A stretch of DNA of 64,000 nucleotides from positions 5,867-69,866 of the forward strand of contig JAHBUK010000002.1 in assembly GCA_019638115.1 (NCBI GenBank), given 5' to 3'. This stretch comes from Flavobacteriales bacterium. GTDB lineage: Bacteria; Bacteroidota; Bacteroidia; Flavobacteriales_F; PHOS-HE28. Positions 1-64,000 of this stretch are shown one piece after another. Position 1 is the first letter of the stretch; each line of letters begins with the position of its first letter. The position numbers and the translations under genes are program-made. Below the pieces are notes generated by a model. The model made no database searches and had not been told where the DNA came from. It saw only the letters and a list, made by a program, of their open reading frames with translations.

Positions 1-406
1 GGGTGCGGCCTTCCAGCCCCAGGGCCTGCGACCACAGCCCCAGCAGCGCCTCCTCGATGGGGCCATGCGCGCGGCCGATGCAGCTGCGGTAGGCGGGCAC
101 CACGCGATGGATGCGCAACTGCCGCTGGAAGAGGATGTCCTCCTGCACGGACACCAGCAGGTCCAGCATGTCGGGGTCCACGCTCTGGCACTGCTGCATG
201 CGGCGGGCGATGTCCGCGGCCCGCTCCAGGTGGTGCTCCAGCAGCAGGTCGGTGAAGATGGCGAGGTCCGCGAAGTGGTGGTAGAACGAGGACTTGCTCT
301 TGCCGATGGACCGCGCGATGTACTCGATGCGCAGCCCGGCCGGACCCTCGCGGGCGAAGATCCCGTAGGCGGCCTCGATCCAGGGGCGGGCGGTGTCGGG
401 GAGCAT
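1..406 (-). CDS. TetR/AcrR family transcriptional regulator (partial; C-terminus lies beyond window start)
   Basis: Minus-strand translation from ATG (complement of 404-406) gives MLPDTARPWIEAAYGIFAREGPAGLRIEYIARSIGKSKSSFYHHFADL..., a typical TetR N-terminal HTH. The + strand ORF 65..583 is antisense to it. Confidence 0.7.
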   Translation of the reverse strand, partial: MLPDTARPWIEAAYGIFAREGPAGLRIEYIARSIGKSKSSFYHHFADLAIFTDLLLEHHLERAADIARRMQQCQSVDPDMLDLLVSVQEDILFQRQLRIHRVVPAYRSCIGRAHGPIEEALLGLWSQALGLEGRT

Positions 407-414
407 GGCGCGCG

Positions 415-903
415 TCAGGGCCTGAAGGTGTACGGCGCACCGTTGATCAGGAAACTGTGCGAACGCGTCTTCCCGCCGGCTTCCAGGTGTACCACGTTCT
501 CCTGCTCATCGAAGAGGTCCTGCAGCAGCGTGTTGTGGACCGTGAGCGCGCCCAACGTAGGGATGCCCTCCACCTGCAGGTAGCAGTACAGGTCGTCGAA
601 CTCCACTTGCTTGCCGAGGTAGCGCGGCTCGATCGGCTGGCCGTCCATGCTCAGCTTCAGGTGCCGCAGGAGGTACCCGGCGATGAGGCTGTCGGCCTCG
701 GGCAGTTCGCGTTCGGTACCCAGTTTCAGGTCGCGGTCACCGCTCTCGCTCAACAGCGTGTGCTCGATGTCGTGGGTCGTCATCCGCCAGGTGATGTCCA
801 GCGTGCGGGTCTCCGGGTTGTGCCGGATGGTGCAGATGGAGACGTAGAAGTCGTGCAGGAGCAGCGCTCCGATCGACCCCAGTGCAAGGAGCAAGGTCTT
901 CAT
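415..903 (-). CDS. secreted hypothetical protein (DUF6702-like, begins HDFYVS after signal peptide)
   Basis: The ORF trimmed to the MKTLLLALGSIGALLL signal peptide. The mature N-terminus HDFYVSICTIRHNPE resembles Bacteroidota DUF6702 proteins that often neighbour M1 peptidases. Confidence 0.55.
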   Translation of the reverse strand: MKTLLLALGSIGALLLHDFYVSICTIRHNPETRTLDITWRMTTHDIEHTLLSESGDRDLKLGTERELPEADSLIAGYLLRHLKLSMDGQPIEPRYLGKQVEFDDLYCYLQVEGIPTLGALTVHNTLLQDLFDEQENVVHLEAGGKTRSHSFLINGAPYTFRP

Positions 904-921
904 GTACCGCAAAGTTGGGGA

Positions 922-1058
922 GTAGTGGCGAGTGGCGAGTATCGAGTGGCGAGTGAATGCCCCCATCAAAAACGTTCGTCACAGGGGCATTCACTCGCCA
1001 CTCGGCGGGCAGACCAGCGCGCGGGCACTCGCCACTCGCCACTCAAGACTCGCCACTA
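922..1058. repeat. composite palindromic element: tandem GTGGCGA heptamers - AATGCCCCC...GGGGCATT core - inverted tandem heptamers
   Basis: The arms gtggcgagtggcgagtatcgagtggcgagtg and cactcgccactcg...cactcgccactcgccactc are seen directly. The same element type recurs at 19075-19185. Confidence 0.75.
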
Positions 1059-1069
1059 TCTTCGCCAAC

Positions 1070-3391
1070 ATGCATTGGAAGTACGCCCTCCCGGCCCTCG
1101 CCCTCATCGCCATCTGCACGACCGCCCTCGCCCAGGACTCCCCCCGCTACGGACGCGACAAGTTCCGCCAGCTGGAATGGGAACTGCCCACGCCCAACAC
1201 CTATCGCACGGCCAGCGGCGCACCCGGCCACCAGTACTGGCAGCAGAAGGCCGACTACGACATCCGCGTGGAGCTCGACGACGACAAGCAGACCATCACC
1301 GGCAGCGAGACCGTCACCTACTACAACTACAGTCCCGACAAGCTCGATTACCTCTGGATCCAACTGGACCAGAACATGCGCGCCAAGGACAGTGACAGCC
1401 ACAAGATCCGCACGGGCACCCTCAGCGATTCCATGTCGGTGGAACAGCTGGCCCGCATGGTGGACGTGTTCGACGGTGGCTTCCGCATCACCAAGGTCAC
1501 CGATGCCAGCGGCAAGGCGCTGAAGTACACCATCAACAAGACCATGATGCGCATCGACCTGCCGCGCACCTTGGCGCCCAACGCCTCCTACAGCTTCAAG
1601 ATCGATTGGTGGTACCCCATCAACGACCGCATGAAGTACGGCGGCCGCTCGGGCATGGAGTACTTCGAGGAGGACGGCAACTACATCTACACCATCGCGC
1701 AGTTCTTCCCGCGCATGGCCCTTTACGCCGACTATCAGGGCTGGCAGCACAAGCAGTTCCTCGGCCAGGGCGAGTTCACCCTCACCTTTGGCGACTACAA
1801 GGTGGCCATCACCGTGCCGAGCGACCACATCGTCACCGCCACCGGCACGCTGCAGAACGAAAGTGCCGTGCTCACCGCCACCCAACGCGAACGCCTTGGC
1901 CGCGCCCGCATGGCCCGTGAACCGGTGATGATCGTGACCGAAGCCGAGGCCCGCGAAGCCGAAAAGAAGAAGGCCACCGGCAAGAAAACGTGGGTCTTCC
2001 AAGCGAAGAACGTGCGCGACTTCGCCTTCGCCAGCAGCCGCAAGTTCATCTGGGACGGCATGAACCAGCCCGTGGGCGGCAACAACGTGCTGTGCATGAG
2101 CCTCTATCCCAAGGAGGGCAATCCGCTGTGGGAGCGGTACAGCACCAAGGTGGTGGCCCACACCGTGAAGACCTACAGCAAGTACACGGTGGATTACCCG
2201 TACCCCGTGTGCATCAGCGTACACACCGACCGCATCGGCATGGAGTACCCCATGCTCAGCTTCAACGGCGGGCGGCCGGAGAAGGACGGCACCTACAGCG
2301 AACGCACCAAGTACGGCATGATCGGCGTGATCATCCACGAGGTAGGGCACACCTTCTTCCCGATGATCATCAACAGCGACGAGCGGCAGTGGACTTGGAT
2401 GGACGAGGGCCTGAACACCTTCGTGCAGTACCTCACCGAGCAGGAGTGGGACCACGACTACCCCAGCCGCCGCGGGCCCGCACGCCACATCGTGGACTAC
2501 ATGAAGGGCGACAAGAGCGGCATTGAGCCCATCATGACCAACAGCGAGAGCATCACCCAGTTCGGCAACAACGCATACGGAAAGCCCGCCACCGCGCTCA
2601 ACATCCTGCGCGAAACGGTGATGGGTCGCGAGCTCTTCGACCACGCCTTCAAGACCTACTGCGAGCGCTGGAAGTTCAAGCACCCCACGCCGGCCGACTT
2701 CTTCCGCACCATGGAGGACGCCAGCGCCGTGGACCTTGACTGGTTCTGGCGCGGCTGGTTCTTCACCACCGACCATGTGGACATCGCCCTCACCAACCTG
2801 CGCTACATGCAGGTAAAGCCGCTTGACCCCAAGGCCCGTGAAGAACTCGCCCGCAGCGACCGCGCCGCGCAGCCACGTGAACTGGGCAACGAGCGCAACC
2901 GCGAAGCCTTCGAGACCGTGGTGATGCGCGACCCCGCCACCCGCGACTTCTACAACAGCTACGACCCGCTCACCGCCACGCCACGCATGCAGGAGGCCTA
3001 CGACCGCATGATGGCGCGCCTCACGCCCGATGAGAAAGCCCTGCTGGAGCGCGACCTGCACTTCTACGAGCTCAGCTTCGAGAACATCGGTGGGCTGGTG
3101 ATGCCGCTGATCCTGGAGTGGACCTACGCCGATGGCAGCACCGAGATCGAGCGCATCCCCGCCGAGATCTGGAAGACCAGCGACCGCATCAGCAAGGTCT
3201 TCATCAAGGAGAAGGAAGCTACCGGCGTGGTGCTCGATCCCTTCCTGGAGACCGCCGATACCGACCTGAACAACAACGCCTGGCCTCCGAGGATGGCGCC
3301 GACAAGGTTCGATGTGTTCAAGCGCGGGGAGTGGAGGGGTGGAAGGCCGAATCCCATGCAGGAGGGGCAGGGAGCGGGGAGCGGGCGCTGA
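1070..3391 (+). CDS. M1 family zinc metallopeptidase (aminopeptidase N-like), secreted
   Basis: It has the signal peptide MHWKYALPALALIAICTTALAQD. It has the HEVGH...(18 aa)...E zincin motif (IIHEVGHTFFPMIINSDERQWTWMDEGLNTF). It is about 773 aa. Confidence 0.85.
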   Translation: MHWKYALPALALIAICTTALAQDSPRYGRDKFRQLEWELPTPNTYRTASGAPGHQYWQQKADYDIRVELDDDKQTITGSETVTYYNYSPDKLDYLWIQLDQNMRAKDSDSHKIRTGTLSDSMSVEQLARMVDVFDGGFRITKVTDASGKALKYTINKTMMRIDLPRTLAPNASYSFKIDWWYPINDRMKYGGRSGMEYFEEDGNYIYTIAQFFPRMALYADYQGWQHKQFLGQGEFTLTFGDYKVAITVPSDHIVTATGTLQNESAVLTATQRERLGRARMAREPVMIVTEAEAREAEKKKATGKKTWVFQAKNVRDFAFASSRKFIWDGMNQPVGGNNVLCMSLYPKEGNPLWERYSTKVVAHTVKTYSKYTVDYPYPVCISVHTDRIGMEYPMLSFNGGRPEKDGTYSERTKYGMIGVIIHEVGHTFFPMIINSDERQWTWMDEGLNTFVQYLTEQEWDHDYPSRRGPARHIVDYMKGDKSGIEPIMTNSESITQFGNNAYGKPATALNILRETVMGRELFDHAFKTYCERWKFKHPTPADFFRTMEDASAVDLDWFWRGWFFTTDHVDIALTNLRYMQVKPLDPKAREELARSDRAAQPRELGNERNREAFETVVMRDPATRDFYNSYDPLTATPRMQEAYDRMMARLTPDEKALLERDLHFYELSFENIGGLVMPLILEWTYADGSTEIERIPAEIWKTSDRISKVFIKEKEATGVVLDPFLETADTDLNNNAWPPRMAPTRFDVFKRGEWRGGRPNPMQEGQGAGSGR

Positions 3392-3624
3392 GCGCAATAA
3401 GCACCTGATGGACGAAGCCGGGCTGCTGCCACAGTGGTACGCCCATCAGGACCAACGGCTGTGGGAGGAGCTGGAGGCATGGGTGGAGGAACACGGCCTG
3501 AAGCTGGCCGAAGGGTGAAGCCGAGCCGGTCCCCGGACGCTTGAGCGCTGCGCACGGCCGGATGCCGATCCATTGGGATGGGCCGGTCATGGTCCATGAT
3601 ACCCCAGCAATAACAGGCACTTTG

Positions 3625-3678
3625 GAAGAACCGCAGCCAAATGTGCCATCTGAAGCACACATTTGGCTGCGGATAACC
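3625..3678. repeat. hairpin repeat copy 1 (stem ccgcagccaaatgtgcc / ggcacatttggctgcgg)
   Basis: This is a perfect roughly 18-bp inverted repeat with a roughly 14-nt loop. Three copies share the stem sequence. Confidence 0.75.
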
Positions 3679-3840
3679 ACGGCCGGCGGATGGGTGAAAG
3701 GGCGAGCGCATGCTGCTGGTAAGGCATGCTGGGGGAATGCCCGGCACGAACGATGCTCCAAAGCCGACCGATGGCCGGACAGGCATTGCGGACCATCCAT
3801 ATATCTGGGTTCGTAAGTGCTTGTATTTATTGGGTGTTCA

Positions 3841-3893
3841 GAAGAACCGCAGCCAAATGTGCCATCATGAGCATACATTTGGCTGCGGATAAA
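3841..3893. repeat. hairpin repeat copy 2, immediately upstream of ATPase gene
   Basis: gaagaaccgcagccaaatgtgccatcatgagcatacatttggctgcggataaaag is near-identical to copy 1. Confidence 0.75.
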
Positions 3894-3906
3894 AGACTTG
3901 CACATC

Positions 3907-5322
3907 ATGCTTATCGGCCGGGAAGAGGAGCGCGACATTCTCCTGGATGCCTTGTCATCCGGGCATTCCGAGCTGATCGCCATCTATGGAAGACGGCGCA
4001 TCGGCAAGACTTACCTGATCCGCGAAGTGTATGCCGGCAAGGTGGACTTCGAGTTCTCGGGCATGCACCGGGGCACGCTCCGGCAGCAGCTCAAGAACTT
4101 CCACCTGGTGCTGCCCGCACGGCTGCGCAAGGGTGGCCCGCCCACCGACTGGCTGGATGCCTTCGCGCTCCTGGGGCGCTACATCGACGGACTTCGAAGC
4201 AAGCGGAAGAAGGTGCTCTTCATCGATGAGTTCCCATGGCTGGACACTCACCGGAGCGGTTTCCTGGCCGCCTTCAGCCACTTCTGGAACGGCTACTGCA
4301 GCAAGCGGAAGGACATCGTGGTGGTGATCTGCGGGTCGGCGGCCAGCTACATGGTGCAGCGCGTGGTGAACAACAAGGGCGGACTGCACAACCGGCTTAC
4401 ACGGCGGATCCGACTGGCACCCTTCAACCTGCGCGAGACGGAGCAAATGCTGCAACACAGGAAGGTGCGGTTCACACGCTACGATATCATACATCTGTAC
4501 ATGGCGCTCGGCGGAGTGCCCTACTATCTGCAACTGCTGAAACGGGGCGAAAGCATGGCCCAGGCCGTCGACCGGCTGTGCTTCCAGCCGCAGGGCTTCC
4601 TGCGTGGAGAGTTCCACAACGTGTTCGCCTCGCTGTTCGACCATGCCGGCAACCACGAGGCCATCGTACGTGCATTGGCCGGTGTGCGCAAGGGCCTCAC
4701 ACGCACCGCCATCCTGCGCAAGAGCAAGGTGTCGTCTGGTGGCACCCTCACCAAGACGCTCAGTGAACTGGAGGAGTCGGGCTTCATAGAGAAGTATGTG
4801 CCCTACGATGCGAAGAAGGACCCGTTGTACCGCATAACGGATGAGTACACGCAGTTCTACCTGCGCCATGTGGAGGGCGGCAAACCGGTAAGGCGCGCCT
4901 ACTGGGCAAAGGAGATGGGTACACCAGCTTATCGGGCTTGGAGCGGATTCACCTTCGAGACCATCTGCATGAAGCATGTGGAGCAGATCAAGGCGGCGCT
5001 GGGCATCCAGGGTGTGCGCTCCACGGAGGGTAGTTGGATCGGCAAGGGCGATGAAAGCGGTGCACAGGTGGATCTGCTCATAGACCGCGACGACAACGTG
5101 ATCAACCTCTGTGAGATGAAGTTCGCGAACGGGCCCTTCACCATCGACAAGAAGTATGCGAAGGACCTGATGGCCAAGAGCGAGGCATTCCGTTCATCCA
5201 CGCGTTCGAGGAAGAGCATCTTCATCACTTTCGTAACCACCCATGGTGTGGCTCAGAACGCGTACAGCAGCCAGTTGGTGCAGAACGATGTGCGCATGGA
5301 GGCTCTTTTCGAGGAGTATTAA
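3907..5322 (+). CDS. AAA family ATPase (Arch_ATPase/ATPase_2 + DUF234-type ATP-binding protein)
   Basis: It has Walker A GRRRIGKT and Walker B VLFIDEF. The overall architecture matches the widespread 'ATP-binding protein' PF01637+PF03008 family. A TTG start at 3898 is an alternative. Confidence 0.8.
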   Translation: MLIGREEERDILLDALSSGHSELIAIYGRRRIGKTYLIREVYAGKVDFEFSGMHRGTLRQQLKNFHLVLPARLRKGGPPTDWLDAFALLGRYIDGLRSKRKKVLFIDEFPWLDTHRSGFLAAFSHFWNGYCSKRKDIVVVICGSAASYMVQRVVNNKGGLHNRLTRRIRLAPFNLRETEQMLQHRKVRFTRYDIIHLYMALGGVPYYLQLLKRGESMAQAVDRLCFQPQGFLRGEFHNVFASLFDHAGNHEAIVRALAGVRKGLTRTAILRKSKVSSGGTLTKTLSELEESGFIEKYVPYDAKKDPLYRITDEYTQFYLRHVEGGKPVRRAYWAKEMGTPAYRAWSGFTFETICMKHVEQIKAALGIQGVRSTEGSWIGKGDESGAQVDLLIDRDDNVINLCEMKFANGPFTIDKKYAKDLMAKSEAFRSSTRSRKSIFITFVTTHGVAQNAYSSQLVQNDVRMEALFEEY

Positions 5323-5368
5323 CCGCAGCCAAATGTGGCATTCAAGAGGCACATTTGGCTGCGGTTAA
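5321..5368. repeat. hairpin repeat copy 3, overlapping ATPase stop codon; lies between convergent genes
   Basis: aaccgcagccaaatgtggcattcaagaggcacatttggctgcggtt has the same stem family. It likely acts as a bidirectional terminator. Confidence 0.7.
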
Positions 5369-5410
5369 TTGGAATGCCATGCGGCACGAGGATTGGTAAA
5401 ATGCGTTTCC

Positions 5411-6274
5411 TTAGCCCACCACCCACAAAACTCCCTTCTCCAGCCGGAACCGCACTTCATGCCCGATCTCCATCGGCTCGCCATCCAGGTGGGCCAGCGT
5501 ACCGCCCTGCTTCACGTACGCGTTGGTGGCCGGGATGTTGAGCAGGTTGGGGTTGCTGTCCGCGCGGTGGGTGTACACGTCGTAGAAGGCCTTCACCAGT
5601 TGGAAGAACGGTGGCTTACGGACAAGGCGCAATTCCGCGATGCCATCGTCAGGCTTGGAAGAAGGGCTTATGTCCGCGCCATTGCCGAACTCGCGGGTGT
5701 TGCAGAACACGAGCATCAGCACATCTTCCTTGATCGTTTTGCCATCCACGGTCAGTTCAATGGGCATGGGGGGCGTACCGAAGATGTCCTGCACGGTGAT
5801 GCGCGCATAGGTGAACATGCCGCGCGTGCGGCTCTTGTCGAACTTGTCCGCCACACGCGCATCGAAGCCGATGCCTGCGGTGCCGAGGAAGGGATGCTCG
5901 TTGAGGTAGCAGACATCCATGCGTTTGGGTGTTCCGCTGAAGGCGTGGCGCAATGCAGGCTCGGGCTTCAGGGGCAGGCCGATGGAGCGCGCATAACCGT
6001 TGCCACTGCCCATGGCCACGATACCCAGCGCCACGTTGGTGCCGATGAGGCCTGCGGCGATGGCGTTGTTGGTACCATCGCCACCTACGCTGATCACGCG
6101 TTCGCAACCGCTCGCAACGGCCTCCTTCGCCAGGGCGGTGCCGTGTCCCGGTCCTTCCACGGTGCGGATGTCGAGTTGCACCCCCATTTCCGCAGCAATG
6201 CGTTCGGCAAGGGCACGCACCGTAAGCGCCTGCTTCTTCCCCGAGCGGGGATTCATCACCAGCATCGCTTTCAT
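5411..6274 (-). CDS. diacylglycerol kinase catalytic-domain lipid kinase (YegS/DagK family)
   Basis: It has the MKAMLVMNPRSGKK N-terminus and the GGDGT motif (VISVGGDGTNNAIAAGL). Its start overlaps the stop of the upstream LtaS-like gene. Confidence 0.8.
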   Translation of the reverse strand: MKAMLVMNPRSGKKQALTVRALAERIAAEMGVQLDIRTVEGPGHGTALAKEAVASGCERVISVGGDGTNNAIAAGLIGTNVALGIVAMGSGNGYARSIGLPLKPEPALRHAFSGTPKRMDVCYLNEHPFLGTAGIGFDARVADKFDKSRTRGMFTYARITVQDIFGTPPMPIELTVDGKTIKEDVLMLVFCNTREFGNGADISPSSKPDDGIAELRLVRKPPFFQLVKAFYDVYTHRADSNPNLLNIPATNAYVKQGGTLAHLDGEPMEIGHEVRFRLEKGVLWVVG

Positions 6275-8181
6275 TCCGAAGCGGGTTGTGCCACCAACGC
6301 GCCGCGCATCAGGTGGTGGTTGAATTGTTGGATGGCGGCTTTCAAGCGTTGCTCCAGGTTGGTGGCCATGGCCGTACGTGCCTCTTCGCTCAGTGTGTCG
6401 TCGATCATGCGCTGGTCCACCACACGTTCTCCATCGAATTGCAGTTGCATGTGCGCGTTGGTGATGGAGTAGATGCCGTTGGCCGACCAGATGGCCACGC
6501 CCTGATGCGTGTTGCGCAGGGCGCTGCTGCCGAAGCTGAACACGGGTCGTTGCTGCCCTGTGAGATCGAGCACTGTGGGCAGGATGTCGATGTGCTGGGT
6601 GACCGCATCGCGCGCTTCGCCCACCAAGGGGTTGGGATGCTCCGATACTGCAACACCAGGTGCGTAGTAGAGTAGCGGCACCCAGTAGTCGATCGGCAGG
6701 TCGCCGTGTGCACCGGTGCGTTCCAGATCGGCGGTATGGTCGGCGGTGATCACGAACAAGGTGTTGGCATACCAAGGCATGGTGCGCGCCGTGGCGAAGA
6801 ACTGGCGCAGCGCATCATCGGTGTAGCGCAACGTGGGGTGGATGGCCTGTGTGCCTCCTGCGAAACGTTCGGCCTCTTCCTTGGGCAGGCGGTAGGGGTG
6901 GTGGCTGCTCAGTGTGAACACCGTGCTGAGGAAGGGTTCCTGTTCCTTGGCCAACTCTTGCGCCCAGAACTGCAGGAAGGGCCGGTCGCGGATGCCCCAG
7001 TTGCCATCGTAGTCCTCCTTACCGTTGGGGTATTCATCCATGCCCACATAGCGCTGGAAGCCCGCCGAGCGCGTGAAACCATCGAAGCCCATGGTGCCAT
7101 TGCGTCCCCCGTGGTAGAAGCTGGTGTGGTAGCCATCGGCCGCGAAAACACTGGCCAGTGAGGTGAAAGGGATGCTGGCGTAGCGGGAGGTGAGGAAGGC
7201 CTCGTCCATCAGTTCGGGCATGCTGGCGAGGATGGCCGGCACGCCGTCGATGCTGCGGCGCCCGTTGGCATAGGCCCGGGTGAAATTGAGGCTGTGGCCC
7301 ATCAGGGAATCAAGGAAGGGCATGTAGCCCTCGCCGCCCGAAAGGGTGCCGCTGTAAGCTGCGGAGAAGCTTTCCAGGATGATGACCACGACGTTGGGCT
7401 TGCGAGTGGAGGCCGTGTACTCGAAGGGCTGGTGCTCCCTGTTGGGCTGATGCACCACGGGCCACAGGCGATCGGCTTCCTCACGGGGCATGTAGATGCG
7501 CTCCTCCAAGCTGGGCTTGCCGATGCTCATGAGCATGGTGTAGGGCGTGTTGAGCACCACGGGCAGGTTGGCGGCCCCGCCATATCGCGCGCCATCCAAG
7601 GGTTGCAGCGGAATGAGCTGGGTGCCCCCCCGCGAGGCCAGTACCACCAACGCAATGGCAAGCACCCGCCAGCCGATCCGCCAGGGTAGTTTGATCGTGT
7701 CCCCCTTATCCAAGCGTCCGATGCGGCGGTAGCCCCAGGCCACAAGTACCATGGCCACTGCGAAGGCCAGCAGCAGGTACCAGTAGTCGCGCAGGAAGGC
7801 CGGGACCAGGTTGAGCATGTCGCCACCGGCCCCGATGATGTTGAAGAGGTCGCTGGTGCTGCGCTTGAGGGTGAAGGCGTAATAGCCGACATCCACGGTG
7901 TTGAGGAGAAGCCCCAAGGCGCTGGCAACCAGGAAGAAGGCCAGTTGGATGCGTTCCATGCCGGTGCCGGGGCGTGGGGAGAACAGCACCAGCAGCAGCC
8001 AAGGCAGGTACAACCATGCGATGGCGAACAGGTCGAAGCGCATGCCGCCGAGGTATGCCGTGAGCGGCACATCGGGGAAGAGTGCGGCATTGTGCCACAC
8101 GAAGAGCAGGCGCAGCAGGGTGTACAGCGCGGCCACCAGCCCCAGTCGGAGCAGCAGTACGGACAGGGGACCGACGCGCAT
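6271..8181 (-). CDS. LTA synthase family protein / sulfatase (alkaline-phosphatase superfamily, N-terminal polytopic membrane domain)
   Basis: It has about five N-terminal TM helices, then a sulfatase-like domain (VVVIILESFSAAYSG, SSHHPY, ITADHT). I chose the start at MRVGPLSVLLL. The longer ORF to 8529 looks like non-coding leader. Confidence 0.75.
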   Translation of the reverse strand: MRVGPLSVLLLRLGLVAALYTLLRLLFVWHNAALFPDVPLTAYLGGMRFDLFAIAWLYLPWLLLVLFSPRPGTGMERIQLAFFLVASALGLLLNTVDVGYYAFTLKRSTSDLFNIIGAGGDMLNLVPAFLRDYWYLLLAFAVAMVLVAWGYRRIGRLDKGDTIKLPWRIGWRVLAIALVVLASRGGTQLIPLQPLDGARYGGAANLPVVLNTPYTMLMSIGKPSLEERIYMPREEADRLWPVVHQPNREHQPFEYTASTRKPNVVVIILESFSAAYSGTLSGGEGYMPFLDSLMGHSLNFTRAYANGRRSIDGVPAILASMPELMDEAFLTSRYASIPFTSLASVFAADGYHTSFYHGGRNGTMGFDGFTRSAGFQRYVGMDEYPNGKEDYDGNWGIRDRPFLQFWAQELAKEQEPFLSTVFTLSSHHPYRLPKEEAERFAGGTQAIHPTLRYTDDALRQFFATARTMPWYANTLFVITADHTADLERTGAHGDLPIDYWVPLLYYAPGVAVSEHPNPLVGEARDAVTQHIDILPTVLDLTGQQRPVFSFGSSALRNTHQGVAIWSANGIYSITNAHMQLQFDGERVVDQRMIDDTLSEEARTAMATNLEQRLKAAIQQFNHHLMRGALVAQPASE

Positions 8182-8623
8182 GGCGGCGAAGATCGGCACA
8201 AGGTGCCGATCGTAGGGGCGGACGATCGTCCGCCCGCCGCCATACACCAGAAAGACGATCGTTCGCCCGCCGCAGTGCGCAGGACCAAGCCGTAACACCA
8301 CATTCAGCAGCAAGATGTAAGCACGAACGTGGGCCCCGCGCCCGGGATGGAAGCGGCGGCTGGCCGTAGGACGGGCCATGGCAGGGCGTGGAGCGAGGAG
8401 GCCCCGACGGTAGGAGGGGACCCCGGAGCCCCGCCATGCCAGGACCGGACAAGGACACCACAGCGGACAGCCCGATAAGGCGCCCCGAGCAACATCCACA
8501 ACCCGGTGCTGGTATCTGTGCTGTACCAAGCGAGTTGCAGATGTAACGCAGATACCTTTGCCGCACCATTCGGATACCGAAGATCATTTTCTGATCTTCT
8601 GATCGTCCGATCATCTGATCGAC

Positions 8624-10675
8624 ATGTCCCTCGAAGCCACCGAAAAACGCCAGCTCACCTACGAGCGCGGCAACCACAGCGACGCTTTCCTCATCAGCAC
8701 CTACGAGAAGCTGGTGTACCCGCGCATCATCGAAGAGAAGATGCTGAGCCTGCTGCGGCAGGGCAAGATCAGCAAGTGGTTCAGCGGCATCGGGCAGGAG
8801 GCCATCGCCGTGGGCGCCACCATGGCCCTGCAGGACGACGAGTACATCCTGCCCATGCACCGCAATCTGGGCGTATTCACCACGCGGGGCATGCCTTTCC
8901 GCAAGCTGTTCGCGCAGTGGCAGGGCAAGGCCACGGGCTACAGCAAGGGCCGCGAGCGAAGCTTCCACTTCGGCAGCCAGGAGCACAAGGTGGTGGGCAT
9001 GATCAGCCACCTTGGGCCGCAGATGGGCATCGCCGATGGCATCGCGCTGGCCCACAAGCTTAAGAAGGAGAACCGCTGCACCATCGTCTTCACCGGCGAT
9101 GGCGCCACGAGCGAGGGCGATTTCCACGAGAGCGTGAACGTGGCGGCGGTGTGGGACCTGCCCGTGCTGTTCATCATTGAGAACAACGGCTACGGACTGA
9201 GCACGCCCAGCAGCGAGCAGTTCCGCATGAAGCAGTTCACCGACAAGGCCATCGGCTATGGCATCGAAACGGTACAACTGGCGGGCAACAACATCTTGGA
9301 GGTGTACGACGCCCTGGCGTGGTGGGCCAACAGCGTGCGCGAGAACCCGCGTCCGGTGCTGATCGAATGCATGACCTTCCGCATGCGCGGTCACGAAGAG
9401 GCCAGCGGCACCAAGTACGTTCCCAAAGAGCTGTTCGAGGAGTGGGGCAGGAAGGATCCCGTGGCCAACTACGAGAATTGGCTGGTGGCGACGGGTGTGC
9501 TGACCATTGCCCAGAAGGACGAGATCCGTGCGCGGCTGAAGGACGGCATCGAAGCCGATCTGAAGGTGGCGTTCGAGGAGCCGGAACCGGTGCCGGTGGA
9601 AACCGCTGAGGTTGGGGACGTGTATGCAAATTCCGCCACTGGCCTATTGCCGCTGGCTACTGGCCCCTTGGAGGATCGGGCCAGTAGCCAGCAGCCAATA
9701 GCCATTGGCGAGTCCCGCGAGATCAGAATGATCGACGCCATCCAGGAAGGCATGCGTCAAAGCATGGAACGCCACCCGGAATTGGTGCTGATGGGCCAGG
9801 ACATCGCCGAGTACGGCGGGGCCTTCAAGATCACGGACGGTTTCGTGGAGAAGTTCGGCAAGGACCGGGTGCGCAATACGCCGCTGTGCGAGAGCGCCAT
9901 CCTGGGTGCGGCGCTGGGCCTCAGCATCAAGGGCATGAAGGCCATGATGGAGATGCAGTTCGCCGATTTCGTGAGCGAGGGTATGACCCAGATCTGCAAC
10001 AACCTGGCGAAGATCCATTACCGCTGGGGGCAGCACGCCGATGTGGTGGTGCGCATGCCCACTGGCGCCGGAGTGGGGGCGGGGCCCTTCCACAGCCAGA
10101 GCAACGAGATGTGGTTCGTGAAGACGCCCGGCCTGAAGGTGGTGTACCCCAGCAACCCCTACGACGCCAAGGGCCTGCTGATGACCGCCTTCGACGACCC
10201 GAACCCGGTGATGTTCTTCGAGCACAAAGCGATGTACCGCAGTATCAGCGGACCGGTGCCTGAGCAGCCGTACAGCATACCCTTCGGCAAGGCGCGGGTG
10301 GTGCGCGAGGGCAGCGACCTGAGCATCATCACATACGGAATGGGTGTGCATTGGGCGACGGCCGTGCAGGAGGAGACGGGCATCAGCATGGACATCATCG
10401 ACCTGCGTACGCTCGTACCCTTGGACGTGGAGACCATCCTCGCCAGCGTGAAGAAGACCGGTAAGGTGCTGCTGCTGCACGAGGACACACTGACCGCCGG
10501 TTTCGGTGGCGAGCTGGCGGCCATCATCGCAGAGCAGGCCTTCGAGTACCTGGATGCCCCGATCATGCGTGTGGCCAGCTGGGATACGCCGGTGCCCTTC
10601 GCGGTGCCGTTGGAGCAGGGTTTCCTGCCGAAGGGACGGTTGAGGGAGGCGGTGGAACGGTTGGCGGGGTATTAG
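8624..10675 (+). CDS. fused alpha/beta E1 component of a 2-oxoacid (pyruvate/branched-chain) dehydrogenase, TPP-dependent
   Basis: The N-terminal half is E1-alpha-like (TPP motif region GDGATSEGDFHESVN). The C-terminal half is E1-beta-like (LVLMGQDIAEYGGAFKIT..., FEHKAMYR). This fusion is common in Bacteroidota. Confidence 0.85.
   Translation: MSLEATEKRQLTYERGNHSDAFLISTYEKLVYPRIIEEKMLSLLRQGKISKWFSGIGQEAIAVGATMALQDDEYILPMHRNLGVFTTRGMPFRKLFAQWQGKATGYSKGRERSFHFGSQEHKVVGMISHLGPQMGIADGIALAHKLKKENRCTIVFTGDGATSEGDFHESVNVAAVWDLPVLFIIENNGYGLSTPSSEQFRMKQFTDKAIGYGIETVQLAGNNILEVYDALAWWANSVRENPRPVLIECMTFRMRGHEEASGTKYVPKELFEEWGRKDPVANYENWLVATGVLTIAQKDEIRARLKDGIEADLKVAFEEPEPVPVETAEVGDVYANSATGLLPLATGPLEDRASSQQPIAIGESREIRMIDAIQEGMRQSMERHPELVLMGQDIAEYGGAFKITDGFVEKFGKDRVRNTPLCESAILGAALGLSIKGMKAMMEMQFADFVSEGMTQICNNLAKIHYRWGQHADVVVRMPTGAGVGAGPFHSQSNEMWFVKTPGLKVVYPSNPYDAKGLLMTAFDDPNPVMFFEHKAMYRSISGPVPEQPYSIPFGKARVVREGSDLSIITYGMGVHWATAVQEETGISMDIIDLRTLVPLDVETILASVKKTGKVLLLHEDTLTAGFGGELAAIIAEQAFEYLDAPIMRVASWDTPVPFAVPLEQGFLPKGRLREAVERLAGY
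9635..9708. repeat. imperfect ~30-bp inverted repeat (hairpin) located in-frame in the E1 alpha-beta linker
   Basis: ccactggcctattgccgctggctactggcc ... ggccagtagccagcagccaatagccattgg encodes the linker TGLLPLATGPLEDRASSQQPIAIG. Confidence 0.65.
10601..10675. repeat. direct repeat copy 1 (native 3' end of E1 gene)
   Basis: The 75 bp gcggtgccgttggagcagggtttcctgccgaagggacggttgagggaggcggtggaacggttggcggggtattag is repeated about 90% identical at 11225-11299. Confidence 0.8.
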
Positions 10676-10691
10676 GTCGCTGATCGGCATC

Positions 10692-10716
10692 CCACTGCCG
10701 GTGATCGTGGCACCGG
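10692..10716 (+). terminator. hairpin just downstream of E1 stop (9-bp perfect stem ctgccggtg/caccggcag), no T-run
   Basis: It was seen directly. The function is inferred. Confidence 0.3.
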
Positions 10717-10850
10717 CAGCGTCGACTAGGCTGACCGACCGATGGTGATGGACGCGATCAACCTCCTACCACCACATTTTCGGCCGGGACCTTTTCCATC
10801 GAATGCTTCCGTGATTTGTGACACGCCCTTCCCATGAATAGTTTCGCTCC

Positions 10851-11189
10851 ATGCCTTTGGACGTGGACTCTCTGATAGAACGCGGTCTGACCCTGAAAAG
10901 GGAAGGCGGCAGTGGACGTCAGCTCAGTGAATTCCTCGAGCGTGAAGGCGCTGATGAAGGAGCCCGCCGCTTCATCCTGCGGCAGATCGACAAGCGGTTG
11001 CTGAAGGAGCACCAAGCCAAGGGTTCGGGGATGTACCAAAGCATGAAGGGATTCCTGGGCTTCGGGTTGATGGCGGGCGGAGCGCTACTGGGGTGGTTCC
11101 TATGGGCGGGGATCGACGGCTGGAACGTAATCAGCACAGTGCCCTTCATCATGTTCGGAGCAGGTCTGTGGGTGCTGAATTCGAAGTAG
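10851..11189 (+). CDS. hypothetical small membrane protein (soluble N-terminal ~65 aa + two C-terminal TM helices)
   Basis: The ORF has the hydrophobic stretches GFLGFGLMAGGALLGWFLWAGI and VISTVPFIMFGAGLWVL. It lies inside the segment bounded by the E1 3'-end duplication. Confidence 0.5.
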   Translation: MPLDVDSLIERGLTLKREGGSGRQLSEFLEREGADEGARRFILRQIDKRLLKEHQAKGSGMYQSMKGFLGFGLMAGGALLGWFLWAGIDGWNVISTVPFIMFGAGLWVLNSK

Positions 11190-11224
11190 GGGAGATTCTC
11201 TAGGGTATCTGCAGTCGTGCTTAG

Positions 11225-11299
11225 CGGTGCCGTTGGAGTAGGGGTTCCTGGCGAAGGGAAGGTTGAGGGAGGGGGTGGGACGGTTGGCGGGGTATTGAA
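11225..11299. repeat. direct repeat copy 2 (diverged duplicate of E1 gene 3' end)
   Basis: gcggtgccgttggagtaggggttcctggcgaagggaaggttgagggagggggtgggacggttggcggggtattga has about 8 mismatches versus copy 1. Confidence 0.8.
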
Positions 11300-11324
11300 T
11301 GCATGTAAAAAGTTTGAGGACGAC

Positions 11325-12044
11325 ATGAAGAACGGCGCAGTCCTTTTATTGGATGTCCTAGGATGGAAGGGCATATGGCTCCGAAGGTCTGATGCTATTG
11401 AAGCAATGCTGCAACTGGTTGCTAGTTGTCGGGATGCAATATCTTCTTTTTCGGGTGATAAGGTAATGGGGGATAGGTTTTCCGGATTAAGGGTTGAAGT
11501 GCTTACAATATCAGATACTATTGCAATTACTTGCCATGGTGAATTAGATGAATCTGTCGAACTACTTTCTTATGTGGGAAACTATTTAATCATTAATGGA
11601 ATAGGGTGTCATTTGCCGCTGCGAGGTGCGTTAAGTTATGGTCTTTTTAAGTCTTCGAGTAACGTGTTGTTGGGACCTGCGGTAGATGAGGTAGCATCTT
11701 GGTATGAAAATTCAGAATGGATTGGGGGATTCTTAACACCTTCAGCTTCCTTGAAAGTGAATATCGATAATTTTGTTTATCCTCATCTGTTGGTTCGCCA
11801 TGATGTTCCAACGAAAAATGGCACGTACAAAAATGGATTGTGCTTGAACTGGCCTATTGTTTGGGCATCAGAAGAGAATGCTGTAGAGGCTAGGGATAGA
11901 TTCATTTCTCATATCCTGAATTTAGGTCCATCTATGCCCGAAGTATATTCAAAGCTTAGTAATACGATTGATTTTTATGATAAAAATTCCACTCCGGATA
12001 GGGAGAATTTTTCCGAGCTAAAGGACCGGTTTGAAGATAGTTAG
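11325..12044 (+). CDS. standalone class III nucleotidyl cyclase-like (adenylate/guanylate cyclase - GGDEF palm fold) protein, AT-rich foreign gene
   Basis: The coding region is about 40% GC, against a background near 64%. Its motifs align to the class III AC catalytic domain. LLLDVLGWKG matches F.DIVGFT with metal Asp 1. FSGDKVMG matches FVGDAIM with metal Asp 2. GIGCHLPLRGALSYGLF matches GIH.G.AVVGLFG. LGPAVDEVASWYE matches IGPSVNIAARLQE, but with Asn to Asp and Arg to Trp substitutions. Confidence 0.55.
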   Translation: MKNGAVLLLDVLGWKGIWLRRSDAIEAMLQLVASCRDAISSFSGDKVMGDRFSGLRVEVLTISDTIAITCHGELDESVELLSYVGNYLIINGIGCHLPLRGALSYGLFKSSSNVLLGPAVDEVASWYENSEWIGGFLTPSASLKVNIDNFVYPHLLVRHDVPTKNGTYKNGLCLNWPIVWASEENAVEARDRFISHILNLGPSMPEVYSKLSNTIDFYDKNSTPDRENFSELKDRFEDS

Positions 12045-12133
12045 AATTGGAATGTCTGCCTGCCCATTCTTCGTGCTCTTGCCCGATCTATTCGGACCGG
12101 CGGACACGCGCTGCGCAACGTTCTAGGCATGAC

Positions 12134-12361
12134 CTAATTCGCAGGAAGGATCAGCTCATCCAACTTCTTCACCTTCTTCATCACTTTCCCATCCTTGTTC
12201 ACCATCACCAACCATCCATCGCGCTCCACCATGATGGTCTTGCGCACTGAGAACGCCTGCCGCTCCGCGCGCTTCATAGCCGTCTTAAAGGCCTTGGCCA
12301 TGGCTTCACCTTCAGCACTGGGTTTCTTGCGGGTGATGATGGTGGTCTTCTTCACTGGCAT
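12134..12361 (-). CDS. small conserved hypothetical protein (75 aa, lysine-rich)
   Basis: The ORF is MPVKKTTIITRKKPSAEGEAMAKAFKTAMKRAERQAFSV..., with native GC and no overlap with a better gene. Confidence 0.5.
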   Translation of the reverse strand: MPVKKTTIITRKKPSAEGEAMAKAFKTAMKRAERQAFSVRKTIMVERDGWLVMVNKDGKVMKKVKKLDELILPAN

Positions 12362-12432
12362 GCTTCAAAGTTAGCAGGCTCGGTAACGTTCAGTACACAC
12401 GCTCAGGTCGATATTTGTATGCAGAAGAAGCC

Positions 12433-12822
12433 ATGATCCCCATGCGCCCCATCCTCCCCATCCTTCTCGCGGCCCTCTCCCTCACCGCCTGCGTCAAACC
12501 CGACGACATCCACGAGGGCGACTACCACGTGGCCAACCACCTCAGCACCGGTCTGAAGGTCTACGCGGAGTACCGGAACCAGCCCGTGTCCTTGCTGCGT
12601 GACACCGTGCCGCCTGGTGATACGGTCCACATCCACCATGTGAAGGAAGGCAGCGGTGGCCACGTTTACCCCAGCAACTTCTTCTCGGTGTTCCGGATCA
12701 CCACGGTGGACAGCGGCGGTGCCGAGGTGATCGTCCATCAAGGGCTGGACCATCGGCCTTGGCGGACGTGGGATACTGGAACACAAGGCAAAGCGCTTCA
12801 ACTACTGCTGGTGGTGGAGTGA
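12433..12822 (+). CDS. hypothetical lipoprotein
   Basis: It has the lipobox-like signal MIPMRPILPILLAALSLTAC. Confidence 0.5.
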   Translation: MIPMRPILPILLAALSLTACVKPDDIHEGDYHVANHLSTGLKVYAEYRNQPVSLLRDTVPPGDTVHIHHVKEGSGGHVYPSNFFSVFRITTVDSGGAEVIVHQGLDHRPWRTWDTGTQGKALQLLLVVE

Positions 12823-12912
12823 GGCATGCATTTCACCGGCCCGGAAAGTTCCGGTCATCGGTTTTCCGTAGTTGGTCCGCTGGTAGCTTTGGACCACCTA
12901 AACCGCAATACC

Positions 12913-13806
12913 ATGAAACGTGTCCACCTGCTTCTGAGCTCCATGGCCCTGCTGCTGATGCTCGCTCCTTCCTGCGTGTCCAAGAAGAAGTACGCATCCT
13001 TGACCATGTCCAATGAAACACTCCGCAGCAAATTGGAAGAGTGCAACAGGGGAATGGACAAGTGCCGGGGAGACCTGAGCATAACGGAGGCCCGCCTGAG
13101 TGAGCTGCAGAACAAGAACCAGCACTTGGTGGACCAGGTGGCGCAGTTGAACAATACCAACGCCGCCCTGCTGAACAACGTGAGCCAGATGGCCACACTC
13201 TCCAAGCAGGAAGCCGTGAACCTGGAGAAGTCTTTGGAGCAGATCCGCGAACAGGACCTGCGCATCCGCCGCCTGCAAGACGCGATGAGCAAGAAGGACT
13301 CGGTGACCTTGGCCTTGGTGGTGAGCCTGAAAAGCTCGCTCGGCAACCTGAACGACACGGACGTGGTGGTGAACGTGGAGAAAAGCGTGGTCTTCATCTC
13401 GTTGAGCGACAAGATGCTCTTCCGCAGCGGCAGTACCGACCTAAGCCCACGTGCAAAGGAAGTGCTGGCCAAGGTGGCCACCGTGCTCAACGACAAGCCC
13501 GAAATGGAAGTGCTGGTGGAAGGCCACACGGACAATGTGCCCATTCGTAGGGACTGTTTCAAGGACAACTGGGACCTGAGCGCTGCACGTGCCACCACCA
13601 TAGCGCGCGTGTTGCAGACCGATTACAAGGTGGATCCCGCACGGATCACTGCTGGTGGTCGCAGCGAGTATGTGCCCTTGGTTCCGAACGATACCGCGGA
13701 CAACCGTTCCACGAACCGCCGCATCCGCATTGTGATCCTACCCAAGTTGGACCAGTTCTTCGGCATGATCGAGGATGGGCTGAAGCTGGCGGAAGGTCAG
13801 CAGTGA
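12913..13806 (+). CDS. OmpA/MotB family protein with N-terminal coiled coil
   Basis: It has a C-terminal OmpA-like domain (VVFISLSDKMLFRSGSTDLSPRAKEVL...VEGHTDNVPI...NRSTNRRIRIVI) and the signal peptide MKRVHLLLSSMALLLMLAPSC. Confidence 0.8.
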   Translation: MKRVHLLLSSMALLLMLAPSCVSKKKYASLTMSNETLRSKLEECNRGMDKCRGDLSITEARLSELQNKNQHLVDQVAQLNNTNAALLNNVSQMATLSKQEAVNLEKSLEQIREQDLRIRRLQDAMSKKDSVTLALVVSLKSSLGNLNDTDVVVNVEKSVVFISLSDKMLFRSGSTDLSPRAKEVLAKVATVLNDKPEMEVLVEGHTDNVPIRRDCFKDNWDLSAARATTIARVLQTDYKVDPARITAGGRSEYVPLVPNDTADNRSTNRRIRIVILPKLDQFFGMIEDGLKLAEGQQ

Positions 13807-13864
13807 TCAACGAGCCTGTTCATCCAGTGCCTGCTGAGGTGTCGTCGACCATTGCCAGGCTTCT

Positions 13865-14030
13865 GAGAGCCTGTTTAGTATCTCTTCAAACTCGTCCCCC
13901 GGTCTCTTTTCCGCCCATGCTTCGCCGAAAAATGATCCCGTAGGCACCGCTACGCGATGATTTTTCGGTTACGCCTGTACGAAAAACAGCCTCGGGGTCC
14001 ATCGTTCAAGAGATCCTAAACAGGCTCTGA
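13865..14030. repeat. nested inverted repeats in a 520-bp intergenic region (outer tgagagcctgtttag.atctctt.aaac arms ~110 bp apart; inner ccgaaaaatgatc/gatgatttttcgg)
   Basis: It was seen directly. It is a possible MITE remnant or a structured RNA. Confidence 0.4.
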
Positions 14031-14325
14031 ACGATGGTCTCCGTTTCCGACGCGGTCCGGTCATTGTGTTGCGCTTGCGCTGAGAGCATGCGATGGTAAG
14101 CTGCGGGAAGGTTCGATCGGTATCTGAGCGACATGACCTCGAAGCAACAGCCATGGGTGCAATGTGCTGAGGAGGCTTCGTGCGGCGGATTTCGGGAACC
14201 TGACCTCGTTGGAGTAACACGTGTTTCCGTTCGTTGGTCGGCGGTCCGGCCTGTGCGTATTGCCACTCGATCGTGAGCCTTGTTCCATAAGCCTACGTTC
14301 AGCACGCTTAGGTTTGCGCGCTCCC

Positions 14326-15303
14326 ATGCCCCAGCGTACCCATTTCCCTGGCATCTTGCTCGCCATGCTCATCGGTCTGGGCGGGTACTTCGGATCGGCG
14401 TACACTCCCGCTTGGCTCAACGGCATACTTCTGGCGCTGCTGTTGGGCATGGTGGTGGGCAACCTGCTGAAACTACCAGCGGTGGTCCAACCTGGTATCG
14501 GCTTCACCAGCAGCAAGCTCCTTGAGCTTTCGGTACTCTTCCTGGCCTTCAGTATCAACTACGGGCACATCACGCGGCTTGGCGCATCGTCCTTCAGCAT
14601 CGTGCTGATCATGGTGCTGGGCATGGTGTTCATCACCTACCACCTGGCCCGGCAGGTGCGCTGCCCCGGCAGCACGGGCTGGCTGGTGGGCTTCGGAACG
14701 GCCATCTGTGGCAGCAGCGCCATCGCCGCACTGGCGCCCCGCGTGGCGAAGAACAAGGATGATGTGGGCATCGCCATGGCCGTGGTTAACCTCTTCGGTA
14801 GCGTGGGCATGGTCGTGCTGCCGCTGGTGCTCGTGCGCTTCGACCTCAGCGATACCCAGCTCGGCATCCTCATCGGAGGTACGCTGCATAGCGTGGGCAA
14901 CGTGGTGGGCGCAGGCTACACCATCAGCGATGGCGTGGGCGAAGCGGCCACCACCATCAAGTTGGCGCGGGTGGCCATGCTCAGCCCGGCCTTGATCCTC
15001 TTCAACCTGCTGGTGGATCGTGATGAGTCGCAAGGCTGGCGCCAGCAGCTGCGTTTGCCTTGGTACCTCTGGGGCTTCATCGGCATCACGCTCCTGACCT
15101 CGGTCGTCACCCTGCCCGCAGAGCTGCTCCGCGCCGTGGACGTGGCGGGCAAGCTGGCGCTCACCATCGCCTTGGCGGCCATCGGCCTCAAGGTGAGCTT
15201 CGGCGAGCTGCTGGCCAGCGGCCGCAAGGGCTTGGGCTTCGGACTGATCGTGTTCGCCGTGCAGTTCGCACTGGTGGCGGGCTTGATGGTGCTGGTGGGG
15301 TAG
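14326..15303 (+). CDS. yeiH: YeiH/UPF0324 family putative sulfate exporter membrane protein
   Basis: It is polytopic, with the typical motifs GTAICGSSAIAA and LIGGTLHSVGNVVGAGY. Confidence 0.8.
   Translation: MPQRTHFPGILLAMLIGLGGYFGSAYTPAWLNGILLALLLGMVVGNLLKLPAVVQPGIGFTSSKLLELSVLFLAFSINYGHITRLGASSFSIVLIMVLGMVFITYHLARQVRCPGSTGWLVGFGTAICGSSAIAALAPRVAKNKDDVGIAMAVVNLFGSVGMVVLPLVLVRFDLSDTQLGILIGGTLHSVGNVVGAGYTISDGVGEAATTIKLARVAMLSPALILFNLLVDRDESQGWRQQLRLPWYLWGFIGITLLTSVVTLPAELLRAVDVAGKLALTIALAAIGLKVSFGELLASGRKGLGFGLIVFAVQFALVAGLMVLVG
15166..15303. repeat. direct repeat copy 1 (native 3' end of yeiH)
   Basis: The 138 bp atcgccttggcggccatcggcctcaaggtgagcttcggcgagctgctggccagcggccgcaagggcttgggcttcgg... 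is repeated at 16180-16316. Confidence 0.85.
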
Positions 15304-15528
15304 GGTGCAGGGCATCCGTTATCCGGGAGTGGTTCCCCGCCGCAGCGCCAAGGATGGTGAGTGGGAGCGGATCGCCCCCTGCGAACCTGTCTTTGCCCAA
15401 GGCGGACAGGTACGGGGTACGAGCAAGCCCCCCCATCCATCGCAGCAAGCCCTTCTGGAGCGACTTGACGAACTACAAGCGACCACCGCTTACCGACAGC
15501 TAATTGCCGCCGATCGCTCCCGCCACCC

Positions 15529-16071
15529 TCACTGCCCAAAGTGGTAGCCCACGGCCACGGTAAAAGACCAGGGCCGCTGCAGGATCTCCACGTCGGGGCG
15601 CTTGTCCAGGGCATCCAGGTCATCCTCGTATTCCGTGGGGCGCTGCGGGAAGATCACCTGCACGCTCCAGTAGCGCCGGGGCTGGCGAAGGCCATGGATC
15701 TCCAGCCCTATGCCGAAAGAGGTGCCGTAGTAGAGTTGGTTCTCCTCCGGCAGGCCCCGAACGGCGATGGCCGCATTGTAGCCGTACATGCCGGTGATCA
15801 GGGGACACACCCGCGAATTGGGCGATAAACGCAGGTTCATGCCCACGTTGTAGCCCAAGCCTGCCAGGGCATAGCCGCCTCCGGCAAAGAGCGCCACCGG
15901 CTGCCACGGACGCACCTGGAACTGCCCGCCCAAGCCACCGTAGGGTTGGCCGAAACCAATGCCAAAAACCCAAGCGGACGGCACGGCCTAGTAGCCGCTG
16001 GTGGCTTCCGCCAGCTCCTGGGCATGCAGCAGGCCGGGTGCCATGGCGAGGGTGAGGAGGAACTGGCGCAT
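15529..16071 (-). pseudogene. outer-membrane/secreted-like protein gene with in-frame TAG between signal peptide and mature domain
   Basis: The minus strand reads MRQFLLTLAMAPGLLHAQELAEATSGY-TAG-AVPSAWVFGIGFGQPYGGLGG... in one frame. It is intact only if it starts at an internal GTG, which would leave no signal peptide. Confidence 0.4.
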
Positions 16072-16179
16072 GCCTCGAATGTAGGTGCGTGAAGCGGCAT
16101 TTACAAGCGCTCCGACCGTCACCATGGACCGCTCCTCAACGCACCCGCCCTGCAGGGAGTGTAGGGCGCGCAACGGCCC

Positions 16180-16316
16180 ATCGCCTTGGCGGCCATCGGC
16201 CTCAAGGTGAGCTTCGGCGAGCTGCTGGCCAGCGGCCGCAAGGGCTTGGGCTTCGGGCTGATCGTGTTCGCCGTGCAATTCGCGCTGGTGGCGGTGCTGC
16301 TGGTGGCGCTGGGGTG
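16180..16316. repeat. direct repeat copy 2 (diverged duplicate of yeiH 3' end, reading frame preserved)
   Basis: The copy has about 10 substitutions, mostly synonymous or conservative in the yeiH frame, and ends in TGA instead of TAG. Confidence 0.85.
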
Positions 16317-16382
16317 AGCTTCGATCCGTAGGATGGCTTTTCTTTGAAAGGCGCAGCATCCCTAAAGCTGGGCAAGCAACAC

Positions 16383-17285
16383 ATGGTACGATCGATCTTG
16401 AGGGGCTTGTTGCTCATGCTCGTGCTACTCGTAGGCTTTGCGTTCTGGTTGTCTCCGCGTTTAGGCGGACTGATCGACCTGGGCAAGGAGTCCATCGAAA
16501 CCACCATCACTACCCTGAGCTTCGACTCACTCGGTACCGATGGCTACGAGCTCAATTATCCGGACCTGAGTGGTGAGCCTCATTTGGTGGAACTGCGTGA
16601 AACCTATCAGTTGGATACGCTGATCGGCTCGGCATCAAGCTCGCTTGAACAAGTGCTGGCCGTGCAGAGCTGGGTGCAAAGCAGATGGGAACACGATGGC
16701 GACAATTCAGCTGGTACATCGGATGCGATCGCTATTCTGCGGGCGGCAGAGCAAGGGCAACGTTTCCGCTGTGTGGAGTACAGCGTGGTCACCTCAGCCT
16801 GCTTGGCATCGCTGGGCTTCCGGGTCCGTGGTTTGGGCTTGATGACACGTGACATAGCGGAAGTACGTTCCGGCGGTGGTCATGCGGTCAATGAGGTCTA
16901 TCTGCCTGATCTGAAGCGTTGGGCATTTCTCGACCCACAGTACAATGTGATGGTGTTGCGCGATGGTGCTCCGCTGAATGCAGTACAGTTTCAGCATGCC
17001 ATTGCACATGGTATTCCGGTGGAACTTGTAGGCCCCAGCGGAGCCATCAGTACAGAAGATTACCTGAGCTGGGTGGGACCGTACCTCTACTACTTCTACG
17101 TTTCCCTGGATCGACAGTCCATCAGCATTTGGGACAGGGTGGTCGGCAACAAGAAGCAGCTGACGCTTTACCCGATCGGAGCGGATCGCCCTGCTACTTT
17201 CCAAGGCTTGATACGCTGGAACAACACCCATTACACCCACGCCGTACGGGATCTGTATCCCGTGGTGGAAGACCAAATTCGCTAA
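16383..17285 (+). CDS. transglutaminase-like cysteine peptidase superfamily protein
   Basis: It has a Cys-His-Asp arrangement (FRCVEYSVV; GGGHAVNEVY; AFLDPQ) and an N-terminal TM/signal MVRSILRGLLLMLVLLVGFAFWL. Confidence 0.65.
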   Translation: MVRSILRGLLLMLVLLVGFAFWLSPRLGGLIDLGKESIETTITTLSFDSLGTDGYELNYPDLSGEPHLVELRETYQLDTLIGSASSSLEQVLAVQSWVQSRWEHDGDNSAGTSDAIAILRAAEQGQRFRCVEYSVVTSACLASLGFRVRGLGLMTRDIAEVRSGGGHAVNEVYLPDLKRWAFLDPQYNVMVLRDGAPLNAVQFQHAIAHGIPVELVGPSGAISTEDYLSWVGPYLYYFYVSLDRQSISIWDRVVGNKKQLTLYPIGADRPATFQGLIRWNNTHYTHAVRDLYPVVEDQIR

Positions 17286-17665
17286 GCGCAGCCCTTCACC
17301 GCCACGCCGCTGATCTCCACGTTCACCCCGCGCGGCAGGCCCTTCACCGCATAGGCTTCGCGTGCTGGTGGTACCTCGCCGAAGTAGCTGCCGTACACCT
17401 CGTTCACCGCCGCGTAGAGGCTCATGTCGCTAAGCAGGATCGTGATCTTCACCAGGTCGCTGTAGTCCATGCCGGCGGCCTTCAGCAGCTTGCCGAGGTT
17501 CTCCATCACCTGCCGCGTTTCGGTTGCGATGTCGCCGGTGTGCAGATTACCCGCTTCGTCGAGCGCGATCTGGCCGCTGAGGTAGAGCGTGCCATTGGTG
17601 AGGATGGCCGGCGTGTAGGGTGCGATTGGCTTTGCCGCGTTGGGCGGGAAGATGGCTTGTTTCAT
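17282..17665 (-). CDS. ridA: RidA/YjgF family reactive intermediate deaminase
   Basis: It reads MKQAIFPPNAAKPIAPYTPAIL...GQIALDEAGNL...PARE..AVKGLPRGVNVEI. The long upstream extension in the ORF track is non-coding repeat. Confidence 0.8.
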   Translation of the reverse strand: MKQAIFPPNAAKPIAPYTPAILTNGTLYLSGQIALDEAGNLHTGDIATETRQVMENLGKLLKAAGMDYSDLVKITILLSDMSLYAAVNEVYGSYFGEVPPAREAYAVKGLPRGVNVEISGVAVKGCA

Positions 17666-17710
17666 GGGTGCGAAGGTGGGGAAAGGGGCGAGGGGCGGAA
17701 TGGGCATAAA

Positions 17711-17882
17711 TGAAGAATGAAAAATGTAGAAGGAAAAATGATGAATGAAAGATGCCGGGACCAAGGTGGTGAGCTGAACGGGTCGGTGGATGGATGTCAG
17801 ACTTGGCTTGCGATGGACGGCGCCAGCTTCGCGGGTAGCAGTAGTCACAGTTCTACATTTTTCATTCTACATTTTTCATTGC
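17711..17882. repeat. composite palindromic element (gaatgaaaaatgtagaa arms / ttctacatttttcattc x2 inverted, ~95-bp GC-rich core)
   Basis: It was seen directly between ridA and surE. It has the same tandem-arm/core/inverted-arm architecture as the GTGGCGA elements. Confidence 0.65.
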
Positions 17883-17894
17883 AAGACACGCTCG

Positions 17895-18701
17895 ATGCCC
17901 ACGGATACCTTTGCCCCCGCAATGGAACAACTGCCCCTCATCCTGGTCACCAACGACGATGGCATCTTCGCCCCCGGTATCCGCACCTTGGCGGAAGAGA
18001 TGAAAGCCTACGGCCGCGTGATGGTGGTGGCGCCGGACAAGCCGCAGAGCGCCATGGGCCACGCGATCACCATCCACAGCTTCCTGCGCCTGCAAAGCGT
18101 GGACCTGATGGACGGCGTGGAGGCCTGGAGCTGCAGCGGCACGCCCGTGGATTGTGTGAAGCTCGCCATCTACAAACTCCTCGGTGGCAACAAGCCCGAC
18201 CTGTTGGTGAGCGGCGTGAACCACGGTGCCAACATCAGCATCAACGTACTGTACAGCGGCACCATGAGCGCGGCGGTGGAAGGGGCCATGGAAGGCATCC
18301 CCAGCATCGGCTTCAGCCTGATGGACCACGCCATCGAGGCGGACTTCAGCCAGGTGCGACCCGTGATCCGCAGTGTGGTGGGCAACACCCTGAAGCACGG
18401 CATGGCACCCGGCACCTGCCTGAACGTGAACGTGCCGCGCAACGATGGGATGCCGCTCGCCGGCATGCGCGTGTGCCGTCAGGCCAAGGCCAACTGGGAG
18501 GACGAGTTCGAGACGCGGCTCGATCCCGGCAACAAGGAGTACTACTGGCTGCGCGGCGAGTTCAAGAGCGAGGACCAGGGCCACGACACCGACGTGTATG
18601 CCGTGAACAACCGCTATGTGAGCATCGTGCCCACGCAGTACGACATGACCGCCCACCACAGCATTGCCACCCTCAACACCTGGGACCATGCGCTGGGATA
18701 G
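17895..18701 (+). CDS. surE: 5'/3'-nucleotidase SurE
   Basis: It has the LILVTNDDGIFAPGI N-terminus, which is the SurE signature. Confidence 0.85.
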   Translation: MPTDTFAPAMEQLPLILVTNDDGIFAPGIRTLAEEMKAYGRVMVVAPDKPQSAMGHAITIHSFLRLQSVDLMDGVEAWSCSGTPVDCVKLAIYKLLGGNKPDLLVSGVNHGANISINVLYSGTMSAAVEGAMEGIPSIGFSLMDHAIEADFSQVRPVIRSVVGNTLKHGMAPGTCLNVNVPRNDGMPLAGMRVCRQAKANWEDEFETRLDPGNKEYYWLRGEFKSEDQGHDTDVYAVNNRYVSIVPTQYDMTAHHSIATLNTWDHALG

Positions 18702-18987
18702 TCTTATCGTGGGCCTCGTGCTCGGCCTCATCACCCCGGTGCTGGGCTTCTTCATCTACGGGGCCATCCACGTGAACATCATCCGTCCGCACCTGGACCT
18801 GCCGTACTTCATCCACGACCTGTTCCTGGGCACGCGGGTCTACCAAGCGCCCATCCTCAGCCTGTCGCTGCTGGCCAACCTGCCGCTCTTCTTCCTGCTG
18901 GACCGCTATGTGCTCTACAAGGCCATGCGCGGGGTGATCACAGCGACCTTCATCTACGGCGTGGTCATCGTGGTGCTTTGGATGTGA
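18688..18987 (+). CDS. hypothetical small membrane protein
   Basis: It reads MRWDSLIVGLVLGLITPVLGFFIYGAI..., has three hydrophobic segments, and overlaps the surE stop by 14 nt. Confidence 0.45.
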   Translation: MRWDSLIVGLVLGLITPVLGFFIYGAIHVNIIRPHLDLPYFIHDLFLGTRVYQAPILSLSLLANLPLFFLLDRYVLYKAMRGVITATFIYGVVIVVLWM

Positions 18988-18992
18988 AGGCC

Positions 18993-20219
18993 ATGGGCAA
19001 GCGCATCTACATGATAGCCGGTGAAGCCAGTGGCGACCTCCACGGGGGGAACCTGGTGCGCGAGCTAGTGAAGATGAGTGGCGAGTGGCGAGTGGCGAGT
19101 GAAATGCCCCTTCCAAGGGATGCTGATCCCGGGGCATTACACTCGCCACTCGCCACTCATCACTCGCCACTCATTACTCCTCACGCGCCACTCCGCATCC
19201 GAGCCTGGGGGGGCGATCGCATGGCCGCTGCCGGCGCCGAAGTGGTGAAGCATTACCGCGAGCTGGCCTTCATGGGCTTCACGCAGGTGATCATGAACCT
19301 GCGCACCATCCTCCGCAACATCGAGCAGTGCAAGGAGGACATCGAAGCCTTCAAGCCCGATGCGCTGGTGCTGATCGACTACCCCGGCTTCAACCTGCGC
19401 ATCGCCGAATGGGCGCACGCCAAGGGCATCCCCGTGCACTACTACATCAGTCCGCAGGTGTGGGCCTGGAAGAAGGGTAGGGTGCACACCATCAAAAAAG
19501 TTGTGGACCACATGTACGTGGTGTTGCCCTTCGAGCAGGCCTGGTATGCGCAGTACGGCATGGCGGTGGACTTCGTTGGGCACCCGCTGCTGGATGCGAT
19601 CGAGCACGAAGGCAAGACCCCGCTCCAGCCCCTTCCCGGCGATGATGGCCGTCCGGTGGTGGCCCTGCTGCCCGGCAGCCGTAGGCAGGAGATCGCGCGC
19701 ATGATGAAGCTGATGCGTGCCACCGCGCGCCATTTCCCGGACCACCGCTTCGTGCTGGCCGCCGCGCCCTCCATACCGGACGAGGTCTACGCAGCCCAGC
19801 CCGGCGATCCGCCCGTTACCGTGGTGAAGGGCCGCACCTACGACGTGTTGCGCCACGCCCGCGCCGCGCTGGTCACCAGCGGCACCGCCACCTTGGAGAC
19901 GGCGCTCTTCGGGGTGCCTGAGGTGGTGTGCTACAGCGGCAGCGCCATAAACGTGTGGCTGGCCCGCCGTCTGGTGAAGGTGAAGTACATCAGCCTGGTG
20001 AACCTGATCATGGACCGCGAGGTGGTACGCGAACTGATACAGAGCGAGCTCACCGAGCAGAGCCTGCGTACCGAACTCGCCGCATTGCTGGCGGATGGTC
20101 CCAGGCGCAACACCATGCTCGCCGACCTGGCGGAATTGGGGCGCGTGTTGGGCGGCCCCGGAGCTTCGCGCAAGGTTGCATCGGGCGTGTGGAAAAGTCT
20201 GTTCAGCGCTTCACGCTGA
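18993..20219 (+). CDS. lpxB: lipid-A-disaccharide synthase LpxB carrying a ~37-codon in-frame repeat-element insertion
   Basis: It has the MGKRIYMIAGEASGDLHGGNLV N-terminus and the ...GGDRMAAAGAEVV...ISPQVWAWKKGRV LpxB motifs. Residues WRVASEMPLPRDADPGALHSPLATHHSPLITPHAP are encoded by the palindromic element. Confidence 0.85.
   Translation: MGKRIYMIAGEASGDLHGGNLVRELVKMSGEWRVASEMPLPRDADPGALHSPLATHHSPLITPHAPLRIRAWGGDRMAAAGAEVVKHYRELAFMGFTQVIMNLRTILRNIEQCKEDIEAFKPDALVLIDYPGFNLRIAEWAHAKGIPVHYYISPQVWAWKKGRVHTIKKVVDHMYVVLPFEQAWYAQYGMAVDFVGHPLLDAIEHEGKTPLQPLPGDDGRPVVALLPGSRRQEIARMMKLMRATARHFPDHRFVLAAAPSIPDEVYAAQPGDPPVTVVKGRTYDVLRHARAALVTSGTATLETALFGVPEVVCYSGSAINVWLARRLVKVKYISLVNLIMDREVVRELIQSELTEQSLRTELAALLADGPRRNTMLADLAELGRVLGGPGASRKVASGVWKSLFSASR
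19075..19185. repeat. composite palindromic element (GTGGCGA heptamer family) inserted in-frame inside lpxB
   Basis: gagtggcgagtggcgagtggcgagtg-aaatgccccttccaagggatgctgatcccggggcatt-acactcgccactcgccactcatcactcgccactc is 111 bp, a multiple of 3. Confidence 0.8.
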
Positions 20220-20256
20220 GCCCGCCACCGCCAGATACTTTTGGGCGCCCACCAGA

Positions 20257-21450
20257 ATGCGCCCCTTCTTCCTATTACTTGGCGTGATCGCCATTGGTGC
20301 ACACGCGCAGGAACGCATGGTGCGCATCGGCCTGCTGCACGACCGCACCGTGAAACAAGTGGTGGTGATGAGCGCCAAGGGCAACAGCACGGTGCTGGCC
20401 GATGGTGTCCGGGTGGGCGAGATACAGACCAACGACGGCCTGAAGATCGAGGTGGGGCCCGGCGGCCTGGTGGCCAAGTCGCTCACCCTTTCCGTGGAAG
20501 CCAAAGAGCGGATTGAAGTGGTGCCGCGCTTGGCCGATGGTGGCTTCCGGATGCGGGCACCCGAGACCAAGGTGGCCGAGCGCACCTACCCCGGCAGCTT
20601 GCTGGTACTGCGCAGTGGCACTAGCTTGAAGCTGCGCAACCACGTGATGCTGGAGAACTACGTGGCCGGAGTGGTACAGGCCGAAGCAGGCAATCATCAC
20701 CACATCGAGTACTACAAGCTGCAGAGCGTGAGCTGCCGTACCTATGCGCTGAGCAATCTGCGCAAGCACTTGCCAGACGGCTTCGAGCTTTGCGATGGGG
20801 TACACTGCCAGGTGTTCCATGGTAGGGTGCGCAACGACAGCATCCGCATGGCGGTGGATGCCACGCACAGCTTGGTGTTGGTGGACCCCGAGATCCGCTT
20901 GATCCACGCCACCTTCCACAGCAACTGCGGCGGCGAGACCGTGAACGCCGAGGATGTATGGAGCAAGAGCGAGCCCTACCTGCGCGCCACGGCCGATACC
21001 TTCTGCCTCGGTGCTCCGCAATCCAATTGGGAGAAGACCATCCCGCGCCGCGAATGGGTGGCCTACCTGAAACGGCGCTATGGTATACAGGCGGACAACG
21101 AAGCACTGTTGGAGCCGCTGCTCAACTACGAACCGCAGTGCCGTGATCTTTACCTGGGTAACATGTGGCCATTGGTTCCGCTGAAGAACGTGCGCGAGGA
21201 CTTCAAGCTGCGCTCCACTTATTTCAGTGTGCGCAGCGAAGGCGAGAACGTGGTGCTGAAAGGCCGCGGTTTCGGGCACGGTGTGGGGCTCTGCCAGGAA
21301 GGCTCCATGCGCATGGCCCGCGCGGGACGCTCCTACACCGACATCCTGCACCACTACTACACGGATGTCCACCTGGTGGATCTCCAGACCCTGGATTTCT
21401 TCCGCGAAGAACGGCCGGCCAACGGTCCTTCCGCGCCCACCAGCCGCTAA
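20257..21450 (+). CDS. SpoIID/LytB domain-containing protein
   Basis: It has the signal MRPFFLLLGVIAIGAHAQ. It has the SpoIID-type motifs (LENYVAGVV.AE, TYALSN, HSNCGGET, GRGFGHGVGLCQEGSMRMA). Confidence 0.8.
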   Translation: MRPFFLLLGVIAIGAHAQERMVRIGLLHDRTVKQVVVMSAKGNSTVLADGVRVGEIQTNDGLKIEVGPGGLVAKSLTLSVEAKERIEVVPRLADGGFRMRAPETKVAERTYPGSLLVLRSGTSLKLRNHVMLENYVAGVVQAEAGNHHHIEYYKLQSVSCRTYALSNLRKHLPDGFELCDGVHCQVFHGRVRNDSIRMAVDATHSLVLVDPEIRLIHATFHSNCGGETVNAEDVWSKSEPYLRATADTFCLGAPQSNWEKTIPRREWVAYLKRRYGIQADNEALLEPLLNYEPQCRDLYLGNMWPLVPLKNVREDFKLRSTYFSVRSEGENVVLKGRGFGHGVGLCQEGSMRMARAGRSYTDILHHYYTDVHLVDLQTLDFFREERPANGPSAPTSR

Positions 21451-21469
21451 GCCCGGCTACCTTCGGCCC

Positions 21470-22699
21470 ATGGCTCAAGCCCGCATCGTCGTAAACGACA
21501 CCCACCAACGCATCCGTCAGGGCCATCCCTGGGTGTTCGCCACGCAGGTGGTGAAGGAACAAGGCAGCTACCAGCCCGGTGATGTGGTGCAGGTGGTTGA
21601 TGTACGCCACGGTCCACTGGGGCAGGGCTACATCAACCCGGCATCCATGATCCGGGTGCGCATGCTCACCAACGACATGGCCGATCGGGTGAGCGCGGCT
21701 TTCATTACCGCACGGGTGGAACGGGCGGTGCGCATGCGCGAGCAGGTGTGGTTGCAGCGCGATGCGCAGGGGCGCGCAAGCGGCAGTTGCCGCCTCATCT
21801 TCGGCGAAGCCGACCAACTGCCCGGCCTGGTGGTGGACCGTTTCCAGGATGTGAACACCGGTACCGTGGTGCTCGTGCTCCAGTTCCTCACCCTGGGCAT
21901 GGAGCGCTGGCGCAGTGTGGTGGTGAAGGCGCTGGAGGACCTCGTGAAGCCTGATGGCCTGGTGTTGCGCAACGATGTGCCCATCCGCGAGAAGGAAGGT
22001 CTGGCCCAGGAGAAGGGCTTCGCTTCGGCCGCCTGCAACACCAAGATGATCATCGCCGAGCGTTCCGGTGCGGGCGAGCCGGTGCTGATGCACGCCGACC
22101 TGATGGAGGGGCAGAAGACCGGCCATTTCCTGGACCAGGTGTTGAACCACGGCTCCATGGCCTTGGTGAGCCGTGGCAAACGGGTGCTGGATTGCTTTAC
22201 GCACACCGGTGGTTTCGCCCTGCATGCGGCACGGCACGGTGCGGCCGAAGTGCTGGGTTTGGACATCAGTGCGGATGCCGTTGCCCTGGCCACGCGCAAC
22301 GCCGAATTGAACGGCTTCACAAAGGTTCGCTTCCAAGCGGCCAACGTGTTCGATCACCTTACCGAGGCCAGCCGCACGGGCCAACAGTGGGATGTGATCG
22401 TGCTGGACCCACCGGCTTTCGCCAAGAGCAAGGGAGCCTTGGAGAACGCCTATCGCGGCTACAAGGAGATCAACCTGCGGGCATTGAAGTGCCTGCGCCC
22501 CGGTGGCGTGCTGGTTACTTGCAGTTGCTCGCAGCACATGGTGCCGGAGCTTTTCCGCCAAATGGTGGAAGAGGCTGCCTGGGATGCCGGAGTGCGCCTG
22601 CGTGAATTGTACAACGGATCACAACCTCCGGATCATCCGGTGCTGTGGGGTGCGCCTGAAACGCACTACCTGAAGTGCTTGATGCTGGAAGTGCTTTAG
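21470..22699 (+). CDS. rlmI: class I SAM-dependent 23S rRNA (cytosine-C5) methyltransferase, RlmI/RlmK-like (PUA + MTase)
   Basis: It has the MTase motifs VLDCFTHTGGFALHAA and DVIVLDPPAFAKSK, with an N-terminal PUA-like region. Confidence 0.75.
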   Translation: MAQARIVVNDTHQRIRQGHPWVFATQVVKEQGSYQPGDVVQVVDVRHGPLGQGYINPASMIRVRMLTNDMADRVSAAFITARVERAVRMREQVWLQRDAQGRASGSCRLIFGEADQLPGLVVDRFQDVNTGTVVLVLQFLTLGMERWRSVVVKALEDLVKPDGLVLRNDVPIREKEGLAQEKGFASAACNTKMIIAERSGAGEPVLMHADLMEGQKTGHFLDQVLNHGSMALVSRGKRVLDCFTHTGGFALHAARHGAAEVLGLDISADAVALATRNAELNGFTKVRFQAANVFDHLTEASRTGQQWDVIVLDPPAFAKSKGALENAYRGYKEINLRALKCLRPGGVLVTCSCSQHMVPELFRQMVEEAAWDAGVRLRELYNGSQPPDHPVLWGAPETHYLKCLMLEVL

Positions 22700-22997
22700 G
22701 CGCCCTGAAGCTCGTGCCCGAAAAGGGCTTCCGGCTCGTGCCGGCGACGTGGCAGCAAGGCCACCAGAAACCCCAGCGGCCCCAAGGGCAGACCGATCAT
22801 GTACCAGCTCATCAGGTCGTAGCCGCGTTGCCCTGCGATGAAGGCGGTGATCAACGCGAAAACAAAGGGGAGGACCAGTAATGCGATCATTTCCAGTGTG
22901 TTTCTGGATGATGAAGCTAATGGCACCTGTAGCGATCGATCCTCGGGGTAGGTAGAAAGGTGTTCTCGTGCGATGAACTACCTTTTCCGACAGACGA

Positions 22998-25130
22998 ATG
23001 GAAAGGGTAGTGGATCTGAGAGGGCCCAGAAGGGCGATCGTGCGTGCGCCGATGGTGCGCTTCGCCACCCCCGTGATCCTCGGTGTGGCCTTTTCATCGG
23101 TGTTGCTGGTCCCTGCCAAGGTGCTCCTCATCGCTCAGTTGCTCACGGGGATCACAGCTTTTTTCATGCTGCTTTCCCCGCGAAGCGTGCTGTACCGCAA
23201 AGCCGGAGGAAACCTGCTCTTTCTGGGCCTCTTCTGCTTCGGTCTGTATTGGAGCGCGGTACATACCCCGCAGTCCGATCCCCACCACTTGGTGCAGCAA
23301 CGGCATGGCGAAGGGCCATGGGCAGTGCAGGTGAAAGTGGTGAATGGCAGTTCGGGACGGGTGTTCCGTGCGGATGCTCGCGTGATCGGTCAGTTCCAAG
23401 ATGATTCGTTGCATGCATACACCGGCAACGTGCTGCTGGCACTGCTTGCCAATGCGGACGAACCCTTGCCGCGAGCCGGCGATCGCCTGTTGGTGGAGGC
23501 CCCCTTGGAGCGCATCGATCGTGTGGCGGACCCCGGCGGTTTCGATCGCGTCAAATGGGCCGCCAGCCGAGGCATGTACTATGAGCTGTTCGCCCCAGAA
23601 GGTCATTGGCGGCCGGTGGACCATCGTGCACAATGGACGGATCCCTTCACAGGGTTGCGCGCGCGCATCAGCACCTGGCTGGACGGGAGTGAGCTGCCCC
23701 TGCGCGAGCGTTCCTTGGTGAAGGCCCTGGTGCTGGGCCAGCGCGACGAACTGGACAGCGAGCAACGACAGGCCTTCTCGCGCAGCGGGACCATACACGT
23801 GCTTGCGGTTTCAGGCATGCACGTGGGGCTCATCTTCGCCATCTTCTCGTTCGTGTTGGCTTGGTGGGGGCGCAGCGATCGCGCGCGCATCTTCCGCGGT
23901 CTCTTCATCCTGCTGGCCCTGTGGGGTTATGCCGGGCTTACCGGTGGATCGCCAAGCGTGCTGCGTGCCACCATCATGTTCAGCCTGTTCACATTGGCCA
24001 ACATGGCCGAGCAACGCACCGACCACCTCAACAGCTTGTTCGGCGCGGCTTTGATCCTGTTGCTCGTGGATCCCGGAATGATGTGGTCCTACGGTTTCCA
24101 GCTGTCTTTCCTGGCGGTGTTCGGCATCATCCTCTTCTACCGCCCGTTGCGTGGCCTGCTGTTGCCCGAGAGCAAGCTCATGGCAAGCATCTGGGCCTTG
24201 GCCGTGGTCTCCATTTCGGCGCAGCTGCTCACCGGTCCGCTTTCGGTCCACCTGTTCAAGGCTTTCCCCATGTGGTTCCTGCCGGCCAACATCGTGGTGG
24301 TTACCGCCGTGGGCATTGCGGTGAATGCATCGGTGGCCCTAATCGCGCTCTACAAAGTGCCTGTGCTGGGTACGGTGTTGACCTGGGCGTTGACCAAGCT
24401 GCTGCAAGGGGTGGGCATCATCACCGCGTTCGTCGGTGGGCTGCCGGGTGCCTATCCGGACATCCGCATCGGAGCATGGACCACCGTGCTCATCTACCTG
24501 CTGCTCTTCGCGATCTCCGCTTGGTTGATCTGGGGCTGGCGCAGCATGCGCTGGGTGGTCACCGGCCTGGTGGTCCTGCTGGTGTTCGACATCGAGGAGC
24601 GCGTACGCAGCATCAATACTTCATCAACGTTCACGGTCTACGACAGCGGGGGCTTCCCGATGGCTTCCATGCAAAGCGGTCGCAACCTGGTGGTGCTCTG
24701 CGATGCGGACAGCCTGAAGGGGCATCCCGCGATGCTGAAACGCTTGGAGAACCACCGGCGCACGGTGGGTCTGAACGAGCCACTGCTTCTCGATCATGCG
24801 GAAGTGCAGCAGAACGTTCTACTTGATCGCGGTGCAACGCTGAGCGGTGCAGGTCGTTGGTCTTCGCCGCATTTCCAAGTGGCCGTGTTGGACAGTGGCC
24901 GTGCCTTTGAGCCCCTGCATGAAGGACGCACGTGGGACGTATTGCTTGTACAGGATGCGCGTGCCTTGCGCCACGTTCCGGACAGTGCTCTACAAGGTGC
25001 GGTGCAGCACTTGGTGCTCTGGGGATCATCCTCGCGCTGGTCGCGCAACCAGGTGCAGGAGCGCTGTGCCGCACTGCGCATTCCCTTCCACGCGGTGCGC
25101 GAGCAGGGTGCCTTCGTCCTGCGCAGGTGA
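22998..25130 (+). CDS. comEC: ComEC/Rec2 family competence protein
   Basis: It has the competence-domain motif IHVLAVSGMHVGLIF and is polytopic. The start is uncertain (22998 or 23051). Confidence 0.75.
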   Translation: MERVVDLRGPRRAIVRAPMVRFATPVILGVAFSSVLLVPAKVLLIAQLLTGITAFFMLLSPRSVLYRKAGGNLLFLGLFCFGLYWSAVHTPQSDPHHLVQQRHGEGPWAVQVKVVNGSSGRVFRADARVIGQFQDDSLHAYTGNVLLALLANADEPLPRAGDRLLVEAPLERIDRVADPGGFDRVKWAASRGMYYELFAPEGHWRPVDHRAQWTDPFTGLRARISTWLDGSELPLRERSLVKALVLGQRDELDSEQRQAFSRSGTIHVLAVSGMHVGLIFAIFSFVLAWWGRSDRARIFRGLFILLALWGYAGLTGGSPSVLRATIMFSLFTLANMAEQRTDHLNSLFGAALILLLVDPGMMWSYGFQLSFLAVFGIILFYRPLRGLLLPESKLMASIWALAVVSISAQLLTGPLSVHLFKAFPMWFLPANIVVVTAVGIAVNASVALIALYKVPVLGTVLTWALTKLLQGVGIITAFVGGLPGAYPDIRIGAWTTVLIYLLLFAISAWLIWGWRSMRWVVTGLVVLLVFDIEERVRSINTSSTFTVYDSGGFPMASMQSGRNLVVLCDADSLKGHPAMLKRLENHRRTVGLNEPLLLDHAEVQQNVLLDRGATLSGAGRWSSPHFQVAVLDSGRAFEPLHEGRTWDVLLVQDARALRHVPDSALQGAVQHLVLWGSSSRWSRNQVQERCAALRIPFHAVREQGAFVLRR

Positions 25131-25895
25131 TCAGCTGAACGCCAGCTCCGGATAGCTGAGCGGGGCGAGCACTTCGGGTACGTTGCCGAGCGCCTGCTTG
25201 CCCAGGAGCGGGGCCACGGTATAGGCCTCCAGTTCCGTCTCCGGATAGGCCTGTATCGCATTCAACACGAGGTCCTGCTCGCTGTGCGCGTTCAGCCACA
25301 GCGCATCCAACTCACGCGGCACGATGAAGGGCATGCGCGGCCCCTCGGCCTTGGGGTTGTTGTGGATGCCTTCCATCAGCGCATTGGCGGCGGTGGTCAC
25401 GATGCTCACGGTGCTCAGCGCGATACCCGTGTCGGGCGCATGCCAGGTGGAGCGGATGCCGCCGAGGGCCATGGGCTCATCATTGCGCAGGCGGATGTGG
25501 TAGGGGAAGGTGCGCTTGCCGAAGTGGAAGAACTCGAAGAAGCCATCCACCAGCACCAGGCAGCGCTGCTTCGCGGCCAGACGGAACGCGGGTTTCTCGA
25601 AGATGGTCTCGCCGCGTGCGTTCAGTGTTTGGCGGCTCAGTTGCGCAGCTTGAGCAGCATCCCTGGCCCAGGGCGGCACCAGTCCCCAGCGCAACAGGTC
25701 GAAGTGCGGGCCGTCATCGCGCGAGAAGCACAACAACTGCGGATGTGCGAATCCACTGACATGGAACATGGGCACCTGCGTGCGCGTGAGTTCCTCCAAC
25801 TGCTGCTCCAGGTCCTGCACTTCCGCATCCGAAGCACCCGCCCTGCGGGCATAGGTGATCTTGCGCTTGGTGAGGTAGGCCACGTTGTAGCACAT
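25131..25895 (-). CDS. SOS response-associated peptidase (SRAP/YedK, abasic-site processing protein)
   Basis: The N-terminal MCYN (Cys2) and overall SRAP-like sequence. It is convergent with comEC with zero gap. Confidence 0.75.
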   Translation of the reverse strand: MCYNVAYLTKRKITYARRAGASDAEVQDLEQQLEELTRTQVPMFHVSGFAHPQLLCFSRDDGPHFDLLRWGLVPPWARDAAQAAQLSRQTLNARGETIFEKPAFRLAAKQRCLVLVDGFFEFFHFGKRTFPYHIRLRNDEPMALGGIRSTWHAPDTGIALSTVSIVTTAANALMEGIHNNPKAEGPRMPFIVPRELDALWLNAHSEQDLVLNAIQAYPETELEAYTVAPLLGKQALGNVPEVLAPLSYPELAFS

Positions 25896-25928
25896 GGTAC
25901 ACAGGCACGGCGCGTGCCCCTTAAGAGG

Positions 25929-26798
25929 TCAGAGCTCGCTGAGCAGGAAACGGTCCTTCACTCGCACACCCTTGTCGGTCTGTTGCACAGTGCAGCATTC
26001 GGTGTGTGCATCATGCTCGAAGAAGAGCACGTAGTCGTTCTTCGCCGCCACGTCCAGGAAGTCGCTCTTCTCATCGATGGTGAGCAGCGGGCGCGTATCG
26101 TAGCCCATCACCCAGGGGATCGGCAGGTGGTGCACGCTGGGCAGCAGGTCCGCCATGAAGACCACCGTGCGGCCCTTGTAGCGGATGTGCGGGATCATCA
26201 TCGCATCGGTGTGCCCGTTCACCAGGAACACATCGAAGTCGGGGAACACGTTGCGGATGTAGCAGTTCTCCTCGTTGCTGCGCCGGCCGATGTTCACGTG
26301 CTTCAGGCGCCCGCTCTCGGCGATGGGTTGGATGTTCTCTTTGAGGAAGGAGGCCTTCTCGCGGGCATTGGGTTTGGTGGCCCATTCCCAGTGGTACTCG
26401 TTGCTCCAATAGTGGGCATTGCGGAAGGTTGGTTCGAAACCGTCGCGCGCGCTGTTCCATTTCACGCTTCCGCCGCAGTGGTCGAAATGCAGGTGGGTGA
26501 GGAACACGTCCGTGATGTCGTCCGGGGTGAAGCCCAGCTTCCGGAGCGAGCTTTCCAACGTGGTCTCGCCGTGCGGCTCATAGTGCCCGAAGAACTTGGC
26601 GTCCTGCTTGTCGCCCATGCCGTTGTCGATCAGGATCAGCCGCTTGCCATCCTCCACCAGCAGGCAGCGCAGCGCCCAGGTGCAGAGGTTGTTGTCGTCA
26701 GGTGGCAGTTGTTTGCCCCAGAGCTTCTTGGGCACCACGCCGAACATGGCGCCGCCGTCCAACTTGAAGAAACCGGTATCGATGGTGTGGAGCTTCAT
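25929..26798 (-). CDS. MBL-fold metallo-hydrolase
   Basis: It has the THLHFDHCGG motif. I chose the start at MKLHTIDTGFFKLDGGAMFG. Confidence 0.8.
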   Translation of the reverse strand: MKLHTIDTGFFKLDGGAMFGVVPKKLWGKQLPPDDNNLCTWALRCLLVEDGKRLILIDNGMGDKQDAKFFGHYEPHGETTLESSLRKLGFTPDDITDVFLTHLHFDHCGGSVKWNSARDGFEPTFRNAHYWSNEYHWEWATKPNAREKASFLKENIQPIAESGRLKHVNIGRRSNEENCYIRNVFPDFDVFLVNGHTDAMMIPHIRYKGRTVVFMADLLPSVHHLPIPWVMGYDTRPLLTIDEKSDFLDVAAKNDYVLFFEHDAHTECCTVQQTDKGVRVKDRFLLSEL

Positions 26799-26999
26799 GG
26801 GGAACGAAGATCGGCCTTGTGGAACGGGTGGCCAAACAAGGTTCTCATGCATTGCGGCTTCGCGTTGTGAGGATGCGCACAGGGCTGCTATCGACAGCGG
26901 AAAGTTCATGATCGGACGGTCCGTGATGCGTTAGGCCTCACAACATTCGCGTGCTTCGCTCAGCGATCCTGAGCACCTGCGCTCAAGCACCCTGCGAAC

Positions 27000-28367
27000 A
27001 TGTCCTCCAAACGCGTCCACTTCATCGCCATCGGCGGCAGCGCCATGCACAACCTGGCCATCGCCCTGCACCAGCAAGGCTTCGATGTTACCGGCAGTGA
27101 CGACGAGATCTTCGAGCCCAGCCGCAGCCGCCTGGACCGCCTGGGTCTACTACCCGATAAGCTGGGCTGGCATCCGGAGGACATCACTTCGGACATCGGT
27201 GCGGTGATCCTGGGCATGCACGCCCGCATCGACAACCCCGAGCTGAAGCGTGCGCAGGAACTGGGCATTCCGGTGTTCAGCTACCCCGCCTACTTCCACG
27301 AGCGCACCCGCAACAAGACGCGTGTGGTGATCGGCGGCAGCCACGGCAAGACCACCATCACCAGCATGATCGTGCATGTGCTGCGCCACGCGGGTGTGGA
27401 GTTCGATTACCTGGTGGGTGCACAGCTCGAAGGCTTCGACTGTATGGTGAAGCTCAGCGATACCGCGCAGGTGGCCATCATCGAAGGCGACGAGTACCTC
27501 GCTTCGGCCTTGGAGCCCCTGCCGAAGTTCCACTTGTACAAGCCCGATATCGCGCTCATCAGCGGCATCGCGTGGGACCACATCAACGTGTTCAAGACCT
27601 TCGAGAGCTACGTGGACCAGTTCCGCAAGTTCATCGCCTGCATAGAGCCCGGAGGCAAGCTGGTGTATTGCGCGGAGGACGCCGAGGTGAAGCATCTGGC
27701 CGACGAGGCGTCCGCCGAACTGCCCAAGGTGGCCTACGGTGTTCCGGCGCACCGCATCTTGGATGGCCGTACGATCCTGGACACGGCGATGGGTGAGGTG
27801 CCCTTGCAGGTCTTCGGCAGGCACAACCTGCAGAACCTGGAGGGCGCGCGCCACGTGTGCCACCTGCTGGGCATCGGCGATGGCACGTTCTACCCGGCGA
27901 TCGCCACCTTCCAAGGCGCGGCACGGCGGCTGGAGAAGCTGGCCGAGGTGCCTGGGCGTGCGGTCTACAAGGACTTCGCGCATTCACCCAGCAAGCTGAA
28001 GGCGACAGTGCAGGCCGTGCGCGAGCAGTTCCCCGACCGGACGCTCACCGCATGCATGGAACTGCACACCTACAGCAGCCTCAGCGAAGGCTTTTTGGAC
28101 CAGTACGCCGGAAGCATGGACGCTGCCGATCGGGCCATCGTGTTCTACGATCCCCACGCTGTGCAGCTCAAGCGCCTGCCTGCGATCCCTGCGGAACGCA
28201 TCCAGCAGGCCTTCGGTCGTGCGGATGTGCAAGTGCTCACCGATCCCATTGCCGTTATGGGCGCTGTGCGCGGCGGCACTGTTGGCAAGGATGTGCTGCT
28301 GATGATGAGCAGCGGCAATTTCGGTGGGCTCGATCTGCAGGCGCTGAGCGAGGCCTTTATCGCATGA
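27000..28367 (+). CDS. mpl: UDP-N-acetylmuramate:L-alanyl-gamma-D-glutamyl-meso-DAP ligase (Mpl)
   Basis: It has the MSSKRVHFIAIGGSAMHNLAIAL N-terminus and the Mur-ligase P-loop GGSHGKTTITSM. Confidence 0.8.
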   Translation: MSSKRVHFIAIGGSAMHNLAIALHQQGFDVTGSDDEIFEPSRSRLDRLGLLPDKLGWHPEDITSDIGAVILGMHARIDNPELKRAQELGIPVFSYPAYFHERTRNKTRVVIGGSHGKTTITSMIVHVLRHAGVEFDYLVGAQLEGFDCMVKLSDTAQVAIIEGDEYLASALEPLPKFHLYKPDIALISGIAWDHINVFKTFESYVDQFRKFIACIEPGGKLVYCAEDAEVKHLADEASAELPKVAYGVPAHRILDGRTILDTAMGEVPLQVFGRHNLQNLEGARHVCHLLGIGDGTFYPAIATFQGAARRLEKLAEVPGRAVYKDFAHSPSKLKATVQAVREQFPDRTLTACMELHTYSSLSEGFLDQYAGSMDAADRAIVFYDPHAVQLKRLPAIPAERIQQAFGRADVQVLTDPIAVMGAVRGGTVGKDVLLMMSSGNFGGLDLQALSEAFIA

Positions 28368-28833
28368 AGCGACGCATCACCTTGTGGTGCAACAGGCCGA
28401 TCAGGAATGTCTGGAACGCGCTTACCATGAGCAGGGCGAAGAAGGTGATGGTGGCGTAGTTGAAGGGCGTGAAGAAGCGTTCCATGCGTTCGCGGATGAG
28501 TGCCTCGGGTTGCCCTTCGGAAACGCCGAGCGCCACGCGCTCCTCGATCTTGGCGCGGAACAGGTCTGCTTCCACGTGGGTGTAGTATTGCCACAGGAAG
28601 AAGCTCATGATCAGGGTATAGAGCGCCGCATTCTTGAAGCCTTCACGGAGCAGGTCGGGAAAGCCGCTGCTGCGGTCCTTCTGCAAAGTGCGCTGGCCGG
28701 TGAAGTAGACGATGGTGACGATGGCCAGAAAGTGGACCAGCATGAAATCCGTGCCTTCCGCCGGGCGTCCGTTGTAGAACAGCACCATGCGCAAGGTGAT
28801 GACGGATAGGGCCGTGAGGAGGGCGAGGAGCAT
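28357..28833 (-). CDS. hypothetical membrane protein (DUF4199-like)
   Basis: It has four hydrophobic segments, with Bacteroidota-type small membrane protein composition. Confidence 0.45.
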   Translation of the reverse strand: MLLALLTALSVITLRMVLFYNGRPAEGTDFMLVHFLAIVTIVYFTGQRTLQKDRSSGFPDLLREGFKNAALYTLIMSFFLWQYYTHVEADLFRAKIEERVALGVSEGQPEALIRERMERFFTPFNYATITFFALLMVSAFQTFLIGLLHHKVMRRFMR

Positions 28834-28902
28834 TGCCGCGCGGTGAAAGGACTGTTCGATTTGATCTGAATAGGAGGTCCGCTGCGTTGTTATCTGCGGA
28901 GG

Positions 28903-30822
28903 TTACCCATTCATCGACACCAAAAACTCCTCATTGCTCTTCGTCCCTTCCATGTGCTTCTTCACGAAATCCATGGCTTCCACGCTGTTCATGTCGGCCA
29001 AGTGCTTGCGCAGGATCCAGGTGCGTTGCAGCACGTCCTTGTGGTGCAGGAGGTCGTCGCGACGGGTACCGCTGCTGAGGATGTCGATCGCAGGGAACAC
29101 ACGGCGGTTGCTGATCTTGCGATCGAGCTGCAGTTCCATGTTGCCGGTGCCTTTGAATTCCTCGAAGATCACTTCGTCCATCTTGCTGCCGGTATCGATC
29201 AGCGCGGTGGCGAGGATCGTGAGGCTGCCGCCGTTCTCGATCTTGCGGGCCGCACCGAAGAAGCGCTTGGGCTTCTGCAGCGCATTGGCGTCCACACCAC
29301 CGCTGAGGATCTTGCCGCTGGCAGGCTGCACGGTGTTGTAGGCGCGGGCCAGTCGGGTGATGGAGTCGAGCAGGATCACCACATCGTGACCGCATTCCAC
29401 CATGGCCTTGGCCTTCTCCAGCACCAGGCCGGCAACTTGCACGTGGCGCGTTGCGGGCTCATCGAAAGTGCTTGCGATCACTTCCGCCTTCACGTTGCGC
29501 GCCATCTCGGTCACCTCCTCCGGACGCTCATCGATCAACAGCACGATGAGGTATACCTCCGGGTGGTTCTTGGCGATCGCGTTGGCCACGTCCTGCAGCA
29601 ACACGGTCTTACCGGTCTTGGGCTGCGCCACGATCAGGCCGCGTTGTCCTTTGCCGATGGGGGCGAAGAGGTCCAGCACGCGCATGCTGAGGTTGGCGCC
29701 CTGCTCCGCGAGGTTGAACTTCTCGTCGGGGAAGAGCGGCGTAAGGAACTTGAAGGGCACACGATCACGCACCCACTCAGGGTCGCGACCGTTGATGCTT
29801 TCCACCTTCACCAGCGGGAAGAACTTGTCGCCTTCGCGCGGCGGACGGACATAGCCGTGCACGGTATCGCCGAGCTTCAGGCCGTACTGCTTGATCTGCT
29901 GCTGGCTCACGTACACATCGTCGGGTGAGGCCAGGTAGTTGTAATCGCTGCTGCGCAGGAAACCGTATCCCTCGGGCATCACCTCCAGCACGCCGTCGGT
30001 CTCCACGAAGGCCTCGAAGTTGATCTGCTCGCGCTGCGGTTGGCGCTCTTGGCGTTCGTTGCGCTGCTGGTCGCGATCATGGCGCCCCTGCTGGTCGTTG
30101 CGGTTCTGCTCGCCGCGCTGCTGTTCCGGGCGTTGCTGTTCGCCGCGCTGTTGGTCGCCGCGGTTCTGCTCGCCACGTTGCTGTTCGTTGCGCGGGCGCT
30201 CGCCTTGTTGTTGCTGATCACGCTGCGGGCGTTCGGGACGGCGTTGGTCGCGGCGGTCGCGGTCGTCGTTGCGCGCGCCGCCTGCCTCGGGTTGTGCAGG
30301 TCGGTCCCCGCGCTGTTCGCGGCGGTCCTGGCGTTGCTCGGGCTGGCGTCGTTCGTTGCGTTGGTCTCGGTCGCGACGCTCGCGCACCGGGGGCGCTTCT
30401 GGTGCATCGGAAGCTTGCGGCAGCTCAGCGGGTGCGGCCTCTTCCTTCACGCTTGAAGCTGGGCGCTCGTCCTCCTCCTCGTCATCGTCGTCATCCTCAT
30501 CATCGTCATCATCATCATCATCGTCGTCATCATCGTCATCCTCATCGGCATTGCTGAAGAGTCCTTCATCCAGGGTGGCGGGTTCGGGATCCTCCTCCGG
30601 CACCACCTCGTCGGCCGTGGCCATTTCGGCTATTGCTTGCTCATCACCCACGAATGTGGGGCCGATCGGTTTTTCGCGGGCCTGGTGCTTCTCCTGTTCT
30701 TCCAGGATCTTGGCGATGAGGTCCTGCTTCTTGAGCGTTTCGGCCTTCTTCAGGTTGAGCGCCTTGGCGATCTCCTTCAGTTCGGCGAGCTTCATGGCGC
30801 TCAATTTCGACTGGTCGTACAT
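28903..30822 (-). CDS. rho: transcription termination factor Rho with large disordered N-terminal insertion
   Basis: It has the N-terminus [24 protein letters not shown]. It has a poly-D/E tract followed by an RQ-rich repeat region. The C-terminal RecA-like ATPase has [15 protein letters not shown]. Confidence 0.9.
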
Positions 30823-31105
30823 GGACGAAGGGAATGAATGATTGGGAGGGAAAGGACCCGGGTCGGGTCACTTCTGTGGAGCCTTGCGGCTGCTGGGAAA
30901 ACCGTGATGAGGAACGTTGGAAAGGTGCGGAACGGGCTCAACATCAACCCATCATATGCAACACACCTTGTATTGATGCGGTGCAATGTTAACGCCTTCG
31001 GCCGAACTGACGCGCTTGCTCCGACGAAAAAGCGACATCCGGGCATCGGCACCATGGCACTTCTACCTTTGCCGCCCCCGGAGCCCATCCGGGAACCCTG
31101 GTACC

Positions 31106-31579
31106 ATGTGGCAACGCAAACAATCCCTTTTCCTGCTTCTCGCCGGCCTGCTGGCCCTCTCCACCTGGCTGTTCCCCATAGCCACATTCGAGCGTGCCGA
31201 TGGGGTGCATGCCCTGCGCACCACGGGCATCTTCGGGCCTGACGGCGTGGAGAACGCGGAACGTGCACCCATGCTGCCTTTCCACCTGCTGCACTCCATC
31301 CTTGGTGCGGCCTTGCTGGTAAGTATCCTGCTTTATGGCAAGCGCTTGCGGCAGGCTGCGGTGGTGCGTGGTACCTACCTGATCACCTTGGCCGTCATCG
31401 CCTTCCAATACATCACGCGCAACTCCACGTTGGCCTACTTGGCGGAGAAGGGTGCTGTGGATGCCAGCTACGGCCTCTCGTTCTATGCGCCGATCATTGG
31501 TTTGGTGCTGGCGTTCCTGGCCGAGCGCGCCATCCGTTCCGATGAGGCGCTGGTGCGCAGCATGGACCGCCTGCGCTGA
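31106..31579 (+). CDS. hypothetical membrane protein (DUF4293-like)
   Basis: It reads MWQRKQSLFLLLAGLLAL and is polytopic. Confidence 0.5.
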   Translation: MWQRKQSLFLLLAGLLALSTWLFPIATFERADGVHALRTTGIFGPDGVENAERAPMLPFHLLHSILGAALLVSILLYGKRLRQAAVVRGTYLITLAVIAFQYITRNSTLAYLAEKGAVDASYGLSFYAPIIGLVLAFLAERAIRSDEALVRSMDRLR

Positions 31580-31591
31580 TCCAGCTTCCGC

Positions 31592-33160
31592 TCAGCGCGC
31601 GATCTCCACCAACAGCGAAGTGCTGCTTTCACCGGCGCGCAGCACCAGAAGGTAGGTACCTGCCGCAACGCCCTGCACGTCCAGTTCCCAGGTCGCTTCG
31701 CCGTAAGTATTCCGCAGGTCGCGACCGCTCACCTTGTTGCCCCGCAGGTCGAAGAGTTCAGCGATGATGCGCTGCTGAACACAATCGCCCAATTTCACGA
31801 AGAGCTTGTCCTGCGTGGGGTTCGGGAAGATCTCCGCGCGGCAGGGGAAGCGGTGCAGGTGCTCCTCCACGCCCACGAGGCTCGCCAGGTTGAAGGTATC
31901 CGCCCCGGCATTGATGGGCTCCGCGAGCATGGCGGCAGCGGCGAGCACGGCCTTGGTGCTGTTGGTGAAGAACTCCATGTCCAGCGTGGCCACCACGTCG
32001 TTCGGGGTGTGGTAGTTGGCGTTGCGGAACTCGCTACCGTCGGTGAGCATCAGCGCCTTCATGCCGGCATCCCAGAAGCGCGAATGGTCGCTGCGGCGCA
32101 GGTCGGGTGCGATCTGTCCGTTGCCGGGAACGTTCAAGGCGATGCGCTTCAGTTGCGGAACGTGCGTATCGCAGGCTTGCAGGAAGGCGTCGCTCAGCGG
32201 AACGGACACGGCATTGCCCACCACCGTGAGGAAATTGCCCCGGTATTCATCCGCTTCCAACGCAGCGATGGCATTCGGGAAAAGGATGTTGAAGCCGGCC
32301 GGCACGCTCTGGCTGTTGGGCACATCGCTGTAGTAGCCGATCATCTCCATGTTCAGCACGCCTTCCACCTGCTCCCACGCGGGAATGCCGCTCTGCACAT
32401 AGTAGCCGGAGCCTACGAGTCCTTGCTCCTCGTAGGAGAAGCCGATGAAGCGCAAACTGTTGCGGAAGCGGTACTGCCCAAGGATGCGCGCGATCTCCAA
32501 CGTGGCGGCCACACCGGTGGCATTGTCGTCCGCACCGGCCGTGTTGCTCACTGCATCGTAGTGGCCATCCACGATGTAGGTGCGGTGGTCGTTCACCAGG
32601 CCGGCATTGCGCCCGATCACGTTGGGAACACTGGTGCCGAGGAAGTTCACCGTTTGCGTAGTCACCTCCAGGCCGGCAGCACCGAAAGCGTTCAACAGGC
32701 TATCGCGAATGGCCGCAATGCCTTCCGGGTGACTGCTGTGGTGGCGGGGAATGGCCACGTTGTTCAAGCGTTGGGTCATGCGTGCGAGGTCCACCTGTTC
32801 CACCATCTCCTGGATGCTGGGCGCATGGCCATCATCCGCCACCACCAGTATGCGTGATGCGTAGATGTCGGGCAGTGCGCCATAGTTCCACGTGATCGTT
32901 CGGCCGCTGCCGGGTGCGATCCCCGCGCCGATGTCACCGCTAACAGCGCTCACATCGGCGGTGAAGCTGGCACCGTCCGTGGAGGCCTTGAAGAGCACGG
33001 TGCACGGGTCGTTCTCGGCATCGGCCAGGTCGTAGCTCACGCTGACGGTGCTGGCACCTTCATCCACCAGCACGTTGGTGATGGTGACCGAGGGTGCAGC
33101 GTTCTGTGCGAACGCAGCGCTGGTGAAGAGCAGGAAGGCTGGAAGTACGGTGCGCAACAT
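31592..33160 (-). CDS. M28 family zinc peptidase with T9SS C-terminal sorting domain
   Basis: It has the signal MLRTVLPAFLLFTSAAFAQ. It has the M28 region (IVDGHYDAVS...AGADDNATGVA...FSYEEQGLVGS). The C-terminus GTYLLVLRAGESSTSLLVEIAR is a T9SS sorting domain. Confidence 0.8.
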   Translation of the reverse strand: MLRTVLPAFLLFTSAAFAQNAAPSVTITNVLVDEGASTVSVSYDLADAENDPCTVLFKASTDGASFTADVSAVSGDIGAGIAPGSGRTITWNYGALPDIYASRILVVADDGHAPSIQEMVEQVDLARMTQRLNNVAIPRHHSSHPEGIAAIRDSLLNAFGAAGLEVTTQTVNFLGTSVPNVIGRNAGLVNDHRTYIVDGHYDAVSNTAGADDNATGVAATLEIARILGQYRFRNSLRFIGFSYEEQGLVGSGYYVQSGIPAWEQVEGVLNMEMIGYYSDVPNSQSVPAGFNILFPNAIAALEADEYRGNFLTVVGNAVSVPLSDAFLQACDTHVPQLKRIALNVPGNGQIAPDLRRSDHSRFWDAGMKALMLTDGSEFRNANYHTPNDVVATLDMEFFTNSTKAVLAAAAMLAEPINAGADTFNLASLVGVEEHLHRFPCRAEIFPNPTQDKLFVKLGDCVQQRIIAELFDLRGNKVSGRDLRNTYGEATWELDVQGVAAGTYLLVLRAGESSTSLLVEIAR

Positions 33161-33204
33161 GGCTTGGACGGATGGGTGTTCCGGCCAAGATAGCCCCAGC
33201 GGGA

Positions 33205-33987
33205 TCAACCGCGCTTGGCCGTGGCCGCCTTGAACTTGGCGATGGCGTTCCGCGTGAACTCGGAGAGCACCAAACGACCGGAGATCGCCGCACGCTCGGC
33301 GAGGAGCCGGTCCCAATCCTCTGTGCCGCGCCACATCACGCGCTTCAACTCGGCCATGGCCTCTGGGCTGTATGCCGCCAGCTCGTGCGCCAGTTCATTC
33401 AAGCGGATGTCGAGCGTGCCCACATGGCTGAACAGTTCGCTGAAGAGCCCATGGCGTTCGCACCAATGCGAGTCGCGGCGCGTGGCGGGCGTGGCGCTCA
33501 TCAGCCCGAAGGCCCCGGCACCCACCTTGCGTTCCACTGCGGGACCCACCACGAAGGGGCCGATGCCGATGGCCAGTTCGCTCAGGCGTGCCGTGGCTTC
33601 CTCGTGCGCCAGGGCGAAGTCCACCGCAGCTGCAAGACCCACACCTCCGCCCACGCAATGCGCATGGATGCGGCCGATGACGAAGACCGGTGCCTTGCGG
33701 ATGGCGTTGATCACCAAGGCGAATCCACTGAAGAATTCCAGGCCTTTCGCTTCATCCTCGATGGCCACCAGCTCATCGAAACTGGCACCGGCACAAAAGG
33801 CCTTGTCGCCTTCGCTGCGCAGGATGATGACGCGCACCTGCGGGTCCATGCCACATTGTTCGATGGCCTGTGCCATGCCGCGCAGGATGTGGCCGGGCAG
33901 GCTGTTGCTCTTGGGGTGGTGGAAGGTGACGGTGGCGATGCCATCCTTCACATCTGAATTCACGTAGCCGTCGCTCATGGATGCCAA
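33205..33987 (-). CDS. enoyl-CoA hydratase/isomerase (crotonase) family protein
   Basis: It has the crotonase fold motifs (KAFCAGASFDE, IHAHCVGGGVGLA). Confidence 0.8.
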   Translation of the reverse strand: MASMSDGYVNSDVKDGIATVTFHHPKSNSLPGHILRGMAQAIEQCGMDPQVRVIILRSEGDKAFCAGASFDELVAIEDEAKGLEFFSGFALVINAIRKAPVFVIGRIHAHCVGGGVGLAAAVDFALAHEEATARLSELAIGIGPFVVGPAVERKVGAGAFGLMSATPATRRDSHWCERHGLFSELFSHVGTLDIRLNELAHELAAYSPEAMAELKRVMWRGTEDWDRLLAERAAISGRLVLSEFTRNAIAKFKAATAKRG

Positions 33988-34038
33988 TGGTATGAGGGCG
34001 CGAAGTTCGGCCTCTTCGTCATTCCCACGAAGCGATCC

Positions 34039-34815
34039 CTATCGTACGCCATCCAACCACTCCTTGAAGCCCCGTGCCTTCTCACGGCTCACCATCACCT
34101 CGGTGGGTGCGGCTGGCTTCAGTTCCACCTTCAGCTTGCCGTTGAAGTGTTGGTGTACCACGGCGATGCACTGCACACAGGCGATGCACTGGCGGTTGAG
34201 GCGATGAAAGACCGTTGGGTCCAGTTGCTGCTCGATCTCGTCCAGCGGCTGGTCCAGCAGGTGGCGCTTGCCGTCGCGTGTGTGCAGTTCGGTCGTGCCT
34301 TCGCTGCTGAGGAAGTAGGCGATGTCGCGCGTGGGCACCGGCAGCAGCTTGGTGCCGAGCTTCACCAGGAAACGTTCGCGGTAGCTGGTTTTCGTGCCGT
34401 TCACCGCGGCCAGGAGGCGCTCGATGTCCGGCAGGGCGGGCGCTGTGCTGCGTTGCACAAGTGCCTCGAACTTGGCGATGCTGCGCGCCAGGTCCTCCTC
34501 TTCCACGGGCTTCAGCAGGTAGTCGATGCCGTTGGTGCGGAAGGCCTCCAGCATGTACGCATCGTAGGCCGTGGTGAAGACGATGGGGCAGGGGGGCGGC
34601 AACTGCCGGTAGATCTCGAAGCTGAGCCCGTCGCTGAGCTGTATGTCGCTGAAGATGAGCTCTGGCGCGGGGTTGGCGGGGAACCAATCCAGCGCCGCTT
34701 CGATGCTGTCCAGTACGTCCACCACTTCCAAGCCGGGATGATGCTGCGCCAACAAGCCGCTCAGCCTGCGGTAGGCCGGGGCTTCGTCTTCGATGATCAG
34801 GGTGCGGCGCTTCAC
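34039..34815 (-). CDS. LytTR family two-component response regulator
   Basis: It has a REC domain (MKRRTLIIEDE...DVLD) and a C-terminal LytTR DNA-binding domain. Confidence 0.85.
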   Translation of the reverse strand: MKRRTLIIEDEAPAYRRLSGLLAQHHPGLEVVDVLDSIEAALDWFPANPAPELIFSDIQLSDGLSFEIYRQLPPPCPIVFTTAYDAYMLEAFRTNGIDYLLKPVEEEDLARSIAKFEALVQRSTAPALPDIERLLAAVNGTKTSYRERFLVKLGTKLLPVPTRDIAYFLSSEGTTELHTRDGKRHLLDQPLDEIEQQLDPTVFHRLNRQCIACVQCIAVVHQHFNGKLKVELKPAAPTEVMVSREKARGFKEWLDGVR

Positions 34816-35849
34816 GCGTGTACAGGTGTACGTTCGCTTAACTCCAACAAGGGCAGCGCCACCAGGAAGTGTTCGCGCGTTTCGATCACGTCCACCGGCC
34901 GGTCGCTGAGGATGGCGTAGCGCTGCTTCACGTTGCTGAGCCCGGTGCCGGTGCCTTCCACGCTGCCCTGCTTGCGGCGCAGGTTGTTGCGCACCACCAG
35001 CGTGCGGCCGTTCTCCACGTGGATGTCCACCTGCAGCGGATGGGCCAGCGAGGCCACATTGTGCTTCAGCGCGTTCTCCAACAGCAGTTGCAGGCTCAGC
35101 GGCGCCACCAGCAGGCGGCGGTGTTCAGGTTCCACCGCCACGGTGATGTGCAGCGCCTCCTCGAAACGCACCTTCATCAGGTGGATGTAGGCCTCGGTGA
35201 AATCCAGTTCCGTGCCCAGGTCAACCACTTCCTTGTCCTTGTGCTGCAGGATGTAGCGGTACACATGGCCCAATGCCTTGGTGAAACGCACGGCCTGCGT
35301 GGGATCCTCGGGGATCAGGGCCACCAGCGTGTTCAGGCTGTTGAAGAGGAAGTGCGGGCTCACCTGGTTGCGCAGGATGTCCAGCTCGGCGCGCAATTGT
35401 CGGCTCTTCAGCGCTTCGGCCTCGATGGCCTGCCGCTTCCACATTTGGAAGAAGTAGCCAGCTTCGTAGAGCGTGCCGATCAGCGCCGTTGTTGCGAAGC
35501 ATTTGATCAAGTTCCCGCGCCATTCGCCGTTGGTGTAGGCGTTCTCTTGGAGGCCCAACGCATCCAGCGCGGTGCAAGTGAACATGTCAACGACGAGGAT
35601 GTAGGCGCTTAGCGCCAGGACGGTGAGCCCGATCCGCTGTGCGGTGCGCTCGAACCCGGGGAAACGGCGGCGGAAGTGTGAGATGATCATGAAGCAGCCT
35701 TGCCAGATGAGACCCGTAATGAGCAGGGTGACACCAAAGTCGAGCAAGTTCAAGCCCCTGTCGTGGGAAAGTACGCTCAGGATCAGCGCCACCAGCGGGA
35801 TGCCGATGATGCGGGGCCAGGGCTCGCGGAAGGGGTGAAAGGGCTGCAT
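34812..35849 (-). CDS. sensor histidine kinase (LytS/YehU-type, His_kinase PF06580)
   Basis: It has polytopic N-terminal helices, the H-box FLFNSLNTL, and an HATPase C-terminus. It overlaps the regulator start by 4 nt. Confidence 0.8.
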   Translation of the reverse strand: MQPFHPFREPWPRIIGIPLVALILSVLSHDRGLNLLDFGVTLLITGLIWQGCFMIISHFRRRFPGFERTAQRIGLTVLALSAYILVVDMFTCTALDALGLQENAYTNGEWRGNLIKCFATTALIGTLYEAGYFFQMWKRQAIEAEALKSRQLRAELDILRNQVSPHFLFNSLNTLVALIPEDPTQAVRFTKALGHVYRYILQHKDKEVVDLGTELDFTEAYIHLMKVRFEEALHITVAVEPEHRRLLVAPLSLQLLLENALKHNVASLAHPLQVDIHVENGRTLVVRNNLRRKQGSVEGTGTGLSNVKQRYAILSDRPVDVIETREHFLVALPLLELSERTPVHA

Positions 35850-36097
35850 GCGTTGCGGTCCCGAAAGTAGCGCCGGGCAACGCGTGCTGTCGAGCCATGG
35901 GGGATGGAACAGCGGATGCGGGGGCTGAAGCGTAGGAGTCAGGGGATGAAGCGGAGGATATGTTCCCGGTGAGGATGCCGCGCGTTCCAACAGGCCTTTC
36001 CGGCGCTTCAGCAGGGAGGTCCTTCGCTCCACGGGAAAGGCATGGACATAGGGTGGAAGGTCCGGCCACTTTCGCCACCGGAACAAACCCCGAAGCC

Positions 36098-38488
36098 ATG
36101 CGCCCACAGAAACTCCTCCCCATGATCGCCCTGCTGTTGCCGGGCCTGTTGCACGCCCAGAACCAGGTGGTGAAGGGCACCGTGAAGGACGCCGACACCC
36201 AGATGCCCCTGATAGGCGTGAACATCGTACTGCTGGAAAGCGCCCCCTTTCTCGGTACCACCACTGACCTCGATGGCCGCTTCCGCATGGAAGGTGTGCC
36301 CGTGGGGCGCCAGCAATTGCAGGTCACGTCCATCGGCTACAAGAGCACCGTGATCCCCAACGTGCTGGTGACCGCCGGCAAGGAAGTGGTGCTGGAGATC
36401 GGCCTCACCGCATCCGTGGAGAGCCTGCAGGAAGTGGTGATCACCGGCGAGCGCAGCAAGGACCGGCCCGCCAACGACCTGGCCAAGGTGAGCGCCCGCA
36501 CCTTCAGCCTGGAGGAGGTGACACGCTACAGCGGTGGCCGCAACGATGTGGCGCGCCTGGCCACCAACTTCGCCGGGGTGAGCGCCGCCAACGATGCGCG
36601 CAACGACATTGTCGTACGCGGCAACTCGCCCACCGGCCTGCTCTGGCGTATCGAGGGATTACCCATCGGCACCACCAACCACTTCGGTACGCTGGGCACC
36701 ACCGGTGGTCCGGTGAGCGCGCTCAACACCAACCTGCTCCGCACGAGCGATTTCCTCAGCGGCGCCTTTCCGGCGGAATACGGCAACGTGAACGCGGCCG
36801 TGTTCGATGTGAAATTCCGCAACGGCAATCCGGACAAGCACGAGTTCACCGCGCAGATGGCGGCCTTCAGCGGCGCGGAGTTGATGGCCGAGGGGCCGCT
36901 GAGCCGCAAGAACCAGTCGTCGTACCTGGTGAGCTACCGCTATGGCATCGCCGGTGCCGCCGCCACGGGAACCAGCGCCGTGCCCTACTTCCAGGACCTT
37001 GCCTTCAAGCTCAACTTCGGGCAAAGCAAGCTGGGGCGTTTCGAGCTCTTCGGCATGGGCGGCCGCAGCAGCATCGACTTCCTCGGGGCCGAGATCGACA
37101 GCACCGACCTTTTCGCCGATCCCACAGTGGACACCTACTTCCGCTCCGACGTGGCGCTCATCGGACTCTCGCACTTCCTGCAGCTCGATGACAAAAGCTA
37201 CCTGAAGACCACCATCGGCAGCACCTACCTCGGCACCGACTTCACGCAGGACAACATCCTCGGCGGTGCCAGCGACCAGGCCGCACGCCGCTACCAGGCC
37301 ACCACCGCGCTGGACCGCGAACAACGCTACACCGTGAGCAGCCAATACAACCGCAAGTTCTCGCCGCGTTTCAGCCTGCGTGCCGGCATCCTCAACGAGT
37401 TGTACGACCTCGACATCGATTGGAAGGACCGCGACCGCCGTGCCGGCATCCCCGACCTGGATGGCGACAGCATCCCCGACTTCTTCGTGCAGGTGCGCGA
37501 TGTACAGGGCACGATCAACCTCTTCCAAGCCTATGCGCAGGGCGAGTACAAGTTCACGGACGAACTCAGCTTCACCGCCGGTGTACATGGCCAGCACCTC
37601 GACCTCAACAACGATGTGATGCTCGCCCCGCGCGCCGCGCTCGCCTGGCAGTTCCGCCCGCGCCAACGCCTTTCGCTCGCCTACGGTCTGCATGGCCAGA
37701 TGGCCCCCTTGCCGGTGCTGCTCTACGTGGATCCCACCACCGGCGCGAACAACCGCGACCTGAAGTTCCAGAAGGCCCACCACGTGGTGCTCGCCTATGA
37801 TCATCGCTTCGAGGGCGACTGGCGCGTGAAGACCGAAGCCTATCACCAGTGGCTCTACGACGTGGGCATCGAGCGCACGCCCAGCAGTTACTCCGTGCTG
37901 AACGAGGGAGCGGACTTCATCTTCACCGAGCGAGCCGGACTGGTGAGCGATGGCACGGGCCGCAACTACGGCGTGGAACTCACCATCGAGAAGTTCCTGA
38001 GCCGCGGCTACTATGCGCTGGCCACCGCATCGGTCTTCGATTCGCGCTACACCGGCAGTGACGGCATCGAGCGCAACACCGGCTTCGCCAACCGCTACGT
38101 GCTGAACACCCTATTGGGCAAGGAGTGGGGCATCGGCAAGGACAAGCGCAACGCCCTCACCTTCGACACGCGCCTCACCACCAGCGGCGGTCGGCCCTTC
38201 AGCCCCATCGACCTGGAAGCCACCCGCGAAAACCTGGGTCGCGAGGTGTACGTGGACAGCGAGGCCTTCAGCAAACGCTACGATGCCTACCTGCGCCTTG
38301 ATGTGAAGTTCGGCATGCGCCTCAACGGCAAGGCCGGCAAGGTGAGCCACCAATTCTTCGTGGACCTGCAGAACATCACCGACCGTGAGAACATTTTCGT
38401 GGAGCGCTACAACCGCGTCACCGACCGCGTGGGCCCGGTGTACCAGAACGGGTTCTTCCCGGATTTTATGTACCGCGTTCAGTTTTAG
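36098..38488 (+). CDS. TonB-dependent receptor with N-terminal carboxypeptidase-regulatory-like domain
   Basis: It has the signal MRPQKLLPMIALLLPGLLHAQ and a CarbopepD_reg-like region VKGTVKDADTQMPLIGVNI. It has a plug domain and the C-terminal beta-barrel terminus YRVQF. Confidence 0.85.
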   Translation: MRPQKLLPMIALLLPGLLHAQNQVVKGTVKDADTQMPLIGVNIVLLESAPFLGTTTDLDGRFRMEGVPVGRQQLQVTSIGYKSTVIPNVLVTAGKEVVLEIGLTASVESLQEVVITGERSKDRPANDLAKVSARTFSLEEVTRYSGGRNDVARLATNFAGVSAANDARNDIVVRGNSPTGLLWRIEGLPIGTTNHFGTLGTTGGPVSALNTNLLRTSDFLSGAFPAEYGNVNAAVFDVKFRNGNPDKHEFTAQMAAFSGAELMAEGPLSRKNQSSYLVSYRYGIAGAAATGTSAVPYFQDLAFKLNFGQSKLGRFELFGMGGRSSIDFLGAEIDSTDLFADPTVDTYFRSDVALIGLSHFLQLDDKSYLKTTIGSTYLGTDFTQDNILGGASDQAARRYQATTALDREQRYTVSSQYNRKFSPRFSLRAGILNELYDLDIDWKDRDRRAGIPDLDGDSIPDFFVQVRDVQGTINLFQAYAQGEYKFTDELSFTAGVHGQHLDLNNDVMLAPRAALAWQFRPRQRLSLAYGLHGQMAPLPVLLYVDPTTGANNRDLKFQKAHHVVLAYDHRFEGDWRVKTEAYHQWLYDVGIERTPSSYSVLNEGADFIFTERAGLVSDGTGRNYGVELTIEKFLSRGYYALATASVFDSRYTGSDGIERNTGFANRYVLNTLLGKEWGIGKDKRNALTFDTRLTTSGGRPFSPIDLEATRENLGREVYVDSEAFSKRYDAYLRLDVKFGMRLNGKAGKVSHQFFVDLQNITDRENIFVERYNRVTDRVGPVYQNGFFPDFMYRVQF

Positions 38489-38496
38489 TAATACAG

Positions 38497-38640
38497 GGTG
38501 AATGGGAGTTGGTGAATGGCGAATGGGAAGTGCCGTCCCGCGATCATCAACCTCGCAACCTGTGCGACATCGTAGGCATTTCCCATTCACCACCTCCCAT
38601 TCATCACCTCCCATTCACCAACTCCCATTCACCATTCGCC
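38497..38640. repeat. composite palindromic element (GAATGGGAG nonamer arms, inverted CTCCCATTC arms)
   Basis: gggtgaatgggagttggtgaatggcgaatgggaag...core...catttcccattcaccacctcccattcatcacctcccattcaccaactcccattcacc has the same architecture as the GTGGCGA family. Confidence 0.7.
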
Positions 38641-38682
38641 TGTTCATTCACCTCTCCACCAACCAGCACCCCTCAACCAACC

Positions 38683-39498
38683 ATGCAACAGATCATCCTC
38701 ATCACCGGCGCTTCCAGCGGAATGGGCAAAGCCTTCGCGCAGCGCCTGCTCAACGAGGGCCACATCGTATACGGCGCCGCACGGCGTGTGGAGCGCATGC
38801 ACGACCTGGAGCACGCAGGCGGCCACGCGATCGCCATGGACGTTACCGATGATGCCTCAATGCAGGATGCCGTGGCGCGCATCATCGCTGAGCAGGGCCG
38901 CATCGACGTGCTGATCAACAACGCGGGCTACGCCATCTACGGTGCGGTGGAAGAGACAAGCATCGCGGACGCGCGCCGCCAGTTCGAGGTGAACCTCTTC
39001 GGACTGGGACGGCTCACGCAACTGGTGCTGCCCCACATGCGCAAGGCGGGCAAGGGGCGCATCATCAACATCAGCAGCATGGGCGGTAAGATGTACACGC
39101 CGCTGGGCGCCTGGTACCACGCCACCAAACACGCGCTGGAAGGCTGGAGCGATTGCCTGCGTTTGGAGCTGAAGCCCTTCGGCATCGATGTGGTGATCGT
39201 GCAACCGGGCATCATCAAGACCGAGTTCGCCGATGTGATGACCGCGCCAATGCTGCAACGCAGTGGTGTGGGGCCCTATGGCGAGTTGGCGCGACGCGTG
39301 GCCAAGGGTGCTGAGAACGGCAGGGAAGGCGGGCAGGGATCGGTACCCGAGGTGATCGCCGAGCTGGTGTCGAAGGCCGTCCGTGCCCGTAAACCGCGCA
39401 CCCGCTATGCCGGTGGTTTCCTGGCCAAGCCGGTGATGTTCATGCGCATCTACGGCGGCGACAGGCTGTTCGACAAGATGATCATGAAGGCGGCCTGA
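38683..39498 (+). CDS. SDR family oxidoreductase
   Basis: It has the TGASSGMGKA Rossmann motif and a YxxxK active site region (YHATKHALEGW). Confidence 0.85.
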   Translation: MQQIILITGASSGMGKAFAQRLLNEGHIVYGAARRVERMHDLEHAGGHAIAMDVTDDASMQDAVARIIAEQGRIDVLINNAGYAIYGAVEETSIADARRQFEVNLFGLGRLTQLVLPHMRKAGKGRIINISSMGGKMYTPLGAWYHATKHALEGWSDCLRLELKPFGIDVVIVQPGIIKTEFADVMTAPMLQRSGVGPYGELARRVAKGAENGREGGQGSVPEVIAELVSKAVRARKPRTRYAGGFLAKPVMFMRIYGGDRLFDKMIMKAA

Positions 39499-39510
39499 AC
39501 AAGCACGAAC

Positions 39511-39864
39511 ATGCCCATCCCCGAACTACCTGCAAGCTTTCATCTCTCCATCACCGGCCTTCGCGTGAAACCCGGCCTGATGAACCGCTTGCGTTTCCAG
39601 TACCATGCGGTGCGCTCCTTCATGCAGGCGCAGAAAGCACCGGGCGTGCTCCACGTGGCGGCCAGGCGCATCTACGGTGTGGAGCATACCGTCACAGCTT
39701 GGAAGGACCGCGATGCCATGCTGGCCTTCGTGCGCAGTGGGGCGCATCTGGAAGCCATGAAGGCCTTCCATCGGATCGCCGAGGGATCCACCTTCGGTTA
39801 CGCCACGGACCGCATACCGGACTGGCCGGAGGTGCATACGTTGTGGAAGGAGCGAGGGGTGTAG
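39511..39864 (+). CDS. hypothetical protein (DUF3291/ABM-like)
   Basis: The ORF has plausible codon usage. The fold assignment is tentative. Confidence 0.45.
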   Translation: MPIPELPASFHLSITGLRVKPGLMNRLRFQYHAVRSFMQAQKAPGVLHVAARRIYGVEHTVTAWKDRDAMLAFVRSGAHLEAMKAFHRIAEGSTFGYATDRIPDWPEVHTLWKERGV

Positions 39865-39919
39865 TATCGATAGTTCGATTTTCAAGTCGAAGATCGGATC
39901 GGGGATAAGCCTTCCTATC

Positions 39920-40468
39920 TTGCTCCCCGTGCCGGTAGAACCCATACAGCTTCTCGAACGCGTTGCCACTGGCGACGAGGCTGCATTGGCCGCACTTTAC
40001 GATGCGTTCAGTCCTGCCATTTATGGTGTGGTGCTGCGGATGGTGGAGAAGGAGGAGCAGGCACAGGAAGTGTTGCAGGACACCTTCGTGAAGATCTGGC
40101 GCAACGCCCGTTCGTACGACAGTGGCAAGGGGCGCCCCTTCACCTGGATGGTGAACATCGCCCGGAATGCCGCCATCGATCTGTTGCGCTCTGCGGATGT
40201 GAAGCGCAGTGAAATGATCCGACCGATAGAGGATCACGTATATCGGATCGGATGCGACGACCTGAACATGGATCTGGAAGGTGCCGATGTACGGAATGTG
40301 TTGACCAAATTGCGTCCGGAGCACCGCGACTTGATCGTACAGGCCTATTACCAAGGATATTCCCAGCAGGAGATCGCGGACCGGACCGGGTCTCCGCTTG
40401 GAACAGTGAAATCGCGCACACGCGCAGCTTTGCAGGAACTGAGAACTTTGCTCAAGGATCACCGATGA
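39920..40468 (+). CDS. RNA polymerase ECF-type sigma-70 factor
   Basis: It has region 2 (DTFVKIWRNA) and region 4 (YYQGYSQQEIADRTGSPLGTVKSR). Confidence 0.8.
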   Translation: MLPVPVEPIQLLERVATGDEAALAALYDAFSPAIYGVVLRMVEKEEQAQEVLQDTFVKIWRNARSYDSGKGRPFTWMVNIARNAAIDLLRSADVKRSEMIRPIEDHVYRIGCDDLNMDLEGADVRNVLTKLRPEHRDLIVQAYYQGYSQQEIADRTGSPLGTVKSRTRAALQELRTLLKDHR

Positions 40469-41277
40469 ACGCCGACGAGATCATCAGCAGTGGTATGCTC
40501 GAAGCCTACGCGATGGGCCAGCTGAGCGGTGCCGACGCGCGCGTGGTCGAACAGGCCTGCGCCGATGATCCGCGTGTGCGTGCGGAGTTGGACCAGATCG
40601 AAGAAGCGTTCGAGTTGCAGGCCATGGCAGCGGCCGTTGCTCCGCCACCCGCCATCAAGGCCCAGGTGTTGCAGGCGGTGAGCGCAGAGAAGAAGGGCCC
40701 TGCCACAGCACCACCGGTTATCCCCATAACGCGCGATACCAAGGCGCCACGCTCCTGGGCTTGGCTGGCAGCCGCGGCCACCATCGCCTTCGTGGTAAGC
40801 GCCGCCGTGAACGTGATGGTGCTTTCGGAACTGAAGAACGTGCGCGTTGAATTGGCGCGCTTGGAGAACGACCGCAGTGTGTTGGCGGAAGAACTACAGG
40901 TGCAGCGTGCTTCTTTGGAACGTTCGCAGAACATGCTGGCCGTGGTGAGCGATCCACGTATGCAAGTGGTGGCCCTGAACGGAACCGCCGCCGACCCGGC
41001 AGCCAAAGCCCGCGTATACTGGGACAAGGAGCGCAAGGCCGTACACATCGATGTGCTTCAATTGGCCCAAGCGCCAGCCGGTAAACAGTACCAGCTCTGG
41101 GCCATCGTGGATGGACAGCCGGTGGATGCCGGTGTGTTCGACATGGGTGATGGTACCGCACCGATCCAAGCCATGAAGGGCATCGGCAACGCGCAGGCTT
41201 TCGCGGTAACGCTGGAGCCCGAGGGCGGAAGCGTGAACCCCACCTTGGAGGCCATGGTCCTCATCGGTCAGGTCTGA
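40465..41277 (+). CDS. anti-sigma factor (RskA-like)
   Basis: It overlaps the sigma gene stop, has a single TM (AWLAAAATIAFVVSAAVNVMVL), and has an anti-sigma-K-like C-terminal domain. Confidence 0.7.
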   Translation: MNADEIISSGMLEAYAMGQLSGADARVVEQACADDPRVRAELDQIEEAFELQAMAAAVAPPPAIKAQVLQAVSAEKKGPATAPPVIPITRDTKAPRSWAWLAAAATIAFVVSAAVNVMVLSELKNVRVELARLENDRSVLAEELQVQRASLERSQNMLAVVSDPRMQVVALNGTAADPAAKARVYWDKERKAVHIDVLQLAQAPAGKQYQLWAIVDGQPVDAGVFDMGDGTAPIQAMKGIGNAQAFAVTLEPEGGSVNPTLEAMVLIGQV

Positions 41278-41486
41278 TCCAACTTACCACCGACCATTCT
41301 TCATTTTTTTTCGGTGTGATGATCGACCCGGTGCAGTTGCGCTGTGTGGTACGAGCTGCTTAGCGGTCTGAAGAATAGAGCGTTAGGGAGCGGCGAAGAT
41401 TTTTCTTCTGCCATGTGATCCGATCGGACCGGAGCGGCCGTATGTGAAAGGGACAGGACTCTTCACAACACCAAACCAGTTCGATC

Positions 41487-44400
41487 ATGAGACGACCAAC
41501 TATCCGCAACTATGTTGTTTGTGCCGCCTTCTGCGCGGCCCTTCCCGGGGCGTGGGCTGCCACCATACCGGTAACCAATACCAACGATGCAGGTGCCGGT
41601 TCGCTTCGCGAAGCGGTCGCGCTTGCGAACGCGGGTGACACCATCACCTTCGATGCATCCACCAACGGAACACCCATCGTGCTCGGCACCGGTGGTATCT
41701 CCATTGCCGTTCCGCTCACTGTGCTTGGCAACGGTGCTTCCAATACGGTGATCAGCGGTGGAATGCTGGATCGCGTCTTCCACATCACCAATGCGGACGG
41801 CGTGGAACTGAACGGCCTCACCCTTACCATGGGGCAGGCAGAGCACGGTGGAGCGTTGCTCATCGCGGGTTCCACGGTAAGCCTGGTGGAATGTATGGTC
41901 ACCAACAGCATGGCCATGATCAACGGTGGTGGTATTCATGCTACTGGCGGATCATTGTTCCTGATGGGTACCACCGTTTCGGGCAACGTTGCTTCCGGAG
42001 CTGCGGCTTCGGAAGGTGGTGGTGGCATCTACAACGCAATGAACACGTTGATGATCGATGCCACGTCGGCATTGACCAACAACATGGCCAATGGTGCCAG
42101 CGGGAACGGAGGTGGTCTATTCACGGCATCGGGTGTGGTGCAGATCACCGGCGCCACCATCTCGGGCAATGCTGCCAACCGCGCTGGTGGTGGTATCGAG
42201 ATCACCGTGGGTGACCTGCTCTTGGCGGATGTGATGCTCAGCGACAACGATGTGGCTGGAATGGCCGGCACACCGAACCCAGGCAATGGTGGCGGATTGC
42301 ATGCCACCGGTGCAAGTACCATCATGATCACGGGCGGTACAGTGACCATGAACCGCGCTGGCCGCGAAGGTGGTGGCCTGTGGAATGCTGCCGGTACCAT
42401 GACGGTGGATGGCGTAGTGGTGGATAACAACGTGGCGCACGGTCCTGCGGCACACGACGGTGGAGGTGGACTCTTCAACAACGGTGGAACGTTGATCGTG
42501 CAGAACGGCACCATGATCACCAACAACGTGGCCGATGGCGCTGCCGGCAGTGGCGGTGGTGTCTTCAACGAAGTGAATGGTGTGCTCACGATCACCGGAA
42601 GTACCATAATGGGTAACTCCGCCGTGCGTGCTGGTGGTGGCATCGAGGACAATGCCGGCGCAGCCGGTAGTGTCACTTTGGTGGATGTGATCCTGAACAA
42701 CAACATGACGGGTAGTGCGCCGGGTAATGGTGGTGGTTTCCACATCACCGGTCCTGGTGTCGCGACGATCACTGGCGGAACCGTGAACGGCAACGTTGCT
42801 GCCCTTGAAGGCGGTGGCTTGTGGAATGGCACCGGCACCATGCTGGTGGATGGTGTAACGATCGATGGCAACGTGGCCAACGGCGCCCTGGCCGATCAAG
42901 GCGGTGGCGGCATCTTCGCCATTGGCGGAACCGTTACGGTCCAAAACGGAACGGTGATCAGCAACAACATGGCGAACGGCGCTGCGGGTAGCGGCGGCGG
43001 TATCATGATCGATACCACGGCCACGCTGATCATCATGAACAGCACCTTGCACAACAACCACGCGAACCGCGCGGGTGGTGGCATCGAGATCTTCGGTAAA
43101 CCCGGTTTGCTGCACGTGGTAACGGACGTGATCTTCACCGACAATACCACCGGTCCTGCGCCAGGCAATGGCGGTGCGGTCCACATCACAGGCCCCGGCG
43201 ACATGAACATCACCGGCGGATCGGTGACCGGCAATACCGCCACTCGTGAAGGCGGTGGTCTTTGGAACGGCTCCGGAACCATGGTGGTGGATGCCGTGAT
43301 GATCGATGGCAACATCGCAAGCGGCCCTGCTGCGGATGATGGTGGAGGGGGACTCTTCAACAATGGTGGAACACTGATCGTGCAGAACGGTACCATGGTG
43401 ACCAACAACATCGCCGATGGTGCTGCTGGTAGCGGTGGTGGCCTGTTCAACTTCAACGGAGTGGTCATGGTCGATTCCGTGTACTTCGGCATGAACGAAG
43501 CGGTGCGTGCGGGTGGTGGCATTGAAGCGCTCAACGGAACCACCACCGTGAGCAACTCCATGTTCGTTGGCAACGACTGTTCAGCGGAAGGAGTGCTTCC
43601 CGCCTTTGCGCCGGGTAATGGCGGAGCGGTACACGTGACCGGTGCAGGAGTGTTCACCTTCATGACCAGCACGGCGGAGAACAACAAGGCAGGCAACGAA
43701 GGAGGCGGTCTTTGGGGAGCCAACGCGGGCGTGCTGAACGTCGTGCGCAGTACGGTGAACGACAATCTTGCGCCCAAGGGTGGCGGCCTCTTCCTGCAAG
43801 GTGGTGGTCCTGATACGGGCGTGATGCTCGTGGATCGTTCCACGGTAGCAGCGAACAAAGCGACCACTGGTGGCGGTGTGCAGGTGAATGGTGGCGAGGC
43901 GATGTTGCTGGCCTCCACGATCGCAGGCAACAGCGCCTTGGAGACCGGTGGTGGCGCATTCCTGATGGCTGGCATGATCAGCACCAACAGTTCCATCATT
44001 GCGGACAACACGGCGCCGATGGCCGCTGACTTCAGTGGTGGTTTCAGCAACGCCATGTTCACCTTGGTGGAAGATGGAACGGGTGCAATGGGCATCGCCG
44101 ATGGCGTTGACGGCAACCTGGTCGGTGCGGATCCCGGCCTCATGCCCTTGATGGACAACGGTGGAGCTACGCGTACCATGGGCCTGGCTTGTGGCAGCGT
44201 TGCCATCAACGCCGGAGATCCTGCCCTGATGGACGACGATCAGCGGGGCATGCCGGTGTTCAACATGCAGCGTGACATGGGTGCTTTCGAGCTGCAAGTG
44301 GATTGCGATTCACTCTGTGCCGAATTCTCCGTGGAGATCGAAACGGGTTGTGTTGCCGTGGACAATGGTTGGGCGAACATCGTTGAGATCAACGGAGCCA

Positions 44401-44834
44401 TGGAACCCTACTACATCGAATGGAGCACGGGCTCCATGGAGATGGGCATCACCGATCTCATGGATGGCGACTACTGGGTGATCGTGAAGGATGTGAACGG
44501 CTGTGTCACGAAAGTGGATTTCACGATCGACTGTAGCACGGTCGGCGTGGGCGAATTGGAAGGACCACTGGGAGCAAGTGTGAGTTTGTACCCTGTACCT
44601 GCCAATGAGCTGCTGAACGTTTCCGTGACGACTGCGGTGGATGGTGTGATGGACCTGTTTGTGACGGATGCTGTCGGACGCCGGGTGATGGAATTCACTT
44701 CGGAAGTGTTTGCGGCCGGTGCGCTGCGCACGGTAACGATGGATGTGGGTGCATTGGGCAATGGTAGCTACCTGCTCACGATGGTCGGTCGCAATGGATC
44801 GACAAGCTCCGTACGCTTCATCATAGCGCGGTAA
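41487..44834 (+). CDS. large T9SS-secreted parallel beta-helix repeat protein with SprB repeat and Por C-terminal sorting domain
   Basis: It has tens of GGG(L/I)(F/W)N...GT(L/M)x(V/I) beta-helix units. It has an SprB-type repeat (EPYYIEWSTGSMEMGITDLMDGDYWVIVKDVNGC). The C-terminus SYLLTMVGRNGSTSSVRFIIAR is a T9SS CTD. Confidence 0.8.
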   Translation: MRRPTIRNYVVCAAFCAALPGAWAATIPVTNTNDAGAGSLREAVALANAGDTITFDASTNGTPIVLGTGGISIAVPLTVLGNGASNTVISGGMLDRVFHITNADGVELNGLTLTMGQAEHGGALLIAGSTVSLVECMVTNSMAMINGGGIHATGGSLFLMGTTVSGNVASGAAASEGGGGIYNAMNTLMIDATSALTNNMANGASGNGGGLFTASGVVQITGATISGNAANRAGGGIEITVGDLLLADVMLSDNDVAGMAGTPNPGNGGGLHATGASTIMITGGTVTMNRAGREGGGLWNAAGTMTVDGVVVDNNVAHGPAAHDGGGGLFNNGGTLIVQNGTMITNNVADGAAGSGGGVFNEVNGVLTITGSTIMGNSAVRAGGGIEDNAGAAGSVTLVDVILNNNMTGSAPGNGGGFHITGPGVATITGGTVNGNVAALEGGGLWNGTGTMLVDGVTIDGNVANGALADQGGGGIFAIGGTVTVQNGTVISNNMANGAAGSGGGIMIDTTATLIIMNSTLHNNHANRAGGGIEIFGKPGLLHVVTDVIFTDNTTGPAPGNGGAVHITGPGDMNITGGSVTGNTATREGGGLWNGSGTMVVDAVMIDGNIASGPAADDGGGGLFNNGGTLIVQNGTMVTNNIADGAAGSGGGLFNFNGVVMVDSVYFGMNEAVRAGGGIEALNGTTTVSNSMFVGNDCSAEGVLPAFAPGNGGAVHVTGAGVFTFMTSTAENNKAGNEGGGLWGANAGVLNVVRSTVNDNLAPKGGGLFLQGGGPDTGVMLVDRSTVAANKATTGGGVQVNGGEAMLLASTIAGNSALETGGGAFLMAGMISTNSSIIADNTAPMAADFSGGFSNAMFTLVEDGTGAMGIADGVDGNLVGADPGLMPLMDNGGATRTMGLACGSVAINAGDPALMDDDQRGMPVFNMQRDMGAFELQVDCDSLCAEFSVEIETGCVAVDNGWANIVEINGAMEPYYIEWSTGSMEMGITDLMDGDYWVIVKDVNGCVTKVDFTIDCSTVGVGELEGPLGASVSLYPVPANELLNVSVTTAVDGVMDLFVTDAVGRRVMEFTSEVFAAGALRTVTMDVGALGNGSYLLTMVGRNGSTSSVRFIIAR

Positions 44835-45059
44835 CGCACGTACACCTGTTGCTTGGATGGGCCATTCCGAAAGGGATGGCCCATTCGCATTGGAGTAGGT
44901 CCACACAGGAATGAGCGGAAGTGATGGAAGAGGGAGTCGCGGAAAGAATTTACGGGAGCGTCGATCCAAAGCATCATCCGGCACCGTATGTCTGTTTGAA
45001 GGTGGCCGAGCTAAAACAAGCAAAGCAGGCGCCACCGGAAACAACCAAAACCAAGAACA

Positions 45060-45629
45060 ATGAGAACGATGAGGAATTTGGGTCTGGCCTTGATGATGAT
45101 GGGTCCGATCGGCTTCGCGAATGCGCAAAGCGAAAAGGGGAATACCGTGATGGTGGGAGGCGAGGCGATGTACCCGATGAAGGACATCGTTACGAATGCA
45201 GTGAACTCCAAGGACCACACCACCTTGGTAGCTGCTGTGAAAGCGGCAGGTTTGGTGGTCACGCTTCAGGGTGATGGTCCTTTCACCGTTCTCGCCCCCA
45301 CCAACGCGGCGTTCGCCCAACTGCCAGCAGGTACCGTGGACAACCTGCTGAAGCCGGAGAACAAGAACACGCTTACCACGGTGCTTACCTACCACGTTCT
45401 TGCCGGCAAGTTCGATTCCGCTGCGATCAAAGCAGCGATCAAGAAGGGAGGTGGAAAGGCGAAGATGAAGACCGTGGCCGGACAGGAGCTCACCTTCAGC
45501 CTGAATGGCCCGAACAACATCACGGTGTGGGATGCGAATGGTGGATATGCCAACATCAGCATCTACGACGTGAACCAGAGCAATGGTGTGATCCATGTGA
45601 TCGATACCGTACTGCTTCCCAAGAACTGA
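45060..45629 (+). CDS. fasciclin (FAS1) domain protein
   Basis: It has DHTTLVAAVKAAGLV, FTVLAPTNAAFAQLP and GVIHVIDTVLLP. Confidence 0.85.
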   Translation: MRTMRNLGLALMMMGPIGFANAQSEKGNTVMVGGEAMYPMKDIVTNAVNSKDHTTLVAAVKAAGLVVTLQGDGPFTVLAPTNAAFAQLPAGTVDNLLKPENKNTLTTVLTYHVLAGKFDSAAIKAAIKKGGGKAKMKTVAGQELTFSLNGPNNITVWDANGGYANISIYDVNQSNGVIHVIDTVLLPKN

Positions 45630-45657
45630 AACCGATCGATGTGGTGTTCCGGTGGTA

Positions 45658-45691
45658 GGGGCCGCTTTCGTCAACAATGACGGAGCGGCCC
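45658..45691 (+). terminator. nested hairpin downstream of the fasciclin gene (gggccgct ... agcggccc), no clear T-run
   Basis: It was seen directly. Confidence 0.3.
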
Positions 45692-45745
45692 TGACCGGAA
45701 CTCGAAAGGAAATCAGGCATTGAACAACCCCAAGTACCGATCACC

Positions 45746-46156
45746 ATGTGCAGAACATCGCTCACCCTTCAACGGATCTTCTTCGCAGCCCTTGCGGTCG
45801 TTGTATTGCTCGGCGGCGCGTTGGCTTATCATGTTCACCAAGTGACCAGCGCGCCCAAAGGGCATCTTGCCAACATTCAAATGGCTCGCATGGACCTTCA
45901 AGGTTCCATCGATCAGGAGCAGGCAGCTGAATTAAAACATGCGATACTGGCGGTAGCAGGTGTGCAACACTGCTTCGTGAACAGCGATGCAGGTACGGTA
46001 ACCTACGGCTATGACCGAAAGGTGCTGACGCAAGATGCCGTGGTCGACCAGGTGCGCAAGACCACTTCACTACCCGTGGAACAATTCGTGGTCTCCGCGA
46101 AAGATGTTGCGGGCGGATGCCCCATTAAAGCCCCCAGTGCATCCAGCTTCTGGTGA
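45746..46156 (+). CDS. hypothetical membrane-anchored protein (HMA-like fold without CxxC)
   Basis: It has an N-terminal TM helix and then a roughly 70-aa beta-alpha-beta-like region. This is weak. Confidence 0.4.
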   Translation: MCRTSLTLQRIFFAALAVVVLLGGALAYHVHQVTSAPKGHLANIQMARMDLQGSIDQEQAAELKHAILAVAGVQHCFVNSDAGTVTYGYDRKVLTQDAVVDQVRKTTSLPVEQFVVSAKDVAGGCPIKAPSASSFW

Positions 46157-46213
46157 ACAAGATGCTGGAGAACACCATGATGAACGAACCTCTGAACAAA
46201 CACCACAACAACC

Positions 46214-46789
46214 ATGAAGACCTCCATTGGAACACTACTGTTGACAGCCCTCACCTCCGTGATCATCATCACAGGTTGCAAAAAGGACGACGATACGCCA
46301 ACTCCTCCCGGCCCTGGTCCAGCGCCAACTCCGTCATTGTACCTGAGGCTGGGTGGCGATACGTTGGTCGCCGACCCAGCCGCTCCAGGCATGGAGGTGA
46401 AGAAAGGCTACCTGGCCATCCGATCGGTGGTCGATAGTTCCATTTTCGTGATCGCTGCGGATCCTGAATTGCAGCCATATTTCGCCGTGCTGTTGGGTGA
46501 AGTGGGCGCTGGCCAACTCACCAACCTGGCTGTTCTCAGCAAAAGCCTAAGCGACTTCTTCGCTGTGGGAGCTGGAGCCACCAGCATTCAATACGCCGGG
46601 CTCAACATGGTGGATGCACACAACCCGGCCACCAATCCGCGCATGACCGGGCTTGTGACGAACGAAGCCCACGACCGATTCATTGCGGATGTTGTGATCG
46701 GAGCTCAACAGAACAACGTGCCCATGTCGATCATTCAGGAGTTCGGCGCGCTCATGGAATCGTTGCGCAGCCAGATCGTGCAAGGGTAG
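46214..46789 (+). CDS. group 1 truncated hemoglobin-like lipoprotein
   Basis: It has the lipobox IIITGC. It has trHb-like motifs (LYLRLGG, ADPELQPYF, proximal-His region MVDAHNPATNPRMTG). Confidence 0.6.
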   Translation: MKTSIGTLLLTALTSVIIITGCKKDDDTPTPPGPGPAPTPSLYLRLGGDTLVADPAAPGMEVKKGYLAIRSVVDSSIFVIAADPELQPYFAVLLGEVGAGQLTNLAVLSKSLSDFFAVGAGATSIQYAGLNMVDAHNPATNPRMTGLVTNEAHDRFIADVVIGAQQNNVPMSIIQEFGALMESLRSQIVQG

Positions 46790-46807
46790 GAACGTTGCTT
46801 TTCCGGA

Positions 46808-46844
46808 AAGGGCGCTGGGCTTTCGGGTTCAGCGCCTTTTCATT
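46808..46844 (+). terminator. Rho-independent terminator (stem gggcgctg/cagcgcc, then TTTTCATTT)
   Basis: It was seen directly after the trHb stop. Confidence 0.5.
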
Positions 46845-46873
46845 TCCGGTCGGTACTGGCGAGCTTTGTTGCC

Positions 46874-47089
46874 ATGTACGGAACATGGTTGTTACCCGCA
46901 GTATTGCTGCTGTTCGCATGCGGTCCCAAAGAGCAATGCCCCGATCCTGAACTCCGCGCCAAACACCAGGACGACACGTGTACCATGGACTACACGCCGG
47001 TCTGTGGCTGCGACGGCAAAACCTACTCCAACGCCTGCCATGCGCAGCGGGAAGGTGTACGGGTGGTGGGGCAGGGGGAATGCCCATGA
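46874..47089 (+). CDS. Kazal-type serine protease inhibitor domain lipoprotein
   Basis: It has the lipobox LLLFACG and the canonical Kazal core DYTPVCGCDGKTYSNACHA. Confidence 0.7.
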   Translation: MYGTWLLPAVLLLFACGPKEQCPDPELRAKHQDDTCTMDYTPVCGCDGKTYSNACHAQREGVRVVGQGECP

Positions 47090-47111
47090 ACGCTTGCGTT
47101 ATCTTCGCTTT

Positions 47112-47324
47112 ATGAGCACGAAAGAATTGATCGAAGAGATCCAACGCCTGCCCGTGGCGGAACGTATCCGGGTGCTCGAGGCCACACTGCGCAGTTTGCG
47201 GGAGAAGGAACTCAAGCACACCCTTTCCATTGCTGCGGAAGAACTGGAAACGGAGTACCGCTCCAACAAGGGTTTGACAGCGTTCACGGACATCGACATG
47301 GATGCCTTCTATGAAGCAAGGTGA
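47112..47324 (+). CDS. type II antitoxin (putative addiction-module component)
   Basis: MSTKELIEEIQRLPVAERIRVLEATL... is about 70 aa. It sits immediately upstream of, and overlaps, the MazF-like toxin. Confidence 0.6.
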   Translation: MSTKELIEEIQRLPVAERIRVLEATLRSLREKELKHTLSIAAEELETEYRSNKGLTAFTDIDMDAFYEAR

Positions 47325-47658
47325 GATCTGGTCGGTGAACCTGGATCCTACGCAAGGTGCCGAGATCCGCAAGACCCGGCCCGTGATCATCGTAAATGAT
47401 GATGCCTTGGGCCGATTGCCATTGCGAGTGGTCGTGCCGCTTACCGAGTGGAAGGATCGTTACGCTCAAGCCCCATGGATGGTCCGCGTGGATGCCGACC
47501 AACGCACGCGCTTGTCGAAAACATCGGCGGCAGACTGTTTCCAGGTTCGGTCGATCAGCGAGACCCGATTTGTTGCCCGGATCGGTTCAGTGGATGACAC
47601 ACTCATGGATGAGGTACGCGCAGGACTGGCAGCCGTTTTGTCCATCTCGAACGGGTAG
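47311..47658 (+). CDS. mazF: MazF/PemK family endoribonuclease toxin
   Basis: MKQGEIWSVNLDPTQGAEIRKTRPVIIVNDD is the PemK/MazF signature. Confidence 0.8.
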   Translation: MKQGEIWSVNLDPTQGAEIRKTRPVIIVNDDALGRLPLRVVVPLTEWKDRYAQAPWMVRVDADQRTRLSKTSAADCFQVRSISETRFVARIGSVDDTLMDEVRAGLAAVLSISNG

Positions 47659-47703
47659 GCTGGGGCGATCGTGTAATTGGGCTTCTGTCGATCCCCAGGG
47701 GTC

Positions 47704-48573
47704 TTATCCTGGCAACGGCACCCACTCCGTCTCCCCCTCGATCTTCGGGAAATCCTGCGCCATCCAACGTTGACGCGCTTCCTCGATGGTGGCGCGCTCG
47801 GTAGCCACGAAGTTCCAGTGGATGTGGCGATCTTCAGGGAAAGGCTCACCGCCAAAGAGGAACACACGTGTGCCCGGCTCCAGTGTGAAGGCGCACAAAT
47901 CGGGGTTCTTGGATACCAGGATCTGCTTGGGGCCAAAGCGCTCGCCATCGTTAACGATCGCGCCTTCCAGGATGTACAGCCCCGACTCCCCGAACAACTC
48001 CTTGCCGATCTCCAGCGTGCTCCGTTCCGTGCTTTGGATGTCGAGGAAGTAGAGCGGGCTGTGTACCGGCACGGGTGAGCGTTTGCCGAATGCTTCGCCG
48101 GCCACCAATGTGATGCGCACACCATCCTGCTCCCAGGTGGGCAGTTGGTCCTCACCCGCATGGAAGAAGGAGGGCTCCATGAACTCCTTGTCCTTGGGCA
48201 GCGCCACCCAGATCTGCAATCCGTGCATGCCTTTGGGTTTGCCGCGCAGGTGGTCCGGCGTGCGCTCGCTGTGTACGATGCCCTTGCCGGCCGTCATCCA
48301 GTTCACCTGCCCGGGCTTGATCTCGATCGCCGTGCCCAGGCTGTCGCGATGCATGATGCTGCCCTCGAAGAGATAGGTCAGCGTGCTCAGGCCGATGTGC
48401 GGGTGCGGCGGTACGTCGAAGTCGGTGCCGTCGGTGAACTCCACCGGGCCCATGTGGTCGATGAAGCAGAACGGCCCCACCAAGCGCTTCTTGCGAAAGG
48501 GGAGAAGTCGCCCCACCAGGAAATTGCCGATGTCGGCTTCGCGCTCCTCGATGATCAGGTCGATGTTGGACAT
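47704..48573 (-). CDS. pirin family protein
   Basis: It has a cupin with HPHIGLSTLTYL and the ...MHGLQIWVALP motif. Confidence 0.85.
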   Translation of the reverse strand: MSNIDLIIEEREADIGNFLVGRLLPFRKKRLVGPFCFIDHMGPVEFTDGTDFDVPPHPHIGLSTLTYLFEGSIMHRDSLGTAIEIKPGQVNWMTAGKGIVHSERTPDHLRGKPKGMHGLQIWVALPKDKEFMEPSFFHAGEDQLPTWEQDGVRITLVAGEAFGKRSPVPVHSPLYFLDIQSTERSTLEIGKELFGESGLYILEGAIVNDGERFGPKQILVSKNPDLCAFTLEPGTRVFLFGGEPFPEDRHIHWNFVATERATIEEARQRWMAQDFPKIEGETEWVPLPG

Positions 48574-48589
48574 GGGGGAAGGTGTGATG

Positions 48590-48870
48590 ATGTGAAAATG
48601 TGAGGATGTGTTGCTTCGCTTTGCTTCGGCAAGCCTCGCAATGACGGCTCGCAATGACAAGATGTGGAGATGTTTTGCTTCGCTGAGCTCGCAATGACAG
48701 ATGTGAAGATGAGAACGCTTCGACTTCGCTCAGCGTTGTGTGTTGCTTCGCTTCGCCTCCCGACAAGCAGGCTCGCAATGACAGATGTGAAGATGGGATG
48801 ATGTGTTGCTTCGCTGCGCTCGCAATGACAGATGTGAAGATGGGATGATGTGAAGGAGTAGGGGGCGGTG
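48590..48870. repeat. intergenic tandem repeat array (~47-bp unit GATGTGAAGATGGGATGATGTGTTGCTTCGCTGCGCTCGCAATGACA, ~5 variable copies)
   Basis: It was seen directly between the pirin start and the peptidase stop. Confidence 0.75.
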
Positions 48871-48877
48871 GTTCAGT

Positions 48878-49693
48878 TCATTGCCTGGCGTAAACGCTCA
48901 TTGTACCCACCTTCATCTGCATGCCGGTTGCGGTCCGCTTCCAGATCACTTCACGGCCGTCCACCACGAAGTCCTCGTCGTTCCAGCTCAAGCGATATTT
49001 CGCGTCTTTGTTGGGGAACTGTTCCAGACGGCCGAACTGGATGGGTTCCGCCAGGTTGTTGAACCATACGAGCCGGTCTTCGGCATCCACGTAGTAGGTG
49101 TTCGCATCGCCGGTGAAGCGCACCACGAAGCGGAATGCATCGTGTACGTGGAAGGGTTCGGGTTCACGACGTTCTGCGATGGCACGGGCCTCTTCCCAGC
49201 CTTGGCGAATGGCCTGTATGCGTGCATGTTTTGGCGGGTGGCGATGCGTGCCGTGCGGATCACCGGTCACCTCCTGGGTGGCCAGTGCTTCTTCCAACGT
49301 GGCTCCCATGGCATGCAGGATGAAGCCCGAGTAATGATCGCAAGCAAGTTCATCTCCCGGGTGTACCTGTCCAGGGTCCAGCGTATGTCCAAGCAGGTGG
49401 TGGGCGATCTCGTGCGCCAGGATGCTTATCGCACTCCAATTGGTGCAGGTGCTGTCCATCACCCGCGCCATGAAACCCGGATTGTAGGCTATGATGCGTT
49501 GCTTCCCCTTGATGTACGCGATGGCGGTGGGAATGTCCAAGTTCTCCACGACCGTGAACCCCGGTTGAAGGCCACTGTGCCGCACGATCCGCTGCACGGC
49601 GTCTTTCGCGGCTCGTTCATTGAGCATGGCGTCCTGTGCCGATGCCATGCATGGCGCAAGCAGAAAGGTGAACAGGAATGCCGGTATTCGCAT
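48878..49693 (-). CDS. putative zinc metallopeptidase lipoprotein (HExxH)
   Basis: It has the signal/lipobox MRIPAFLFTFLLAPCMA. It has the ILAHEIAHHLLGH motif. Confidence 0.55.
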   Translation of the reverse strand: MRIPAFLFTFLLAPCMASAQDAMLNERAAKDAVQRIVRHSGLQPGFTVVENLDIPTAIAYIKGKQRIIAYNPGFMARVMDSTCTNWSAISILAHEIAHHLLGHTLDPGQVHPGDELACDHYSGFILHAMGATLEEALATQEVTGDPHGTHRHPPKHARIQAIRQGWEEARAIAERREPEPFHVHDAFRFVVRFTGDANTYYVDAEDRLVWFNNLAEPIQFGRLEQFPNKDAKYRLSWNDEDFVVDGREVIWKRTATGMQMKVGTMSVYARQ

Positions 49694-49860
49694 GGCGGTG
49701 CCAAGGTATGTGCAGGACGGAACCCCGTGGACGACCTGGGGCGATGGGCATTGGACCATGGCTTGGTGAAGGTCGGAAGGTTGCTCGCCGATCGCTGTGC
49801 ATAACCGATGCGTAGCACCGCTTGATCATCCGAAGGCCAGCCGATACTTTCGTGCCGCCC

Positions 49861-51090
49861 ATGGGATCCATCAAGGTCGTAGAGCTCTTTGCCGGTGTTG
49901 GCGGCTTCCGCATCGGGTTGCAGCGTGCTAGTGATCGCTTCAGCGTGGTATGGAGCAACCAATGGGAACCGGGCACCAAGCGGCAACCAGCATCGGAGAT
50001 CTATGCGGCGCGTTTCGGGCATCAAGGCCACAGCAATGCCGACATCGCCACGGTGCATGCCAAGGAGATACCCAAGCACGATCTATTGGTGGGTGGTTTC
50101 CCCTGCCAGGATTACTCCGTTGCTCGCACGCTGAAACAGGCCGAAGGGCTTGCTGGCAAGAAGGGCGTGCTGTGGTGGGAGATCCACCGCATTCTGAAGG
50201 CACACACTCCTGGCCATGTGTTGCTGGAGAACGTTGACCGGCTACTGAAGTCGCCATCCACCCAACGCGGTCGTGACTTCGCCGTGATGCTGGCTTCCTT
50301 GGCCGATCTCGGCTATGTGGTGGAGTGGCGCGTGATCAATGCTGCGGACTATGGCATGCCGCAGCGTCGTCGCCGCGTGTTCATTCTGGGGCATCACAAA
50401 AGCACGGCCATCGGCAAACAAATGCTGAAGCTGAAGAACGCCGAGACGTGGTTGTTGGAGGACGGCATCTTCGCGGATGCGTTCCGTGCGACGGCCAAAA
50501 GCACGCTTTGCACGTTCGAGTTGAAGGGTGATCTGGCTGATATCACCCAGCGCTTCAACCACGACAAGCGGAGCGCGAAAAGCCCCTTCCTGAGCACCGG
50601 ATTGCTGGTGAGCCGCACGGTGCATACCATGGATGTGAAGCCCTCGTACGCGGGTACCTTCACCACGCTTGGCGAGATCCTGCTGCCGAGCAAGGACGTG
50701 CCCAAGACCTTCTTCGTGCCCGCCACCAAAGTGCGGGGATGGAAGTACCTGAAAGGTGGAAAAAAGGAACTCCGCACCAATGCCAGCAACGGGTTCAGCT
50801 ACAAGTACAGCGAGGGCGCCATGGCCTTCCCCGATCCGCTCGACAAACCCTCGCGCACCATTGTTACCGGCGAAGGAGGAAGCGGTCCATCGCGCTTCAA
50901 GCATGTGGTGCGCACGCCCGAAGGCAAGTTGCGCCGCTTGACACCCGTGGAATTGGAACGCCTCAACATGTTCCCGGACGACCATACGGCCGGTGCCAGT
51001 GATGCGCGTCGCGCCTTCTTCATGGGGAACGCGCTGGTAACGGGTATCGTGGAGCGTATCGGTTCCGTGTTGCAAGCAAGGCTGAAGTAG
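49861..51090 (+). CDS. dcm: DNA (cytosine-5)-methyltransferase
   Basis: It has motif I ELFAGVGGF, motif IV GGFPCQDYS, motif VI ENV, and the C-terminal RRLTPVELERLNMFPDDHT / FMGNALV. Confidence 0.85.
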   Translation: MGSIKVVELFAGVGGFRIGLQRASDRFSVVWSNQWEPGTKRQPASEIYAARFGHQGHSNADIATVHAKEIPKHDLLVGGFPCQDYSVARTLKQAEGLAGKKGVLWWEIHRILKAHTPGHVLLENVDRLLKSPSTQRGRDFAVMLASLADLGYVVEWRVINAADYGMPQRRRRVFILGHHKSTAIGKQMLKLKNAETWLLEDGIFADAFRATAKSTLCTFELKGDLADITQRFNHDKRSAKSPFLSTGLLVSRTVHTMDVKPSYAGTFTTLGEILLPSKDVPKTFFVPATKVRGWKYLKGGKKELRTNASNGFSYKYSEGAMAFPDPLDKPSRTIVTGEGGSGPSRFKHVVRTPEGKLRRLTPVELERLNMFPDDHTAGASDARRAFFMGNALVTGIVERIGSVLQARLK

Positions 51091-51219
51091 GCTCCAGCAC
51101 TGGCGGTAGGCGCGAAGGCCACGGCACGGCTGTTCCGCTCCGCGCACTTCACACGCCGTGGTTGATGGTCGTTCACTACCGTGGCCGTCTTCTCCGTTGC
51201 GTGCTCGGAACTTAGCGCC

Positions 51220-52131
51220 ATGGAATGGCAGCGGGCGATCACCGACTTCAGGATGCATCTGAAGCTCGAGCGTTCCTTGAGCCAGCGCACGGTGGATGCC
51301 TACCTCAGCGACCTCGCCAAGTTGCGTCGCTTTGCAGAGGCCATGCAGCCGGTACACCAGCCGGCGGAGATCACGCTGGAGGAGCTTCAACTCTTCGTGA
51401 CCCAGGTGGTGCGCGATGGTGCCAGTGCCACCAGCCAAGCCCGTTTGCTCAGCTCGGTGCGTGCGTTCTACCGCATGCTACTGATCGAGAAAGTGGTGCA
51501 GGAGGATCCCTCCGAACTGCTCCAAAGCCCGCGCCTGGGGCGTAAGTTGCCTACGTTCCTTACGGTGGAGGAGATCGATGGGATGGAGGCCGCTGTGGAC
51601 ATGAGCCGGGCCCATGCGCACCGTGATCGCGCCATTCTGGCCACGCTCTACAGCTGCGGACTTCGGGTCAGTGAATTGTGCGGGCTGCGCTTGTCATGGC
51701 TTCACTTCGATGCCGGCTTCATCCGCGTGGTGGGCAAGGGCGACAAGGAAAGACTGGTTCCGATAGGACCGGATGCCATGCAACAGATCAGGCAGTACGT
51801 GGAGTTGGAGCGGGTGCATGCCCCCTTGCAGCGCAAAGCGGAGGATGTGGTGTTCCTCAACCACCGCGGGGGTGGGCTATCGCGCGTGGCGGTATTCTCG
51901 CTGGTAAAGAAGCTGGCCGTTCAGGCAGGCATTCGCAAGGTGATCGGGCCGCATACGTTCAGGCATTCCTTCGCCACGCATTTGGTGGAGCGCGGTGCCG
52001 ATCTGAGGGCCGTACAAGAGATGCTCGGCCATGCCAGCATCACCACCACGGAGATCTACACGCACTTGGACCGGGAGTATCTGCGAAGCAACATCATGCA
52101 GTTCCATCCCCGCGCCAAAGCGCGCAGCTGA
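51220..52131 (+). CDS. xerD: tyrosine site-specific recombinase XerD-like
   Basis: It has the R...HxxR...Y catalytic residues (HTFRHSFATHLVERGADLRAVQEMLGHASITTTEIYTHL). Confidence 0.8.
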   Translation: MEWQRAITDFRMHLKLERSLSQRTVDAYLSDLAKLRRFAEAMQPVHQPAEITLEELQLFVTQVVRDGASATSQARLLSSVRAFYRMLLIEKVVQEDPSELLQSPRLGRKLPTFLTVEEIDGMEAAVDMSRAHAHRDRAILATLYSCGLRVSELCGLRLSWLHFDAGFIRVVGKGDKERLVPIGPDAMQQIRQYVELERVHAPLQRKAEDVVFLNHRGGGLSRVAVFSLVKKLAVQAGIRKVIGPHTFRHSFATHLVERGADLRAVQEMLGHASITTTEIYTHLDREYLRSNIMQFHPRAKARS

Positions 52132-52881
52132 TCAATGGTCCAGTTGCACCACGCGACGCTGGCCGGAACCGATGTAGACACCAGGGGCGGGCACACCGGA
52201 GACCGGTCGGCCCAGCACATCCACGTAGGTGGTGCTGGTGTTCAAGGGGCGGTCCTGGTAGCTTTCAATACCGGTGGTGAGCGAGGAGCAAGTGCTGCCC
52301 ACGACCCTGATCTCATCCAGGTGCCAATTGCCTCCGTTGCCTTGGTAGGCCTGCACTTTCAATTGAAAGGTGCCATAGGCCATGTTGTTCAGGATGGGCA
52401 TGCAGCCGAGGTCCGTTAGCACGGTGTTCTCGAATTCCACGCCAACGCTCACATCCGCCACTTCCACCACGGGTTCGTTCACGTTGCTGGTAAAGCCCAC
52501 CTTCAAGCGCTGGGGGCCGGCTTGTTCGCGTCGGTGGCGAATGATGATGCTATCCACCTGCAAGGGGATCATGCTCAGGCCCGATACCAAGCCATAGTGG
52601 TTGGCACTGGGTATGGCGGGCCAGGCGTTCGAGTAGATCGCATTGTCCCCTGTGGTTACCGGATGGGGGCATACCGGAACACCGATCCAGGCCATGTTGG
52701 TTCCGAAGAACAATTGACTGCTGGCCTCCGGGATGTTGCACGCAGTGCAGCCTTCGTTGCAGTTCAACACGGTTCCGCATGCCTGGTTCAGCCATTGGTA
52801 TTCAATGGTGTAGGACTGTGCCACCGCCATTGAGCAGGCAAGTGAAGTACTGGTCAGCAAGGCGAGCGTTCTGAAGTTCAT
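52132..52881 (-). CDS. hypothetical secreted Cys-rich protein with T9SS-like C-terminal domain
   Basis: It has a signal peptide and a C-terminal YVDVLGRPVSGVPAPGVYIGSGQRRVVQL. Confidence 0.5.
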   Translation of the reverse strand: MNFRTLALLTSTSLACSMAVAQSYTIEYQWLNQACGTVLNCNEGCTACNIPEASSQLFFGTNMAWIGVPVCPHPVTTGDNAIYSNAWPAIPSANHYGLVSGLSMIPLQVDSIIIRHRREQAGPQRLKVGFTSNVNEPVVEVADVSVGVEFENTVLTDLGCMPILNNMAYGTFQLKVQAYQGNGGNWHLDEIRVVGSTCSSLTTGIESYQDRPLNTSTTYVDVLGRPVSGVPAPGVYIGSGQRRVVQLDH

Positions 52882-53061
52882 ATCCCTCCGATTTGGGCCT
52901 CCGGGGAGGCTGTTCGGGGGGCTGCTACGGGACTCGTCGACGGATGTTACGGGTTCGTCATTTTTTTCAGCCTGTTCATCCTGCCCGAAGGCTGTGCGCT
53001 ATGCACCGGTCACCTCCGGGCCCTGAACGACCATCGGGCCAGTGTGGTAGCCTCCATCACC

Positions 53062-55515
53062 CTATCGGACAACCTCGAAGCGACGCGTGCCCAAGGCACG
53101 GCCATCGGTGCTGGTGGCGCGCATCAGGTATGGGCCGGTGGCAAGACCGGAAACATCCACTTGCGCTTGGAACGCGCCCTGCGCATTGGCCACACTGCGT
53201 TGCATGATGCGGCCGTCGGTTCCGATCACGTCCAAGATCACGGTGCATGGCACTTCACTATCCCCGCTAACGGTAAGGTGCTGGCTGGCCGGTACCGGAT
53301 AGAGCTCGATGTCCGCCGGGTTCGGTGCTTCCGCATCGGATATGCCGACTATGGCGGAACTCTTAGCCAAGGTGTACTGTCCTTTGCGCAGGTTGTTCGC
53401 ATCGATGTAGCCGCTGCCGTTGGTGAGGTTGCCTGCGGTAACCACCTGCTCCGGATACACCTGCCAGGGCTCGTTCGGTGTGGCGCGGTACACGATGGAG
53501 ATGCCGGCCTCATTGCCAGCTATCAACCCGTGGTCCAGTTGGTTCGAGTTGGCTCCGTAGTAGTAGATGCGTCCACGCAAGGTGGTGCCTTCCGGCCATA
53601 GGCCATCAACGGTCCAATAGTGGGTGTTGCTGATCTGCAGGATCTCGGTCTCCAGCGGACCTTGATCGGGCGGCGCCCAGAGGTGTTCAATGCGCACCAA
53701 GGTCGTATCGGTCAATGCTTCCTGGTACAGGCGGAAGTCCACGTAAGGCAAGGTGCTTACCAGGCTTACACCGGGTATGGCCGTCACTTCGTGGTCCAAG
53801 CGGGCTTGGTTCAAGCGTGCATGGCGGTTCAAGATCACCATGGCCGGCTCGAAAGGGGAGTTCACGTTCAGGTCCGTGAGCGCACCGCTGCACACGATCC
53901 GTTGGTCGTGGGTTTCACCGGTGGCGGAAATGAAGGTGAGGTCCAAGGGCACGTTCAGGTGCATTTCCGAGGTGCCCCGCAGCTTTTGCCCTATGGTGAG
54001 GGCCACGTTCCAGTTGTTGCCATCCTGCTGGGCGCTATGCTCACGTACTTCGAACACCGAATAACCCGGCGCAAAGACCCAGGCATTGAAGAAGTCGTCC
54101 AGGTCGGTGCCGGTGGCAGCTTCCAAGGCATCACGGAAACCTTCAGGGGAGATGGTGGTGTAGGCGTTCAGTTGTTGCAGTGTGTGCATGGCTTCCCGGA
54201 AGAGCTCGTCGCCCAGGTATCCCCGCAGGTTATGCATCACAGCGGCTCCCTTGTAGTAGGTGTGCGTGCCATAGATGTGCGCATCGGGCATGGGCGAGAG
54301 CGCCTGGAAGCCATCGTCGTTCACGTGGGCTTGTCGCAGCACATAGAGCAGGTTGTCCTTCACGGCTTTTTGCAGGCCGGCAGCACCGTCTATCCACTCT
54401 TCCACCAGGTGCCCGGTGTATTCGGCCGGGCCTTCCTTCAGCCACATGTTGTTGTGGATGTCCGGTGTCACCACATCGCCCCACCAATGGTGGCCCAGCT
54501 CATGGCTGTACAGCCCGCGGTTGCTGCTCACCGGCTGGCCGGTCATGAATTGCGGGTAGGCGACGTTGGTCGGTATCTCCAAGGCGCCATCGGTGGTAAG
54601 CACGTAGCCCACGCGTTCAAAGCCGTACGGGCCGTACCAATGCTCGCACACGTCGATCGCGGTGCCCAGGTCCAGGAAACGGGCCATCATGGCATTGAGG
54701 TTTGCCGGTTTGGCCGCCAGGGTAACGGGTATGTCACCGTAAGCGCCGCTGTGGGTGTATGCATGAACAGCGTAGTCTGCAATGGCCACCGCACTGATGT
54801 GCGTTGGTATCGGCTGGTTGAAGGCATAGCTCCGGATCACCGTATCGCCCGCCAACTGCTGTTCCCCGAGAAAGGTGCCCTGGCCGTGCAGCCGGTAGGT
54901 GCCTGCGCTCTTCACGTGGTATCCGTAGGTGGCGCGTTCCACGAACGAGTCGAAACAGGGATACCACACCTTGCCGAAGTGTGGTGGGATGGTGCTGATG
55001 CCGATGCCCAGGTTGTAGATGTATCCGGAAGCGAAGTAGAACCCGCCCCATTGCGGGTCGCGCACGGGGTTCCCTTGGTAATACACGGTCATTTCAGCTT
55101 CCTCGTTGGCGCTGGTCGGGTTCGCCAAGGTCACACGCAACAGGCCATCCGCATGCTCGAAAGCCAGTGGGCCATCCACACCGATCACCGAGTCCACGCT
55201 CAACCCGATGAGGTCGAAGGTGATGTGGGTGACATTGTCCTGCAGGGCTTTGTACGTGATGGTCGTGTGGGCCACCATGCGCTGCCCGGCGTAGTCGGTC
55301 ACGTCCAGGTGGATGTCGTAGTTCAGGATATCGAAGGTGTCGCTGCGGGCAATGGTCTCCAGGATGTTGCTGCGTTCTCCGGCGTTGAGGGGCGCCATGG
55401 GCGCTTGTTGCCCATGGAAGAAGTGGCACCCGAAGGGGTTGGGCTGGGCGTTGGAACGGGATGTTTGGAAGAGCGCTGCGAGGGTGAGCAGGAGAACGAG
55501 GCTGGGTCTGGTCAT
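53062..55515 (-). CDS. M1 family metallopeptidase, T9SS cargo
   Basis: It has the HELGHHWWGDVVTPDIHNNMWLKE zincin motif, the signal MTRPSLVLLLTLAALF, and a C-terminal T9SS CTD. Confidence 0.85.
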   Translation of the reverse strand: MTRPSLVLLLTLAALFQTSRSNAQPNPFGCHFFHGQQAPMAPLNAGERSNILETIARSDTFDILNYDIHLDVTDYAGQRMVAHTTITYKALQDNVTHITFDLIGLSVDSVIGVDGPLAFEHADGLLRVTLANPTSANEEAEMTVYYQGNPVRDPQWGGFYFASGYIYNLGIGISTIPPHFGKVWYPCFDSFVERATYGYHVKSAGTYRLHGQGTFLGEQQLAGDTVIRSYAFNQPIPTHISAVAIADYAVHAYTHSGAYGDIPVTLAAKPANLNAMMARFLDLGTAIDVCEHWYGPYGFERVGYVLTTDGALEIPTNVAYPQFMTGQPVSSNRGLYSHELGHHWWGDVVTPDIHNNMWLKEGPAEYTGHLVEEWIDGAAGLQKAVKDNLLYVLRQAHVNDDGFQALSPMPDAHIYGTHTYYKGAAVMHNLRGYLGDELFREAMHTLQQLNAYTTISPEGFRDALEAATGTDLDDFFNAWVFAPGYSVFEVREHSAQQDGNNWNVALTIGQKLRGTSEMHLNVPLDLTFISATGETHDQRIVCSGALTDLNVNSPFEPAMVILNRHARLNQARLDHEVTAIPGVSLVSTLPYVDFRLYQEALTDTTLVRIEHLWAPPDQGPLETEILQISNTHYWTVDGLWPEGTTLRGRIYYYGANSNQLDHGLIAGNEAGISIVYRATPNEPWQVYPEQVVTAGNLTNGSGYIDANNLRKGQYTLAKSSAIVGISDAEAPNPADIELYPVPASQHLTVSGDSEVPCTVILDVIGTDGRIMQRSVANAQGAFQAQVDVSGLATGPYLMRATSTDGRALGTRRFEVVR

Positions 55516-55648
55516 GGCTGAAGGCGCGTGTGGCAGGCCGAAGCTAACGAAAGTGCTGCGCCGCGTCCGTGCTGTTGAAGCGCTGGTATTGGAACTGAAA
55601 AGGGCCGCACCAACGCGGTACGGCCCTTTTCACGACGAGCATCGGAGA

Positions 55649-56629
55649 TCACTCTTTCACCACACGCTTGGTAAGGGGCTGGCCGTTGGCGAAGAGGCAC
55701 ACGAAGTATTGTCCTGCGGCCCAGTCGTTGGTCGGGAGCTCCAACTGGTGCTTTCCGTGCTGGGTGCCGAGGGTTTGTTCGACCATCACGCGGCCTTTGG
55801 TGTCCACCACTTTCAGCGCCATGTTGGCGGCTTCCTGAACGGCGTACTGAACGGTAAGGAATTCGCTGACGGGGTTGCCGTTCAGCAGGGTCATCTGCAG
55901 GCCGTTGATCCAGGAGTTCTCACCCACGTTCACCGAGCTGGGGGTGAAGATCGGGCCGGCCACGAAGTCGATGTTACCATCACCGTCAATGGCTGCCTTC
56001 AGGGTAACCCAGCTGGGGCCGAGGCGGATCCAGCTGTAGTCGTCGAGTTCCACGTAACCGGAGGCCGTTGCAGCCAGGTTCACGGAATCGCCTGCAGCAA
56101 CCCCCGTGATGTTGTAGCCCACTGCGAAGGTGGAGGGCACCCAGGTGGGGGTGAAGTCGGCATAGGTGAACTCCTCCTCATCGATGGTGGAGATCGCGAT
56201 GTCTTGGAACGCCAGCACGGTGTTGGGGCTTGTTTGGCCGGTGCCGGCGCTGGTGGTGCCAGTGGTGCCGTTCATGCGGTACAAACGGGCCTTTACATGC
56301 GAAGCCGGGTTGCCGGACCCATACACGGCCTGGGCGATCCAGAGCACCATGCCATCAACCGTGGCACCAAGCCCGAAGAGTTCGAACTGTTGTGCGAAAT
56401 CCGTGGTGGGGTATTCGCTCGTTCCCATCAACATGCCGCCGGCAGGGGTGGTATAGATGGCGATCTGCTGATCATTGAAGGCGTTCTCCACGCCAAGTGT
56501 GAAAATGGTGTCCGTACCGCGTGCGAACATGGGCGCACCGTCGAGCAGGTCCATGCTGCCGATCTGCAATTGTGCGCTGGCCAGCTGGGCTGCGGCCAAG
56601 GTCATGGAAAGGAGTACTGCTTTTCTCAT
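55649..56629 (-). CDS. hypothetical T9SS C-terminal target domain protein
   Basis: It has the signal MRKAVLLSMTLAAAQLASAQ. The C-terminus GQYFVCLFANGQPLTKRVVKE is a T9SS CTD. Confidence 0.6.
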   Translation of the reverse strand: MRKAVLLSMTLAAAQLASAQLQIGSMDLLDGAPMFARGTDTIFTLGVENAFNDQQIAIYTTPAGGMLMGTSEYPTTDFAQQFELFGLGATVDGMVLWIAQAVYGSGNPASHVKARLYRMNGTTGTTSAGTGQTSPNTVLAFQDIAISTIDEEEFTYADFTPTWVPSTFAVGYNITGVAAGDSVNLAATASGYVELDDYSWIRLGPSWVTLKAAIDGDGNIDFVAGPIFTPSSVNVGENSWINGLQMTLLNGNPVSEFLTVQYAVQEAANMALKVVDTKGRVMVEQTLGTQHGKHQLELPTNDWAAGQYFVCLFANGQPLTKRVVKE

Positions 56630-56720
56630 TGATCAAAAGGGTTGTTGGGTTCCTGGGTTGTTTGCAAGGTGCCCCAAGATCGGAAAAGAAGTGCACGGTT
56701 CATCACGGGACGGACACCAA

Positions 56721-56748
56721 CGCAAAAGGCCCCGTTGCCGGGGCCTTG
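56721..56748 (-). terminator. Rho-independent terminator after rplS (stem aaggccccg/cggggcctt, loop GCAA, then TTTTGCG)
   Basis: It was seen directly on the minus strand. Confidence 0.55.
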
Positions 56749-56769
56749 AATGCGAATGGTAGGGGAGCC

Positions 56770-57132
56770 TTACTTGGCTGCCACAGGTTGGCGCTTTTCC
56801 TGGATGCGGGCGCTCTTACCGCGACGTTCGCGCAGGTAGAAGATACGGGCACGACGGACCTGGCCACGCTTGTTCACATCGATCTTCTCGATGAAGGGGG
56901 AGGCCACGGGGAAGATCCGCTCCACGCCAACGTTGTTGCTGATCTTGCGAACGGTGAAGGTGGCGGTGCTGCCCGAACCTTTGCGCTGGATAACCACGCC
57001 TTGGTACTGCTGAACGCGTTCCTTGTTGCCTTCCTTGATCATGTAGTGGACCGTTACGGTGTCACCAGCGCTGAATTCAGGAAGCTCCTTCAGCGGCGCG
57101 TATTCTTTCTCGAGTTGCTTGATGCGATCCAT
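56770..57132 (-). CDS. rplS: 50S ribosomal protein L19
   Basis: It reads [11 protein letters not shown]...[10 protein letters not shown]...ERIFPVASP. Confidence 0.9.
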
Positions 57133-57220
57133 GACGTGTGTCGTGTTCTACGGAACCCAGCGCCCCAAGCCGATCAAGGGGATTCGGTTCCGCGTTCGGG
57201 GGCGCAAACGTAAGAAATGT

Positions 57221-57928
57221 TCAGCGATCCGTTGCATCGCCCTCATTACCACCGCCTTGGAGCAGTTCCGGCCGGCGTTGCCGGGTGCGCTCAAGTGCTT
57301 GCTCATGGCGCCAGGCATCGATCTTTCCTTCATGGCCGGAGAGCAGCACTTCGGGCACCTGCCAACCCTGGTAGTCGGCCGGGCGGGTGTACGCCGGGGG
57401 GGCCACCAATCCGTCCTGGAAACTGTCGCTCAGCGCCGAGGTGGCATCGCCCAGCACGCCCGGTATCAACCGGATAAGGGCATCACTGACCACGGCGGCT
57501 GCCAGTTCACCCCCGCTCAGTACATAGTTGCCGATGCTGACCTCGCGGGTCACCAAGTGCTGCCGGATCCGCTCGTCGATGCCCTTGTAATGCCCACAAA
57601 GGAGGATGAGGTTGGTGCGCGTGCTCAGGGTGTTGGCCAATTCCTGGCCCAGTAGTTCACCGTCGGGGCTCATGTAGATCACCTCATCATAGCTGCGCTG
57701 GCCCTTCAGCTCGGTGATCGCCCGGTGCACGGGTTCAAGGGTCATGACCATACCAGCACCGCCACCATAAGGATAGTCGTCCACCCGGCGGTGCTTGTCC
57801 GTGCTCCACTGCCGCAGGTCGTGTACATGCACTTCAGCCAGCCCTTTGGTCTGTGCGCGTTGCAAAATGCTCTCCCCGAACCAGCTATCGAGCAGGCGGG
57901 GTACGGCGGAAAGGATGTCGATACGCAT
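57221..57928 (-). CDS. trmD: tRNA (guanine37-N1)-methyltransferase
   Basis: It has [22 protein letters not shown] and [11 protein letters not shown]. It follows the canonical trmD-rplS gene order. Confidence 0.85.
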
Positions 57929-58071
57929 GGTGCCGGGCCGTTGAAGGCGCGAAGTTCCTCTTTCCCGGGCACTGCGCAAGCGCCGGTGTGACGGCCTTTT
58001 GCTTCGCTCCGGCAGGCTTTTTCTACCTTCGGCATGTCTGTTGCAAAGGCGGCACACCCAAGTTGAAGACC

Positions 58072-58797
58072 ATGAGATACCTGTCGATCCTCGCTTTCCT
58101 GTTCCTTCATTTCACGGCCTCCCACGCACAGAAGGGAGTTTATGAGGACCTGTTGGTGCTCTACGTGGATGAGAAATATGAGAAGTGCATTGCCAAGGCG
58201 GAGGCCTACACCGAAGCGGAAGCCACCAAACGGGATGCGTTGCCCTTTCTCTACGTGAGCATGTGCTACCACGAGATGGCCAAGCAGGAAAAGTACAAGG
58301 ACGATTACCCCAAGGCCTCCCGCGATGCCCTGAAATGGGCCGAGAAGTACCGCCGCAAGGACAAGGACCTGGAGTTCTTCCACAACTACGAGGACTATTG
58401 GATGTCCCTGAACACGCAGGCCATGGAAGAAGGGGAGAACTTGATGGACGACCCCAAAGGCTTGAGCCGCGCACGCCAGGTGTGGACGAGCATGATCAAG
58501 TACTACCCCGAGAACCCGGGCCCTTGGTTGATGCTGGCCATCACCCAATACAACTCCAACCTGGCCAAGGATGGTGACCTCAGCGTGAAGGAGTTCGACA
58601 AGGCCTTCGCCGCAGCGGGTGACATTGCCCGCTTGCCGGCCGACCAGCGCAAACTGCTGAAGAACGCGTTGATCCGCTACGCCGATTTCCTGGCGGCCAA
58701 GGGCATGAAGGACCAGGCACGCAAGTACATCGCGCTGGGTAAGAACGACTTCATGGGTGAACCGGATTTCAAGGGCGCGTACAATTCGCTGCACTGA
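58072..58797 (+). CDS. hypothetical secreted protein
   Basis: It has the signal [20 protein letters not shown] and a K/E-rich helical composition. Confidence 0.5.
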
Positions 58798-58823
58798 TCG
58801 GTACACGCACCAACAAGCATCGG

Positions 58824-58851
58824 ACGGGCCTCAAAAGGCCCGTTCCTTTTT
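58824..58851. terminator. bidirectional Rho-independent terminator between convergent genes (acgggcc tcaaaa ggcccgt + TCCTTTTTCC)
   Basis: It was seen directly. Confidence 0.55.
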
Positions 58852-58908
58852 CCGGTCAGTCGCGTTCGGCCTCGGTCCTGCTTCGGTTCGGCGGTCCTAC
58901 ACAAGCGC

Positions 58909-61197
58909 TCAGCTCCTGTCGCGGGGCAGGTAGCGCAGCACCAGTACAGGCAGCAACAGCAGGTCTGCCACCAGTGCCATGAAGAGCGTGATGCTCACCA
59001 GCAGGCCCATGTGGAACACGCTGGCGAAATCGGAGAAGACCAGGGAGATGAAGCCGCTGAGCAGCATCACACTGGTGATCAGCAAGGCCTTGCCGGCTGA
59101 TAGGAAGGAACGTTTCATGGCATAGGGGAGGCTGCGTCCTTTCATCAATTCGATGCGCAGCTTGCCCAGCATGTGGATGGTGTCGTCCACCGCGATGCCG
59201 AAGGCGATGGTGAAGATGATCGCCGTGCTCACCTTGATGTCGATGCCCACCATGCCCATGATGCCCCCCACAAAGATCAATGGCACCACGTTCGGCACCA
59301 ATGCGATCAGGGTCATCCGCCAGCTCCTGAAAACCCAGGCCATAAGCAGGGCGATGAGCACGAACGCGATGGAAAGGCCCCCGATCAACTGGCTGCTGAG
59401 CTTGGCATTGCTGCGATCGATCAAATAGGCCATGCCCGTTTGCTGGAAATCCAAGGGGACATCATGCTCCACTTCCGCGAGGAAGACATCAAGCACCAGG
59501 TTGCGTTTGCCATGCACATGGCCGCCCTCATCGAGCATGCGCCCGCTCAATCGTGCATGGCGCCCATCGGCGGTTATCACCGTGTTCAGCGCATCCTTTC
59601 CGGCCAGCACAGTGGCGCGTTTGGCAAGGCGCCGCGCATCCGCTTCGTCATCCGGCAGTCTGTAGAACGCCTCACTACCGCCGTTGAAGGCTTTGTTCAG
59701 GGCTTTCATCACTGTTACCGGGCTGATAACGGCTTGCACTCCCTGCACCTGCTCCAGGTGTTGTTGCACCTGTTCCATCACCTGCAGGTTGGGCAGGTCC
59801 CACAGCGAGCCACTGTCGCTGGTGAGGCGCACCTCCATCTCGTACGGCCGTACCCCGCCGAAATGCGCCTCGAACCAGTAGTACTCCTGCTTCTGCGGAT
59901 CGTCCTCCGGCCAGTCCTCCAGCAGGTAGTTGTCCACCTTCAGCCTGCTTATGAACACGCTGCTTACCAGGGCGAGCACTAGGAAGGCATAGGGGATCAT
60001 GCGGCGTTTGCGCAGAACCGTGCGATATAGGCCGTGCAACAAGGGATGCCAGAAAGAGGCCGTGTGGGCGACCTGTGCCTGCACCGGCGTGGCCACAAGC
60101 AGCAAAACCGCTGGCAGCAGGGTGAAGGAAAGTCCGAAGGCCATGAACACCCCGGCCGCGGTTACCACACCGAACTCACGCACCGGACCGATCCCGCTGG
60201 TGAGCAGCGTGGCGAAGCCGATGGCCGTGGTGAGCGAGGTGAGGAAGGTGGCCAGCCCCACCTCGTGGTAACTGATGGCGAGCGCGCGCGACTTGGTGTG
60301 CCCGTTGCGCAGCGCTTCTATGTAGCGTTCCAGAATGTGCACCACATCGCTCATGCCCACCACGAAAAGGATGGTGGGCAGCAGCATGGTGAGGATGCCA
60401 AGCGGTTTGCCCACCAGAGTCATGGCGCCCACCTGCCACAGTACGGTGAGGCCCACCACACCGATCGGTACCAGCACGCCCCACAGGGTGCGGAAGCCCA
60501 CCGCCAGGAACACGGCGAGCAGCGCCACGGAGAGGGAGAAGAAGAGCACCAATTCGTACTGCATCTTCTGGATGTACCAGTATTGCCCGTGGATGCGGCC
60601 ACCCATGCGCACACGCTCCAGGCCGCTGTTGGAAACGGCTTGGTCCACGGCGAGCATCAGGGCATCGCTGCGCTCCTTGCTCAGGCCTTGTTCGGTTTGC
60701 ATGATCATCAGCACGGCCTTGCCTTCCTTGTCGAAGAAGGTGTTGCGCACGCGCTCATCCTGCCAGATCCGGGCGGAATCCGGCGCAAGGGTGCTATCCG
60801 CATCGAGCCGCAGCCATGGCACTTGGAAAACACCCACCGGGGTGATGCGCGGATCCGACAGGCTGGTGGGGCTCGTCACGGAATTCACGTCGGGCACCGT
60901 GCGCAGGCGCTCGGCAAGGCTGTCGAAGGCGGTGAGGAATTCGCGCTGGAACACGCCCTGGGGGCGTTCGGCGGCGATGAGCAGGAAGTCGTTGTCGTTG
61001 CCGAAACGCTCGCGGAACTCCAGGTAGCGGTCCAGTTCCGGGTCGTCGGTGGGGAAGAAGCGCTCGAAATCATGGTCGAGCTTCACATTGCGCAAAGCGA
61101 TGGCGAACACCACGGTGAGCAGGCCCAGTAGGAACAGGGTAAGGCGTGCGTTGCGCGGTGTCAGGTAGCGTTCAATTCGGGGTATGCGCGGGTCCAT
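58909..61197 (-). CDS. MMPL/RND superfamily exporter
   Basis: It has two 6-TM bundles separated by large periplasmic loops. This is the typical MMPL domain organisation. Confidence 0.8.
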   Translation of the reverse strand: MDPRIPRIERYLTPRNARLTLFLLGLLTVVFAIALRNVKLDHDFERFFPTDDPELDRYLEFRERFGNDNDFLLIAAERPQGVFQREFLTAFDSLAERLRTVPDVNSVTSPTSLSDPRITPVGVFQVPWLRLDADSTLAPDSARIWQDERVRNTFFDKEGKAVLMIMQTEQGLSKERSDALMLAVDQAVSNSGLERVRMGGRIHGQYWYIQKMQYELVLFFSLSVALLAVFLAVGFRTLWGVLVPIGVVGLTVLWQVGAMTLVGKPLGILTMLLPTILFVVGMSDVVHILERYIEALRNGHTKSRALAISYHEVGLATFLTSLTTAIGFATLLTSGIGPVREFGVVTAAGVFMAFGLSFTLLPAVLLLVATPVQAQVAHTASFWHPLLHGLYRTVLRKRRMIPYAFLVLALVSSVFISRLKVDNYLLEDWPEDDPQKQEYYWFEAHFGGVRPYEMEVRLTSDSGSLWDLPNLQVMEQVQQHLEQVQGVQAVISPVTVMKALNKAFNGGSEAFYRLPDDEADARRLAKRATVLAGKDALNTVITADGRHARLSGRMLDEGGHVHGKRNLVLDVFLAEVEHDVPLDFQQTGMAYLIDRSNAKLSSQLIGGLSIAFVLIALLMAWVFRSWRMTLIALVPNVVPLIFVGGIMGMVGIDIKVSTAIIFTIAFGIAVDDTIHMLGKLRIELMKGRSLPYAMKRSFLSAGKALLITSVMLLSGFISLVFSDFASVFHMGLLVSITLFMALVADLLLLPVLVLRYLPRDRS

Positions 61198-61271
61198 CAA
61201 CAAACGATGTTGGATGCAGGTGGGCAAAGGTGGGGCAGGAGGGCCATGGCGCGGTCTAACTTTGTCCGCCG

Positions 61272-63416
61272 ATGAGCAGTATGTGGAGCAGGATCGGGCT
61301 GGCGTTCATATTCGTGCTGGTTGTGCAGCCCGCACTGGCAGGGCGCCTCGAAAAGGCGTTCCAAGCCTTGGAGATCCACGATTATTTCAAGGCACGGGAG
61401 CTTTTCCGCAAGGAGGTGAAACGGCAGCCGGCCGCTGCGTGGTACGGCCTCAGCGTCATCAGCGGGCGCGACAACAACCCTTTCTTCGACCTGGATTCCG
61501 CCTACGCCTACATCCTCCGTTCGGATGAAGCGTTCACCCTCACCACCGCCAAACAACGCACTGCATTGGTGAAGGTGGGTGTGGACAACGATGCCATCAT
61601 CAGCCAGTTGGGGCACGTTACCGGTTTGGCCTGGCAGGTGGCCAAGAGCCAGCACACCATTGCGGCTTACGATCGCTACATCAGCACCTTCAAGCGCAGT
61701 GCTTGGCTTGCCGACGCCACCTTGGTGCGCGATCACCTGGCCTTCCAGGAAGCGCGCGAAGCCAATACCGCTGCGGCCTACGCGCACTTCATGGAGCAGT
61801 ACCCCGGAGCACGTGATGTGTACGAGGCCCGCAGCCGCATGCAGGAAGCCTTGTACAGGGAGGCCACGCTCAGCAAGGAACTGGGGGCCTACTTGGCATT
61901 CATCAGGGAGCATCCGCAAAGCCCTTACGTGCGGCAGGCGGAAGAAGAGGTGTACCTGCTGAGCACGCCCGGAAGAACAGCCAAGGAGTATCGGAAGTTC
62001 ATTCAGGAGCATCCCACCAACCACCGTGTGCCGGACGCCTGGCGAAGCCTCTATGAGATCAGTACCCGCGACCTGAGCGTGGGTACCATCACCAAGTTCT
62101 TGCAGGAGTTCCCGGATTACCCCTTCGTGGAGGAACTGGTGGACGATTACAAGACCGCCAACCTGGTCATGCTGCCATTCCGGCGTGATGGGGCTTGGGG
62201 TTTCATGGACGACCAAGGCAACGAGCGGATCAAGGCCGAATACGAATTCGTGGAGCTTTTTGAAGGAGCGCAGGCCGTGGTGGGCCTTGGTGGACGCATA
62301 GGTACCATAAATCGCATGGGCCGCGTGGTGGTACCGATCGAGTATGACGAAGTAATGGATGCCGTGGAGGGCACCAGCACCGTGGAGCGCAATGGCAAAG
62401 TGGGTGCGGTGGACCGGAACGGGGAGTTGGTGGTGCCCATGGTCTACGAAGATGTGGGGGAGTTCTCCCAAGGGCTGGCCTTTGCCAAGCAGGACGGGCG
62501 CTATGGCTACATCAATGCGCGTGGAGATGTGATCATCCCCGCAAGCTTCGGTTCCGCTGGTACGTTCAGCAACGGCTTGGCCGTGATCGGTGAAGAAGGG
62601 CGCTATGGCGTGATCGATATGAAGGGCGATCTGGTGGTGCCGCCCAAGTACGAGTGGGTGGAGGGCTTCCGATCGGGGATCTCACGCGTGCGCATCAACG
62701 GCTTGATGGGCTTGCTCAGTCCCTTCGGTGATGAGATCACACCCGCCAAGTACGATCACATCGGCCCATTCGTGGATGGCCTGGCACTGGTGGTGGAAGG
62801 AAAGCGCTGCGGGTACATGGACATCACGGGCAAATTGGTGATCCCCATGGAGTACGAGTCGGGGCCGGGCGTGGTGGATCGGGGTGATCTGGTGAACGGT
62901 CGTGCACGGGTGCAAGCCCAAGGCAAGCGCTGCCTGATCGATCGGAACAACAGCCGCATACTGCCCTGCCAGTTCGCCGAGATCGGTGATCCGCAAGGCC
63001 CCTTGGTGCCGGTGCGCAAGAAGACCAAGTGGGGCTATGCCGATCGCAAGGGCAACGTGCTCTTCGAGAACCGCTACGATGCCGCCTGGGGCATGGTGGA
63101 AGGTCTGGCGCGCGTATCGAACGGCGGGCTGTTCGGTGCCTTGGACAGCACCGGTAAGGAGGTGGTGCCAGTGCGCTACAACGAGCTTGCTGACGTTCGA
63201 ATGGGTCACTTGGTGGCCAGCAACGAACAAGGCACCGGCCTGCTGGACAGCAAAGGGAAAGTGGTGGTGGCCCTGGTGTATGATGCCGTGGAAGCCATAA
63301 GCCCGACCATTGCACGGGTGGAACTCAACGAGCGCTTCGCGTATGTGCGGCTGAGCGACGGCCGCTTCATCTGGAAGGAGGAAGGGTTCGACGGAGGGCA
63401 GCCCTCAGCGGAGTAG
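61272..63416 (+). CDS. WG (KWG) repeat-containing secreted protein
   Basis: It has a signal peptide and many ...(K/R)(W/Y)G(F/Y)(I/M)D..G..V(I/V)P..Y... repeats in the C-terminal half. Confidence 0.75.
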   Translation: MSSMWSRIGLAFIFVLVVQPALAGRLEKAFQALEIHDYFKARELFRKEVKRQPAAAWYGLSVISGRDNNPFFDLDSAYAYILRSDEAFTLTTAKQRTALVKVGVDNDAIISQLGHVTGLAWQVAKSQHTIAAYDRYISTFKRSAWLADATLVRDHLAFQEAREANTAAAYAHFMEQYPGARDVYEARSRMQEALYREATLSKELGAYLAFIREHPQSPYVRQAEEEVYLLSTPGRTAKEYRKFIQEHPTNHRVPDAWRSLYEISTRDLSVGTITKFLQEFPDYPFVEELVDDYKTANLVMLPFRRDGAWGFMDDQGNERIKAEYEFVELFEGAQAVVGLGGRIGTINRMGRVVVPIEYDEVMDAVEGTSTVERNGKVGAVDRNGELVVPMVYEDVGEFSQGLAFAKQDGRYGYINARGDVIIPASFGSAGTFSNGLAVIGEEGRYGVIDMKGDLVVPPKYEWVEGFRSGISRVRINGLMGLLSPFGDEITPAKYDHIGPFVDGLALVVEGKRCGYMDITGKLVIPMEYESGPGVVDRGDLVNGRARVQAQGKRCLIDRNNSRILPCQFAEIGDPQGPLVPVRKKTKWGYADRKGNVLFENRYDAAWGMVEGLARVSNGGLFGALDSTGKEVVPVRYNELADVRMGHLVASNEQGTGLLDSKGKVVVALVYDAVEAISPTIARVELNERFAYVRLSDGRFIWKEEGFDGGQPSAE

Positions 63417-64000
63417 GGTAACGTGCCCCACGCGCCGTTCCCGGCGCACGTCCGCATTGTCCAACGTGCGGAATTCGAGCACCCACACGTACACCTCGTC
63501 CTGGGCCTCCTTGCCCTTCGCGCGTCCATCCCACGGTGCGTTCTGGTCGGTGCTTTCGTGAATGACCTCTCCCCAGCGATCGAAGATCGTCAAGCGGTAA
63601 TCGGCCACATCGGCACTGATGATCGGAAGGAACACATCGTTGATGCCATCACCATTGGGGGTGAAGGCGTTCGGAACATGCACTTCGGTACCGCATTCGC
63701 CGGGCAGGATCACAATGCTTCCCGTGGCTTCCACGCACTGTCCTGTGGCCACAACCGTGTAAGTGCCCGGTCGCTCCACGTTGAGCAGCGGTCCGGTGCC
63801 GCCCGTGCTCCACGTGTAGCTGGCGTTCGTGGGCAAGCCGGCATCCAACAGCAGCGTAGCACCCGGGCACAGGCTTGTGGTGGGCCCAAGGTCGATCAAC
63901 GTGATAACGGGCAGCACGTTGATGGAAACGGATGCGCTCGTGCTGCATCCTTGATCACTTAGGGTGACCGAATAAAGTCCGGTGCTGCCGACCGCTATGC
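63405..64000 (-). CDS. gliding motility-associated C-terminal domain (CHU_C / T9SS type B) protein, partial (N-terminus beyond window end)
   Basis: The C-terminal region PNAFTPNGDGINDVFLPI...YRLTIFDRWGEVI is the CHU_C signature. The ORF continues to the window edge. Confidence 0.7.
   Translation of the reverse strand, partial: IAVGSTGLYSVTLSDQGCSTSASVSINVLPVITLIDLGPTTSLCPGATLLLDAGLPTNASYTWSTGGTGPLLNVERPGTYTVVATGQCVEATGSIVILPGECGTEVHVPNAFTPNGDGINDVFLPIISADVADYRLTIFDRWGEVIHESTDQNAPWDGRAKGKEAQDEVYVWVLEFRTLDNADVRRERRVGHVTLLR

Follow-up and report, generated by a model that had tools for sequence, protein, structure and literature searches.

The window analysed here, a stretch of 64,000 nucleotides from a Flavobacteriales bacterium with a G+C content of about 61%, contains five foldback elements (E1–E5) built on a common plan, in which two runs of 7-nt units, the second being the reverse complement of the first, enclose a core. 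With four unit types among five elements, two of which are translated inside housekeeping enzymes, the window is a compact and well-controlled case. Individual arms are 30–63 nt long and whole elements measure 77–173 bp. The elements, their neighbours, and two related sequences are as follows.

922–1058, unstranded: E1, a GTGGCGA foldback in the spacer between the divergent starts of a DUF6702 gene (minus strand, ATG at 903) and a peptidase M1 gene (plus strand, ATG at 1070); left arm 923–955, inner stem 943–963/984–1004, loop 964–983, 21-nt side insert 1005–1025, right arm 1026–1058.
8589–8620, plus strand: four 8-nt units (TCTGATCN) in a solo array, preceded by a -7-like box (8553–8560) and followed by the ATG at 8624.
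9634–9710, plus strand: E5, a CCACTGG/CCAGTAG heptamer foldback, in frame within the alpha/beta linker of an E1 dehydrogenase gene (8624–10675).
17708–17880, unstranded: E4, an AATGAAR foldback between the divergent genes ridA-like (minus strand, ATG at 17665) and surE (plus strand, ATG at 17922); left arm 17708–17754, core of about 96 nt, right arm 17851–17880.
19073–19193, plus strand: E2, a GTGGCGA foldback, in frame within lpxB (18993–20219); left arm 19073–19110, loop 19111–19130, right arm 19131–19193.
22922–22950, plus strand: an intergenic sequence whose first 21 nt (22922–22942, GGCACCTGTAGCGATCGATCC) match the 21 leading nucleotides of a GTAG-containing small hairpin of relatives.
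38497–38640, unstranded: E3, a GGTGAAT/GGGAGTT foldback between two genes of the same strand, one TonB-receptor-like with its stop at 38488 and one for a short-chain dehydrogenase with its ATG at 38683; left arm 38497–38531, right arm 38577–38640.

Four of these elements, E1 to E4, had been described in an earlier note as tandem repeats, a core, and inverted repeats, and both an inverted-repeat search and TRF agree with that description. The four rank among the longest inverted repeats of the window, and 9634–9710 is an additional fifth. TRF reports period 7 or its compounds 14 and 21 in every arm, with tracts of period 7 or 14 at 924–955, 1026–1057, 17708–17754, 17851–17880, 19076–19101, 19140–19193, and 38581–38634; the period-7 autocorrelation of the arms of E2–E5 is 0.59–0.68. 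The earlier view that the repeat units differ among loci stands as far as the existence of four unit types goes, but the unit lengths given were wrong, the basic unit being 7 nt everywhere. Thus, the 9-mer unit "GAATGGGAG" is actually GGTGAAT/GGGAGTT, a 14-nt compound, and the supposed 17-mer is AATGAAR/AATGTAG, likewise a 14-nt compound (AATGAAA + AATGTAG). Runs of GGG occur in some E3 units only.

A palindromic core, previously ascribed to all loci, is found in E1 and E2 only, which carry a true palindrome with an 11-bp stem, GTGAA(A)TGCCCC/GGGGCATT(A)CAC, and a 20-nt loop, whereas the core of E3 is a weak hairpin and that of E4 is unstructured. The arms of the elements are imperfect mirrors in which variant units are uncompensated. 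When folded as single-stranded DNA and compared with 200 shuffles, E1 has an energy of -57.3 kcal/mol (z -11.3), E2 of -48.6 kcal/mol (z -12.2), E3 of -38.6 kcal/mol (z -7.1), and E4 of -31.4 kcal/mol (z -4.5), while E5 has a z of -8.1; the observed energies were matched by 0 of 200 shuffles. The window has 8 inverted repeats whose arms reach 18 nt or more at a complementarity of 80% or higher, vs 1.3 in dinucleotide shuffles (maximum 3), and 4 of the 8 have heptad-periodic arms, for which the shuffles predict 0.03. The solo array at 8589–8620 is a related tandem array that forms no foldback (folding z -1.3, not significant), and the interval 8570–8625 showed no significant folding as single-stranded DNA against shuffles. 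One more candidate, 48574–48870, was rejected as a direct composite repeat with a z of +1.1.

According to the earlier note, all copies save the one in lpxB sit at gene boundaries. This has to be amended in two ways: E5 is also intragenic, and the boundaries at which E1 and E4 lie are divergent gene starts, not gene ends. TAnnTTTG-like boxes, which we take to represent the -7 consensus of Bacteroidetes, are located a few bases 5′ of start codons just outside the E4 arms and upstream of the gene that starts at 8624. The box TACCTTTG at 17906–17913 lies just downstream of E4, and near-matches to the same consensus are present on both flanks of E1. Judging by these positions, the E1 and E4 foldbacks appear to fill the spacer between two promoters and would probably not be transcribed with either neighbour. 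An insulator or supercoil-buffer role is possible, as a putative function, for these two elements only.

The proposal that the elements act as intrinsic terminators is contradicted by their structure and location: no T-tract was seen after the 3′ arms of the elements in the window sequence, a terminator scan called 0 elements, the genes on either side of E1 and of E4 both start next to the element and point away from it, and E2 and E5 belong to translated sequence. Evident terminators do exist in this genome, as short GC hairpins flanked by A and T tracts, e.g., at 55600–55635. Searches against Rfam at the gathering threshold gave 0 matches in the window and in the relatives' loci L209 and L003, and no tRNA or tmRNA genes were found.

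The earlier note would have given up its element family had the elements been unique to the window, which they are not: the same elements occupy orthologous sites in relatives (2–4 orthologues were compared per site; loci of relatives are labelled L), and GTGGCGA foldbacks occur elsewhere. At the E1 site, L209 (DUF6702 protein 86% identical) and L325 (93%) both carry the foldback, with arms and core stem as in the window. Its arms and stems are nearly invariant across the window, L209, and L325, while the loops are unalignable or inverted; the fourfold-degenerate sites of the flanking genes are 67–78% identical between the window and L209. Conservation of the arms and stems above that of synonymous sites could reflect selection for function as an alternative to concerted evolution. 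The 20-nt loop of L325 is the reverse complement of the window loop at 17 of 19 positions, hence an inversion between the E1 arms; in the same relative, the side insert and two units are duplicated in tandem. In a more distant relative (L326, 78%), the E1 spacer contains two diverged GGCTTCG/GGCTGCG foldback copies, one on either side of a PF05635 (23S_rRNA_IVP) gene.

The site upstream of surE is occupied by different repeats in different relatives. The AATGAAG left arm is kept in L003, where the right side consists of CATGNNCA octamers; L208 has inverted CATGTGCT octamers and L205 has repeats of the GTGTTGC type. Across the compared sites, position and architecture persist while there is turnover in the units and their copy number, in the cores, and in the orientation of the loops.

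Translation of E2 adds about 35–38 residues (SGEWRVAS...HSPLATHHSPL) to LpxB. Among 120 LpxB homologues of 67–91% identity, the loop from ELF..A to L.IRAWGGD ranges from 8 to 89 residues, empty loops having 8–10. Many orthologues have no insert, and the inserts, which encode differing repeat peptides, show a scattered distribution on a tree from which the loop residues were left out. No E2-type insert was found in distant Bacteroidota LpxB among the matches listed in a metagenome lpxB scan, mostly of about 50% identity. A second loop holds solo in-frame heptamer arrays in 3 of 80 distant lpxB genes. GTGGCGA arms are located at the same lpxB site in L002 (91%) and L003 (77%), with the core GTCTGCC...GGCAGAC. 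The E2 core stem, GTGAAATGCCCC/GGGGCATTACAC, matches that of E1 in the same genome and not the core of the lpxB orthologues, which points to exchange between copies with common arms; the E1/E2 core pattern is absent from the 208 other loci searched. In the AlphaFold model, the E2 insert is a low-confidence coil between helix 12–28 and strand 67–73, with a block-mean pLDDT of 38–55 vs 85.6 for the whole model. The insert is thus predicted to be a disordered surface loop, tolerated in frame.

The linker of the E1 dehydrogenase, i.e., the E5 site, has three unrelated insert types at one place among proteins that are about 90% identical: a window-like heptamer foldback, a GTTGTCA/TGACAAC heptamer foldback (L209), and the small hairpin CCCGTAGCGTCGACCCATCGGGTCGACTTACGG (L210). 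This small hairpin, which in relatives has GTAG (complement CTAC) at its stem ends and keeps the reading frame of its host genes, is also found in the lpxB loop of L205, L206, and L208. Comparison of L205 with its sister L207 reveals a clean 54-nt hairpin insertion into a GGNGCN tract that is free of it in L207. The solo array upstream of the dehydrogenase gene is present in L210 and absent in L209.

Beyond these relatives, an exact search with a 19-mer of GTGGCGA units identified at least 120 stretches in a set of species-representative genomes. Among the matches listed, the taxa include Flavobacteriales, Planctomycetota, Acidobacteriota, Chloroflexota, Verrucomicrobiota, Alphaproteobacteria, Cyanobacteria, and others. 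The same 19-mer was found in 69 stretches of viral contigs in IMG/VR, vs 28, 13, and 5 for control heptamers of the same composition; the idea of GTGGCGA as a uniquely special unit was rejected, as the controls form arrays too. One 40-kb IMG/VR contig carries at least seven foldback copies whose short cores are alike; the copies often stop a few bases ahead of an ATG. Dispersal within genomes therefore occurs.

A census of arrays and pairs by TRF on 2.64 Mb of sampled loci yielded 254 arrays and 0 inverted pairs for period 6, 850 arrays and 123 pairs for period 7, 140 arrays and 9 pairs for period 8, and 199 arrays and 1 pair for period 9. Inverted pairing is specific to 7- and 8-nt units in these loci. 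The G-rich arm is the 5′ one in 121 of 123 pairs (85/85 GTGGCGA-like and 36/38 with other units); within the window, E1–E4 follow this rule and E5, with the reverse polarity, is the exception. In the loci picked for lpxB alone, used as a sample without bias towards repeats, period 7 is dominant (10/24 arrays) and the units are diverse, and a universal heptamer consensus GGNGANT was rejected on the latter ground.

Several simple causes of the polarity were considered. A Chi-like cause finds no support, as the strand counts of single GTGGCGA heptamers in the window are 13 vs 9, with no skew. Neither does selection against Rho loading: the sense strand of solo arrays in long ORFs, with crude ORF calls, has C>G in 62 cases and G>C in 42. 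The directions of replication and transcription, as symmetric processes, cannot set the polarity of a foldback.

In the sampled loci, genes of the PF05635 family (23S_rRNA_IVP, an Avd-like four-helix bundle) lie within 40 nt of a period-7 array in 11 of 12 cases, where random placement would give 3.6 (P ~5e-6). The cases include L157, which was picked by lpxB alone, loci of Alphaproteobacteria and Acidobacteriota, and, in L326, the site orthologous to E1. No PF05635 gene is present in the window, and we found no paper that links these genes to heptamer arrays. Period-7 specificity, strict polarity, and adjacency of IVP genes are three regularities that any mechanism must explain.

To our knowledge, no long simple repeats are more over-represented in many bacteria than heptanucleotide arrays. 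We propose, with a probability of about 0.5, that the heptanucleotide-repeat foldbacks are DNA-level, self-maintaining structures, mostly neutral or selfish, that evolve in place. Two sets of observations bear on this proposal. Firstly, the elements reside for a long time at permissive sites, namely, divergent-promoter spacers, a surface loop of LpxB, and an inter-domain linker. Secondly, unit number, unit sequence, and core content change fast within a site, loops can flip, and small hairpins become nested in the tracts.

The following steps could account for such behaviour. Replication slippage would alter the unit number, and inside genes only the in-frame outcomes would survive. The likeness of the two arms may be kept by recombination or template switching across the hairpin, i.e., by quasi-palindrome correction, and arm-to-arm recombination or template switching would also flip the loops. 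Ectopic conversion between copies with common arms might swap the cores, and small hairpins and gene cassettes may use the arrays as landing pads. The arms of E1 and E4 lie 5′ of both -7-like boxes, so that an influence on expression, if there is one, would be exerted via promoter geometry or cruciform extrusion. Evolution in place alone fails to explain dispersal, as seen in the 11-bp core stem common to E1 and E2 and in the IMG/VR contig with at least seven copies. Moreover, the strict polarity and the restriction to 7- and 8-nt units are not predicted by slippage and template switching, and point to a directional, possibly enzymatic process.

We regard the foldbacks as new members of a class that is known but unexplained, to which the convergent heptamer pairs in Xanthomonas and the cyanobacterial and Bacteroidetes heptamer arrays also belong. 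The cyanobacterial STRR arrays reportedly consist of heptamers, with small hairpin elements (SDR) of 21–27 nt inserted within them. Hairpins nested in this way resemble the one of 54 nt in the tract of L205 as well as the E1 and E2 cores, a likeness that serves as a lead; the phylum and the sequences are different. The Rickettsia palindromic elements (RPE), said to be about 100–150 bp long and to lie in frame in protein genes as tolerated surface segments, resemble our elements only in how they work: a palindromic insert is kept in frame in a protein, as in E2 and E5, and homologues exist with and without it. Unlike the foldbacks, RPE form sequence-conserved families without heptamer arms, in an unrelated phylum, and homology between the two would not be expected.

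The GGGAATC arrays of Xanthomonas have 7-nt units, usually in about four copies, and are dispersed, mostly intergenic and sometimes intragenic; each genome has 70–75 convergent pairs of arrays on opposite strands with the G-rich array first (Rehm et al., 2015, PMC4692102). They vary in length between species, have no link to IS or other mobile elements, and are of unknown function (PMC4692102). The tandem 7-nt units, the closeness of arrays on opposite strands, and the 5′ position of the G-rich array (E1–E4) are common to both systems. On the other hand, each Xanthomonas genome has one unit type, whose G-runs form quadruplexes, whereas GTGGCGA, AATGAAR, and CCACTGG have no GGG; G-runs are a feature of the Xanthomonas and Nostoc units and not necessarily of the whole heptamer class. 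The Xanthomonas copies also differ in lying mostly near stop codons, between co-directional or convergent genes, and nested hairpin cores and in-frame protein inserts fell outside the analysis of that study.

Direct repeats of TAACTGA are shared by Beggiatoaceae, Cyanobacteria, and five Bacteroidetes, and no mechanism of transfer is apparent; the arrays lie just 5′ of start codons, contigs break within them, and a translational regulator was proposed to bind them at the RNA level (MacGregor, 2015, PMC4679880). The same study describes flavobacterial intergenic regions with several different heptamer arrays that are missing in close relatives (PMC4679880). Presence of one heptamer in distant phyla, arrays near gene starts, and contig breaks in arrays are points of likeness to the foldbacks; unlike them, nearly all TAACTGA arrays are direct repeats, with a single inverted case. 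In Geobacter metallireducens, one family consists of four heptamers in tandem and is present 49 times, in intergenic as well as intragenic positions, further families form pairs with one partner on each strand, and such heptanucleotide and octanucleotide repeats were read as regulator binding sites or regulatory RNA (PMC2700814). The units differ from ours, and no comparative analysis was included there.

Arms of short tandem repeats are also a feature of eukaryotic foldback transposons, a likeness that is an analogy only. An alternative explanation, which we consider unlikely, is that the foldbacks are non-autonomous transposons of a MITE- or REPIN-like kind, mobilised in trans by a transposase (e.g., Y1/RAYT) that recognises hairpin arms. 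It would fit the dispersed copies with common core features (E1/E2 and the IMG/VR contig), the small hairpin with GTAG, clearly inserted at several unrelated sites, a Y1_Tnp gene fragment in the relative L209, and the element size of 77–173 bp. However, no target-site duplication is seen at E1 or E2, arm length is variable with no fixed terminal sequence, and arm ends differ among orthologues. The four unit types of this one window could not all be handled by a single sequence-specific enzyme, nor can they be aligned as one family. They are kept at orthologous sites in relatives of 78–93% amino-acid identity and are not polymorphic, and no transposase was found among the 10 window proteins scanned.

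REP and REPIN sequences associated with RAYT are 20–40 bp long and have a conserved unpaired GTAG/CGTC tag and near-identical copies (PMC3733652, PMC3116915). They share with the foldbacks the character of short dispersed palindromes, extragenic and often in inverted pairs, whereas the arms in the window are tandem heptamers without the GTAG/CGTC tag, GTAG being confined to the small hairpin of relatives and to 22922–22942. A check of the 64 kb for REP-type copies found two copies with the common 11-bp core stem and no RAYT among the 10 proteins scanned. From the arms, which have neither GTAG nor CGTC as a tag, the elements would not be classed as REPs, and in view of the lack of fixed terminal inverted repeats and of a target duplication (E1, E2), they would not be classed as MITEs either. 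What remains of the diversified REP/MITE-like family suggested in the earlier note is a dispersed class of palindromic repeats, with no REP tag, fixed ends, target-site duplication, or single alignable family.

The foldbacks might instead be functional cis elements, either arrays of binding sites for an oligomerising protein or a cruciform supercoil buffer between divergent promoters that insulates or tunes them, which seems quite improbable to us. Ribbon-helix-helix proteins such as omega and MetJ bind tandem 7- or 8-bp repeats. E1 and E4 fill divergent spacers with -7-like boxes just beyond their arms, the arms and stems of E1 are better conserved than fourfold-degenerate sites, and architecture is kept at sites while the sequence changes. 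Yet 2 of the 5 copies are translated parts of housekeeping enzymes, the insert is missing in many LpxB orthologues, and the diversity of units would need many binding proteins. A crude survey across phyla showed no preference for divergent spacers (21 co-directional, 8 convergent, and 6 divergent contexts), a count that is unreliable, as stop-to-stop ORFs swallow upstream elements.

A further proposal, which we regard as rather doubtful, takes up the directional process more literally: the foldbacks would be products of a dedicated, widely conserved DNA process and not of generic slippage, the short forms being a cargo-less IVS-like family with the IVP protein as partner or cargo, and the arms would arise via templated extension or 3′-end snap-back synthesis. 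The proposal is drawn from the polarity (121/123), the restriction of pairing to 7- and 8-nt units, and the adjacency of PF05635 genes (11/12). The intervening sequences (IVS) of 23S rRNA are said to be long-stem insertions with or without an IVP open reading frame. They come in short forms and in forms with a PF05635 gene, and PF05635 genes were found here in or beside heptamer arrays, which makes the two analogous and no more. Unlike the IVS, the arrays have no rRNA context, and the IVP genes flank arrays or lie between two of them, with none demonstrably placed inside a foldback loop.

An RNA-level role, be it as terminators (intrinsic or bidirectional), as hairpins that stabilise mRNA, or as small RNAs, is very unlikely: the predicted hairpins are very stable and E3 directly follows a stop codon between co-directional genes, but the T-tracts, terminator calls, and Rfam matches sought above are lacking, E1 and E4 are probably outside transcripts, E2 and E5 lie within coding sequence, and variant units of the imperfectly mirrored arms are uncompensated.

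Whatever their origin, structures of this kind have practical effects, including broken short-read assemblies, annotated proteins lengthened by repeat peptides, and ORFs stretched upstream of true starts. Two Logan contigs both start within the E4 right arm, namely, L001, from an independent assembly in which E2 is unchanged (0 mismatches over 12,366 nt), and L002, from the 91% relative.

Heptamer arrays (tandem 7-nt units) contain or directly adjoin genes of the Pfam family PF05635 (23S_rRNA_IVP, an Avd-like four-helix bundle) at several loci. Among the loci fetched from relatives and other genomes, 11 of the 12 PF05635 genes detected lie within 40 nt of such an array, against 3.6 expected (P ~5e-6). 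The following PF05635 genes were located (L-numbers denote fetched loci):

L077, 82-462
L012, 4230-4601
L326, 993-1346
L157, 10649-10996
L121, 5419-5760
L014, 1163-1510
L055, 7734-8000

In L326, at the site orthologous to E1 (the GTGGCGA foldback, i.e., a heptamer run, a core and a reverse-complement run), two foldback copies enclose the gene, and in L077 direct (TCGCCAC)9-11 runs occupy its flanks.

The 20-nt loop of E1 (window 964-983) is inverted relative to that of L325, a 93% relative, 17 of 19 positions being the reverse complement. Such a match implies flipping of the loop through arm-to-arm recombination or template switching. The right arm of E4, the AATGAAR foldback, is the exact break point of two independent short-read assemblies (Logan contigs L001 and L002 both start at window 17854); assemblies are fragmented by heptamer foldback repeats of this kind.

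Solo in-frame heptamer arrays were observed in 3 of 80 lpxB genes of distant Bacteroidota, in each case in a second LpxB loop, directly after the GHPL motif:

L147, 931-961, unit AAAGTCA
L155, 3219-3242, unit GTCGGGA
L167, 3680-3705, unit ACAAGGA

A small hairpin, CCTGTAGCGTCGATCCCATCGGGTCGGCCTACGG, whose stem ends are GTAG and its complement CTAC, forms an in-frame insert at two sites in different relatives, the lpxB loop and the linker of the E1 dehydrogenase gene (E1dh):

L205, 1878-1911, lpxB loop
L208, 2103-2135, lpxB loop
L210, about 2360-2395, E1dh linker

The encoded peptide reads ..SIPSGRPT.. or ..RSVDPSGR.., and the first 21 nt of the hairpin match an intergenic sequence of the window (22922-22950). 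It may be a mobile mini-hairpin.

Further repeats and palindromes were found in the window:

3629-3680, 3845-3895 and 5318-5369, three copies of a sequence-conserved hairpin
8589-8620, array of four TCTGATC-type octamers, with a -7-like box on one side and the E1dh start codon on the other
13864-14030, nested imperfect palindrome of 167 nt in a 414-nt intergenic region
30088-30551, coding-frame tandem repeats inside gene 28903-30822
30823-30860, purine-rich stretch GGGAATGAATGATTGGGAGGG at another divergent spacer
48574-48860, direct composite-unit array upstream of a pirin gene

The octamer array is present in L210 but not in L209, which has only GCGATCAGC at this position, suggesting that the array expanded in place from a seed. 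The array upstream of the pirin gene comprises five copies of CTCGCAATGAC beside TTGCTTCGC, alternating with 8-nt GATGTGAA-type units, and shows no palindromic folding (z +1.1). The stretch GGGAATGAATGATTGGGAGGG resembles the units of E3 (the GGTGAAT/GGGAGTT foldback), lacks a clear inverted partner and may be a decayed element. The coding-frame repeats have 15/30/60-nt units plus a TCGTCA/TCA run.

The 167-nt palindrome (arms 13866-13889/14005-14028 and 13896-13943/13950-13997) contains no tandem units. The three-copy hairpin, consisting of CCGCAGCCAAATGTG, 12 nt and CACATTTGGCTGCGG, is distinct from the heptamer foldbacks. It brackets an AAA-ATPase gene (3898-5322) that is missing from the syntenic region of L209, and resembles a classical repeat of the REP-like or terminator-like kind, or else the ends of an inserted cassette.

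The stretch at 41-47 kb of the window, of lower G+C content (0.56-0.60), surrounds a 1115-aa ORF (41487-44834), received zero calls from the GC3-based gene filter, and may be foreign DNA. In the related genome L209, an 85-aa fragment of a Y1_Tnp gene of the IS200/RAYT type (21662-21919) adjoins an inverted repeat with 36-nt arms (21137-21258).

What the first reader, a model, noticed from the sequence alone, without database searches (positions are those of the whole stretch)
3625..5368. Three copies of a perfect hairpin repeat bracketing the DUF234 AAA-ATPase gene
The hairpin has an 18-bp stem (CCGCAGCCAAATGTGCC) and a roughly 14-nt loop. It occurs at 3625-3678 and 3841-3893, both upstream, and at 5321-5368, overlapping the stop. 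The ATPase gene is thus flanked like a cassette. The downstream copy also sits between convergent genes, where it would work as a bidirectional terminator. DUF234/Arch_ATPase genes are multicopy and of unknown function in Bacteroidota. Flanking repeats could mediate their duplication or mobility.
Basis: seen in the sequence. Interest (0 to 1): 0.5.

Follow-up and report, generated by a model that had tools for sequence, protein, structure and literature searches.

The report
Conserved palindromic sites bracketing ATPase-nuclease gene
The three hairpins are real, but they are not a scattered or mobile repeat: they are a strongly conserved two-half-site DNA motif that travels with one family of uncharacterised ATPase-nuclease genes (a proposed phage-defence family) across several bacterial phyla, and is most likely where that protein binds to control its own gene.

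Summary
Three copies of CCGCAGCCAAATGTG-N12-CACATTTGGCTGCGG lie at 3631-3672, 3847-3888 and 5323-5364, and nowhere else in the window. Stems are 15, 14 and 20 bp, not 18.

The gene (3907-5322) encodes an AAA+ ATPase, a winged helix and a PD-(D/E)xK nuclease domain. It gives a full-length match to PADLOC candidate PDC-S27.

The motif is not a dispersed repeat. Across 185,579 species genomes the hairpin pattern hits 8 loci, and 7 of them abut a homolog of this ATPase. In 22 loci with homologs of at least 41% identity, GCCAAA-N19/20-TTTGGC occurs only beside that gene. Arms are 96-97.5% identical where ORFs are 70-84% and loops 40-49%. Outer arm bases change symmetrically, and in the same way in the upstream and downstream copies of a locus.

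The gene-proximal upstream arm always forms the Bacteroidota -7 box TAnnTTTG. In a gammaproteobacterium it forms a sigma-70 -35 hexamer.

Homologs in Chlamydiota, Verrucomicrobiota, Bacillota and other Bacteroidota carry their own half-site variants, often as two tandem palindromes plus a lone half-site.

Best reading: operators bound by the ATPase itself. Binding is inferred, not shown.

Gene plus hairpins is a 2 kb indel against the nearest relative, which keeps no hairpin. The terminator and mobility ideas are not supported.

The parts
3625..3676 (.). Copy 1: distal upstream palindrome. Arms are 3631-3645 / 3658-3672 with a 12-nt loop. It has no TA of a -7 box (reads CACATTTGG). Read as an auxiliary operator and a paralog of copy 2.
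   Evidence: The 52-nt core is 92% identical to copy 2. Its loop is of the 'upstream type' seen in orthologs. Flanks show no significant similarity to the copy 2 flanks. The relative L009 shows a clear 256-bp tandem duplication of hairpin plus 5' ORF, 2.6 copies at 76% identity.
3841..3892 (.). Copy 2: promoter-proximal palindrome. Arms are 3847-3860 / 3875-3888. Read as an operator overlapping the ATPase promoter.
   Evidence: An orthologous site lies upstream of the start codon (about 20-60 nt, depending on the start chosen) in all Flavobacteriales loci.
3874..3881 (+). TACATTTG, a match to the Bacteroidota sigma-A -7 box TAnnTTTG, formed by the inner end of the right arm of copy 2. The predicted TSS is near 3886, giving a 5' UTR of about 21 nt.
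   Evidence: The TA is present in the gene-proximal upstream arm in 17 of 17 loci that carry both an upstream and a downstream site; the TA-defining A is present in only 7 of 50 other arms. It is also present in all 20 Bacteroidota loci whose upstream site was captured. The -7 box spans -12 to -5 (PMC9723704). The TSS is inferred, not measured.
3907..5322 (+). ATPase gene, 471 aa. AAA+ domain with Walker A GRRRIGKT and Walker B FIDEF (aa 1-~240), winged helix (aa ~247-325), PD-(D/E)xK nuclease-like domain (aa ~340-471; E351, D389, E403, K405).
   Evidence: Pfam ATPase_2. PADLOC PDC-S27, E 1.2e-192, full length. AF2 model pLDDT 91.9. Foldseek: 2qen, Orc1/Cdc6-DNA 2qby, NLR/STAND proteins. C-terminal domain model pLDDT 92.2 matches restriction-endonuclease-like folds (1y88, NucS 2vld, R.BspD6I, LmuA, Cas4-like). 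Invariant catalytic residues.
5317..5369 (.). Copy 3: downstream palindrome. Arms are 5318-5337 / 5350-5369 with a 12-nt loop. The stop codon TAA (5320-5322) is embedded in the left arm. Read as a second operator; a 3' hairpin role is possible in addition.
   Evidence: An orthologous site lies 0-15 nt after the stop in all Bacteroidota homologs of at least 58% identity. No T-run terminator is found.
3373..5414 (.). Extent of the indel relative to the nearest relative L036, where about 35 bp separate the convergent M1 peptidase and DAG-kinase-like genes.

Best explanation
The hairpins are copies of a family-specific, dyad-symmetric cis-element that belongs to the ATPase gene's own module.

Anatomy (shown): each copy is two half-sites of about 15-19 bp. 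The consensus is TTAnnnGyAGCCAAA(TGTG) and its complement. The cores GCCAAA and TTTGGC are held 19-20 bp apart.

Binding (inferred): the sites are read as double-stranded DNA by the gene's own product, an Orc1/Cdc6-like AAA+ plus winged-helix protein with a C-terminal PD-(D/E)xK nuclease domain.

Upstream site (copy 2): it overlaps the promoter, and its inner right arm supplies the -7 box TACATTTG. Occupancy would therefore repress transcription, giving negative autoregulation of a potentially toxic ATPase-nuclease.

Copy 1: an extra upstream operator made by local duplication.

Copy 3: a second operator placed exactly at the stop codon. Together with the promoter site it could let an oligomeric ATPase loop or bracket the 1.5 kb gene, or block convergent transcription. 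In this GC-rich lineage it would also fold as a 3' mRNA hairpin.

Shown: specificity of the motif to this gene family, its selective constraint, dyad and up/down co-variation, promoter overlap, and the protein's domain content. Inferred: that the ATPase is the binder, and that the outcome is repression or looping.
For: 1. Exclusivity. The pattern GCAGCCAAATGT-N10-20-ACATTTGGCTGC hits only 8 loci in 185,579 species genomes. Seven of them abut an ATPase homolog, including a gammaproteobacterium whose protein is 41% identical. The generic GCCAAA-N17-21-TTTGGC motif occurs in 260 kb of fetched loci only beside the ATPase gene, 46 sites in 22 loci.

2. Constraint on sequence, not just structure. 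Among 8 genomes the arms are 96-97.5% identical and the loops 40-49%, while the ORFs are 70-84% identical at DNA level. The core hexamers are invariant in 39 of 39 aligned sites.

3. Dyad co-variation. 91.9% of cells are paired, 9 of 18 pairs change on both sides, and slid controls give about 35%. Upstream and downstream sites of one locus share the same variant: mean Hamming distance 1.44 against 3.71 permuted, with 0 of 10,000 permutations as low.

4. Features a hairpin does not explain. The half-site spacing is constant at 19-20 bp even where the spacer is not self-complementary, as in the AT-rich loci L015-L019. Lone third half-sites occur in L003, L031, L034, L035 and L041. An everted half-site order occurs in L026, L027, L030, L040 and L041.

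5. Promoter overlap appropriate to each phylum. TAnnTTTG sits in the proximal arm in 20 of 20 Bacteroidota loci. In L034, TTGACA-17-CATAAT (11 of 12) has its -35 inside the right arm of the second palindrome, and a half-site follows directly after the -10.

6. Clade-specific half-sites accompany diverged proteins. Examples are CAGCGAAATCTA (Chlamydiales), TAGCCGAATCT (Verrucomicrobia), GGGCAAAATGTA (L035), TTTGGCGGAAT (Emticicia and Butyrivibrio plasmids) and GTGGTGCCAAAA (Segatella). Upstream inverted repeats beat shuffles (0-1 of 200) in 13 of 19 distant loci.

7. The protein has a DNA-binding architecture: AAA+ plus winged helix resembling DNA-bound Orc1/Cdc6, plus a nuclease fold.

8. The ATPase is the only gene common to all these loci.
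Against: - No binding data exist.
- Winged-helix / recognition-helix identity does not track half-site sequence. L034 shares the site but not the T-K residues that the window protein shares with L003 (inconclusive).
- A 26-bp centre-to-centre half-site distance is unusual for simple dimeric winged-helix repressors.
- The role of the downstream site is unexplained by simple autorepression. That site is absent outside Bacteroidota, where two tandem sites sit upstream instead.
- In GC-rich Flavobacteriales the inner arm (TGTG/CACA) is also conserved and makes an unusually long perfect hairpin. A structural (cruciform or RNA) role therefore cannot be excluded.
- L002 keeps both palindromes although its ORF has an in-frame stop at invariant W111. 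This could be a recent pseudogene or a MAG error.
- The most distant homologs (Paracaedimonas, Wolbachia WO, Malaciobacter, Haloarcula) show no significant inverted repeat by the objective test.
Confidence: 0.6

Rival explanations
1. Cassette ends or recombination sites. The palindromes are the termini of a mobile or excisable unit. They are acted on by the PD-(D/E)xK nuclease/ATPase itself or by a host recombinase, and so mediate insertion, excision, inversion or duplication of the gene.
For: - Gene plus hairpins is a 2.04 kb indel against the nearest relative L036.
- The same palindrome-gene-palindrome unit lies in a second context, M20 peptidase / RecQ, in L001 and L007. DNA homology to the window starts and ends at the palindromes, 3833/3845 to 5373/5377.
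- Family members occur on plasmids and in a Wolbachia WO prophage.
- Local duplications of the hairpin region occur in the window (copy 1) and in L009.
Against: - The locus M1 peptidase - ATPase - DAG kinase - sulfatase is syntenic across many species. ATPase divergence (65-89% aa) parallels that of its neighbours, which indicates vertical descent.
- The empty site in L036 retains no solo palindrome and no footprint.
- No solo palindrome was found in any Flavobacteriales genome in the 185,579-species genome scan.
- No transposase or integrase is consistently nearby.
- Non-Bacteroidota homologs have both palindromes upstream and none downstream, so the sites cannot be element termini there.
- Up and down loops evolve as separate orthologous lineages, so there is no concerted evolution.
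Confidence: 0.12
2. Structural hairpins acting at the RNA level. The downstream copy would be a bidirectional terminator or a 3' stabiliser for the convergent ATPase and DAG-kinase transcripts. The upstream copies would terminate the M1 peptidase transcript.
For: - The hairpins are very stable, -26 to -36 kcal/mol with z-scores of -4 to -8.
- Copy 3 lies between convergent genes, immediately after the stop codon.
- Pairing is maintained through compensatory changes.
Against: - No T-run follows, and the terminator scan finds none in 3300-5700.
- Stem sequence, not just pairing, is conserved far above the coding-sequence level and across phyla.
- Up and down copies share the same sequence variant within a locus.
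- In AT-rich relatives the inner 18-20 nt are unpaired.
- Lone half-sites exist.
- The predicted TSS lies inside the right arm of the upstream copy, so that hairpin is not in the ATPase mRNA.
- There is no Rfam match.
Confidence: 0.1
3. Binding sites for a different, host-encoded regulator (a regulon operator) that happens to control this gene.
For: The sites are palindromic two-half-site motifs that overlap the promoter. Nothing directly shows which protein binds.
Against: - The same core motif accompanies the gene in Bacteroidota and Gammaproteobacteria, and diverged variants accompany it in four further phyla, with no other shared gene.
- The exact pattern occurs nowhere else in the species-representative genomes that carry it, including the 2.9 Mb contig that holds L003.
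- There is no other copy in the 64 kb window.
Confidence: 0.08
4. A generic dispersed repeat (REP/BIME or MITE) that happens to lie near this gene.
For: Short intergenic perfect palindromes are the hallmark of REP elements.
Against: There are only 2-3 copies per genome, all at this gene. The pattern hits 8 loci in 185,579 species genomes. There are no copies elsewhere in the window or in 260 kb of related loci.
Confidence: 0.02

Closest known systems
Archaeal Orc1/Cdc6 with origin recognition boxes (ORB)
   Same: An AAA+ plus winged-helix protein; the Foldseek hits include the DNA-bound Orc1/Cdc6 heterodimer 2qby. Inverted sequence-specific boxes lie next to the protein's own gene and flank a short spacer that is often AT-rich. 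Sites come in multiples.
   Different: This protein carries an extra C-terminal PD-(D/E)xK nuclease domain. The sites overlap a promoter and the stop codon of a bacterial chromosomal gene. There is no evidence of origin function. The half-site sequences are unrelated to ORB. The resemblance is of fold and layout only, and membership is not claimed.
Autoregulatory operators of restriction-modification controller (C) proteins and similar self-repressed defence or toxin genes
   Same: Tandem palindromic operators lie just upstream of, and overlap, the promoter of the gene whose product binds them. The operators move with the gene between phyla, and specificity diverges between clades.
   Different: C proteins are small HTH dimers that regulate separate effector genes. 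Here the presumed binder is the roughly 470-aa ATPase-nuclease effector itself. Half-sites are 26 bp apart centre to centre. In Bacteroidota one operator is placed at the 3' end of the gene, with the stop codon embedded in it.
Lambda CI OL-OR long-range looping, and ParB-parS
   Same: In lambda, operators bracket the regulator's own gene region and are bridged by an oligomer. In ParB-parS, an NTPase with an HTH is loaded at palindromes adjacent to its own gene.
   Different: There is no homology and no evidence of looping or sliding here. These are offered only as mechanistic analogies for the site-gene-site layout.
REP/BIME elements, MITEs, integron attC sites, IS200/IS605 subterminal hairpins
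   Same: All are short intergenic imperfect or perfect palindromes, and some flank genes like cassettes.
   Different: The motif here is not dispersed. There is no RAYT/TnpA, no IntI, and no GTTRRRY core. Its sequence is conserved across phyla, whereas attC conserves structure rather than sequence. Position relative to one gene family is fixed.
PADLOC PDC-S27 (phage defence candidate; ATPase_2 + DUF234)
   Same: The window protein is a full-length member by HMM, E 1.2e-192.
   Different: PDC-S27 is defined by protein only. The papers found and read here describe no cis-element. One heterologous test in E. coli B gave no protection against T4, T5 or T7 (10.1101/2024.09.26.614923).

Membership tests
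PADLOC PDC-S27 / Pfam ATPase_2 (PF01637) ATPase family | Full-length match to the family HMM | tested here: met
   PDLC04984 PDC-S27, E 1.2e-192, aa 2-468 against profile positions 4-473 of 474. ATPase_2 scores 56.4 bits against a cutoff of 33.2.
PADLOC PDC-S27 / Pfam ATPase_2 (PF01637) ATPase family | C-terminal DUF234 (PF03008) PD-(D/E)xK domain | tested here: inconclusive
   The window protein gives no DUF234 hit at E<=0.01. Homologs P0126 (28.7 bits) and P0094 (25.8 bits) pass the 22.5-bit cutoff. The C-terminal model matches restriction-endonuclease-like folds at a best E of 6.8e-4. E351, D389 and E403 are invariant, and K405 is at least 90% conserved.
PADLOC PDC-S27 / Pfam ATPase_2 (PF01637) ATPase family | Anti-phage activity | not testable with these tools
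   The family is candidate only (10.1101/2024.01.29.577857). One representative gave no protection in E. coli B. Neighbours here are housekeeping genes, not a defence island.
Autoregulatory operator | Dyad-symmetric site overlapping the gene's own promoter | tested here: met
   A TAnnTTTG -7 box lies in the proximal arm in 20 of 20 Bacteroidota loci. In L034 a sigma-70 promoter (11 of 12) has its -35 in the arm and a half-site after the -10. The promoters are consensus matches, not mapped TSSs.
Autoregulatory operator | Site sequence co-varies with the regulator across lineages and is unique to its gene | tested here: met
   Clade-specific half-sites. Exclusivity to the gene. Within-locus up/down co-variation.
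Autoregulatory operator | Physical binding by the gene product, and repression | not testable with these tools
   This needs EMSA or footprinting and reporter assays. The recognition-helix co-variation test was inconclusive.
REP/BIME or MITE | Many dispersed copies per genome at unrelated intergenic sites | tested here: not met
   2-4 copies per locus, all at the ATPase gene.
Intrinsic (rho-independent) terminator | GC-rich stem with a short loop, followed by a T-run | tested here: not met
   No terminator-like site is found in 3300-5700. Loops are 12-20 nt, and the tails are TTAATTGGAATG and TTAATACTCCTC.
Integron attC cassette | IntI/attI nearby, cassette array, R''/R' core sites (RYYYAAC / GTTRRRY), structure conserved rather than sequence | tested here: not met
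   Neighbours are an M1 peptidase and a DAG-kinase-like gene. Copy 3 ends in GGTTAATT, which does not fit GTTRRRY. Sequence is conserved across phyla.
IS200/IS605-type element (subterminal hairpins) | Y1 transposase TnpA and/or TnpB between distinct left and right hairpins | tested here: not met
   The only gene between the hairpins is the ATPase. Both ends carry the same palindrome.
Orc1/Cdc6 initiators | AAA+ plus winged-helix fold | tested here: met
   Foldseek gives 2qby_A at E 3e-9 and 1w5t at E 1e-8. The best hit overall is 2qen, E 3e-13, TMt 0.66.
Orc1/Cdc6 initiators | Sequence homology to Orc1/Cdc6, and function at a replication origin | not tested
   phmmer finds no PDB sequence hit. 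No origin features were examined. Membership is not claimed.
Rfam RNA families | Match to any covariance model at gathering score | tested here: not met
   0 matches in the whole window.

The most novel reading that the evidence does not exclude
The palindromes are more than repressor sites. They are assembly or loading sites for an ORC-like AAA+ oligomer carrying a nuclease, which brackets its own gene (promoter and stop codon). The chromosome-bound state would then both set expression and keep the nuclease parked or inactive. Perturbation such as phage infection, a change in supercoiling, cruciform extrusion of the perfect palindromes, or decoy DNA would release or activate it. If so, the half-site catalogue found here would be the first recognition code and the first cis-component for the widespread but uncharacterised PDC-S27 / ATPase_2-DUF234 family.
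Probability: 0.15. Interest if true: 0.8.

Novelty: new variant of a known kind. Interest (0 to 1): 0.55.

Why it matters
ATPase_2/DUF234 (PDC-S27) proteins are among the more abundant candidate defence genes in bacteria and archaea. One survey counted about 8,000 systems (PMC12988326). They have no known mechanism, ligand or target.

This work gives the family a concrete DNA motif that is more conserved than the protein itself, is positioned on its own promoter, and diverges clade by clade. That makes the family directly testable in three ways:
- It predicts what the winged-helix or nuclease domains recognise.
- It suggests that expression is self-limited, which may explain the failed heterologous test.
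- It supplies natural protein/site pairs for working out specificity.

It also warns annotators that 'cassette-like' flanking hairpins can be operators rather than mobility signals.

Tried and rejected
- **Winged-helix co-variation.** I tested whether winged-helix or recognition-helix identity tracks half-site identity better than overall identity does. The result was inconclusive: the window and L003 share T-K at the helix N-terminus, but L034 has the same site and lacks it.
- **Origin of copy 1.** I tested whether the flanks of window copy 1 are a decayed copy of the copy 2 flanks or 5' ORF. They are not significant (z 0.3-0.7), and only the 52-nt core is similar. The tandem-duplication origin is demonstrable only in L009.
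- **L004.** This Saccharibacteria locus was the only motif hit without an ATPase. It has different geometry, a long contiguous hairpin with a 19-nt inner segment, so I treat it as a likely chance match.
- **PDB sequence search.** phmmer found no hits.
- **Rfam.** No hits.
- **tRNA.** None found.
- **Literature.** Searches for PABY2304, COG1672 and DUF234 turned up no functional or cis-element data.
- **Most distant homologs.** Alphaproteobacterial plasmid, Wolbachia WO, Campylobacterota plasmid and haloarchaeal plasmid homologs show no significant inverted repeat by the shuffle test. By eye, direct or imperfect repeats are visible in the first three.
- **L003 sigma-70 promoter.** TTGACA is present, but the tool supports no -10.
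- **Variable DNA between the ATPase and its neighbours (L002, L005, L013).** ORFs there have no Pfam hits, so there is no sign of a defence island.
Full report
**Observation**

The three repeats are real. The repeat finder returns one 52-nt family at 3625-3676, 3841-3892 and 5317-5368. The exact arm CCGCAGCCAAATGTG or its complement occurs six times in the 64 kb window, all within these three hairpins.

The perfect stems are 15 bp (copy 1), 14 bp plus a G.T pair (copy 2) and 20 bp (copy 3). Loops are 12-14 nt. All three fold far better than shuffles, with z-scores of -4.1 to -7.9.

The stop codon TAA at 5320-5322 lies inside the extended stem of copy 3. Only five perfect hairpins of 14 nt or more exist in the window, and three of them are these. 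Rfam and tRNA scans are negative.

**The gene**

ORF 3907-5322 (471 aa) hits Pfam ATPase_2. It also gives a full-length match to PADLOC PDC-S27, E 1.2e-192.

An AlphaFold2 model (pLDDT 91.9) resembles the Pyrococcus Walker-type ATPase 2qen, DNA-bound Orc1/Cdc6 and STAND/NLR proteins. This means an AAA+ domain, a lid and a winged helix.

The C-terminal 142 residues, modelled alone (pLDDT 92.2), match restriction-endonuclease-like folds: AF1548, NucS, R.BspD6I, LmuA and Cas4-like proteins. E351, D389 and E403 are invariant and K405 is nearly so across 47 homologs from several phyla. Some homologs pass the DUF234 cutoff and show a weak HTH_34 signal.

PDC-S27 is an untested 'guilt-by-embedding' candidate. 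It has been described as an ATPase fused to a PD-(D/E)xK domain (PMC12988326). One representative gave no protection in E. coli B.

The neighbours in the window are an M1 peptidase (+) and a convergent DAG-kinase-like gene (-), followed by a sulfatase.

**Not a dispersed repeat**

A scan of one genome for each of 185,579 species with GCAGCCAAATGT-N10-20-ACATTTGGCTGC found only 8 loci. In 7 of them a homolog of this ATPase lies directly beside the motif. Six are Flavobacteriales MAGs, all with one palindrome upstream and one just after the stop. One is a gammaproteobacterium (protein 41% identical) with two tandem palindromes upstream.

The eighth locus (Saccharibacteria) has a different geometry and no ATPase. 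It is probably a chance match.

A protein-based metagenome scan gave 22 more loci at 43-87% identity. Across about 260 kb of fetched DNA, the relaxed motif GCCAAA-N17-21-TTTGGC occurs 46 times in 22 loci. All occurrences are beside the ATPase gene and none is elsewhere.

**What is conserved**

The cores GCCAAA and TTTGGC are invariant in 39 of 39 aligned sites. They are 19-20 bp apart in 46 of 46 sites.

Among eight genomes whose ORFs are 70-84% identical at DNA level, the arms are 96-97.5% identical. The loops are 40-49% identical. The arms are therefore under stronger constraint than the coding sequence, while the loops drift.

Outer-arm positions change symmetrically (GCAGCC, GTGGCC, CCAGCC, GTAGCC). 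Overall 91.9% of cells are paired, 9 of 18 pairs change on both sides, and slid controls give about 35%.

The upstream and downstream copies within one locus carry the same variant. Mean Hamming distance is 1.44 against 3.71 for permuted loci, with 0 of 10,000 permutations as low. Their loops nevertheless follow separate orthologous lineages. This argues against gene conversion and for a shared trans-acting reader.

In AT-rich Bacteroidota the inner 18-20 nt are not self-complementary, yet the half-sites TTATAAGTAGCCAAA / TTTGGCTACTTATAA and their spacing persist.

**Promoter overlap**

In all 20 Bacteroidota loci with a captured upstream site, the gene-proximal arm reads TAnnTTTGGC. Among the 17 loci that carry both an upstream and a downstream site, the TA is present in that arm in 17 of 17. 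The TA-defining A occurs in only 7 of 50 other arms.

TAnnTTTG is the sigma-A -7 box of Flavobacteria and spans -12 to -5 (PMC9723704). In the window this is TACATTTG at 3874-3881. It predicts a TSS near 3886 and a 5' UTR of about 21 nt (inference).

In the Berkiellales locus L034 a sigma-70 promoter, TTGACA-17-CATAAT (11 of 12), has its -35 inside the right arm of the second palindrome. A lone third half-site starts right after the -10. L003 has the same TTGACA overlap but no tool-supported -10.

**Distant relatives**

Homologs fetched from other clades have the same architecture with different half-sites:

| Locus / clade | Half-site arrangement |
|---|---|
| Chlamydiales (L031) | CAGCGAAATCTA...TAGATTCCGCTG, twice, plus a half-site |
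| Verrucomicrobia (L033) | TAGCCGAATCT...AGATTCGGCTG, plus a second palindrome |
| L035 | GGGCAAAATGTA...GGATTTTGCC, twice, plus a half-site |
| Emticicia plasmid | TATATTTGGCGGAAT-N17-ATTCCGCCAAGTATA |
| Butyrivibrio plasmid | TTTTGGCGGAATATA-N12-TATATTCCGCCAAAA, plus a half-site |
| Segatella plasmid | GTGGTGCCAAAA...TTTTGGCACCAC |

Tandem palindromes repeat every 51-52 bp. Some clades have the half-sites in everted order (L026, L027, L030, L040, L041).

A shuffle test finds significant upstream inverted repeats (0-1 of 200 shuffles) in 13 of 19 distant loci. It finds none in the Paracaedimonas, Wolbachia WO, Malaciobacter or Haloarcula loci. The ATPase is the only gene common to all these loci.

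**Synteny, indel and extra copies**

The order M1 peptidase - ATPase - DAG kinase - sulfatase recurs in the window and in L002, L005, L006, L008, L009 and L011-L014. Divergence of the ATPase is comparable to that of its neighbours. This indicates vertical descent.

L001 and L007 carry the same palindrome-gene-palindrome unit between an M20 peptidase and RecQ. DNA similarity to the window begins and ends at the palindromes.

The nearest relative over the flanks is L036 (M1 peptidase 89% nt identity). It has the two convergent neighbours separated by about 35 bp, with no ATPase and no hairpin. The 2.04 kb segment 3373-5414 is therefore an indel, but it leaves no solo palindrome.

Window copy 1 shares only its 52-nt core with copy 2, at 92% identity. 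Its flanks are not detectably related. In L009 a 256-bp unit comprising the hairpin and the 5' ORF is tandemly repeated 2.6 times at 76% identity, with the stems preserved. Local duplication of the operator region evidently recurs, and the palindrome survives while its surroundings decay.

**Interpretation**

The evidence fits protein-binding half-sites read on duplex DNA better than a structural hairpin, a terminator or a mobile repeat. The relevant observations are:
- exclusivity to one gene family;
- sequence-level constraint;
- up/down co-variation within loci;
- constant half-site spacing;
- lone and everted half-sites;
- overlap with promoters appropriate to each phylum.

The motif follows the ATPase across phyla with no other shared gene, and the protein has an Orc1/Cdc6-like AAA+ plus winged-helix body. 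The most economical binder is therefore the ATPase itself, giving negative autoregulation.

The 3' site, with the stop codon embedded in it, is specific to Bacteroidota. It is not explained by simple repression. Looping or bracketing by an oligomer, a transcriptional roadblock against the convergent gene, or an added 3' hairpin role are all possible.

Binding and its outcome are inferred, and the recognition-helix co-variation test was inconclusive. I put about 0.95 on 'a gene-family-specific functional cis-element, not REP/MITE/terminator' and about 0.6 on 'operator bound by its own ATPase'.

**Comparison and novelty**

In layout the system works like Orc1/Cdc6 with ORB boxes, like RM controller-protein operators, or like lambda OL-OR bracketing. 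It is not a member of any of these. The membership features of REP, MITE, attC, IS200/IS605 and intrinsic terminators were tested and not met.

No cis-element is described for PDC-S27 or ATPase_2-DUF234 in the literature I could search. That search covers open-access papers only.

I rate it a new variant of a known kind: an operator-like element with an unusual reader and a gene-bracketing layout. It is of moderate interest because it gives an abundant, uncharacterised candidate-defence family a testable DNA recognition motif.

Noticed in passing
window 943-1004: Another perfect hairpin: 21-nt arms CGAGTGGCGAGTGAATGCCCC / GGGGCATTCACTCGCCACTCG with a 20-nt loop. It lies about 55 nt upstream of the likely M1 peptidase start and is conserved in the relative L036 (81% over 59 nt).
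   Followed up: no
window 9634-9710: Long imperfect hairpin with 33-nt arms, 82% complementary, and an 11-nt loop.
   Followed up: no
window 55596-55632: GC-rich 16-nt stem, TGAAAAGGGCCGCACC / GGTACGGCCCTTTTCA, flanked by A and T runs. It looks like a classic bidirectional terminator, in contrast to the ATPase hairpins.
   Followed up: no
L002 4502-4504 (JBGTAJ010000134.1): The ATPase ortholog (88% identical) has an in-frame TGA replacing the invariant W111 (TGG in the window), while both palindromes are intact. This could be a pseudogene or a MAG error.
   Followed up: partly
window 424-10000 vs L036: Mosaic identity. The M1 peptidase is 89% and 8637-10000 is 87% identical to L036, but DAG kinase-sulfatase is only 74%. 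ATPase-DAG kinase-sulfatase is 81.6% identical to L008. This suggests that the segment carrying the ATPase was replaced by recombination.
   Followed up: partly
L009 2901-3558: A 256-bp unit (upstream region, palindrome and first ~100 nt of the ATPase ORF) is tandemly repeated 2.6 times at 76% identity. The stems are preserved in all copies and the ORF fragments have decayed.
   Followed up: yes
window 5411-6775 (-): The DAG-kinase-like ORF is over-long at 454 aa. All homologs are about 287 aa, so the real gene is about 5411-6274 and abuts the sulfatase gene.
   Followed up: partly
L044 1489-2952 (Wolbachia phage WO, MN180249.1): A 40% identical homolog sits inside a WO prophage, between head-tail connector genes and other phage genes. 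It is annotated 'archaeal ATPase, fused to C-terminal DUF234 domain'. Two ~35-nt direct repeats lie just upstream.
   Followed up: partly
L004 647-693 (Saccharibacteria MAG): The palindrome ATGCAGCCAAATGTATGAACAC-TAC-GTGTTCGCACATTTGGCTGCGC shares the 12-nt core but has no ATPase homolog within 8 kb. It is likely a chance match.
   Followed up: partly

Follow-up and report, generated by a model that had tools for sequence, protein, structure and literature searches.

A duplicated E1 dehydrogenase gene end at an accessory-gene hotspot of a Flavobacteriales bacterium is consistent with homology-anchored recombination between strains

In the 64,000 nucleotides of Flavobacteriales DNA analysed here (the window), a fused E1 alpha/beta 2-oxoacid dehydrogenase gene has its 3' end in two copies, one being the working end of the gene and the other a decaying copy displaced downstream of it. 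On balance we lean towards recombination anchored in E1 at an accessory-gene hotspot as the origin of this arrangement, either through a single crossover with a circularised fragment or through homology-facilitated illegitimate recombination; the event itself is ordinary in kind. A duplicated gene 3' end alone is not the signature of an integrase-driven element, and the same footprint is left when strains swap versions of a variable locus with the adjacent conserved gene as homology arm. For two independent events, public metagenomes yielded the locus both before and after insertion; natural examples as clean as these are unusual for a process seen mostly in transformation and conjugation experiments in the laboratory.

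Results

The E1 gene (8624-10675, 683 aa, stop codon TAG; Pfam E1_dh, Transket_pyr and Transketolase_C) lies on the forward strand, as do all features of the window described below except p75. A repeat search found its tail at 10597-10673 again at 11220-11296, with 70 of 77 nt identical (91%); from start to start the copies are 623 bp apart, and the gap between them is 546 bp. The two stop codons differ and fall outside the identity (TAG at 10673-10675 in copy 1, TGA at 11296-11298 in the downstream copy, hereafter psi). The original prediction, that the end of E1 recurs downstream at about 90% identity, is thus confirmed, although its limits (the last 75 bp of the gene, and 11225-11299) were a few bases off: the duplication is real, but the stop codon is not part of it. 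When the E1 tail was slid without gaps along the entire window, the second copy scored 70/77 and the runner-up position 39/77, the highest score from 50 shuffles was 43/77, and the blastn E-value was 3.6e-23. Moreover, L081, an independent Logan contig of a second sample (SRR29353002), is 100% identical over 8400-13895 and spans both copies, and the arrangement is therefore not an assembly artefact. Another Logan contig, L082, ends at 11220. A profile of 11 tails run with nhmmer matched only the pair of window copies and a single tail in the related metagenome contig L092, and no third copy brackets the AT-rich gene downstream of psi.

The two tails have had different fates. Copy 1 (10597-10675) comprises the functional last 77 nt of E1 and the TAG stop, ending in ...FAVPLEQGFLPKGRLREAVERLAGY*, and is in frame and intact, so that of the direct repeats containing the E1 3' end it is the upstream one that completes the gene. 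It differs from the tails of relatives only by one synonymous change and the stop codon, and what directly follows its stop (TCGCTGATCGG...) matches the native sequence behind E1 in relatives. Psi (11220-11298) has an in-frame TAG at 11239-11241 ahead of its terminal TGA, and its 7 differences from copy 1 are one nonsense, four missense and two synonymous changes (5/7 non-synonymous); it is dead, and we read it as a pseudogene relic of the E1 tail and no longer a working attachment site. It retains the TGA stop and an AGG codon found in the E1 of relatives, and TGA ends the E1 tails of the relatives examined (n=13) except for the rebuilt tail of L085, which has TAA. Psi, the spacer behind it and the AT-rich gene AT239 (11230-12023) are collinear with L092 7906-8699, where an intact E1 tail, a spacer and an AT239 homologue stand in the same order (75% nucleotide identity). 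The earlier view that the displaced original tail lies downstream while the upstream copy rebuilds the gene holds, and relative to L092 a 623-bp segment is inserted.

E1 is the conserved left anchor of a variable locus. Its protein is 82-90% identical to the E1 proteins of L001-L005, L083, L085, L092 and L097, and among closer relatives the gene is 81-88% identical at the nucleotide level, with similarity stopping at or just past the stop codon in every comparison. The gene is a mosaic, sharing its linker type with L090 and L091 and being nearest to L083, L085 and L097 in its flanks, and sliding-window identity showed no clear breakpoint or switch apart from the linker.

Immediately behind copy 1 lies the remnant of a REP-type region with a hairpin (10676-10726; stems at 10695-10703 and 10711-10719; DNA fold z = -1.9), where blastn homology reaches 10726 for L083 and 10689 for L002. 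The RAYT gene that follows the REP region in relatives is absent from the window, and the REP consensus had 0 matches in the 64 kb with up to 3 mismatches, leaving this remnant only. The sole gene between the copies is TM2 (10851-11189), whose 112-aa product has two C-terminal hydrophobic segments (residues ~64-89 and 90-111), in agreement with the earlier description of a bracketed 2-TM gene. TM2 is a lineage-restricted accessory gene of the E1 locus: a set of 5.8 billion proteins held 3 homologues only, and the two that are non-self (71-74% identity) come from L083 and L085, where they sit 0.2-1.7 kb behind E1. Because 10676-10726 and TM2 are both homologous to the E1-downstream DNA of relatives and typical in GC (58% for TM2, ~61% for the window), the bracketed DNA is not foreign, and the foreign cargo that had been proposed between the copies proved instead to be native-like. 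The last 30 nt of this interval (11190-11219) end at a novel joint, 11219/11220, with homology to L083 and L085 ending at the TM2 stop and homology to E1 beginning at 11220.

Psi is followed by a 25-nt spacer and AT239 (together 11299-12044; the gene itself 11325-12044, 239 aa), so that an AT-rich gene does follow the duplication directly, with 40.6% GC against 60.9% in the window. Foldseek searches of the PDB with its AF2 model (pLDDT 88) returned Ma1120, CyaC, Rv1900c and sAC (E = 3e-5 to 1e-3, target-normalised TM-score <=0.69), with adenylyl cyclases ranking first at E of about 3e-5, and in this model AT239 has a cyclase-homology-domain fold of the class III nucleotidyl-cyclase-like type; there was no match in Pfam, NCBIfam or PADLOC and hence no sequence-level membership of a cyclase family. 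Residues D10 and D64, candidates for the two metal-binding aspartates of such cyclases, lie in the motifs LLDVLGW and SISDT and are invariant in 13 homologues. The homologue in L092/L093 is 81% identical and lies 26 nt past an intact E1. AT239 is an older, former direct downstream neighbour of E1 and lies outside the repeats, which contradicts the suggestion that the insertion had delivered it. No phage match was found for AT239, its 3 plasmid matches are distant (31-34% identity) and uninformative in context, and no short flanking repeats were seen around AT-rich genes.

The variable segment further includes p75, a 75-aa ORF on the reverse strand (12134-12361, GC 53.5%), for which Pfam, PADLOC and NCBIfam gave no family match and tblastn no match in the fetched loci other than the same strain; like AT239 and p75, TM2 had no PADLOC match as a defence-system member. 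The conserved right flank (12430-12822) begins with the gene for a 129-aa putative lipoprotein (12433-12822), and 12430-12820 matches L085 9206-9596 by blastn at 79% nucleotide identity (lipoprotein 81% at the amino-acid level).

The canonical layout in the clade is E1-REP-RAYT, with the RAYT-like gene and its flanking REP hairpins as the ancestral neighbour of E1; in relatives this gene matches NCBIfam REP_Tyr_transpos at E = 5e-10, which is under the family cut-off. The pre-insertion arrangement of the window locus is found in L092, where an uninterrupted E1 is followed after 26 nt by the AT239 homologue. The empty site that had been predicted, with E1 directly followed by the gene at 12134-12361, was not seen, and in the actual one the AT-rich gene comes after E1. 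Between E1 and the right flank there are 0 genes in L001, 1 in L092, 4 in the window (plus psi) and 7 in L085, unrelated to one another and partly AT-rich, and this interval is a small accessory-gene hotspot in this Flavobacteriales clade. No downstream synteny past E1 was found in species-representative genomes (tblastx output was set aside as mostly noise from summed statistics), nor were direct parental genomes of the window arrangement.

A second case is provided by L085, which has the order E1 (TAA), orf101, psi (55 nt, TGA) and c230, and which has its own pre-insertion relative in L097, where an intact E1 is directly followed by c230 (91% amino-acid identity) and 2235-3090 matches L085 6553-7409 at 92.8%. 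In L085 a relic of the 3' end of p200, the gene on the other side, flanks the TM2 copy, so that events of this kind have occurred from either flank. Further tail duplications are seen in L009 (E1 67% identical at the amino-acid level), where a 95-nt duplicate, 99% identical and with a divergent 22-nt tail, brackets a two-gene insert, and in L089-L091, where 129 bp of E1 tail and REP hairpin are tandemly duplicated directly upstream of the RAYT gene. The left boundaries of these duplications lie at -77 (window), -55 (L085), -53 (L089-L091) and -117 (L009), and the cargo is unrelated among the independent cases.

Discussion

Our comparisons suggest the following course of events. The ancestor would have carried E1 with a TGA stop, ~25 nt and the AT-rich cyclase-fold gene, as L092 still does, and the donor would have been a related strain whose locus had the other common layout (E1, REP region, ..., 2-TM gene), the conserved E1 serving as homologous anchor. 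By one route a circularised fragment would have entered through one crossover within the E1 tail (a Campbell-type single crossover), and by the other a linear fragment would have paired in E1 and had its non-homologous end joined illegitimately ~77 nt upstream of the recipient stop. Either route would yield E1 body, new functional tail, REP remnant, 2-TM gene, novel joint, psi and AT-rich gene in this order, after which selection would maintain the upstream tail and the downstream tail would decay. RecA-type pairing with one illegitimate joint, and likewise the direction of transfer, are what we infer from this arrangement. As expected of homology-anchored insertion, homology is one-sided and ends at the insert, and part of the anchor is duplicated on both sides of it.

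Similar to homology-facilitated illegitimate recombination and one-arm single crossovers in Acinetobacter, S. pneumoniae, P. stutzeri and E. coli, a conserved gene provides the only anchor and new DNA is added where the homology ends. With a single homology arm in E. coli conjugation, the homologous segment was duplicated over 109-950 bp in most recombinants, and the authors explain this by one crossover with a circular molecule (PMC3240628). The 77 nt in the window are shorter than these duplications, and this speaks against our preferred explanation. So do the missing parental genomes, the lack of a clear breakpoint along E1 and the precision with which unrelated cargo genes follow an E1 stop codon; a recombinase encoded elsewhere in the genome, outside these 64 kb, may also have acted in trans. 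Unlike the laboratory events with their engineered substrates, the duplications here measure 53-117 nt, the donor would be a related strain in nature, and we reconstruct the process from its products.

The mirror image of this event, which we consider unlikely, would start from a resident E1-REP-TM2-...-lipoprotein locus that received an E1-AT239-p75-lipoprotein fragment anchored on the right, in the lipoprotein gene and beyond. The left end of that fragment, 77 nt inside the donor E1, would have been joined illegitimately just past TM2, making psi the donor tail and the AT-rich gene the newcomer. The two parental layouts required are the same, and each of them occurs (the L092 type and the L083/L085 type); L085 has TM2 together with the lipoprotein gene, and the AT239 block looks deviant against the canonical E1-REP-RAYT order. 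In L085, moreover, psi-c230-psi_p200 (857 nt, 93% to L097) looks like a patch, with short relics of both flanking genes at its ends. However, chance would have had to place a fragment end in the last 55-117 nt of E1 three times, in independent lineages, and another end in L085 within 26 nt of the end of the other flanking gene. Psi is also as near to this strain's own E1 tail (70/80) as to that of any relative, and farther from L092 (64/80); psi identity across different E1 alleles does not discriminate the donor side.

Improbable in our view is a small integrative element, its tyrosine or serine recombinase lost or acting in trans, that inserted into the E1 3' end with a replacement tail and left a minimal remnant. 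It would account for direct repeats that consist of a gene 3' end, functional upstream and fragmentary downstream as in icd/icdC, for the empty site in L092, and for very different cargo having its left edge precisely at the E1 stop codon. In E. coli icd, the target of e14 and phage 21, icdC is cited as a C-terminal pseudogene fragment (Hill et al. 1989, as cited). The window resembles this system in that a metabolic gene has an insertion in its 3' end, a substitute tail was brought in and the old tail was displaced with few substitutions. But e14, a prophage of 15 kb, encodes its own integrase and uses a fixed att site, whereas the window has 546 bp of native-like DNA, no recombinase and boundaries that vary between lineages. 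As the original prediction had noted, no integrase remains nearby: the called genes from 415 to 20219, that is ~8 kb upstream and ~9 kb downstream, encode no integrase or transposase domain (Pfam; housekeeping domains only), and no recombinase was found in the occupied loci of relatives. The independent occupied sites share neither a crossover site nor repeat boundaries, and the bracketed DNA and the missing third copy described above likewise count against an element. A 23-nt degenerate core of the repeat had 0 matches in 2.9 million viral contigs and matched E1 loci only among metagenome contigs. Around the islet there was no tRNA or tmRNA target, known RNA family, or promoter or terminator consensus, and the window holds no second palindrome family elsewhere. 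With no recombinase, no attP match, varying boundaries and unrelated cargo, the decayed or minimal site-specific element originally proposed is not upheld.

A bolder reading, which we regard as a long shot, is that the E1 stop codon is a dedicated landing site for an undescribed, trans-acting form of cassette capture, possibly linked to REP/RAYT. In at least 4 lineages unrelated single genes stand 3-26 nt past an E1 stop (AT239, c230, orf101 and the L009 pair each begin within this distance), two of them at 40% GC in 60% GC genomes, and E1 tails have been duplicated repeatedly. Such precision in unrelated cargo could hint at a targeted mechanism. If this were true, genes would be installed behind a highly conserved, well-expressed gene with its tail rebuilt, and not by chance and selection.

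Least likely of all, a by-product of REP/RAYT activity, in which the HUH tyrosine transposase beside E1 in relatives or slippage at REP hairpins copied the E1 tail with adjacent DNA, would fit the E1-REP-RAYT order of relatives, the tandem unit beside the RAYT gene in L089-L091 and the remnant kept right behind copy 1, but the window lacks a RAYT gene and any other REP copy, REP is missing from the joints of the L085 and L009 duplications, the E1 tail forms no unusual hairpin or att-like structure (DNA fold z = -0.8 and -0.5), and RAYTs are not known to move non-REP DNA. The locus is like REP/RAYT systems in its ancestral RAYT-like gene and REP hairpins beside E1, and unlike them in that the window has lost RAYT and the duplication takes in coding sequence and a whole gene.

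Chromosomal accessory-gene hotspots between core genes are reportedly described by Oliveira, Touchon and Rocha (2017) and also in defence-island surveys, and the E1-to-right-flank interval, with its 0-7 unrelated and partly AT-rich genes, is similar. Joints are seldom resolved in hotspot surveys, whereas here relics of both flanking genes record single events. In practical terms such repeats should not be annotated as att sites, and the interval downstream of E1 is marked as a parking place for orphan genes that may serve in defence, the cyclase-fold family among them. At the joints themselves, L009 shares GTG and the tandem joint of L090 shares CTG.

Duplication of the E1 tail

The fused alpha/beta 2-oxoacid dehydrogenase gene E1 (8624-10675; 683 aa; Pfam E1_dh, Transket_pyr and Transketolase_C) has its last 77 nt repeated 623 bp downstream (10597-10673 versus 11220-11296, 70/77 identical; blastn E = 3.6e-23), and the runner-up ungapped match to this tail within the 64 kb reaches 39/77, with a maximum of 43/77 in shuffled sequence. 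Logan contig L081, assembled independently from another sample, is identical at every base to window 8400-13895, and a third sample covers 9557-11220, so the arrangement is real and not an artefact of the metagenome-assembled genome; the E1 3'-end duplication of the original prediction therefore holds. An independent short contig (L082, Logan SRR14782838) ends precisely at 11220, the first base of the downstream copy, which could reflect a strain-level branch at the novel joint in that sample's assembly graph, or merely low coverage.

The upstream copy (copy 1) finishes the E1 reading frame (...FAVPLEQGFLPKGRLREAVERLAGY, stop TAG). The downstream copy (psi) differs from it by one nonsense (CAG to TAG, 11239-11241), four missense and two synonymous changes, seven in all, which is the substitution pattern of an unconstrained fragment. 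The E1 stop is TGA in all 13 relatives' tails examined, with the exception of the functional E1 of the related locus L085 (TAA). Since psi terminates in TAT TGA and keeps the relatives' AGG arginine codon, where copy 1 carries CGG in addition to its TAG stop, we take psi to be the older tail and copy 1 to be incoming or rebuilt.

The layout prior to insertion is found in L092 (a related 66-kb contig; also L093), where an 81% homologue of AT239, the AT-rich 239-aa gene at 11325-12044, lies 26 nt past the stop of an intact single-copy E1 and is followed by a member of the right flank conserved in other relatives. Window 11230-12023 is collinear with L092 7906-8699 at 75% nucleotide identity, unbroken across psi, spacer and AT-rich gene, and psi is thus the remainder of an E1 that once abutted the AT-rich gene. 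AT239 itself lies outside the repeats and was not delivered by the insertion. Compared with the L092 layout, the window has gained 623 bp, made up of a new E1 tail, a REP (palindromic hairpin region) remnant and the gene TM2.

The 546 bp between the copies, foreign cargo in the original prediction, are not foreign: they hold the REP remnant, homologous to the relatives' post-E1 DNA, and TM2, the sole gene there (112 aa, two TM segments, 10851-11189), whose GC of 58% is ordinary for the genome. The first 50 nt past the TAG (10676-10726), including a hairpin with a 9-bp stem, align with the relatives' sequence 3' of E1, which in L083, L086/87, L090/91 and L005 consists of a hairpin region of REP type leading into a RAYT-like (REP-associated tyrosine transposase) gene, with fragments in L002 and L088; this gene matches NCBIfam REP_Tyr_transpos at E = 5e-10, under the family cut-off. 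TM2 has just two non-self homologues in a set of 5.8 billion proteins, both downstream of E1, in the orders E1-RAYT-Por_Secre_tail protein-TM2 (L083) and E1-...-TM2 (L085).

Parallel events at a variable interval

The number of genes that separate E1 from the right flank runs from zero in L001 (107 nt from E1 to the right-flank gene) and one in L092 to seven in L085; the window has four, as well as psi. L085 (E1 89% aa) shows E1, a 101-aa ORF, a 55-nt psi ending in TGA and an unrelated AT-rich 230-aa gene (40.5% GC), and its pre-insertion state is seen in L097, with an intact E1, 3 nt and then a 91%-identical homologue of the 230-aa gene (L097 2235-3090 versus L085 6553-7409, 92.8% match). At the other flank of L085, the TM2 copy stands between two diverged copies of the 3' end and downstream spacer of the convergent gene p200 (7316-7409, 7861-7954). 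One is a 94-nt relic made up of the 3'-terminal 26 nt of p200 and the spacer and is 94% identical to L097, against 79% for the functional p200; this shows import anchored on the right flank, and hence that events entered from both flanks. In L009 (E1 67% aa) the final 22 nt of E1 are divergent, and a two-gene insert separates this gene from a duplicate of 95 nt (99% identical) that bears the canonical tail. In L089-L091 a 129-bp unit is tandemly duplicated (L090 8706-8963; L089 1-300; L091 about 3105-3360, reverse strand), in which 53 nt of E1 tail are joined to 76 nt that contain the REP hairpin GTAGCGTCGACCCTCAGGGTCGACCGCTAC (fold z = -3.4). The two copies of the unit meet at a CTG microhomology, and a RAYT-like gene follows directly downstream. 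With the window included, the left boundaries of the duplications lie at -77, -55, -53 and -117, and E1-tail duplication was absent from all other loci (about 90 examined).

Origin of the duplication

Taken as one class, left- and right-anchored, homology-anchored recombination probably produced the repeat, and we lean towards a left-anchored import in which the TM2 block entered an E1-AT239 genome. Common to the cases is a loss of similarity between strains at the E1 stop codon, the point where E1-anchored recombination has to resolve. Two documented routes would each give the observed product: homology-facilitated illegitimate recombination, in which a linear fragment recombines by homology at one end while its other end is joined illegitimately, or one crossover with the chromosome by a fragment that has circularised and carries no more than a part of the homologous arm. 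In conjugation experiments with E. coli the circularised-fragment route dominated, and it left the insert flanked by anchor duplications of 109-950 bp (PMC3240628). No direct parental genome turned up among the loci searched, and each related locus is known from a single metagenome assembly; chimeric assembly is unlikely because the joints do not fall on shared k-mers.

In the mirror image, a psi-AT239 block would have entered an E1-TM2 genome anchored on the right, as on the p200 side of L085; it explains the short relics, always beside a gene end, less well than left-anchored import, and we regard it as unlikely. Still less probable is the site-specific element with a since-lost integrase of the original prediction. 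In form the nearest parallel to the window is icd/icdC at the e14 attachment site: there too the incoming DNA brings a substitute tail and the original is displaced as a pseudogene fragment. The window departs from that family in its defining features (recombinase, fixed site, foreign content); it works like homology-anchored insertion and agrees with the latter in the testable features. A site-specific element would be expected to come with a recombinase, an invariant boundary, foreign DNA and perhaps an attP elsewhere, none of which was found: the genes at 415-20219 have housekeeping domains only, no tRNA or third copy of the E1 tail was found, the tail has no unusual structure, and the repeat core had no matches in 2.9 million viral contigs and matched only E1 loci in metagenome contigs. 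We view the E1 locus as a naturally occurring case of a known process, situated at a hotspot for accessory genes.

Unrelated cargo genes begin 3-26 nt past the E1 stop in four lineages (L092 7975-8711, L097 2289-2983, L085 6212-6536 and L009 8035-8855), and two post-E1 cargos are single genes of 40-42% GC in genomes of ~60% GC, with GC-typical DNA directly after. Such precise starts might point to a mechanism of targeted capture at the E1 stop, which would raise the interest of the locus and which we consider unlikely. A by-product of REP/RAYT activity is very improbable, for all that hairpins and RAYT-like genes adjoin E1 in relatives; the RAYT-like gene is lost from the window.

E1 linker palindromes, and the cyclase-like AT-rich gene

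E1 itself looks mosaic, with a linker of the L090/L091 type and flanks closest to L083, L085 and L097, which fits frequent exchange at the locus. Its inter-domain linker holds an in-frame palindromic insert (9634-9710), a 77-nt near-perfect hairpin with 33-nt arms (DNA fold -31.4 kcal/mol, z = -6.1) that translates as ATGLLPLATGPLEDRASSQQPIAIG and is common to L090/L091. At the same site most other relatives have instead the REP hairpin that also stands beside the RAYT gene downstream of E1, here translated as T(R/G)SVDPPGRP; palindromic linker inserts are present at L083 4746-4767 and also in L085, L092, L097, L001 and L004. Toleration of in-frame REP-type elements in a coding linker is reminiscent of the Rickettsia palindromic elements.

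Downstream of AT239, a lysine-rich 75-aa ORF on the minus strand (12134-12361) matched no protein family and had no homologue among the fetched loci. Its GC of 53.5% is above that of the AT-rich gene and below the average of the genome, and the ORF is part of the variable segment. AT239 (40.6% GC versus 60.9% for the window) had no match in Pfam, NCBIfam or PADLOC, nor among the phages searched. Its 12 non-self homologues are the Flavobacteriales relative at 81% and, at 34-47%, Paenibacillus, other Firmicutes and short metagenome contigs, and a plasmid collection yielded three distant matches, two of them in Bacillus plasmids and the third in a Fusobacterium record. The AlphaFold model derived from these homologues (pLDDT 88) resembles the catalytic domains of class III adenylyl and guanylyl cyclases (Foldseek E ~3e-5), with two invariant aspartates in the motifs LLDVLGW and SISDT, and the earlier label "cyclase-like" is thus upheld for the fold and not for family membership. 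Similar 225-250 aa proteins with this cyclase-like fold (window 11325-12044, L092 8001-8711, L095 6001-6735) form an orphan family ranging over Flavobacteriales, Paenibacillus, other Firmicutes and Bacillus plasmids. The Paenibacillus members adjoin HTH_26, RES-like and caspase-like (Peptidase_C14) genes, a neighbourhood that suggests a defence or stress island.
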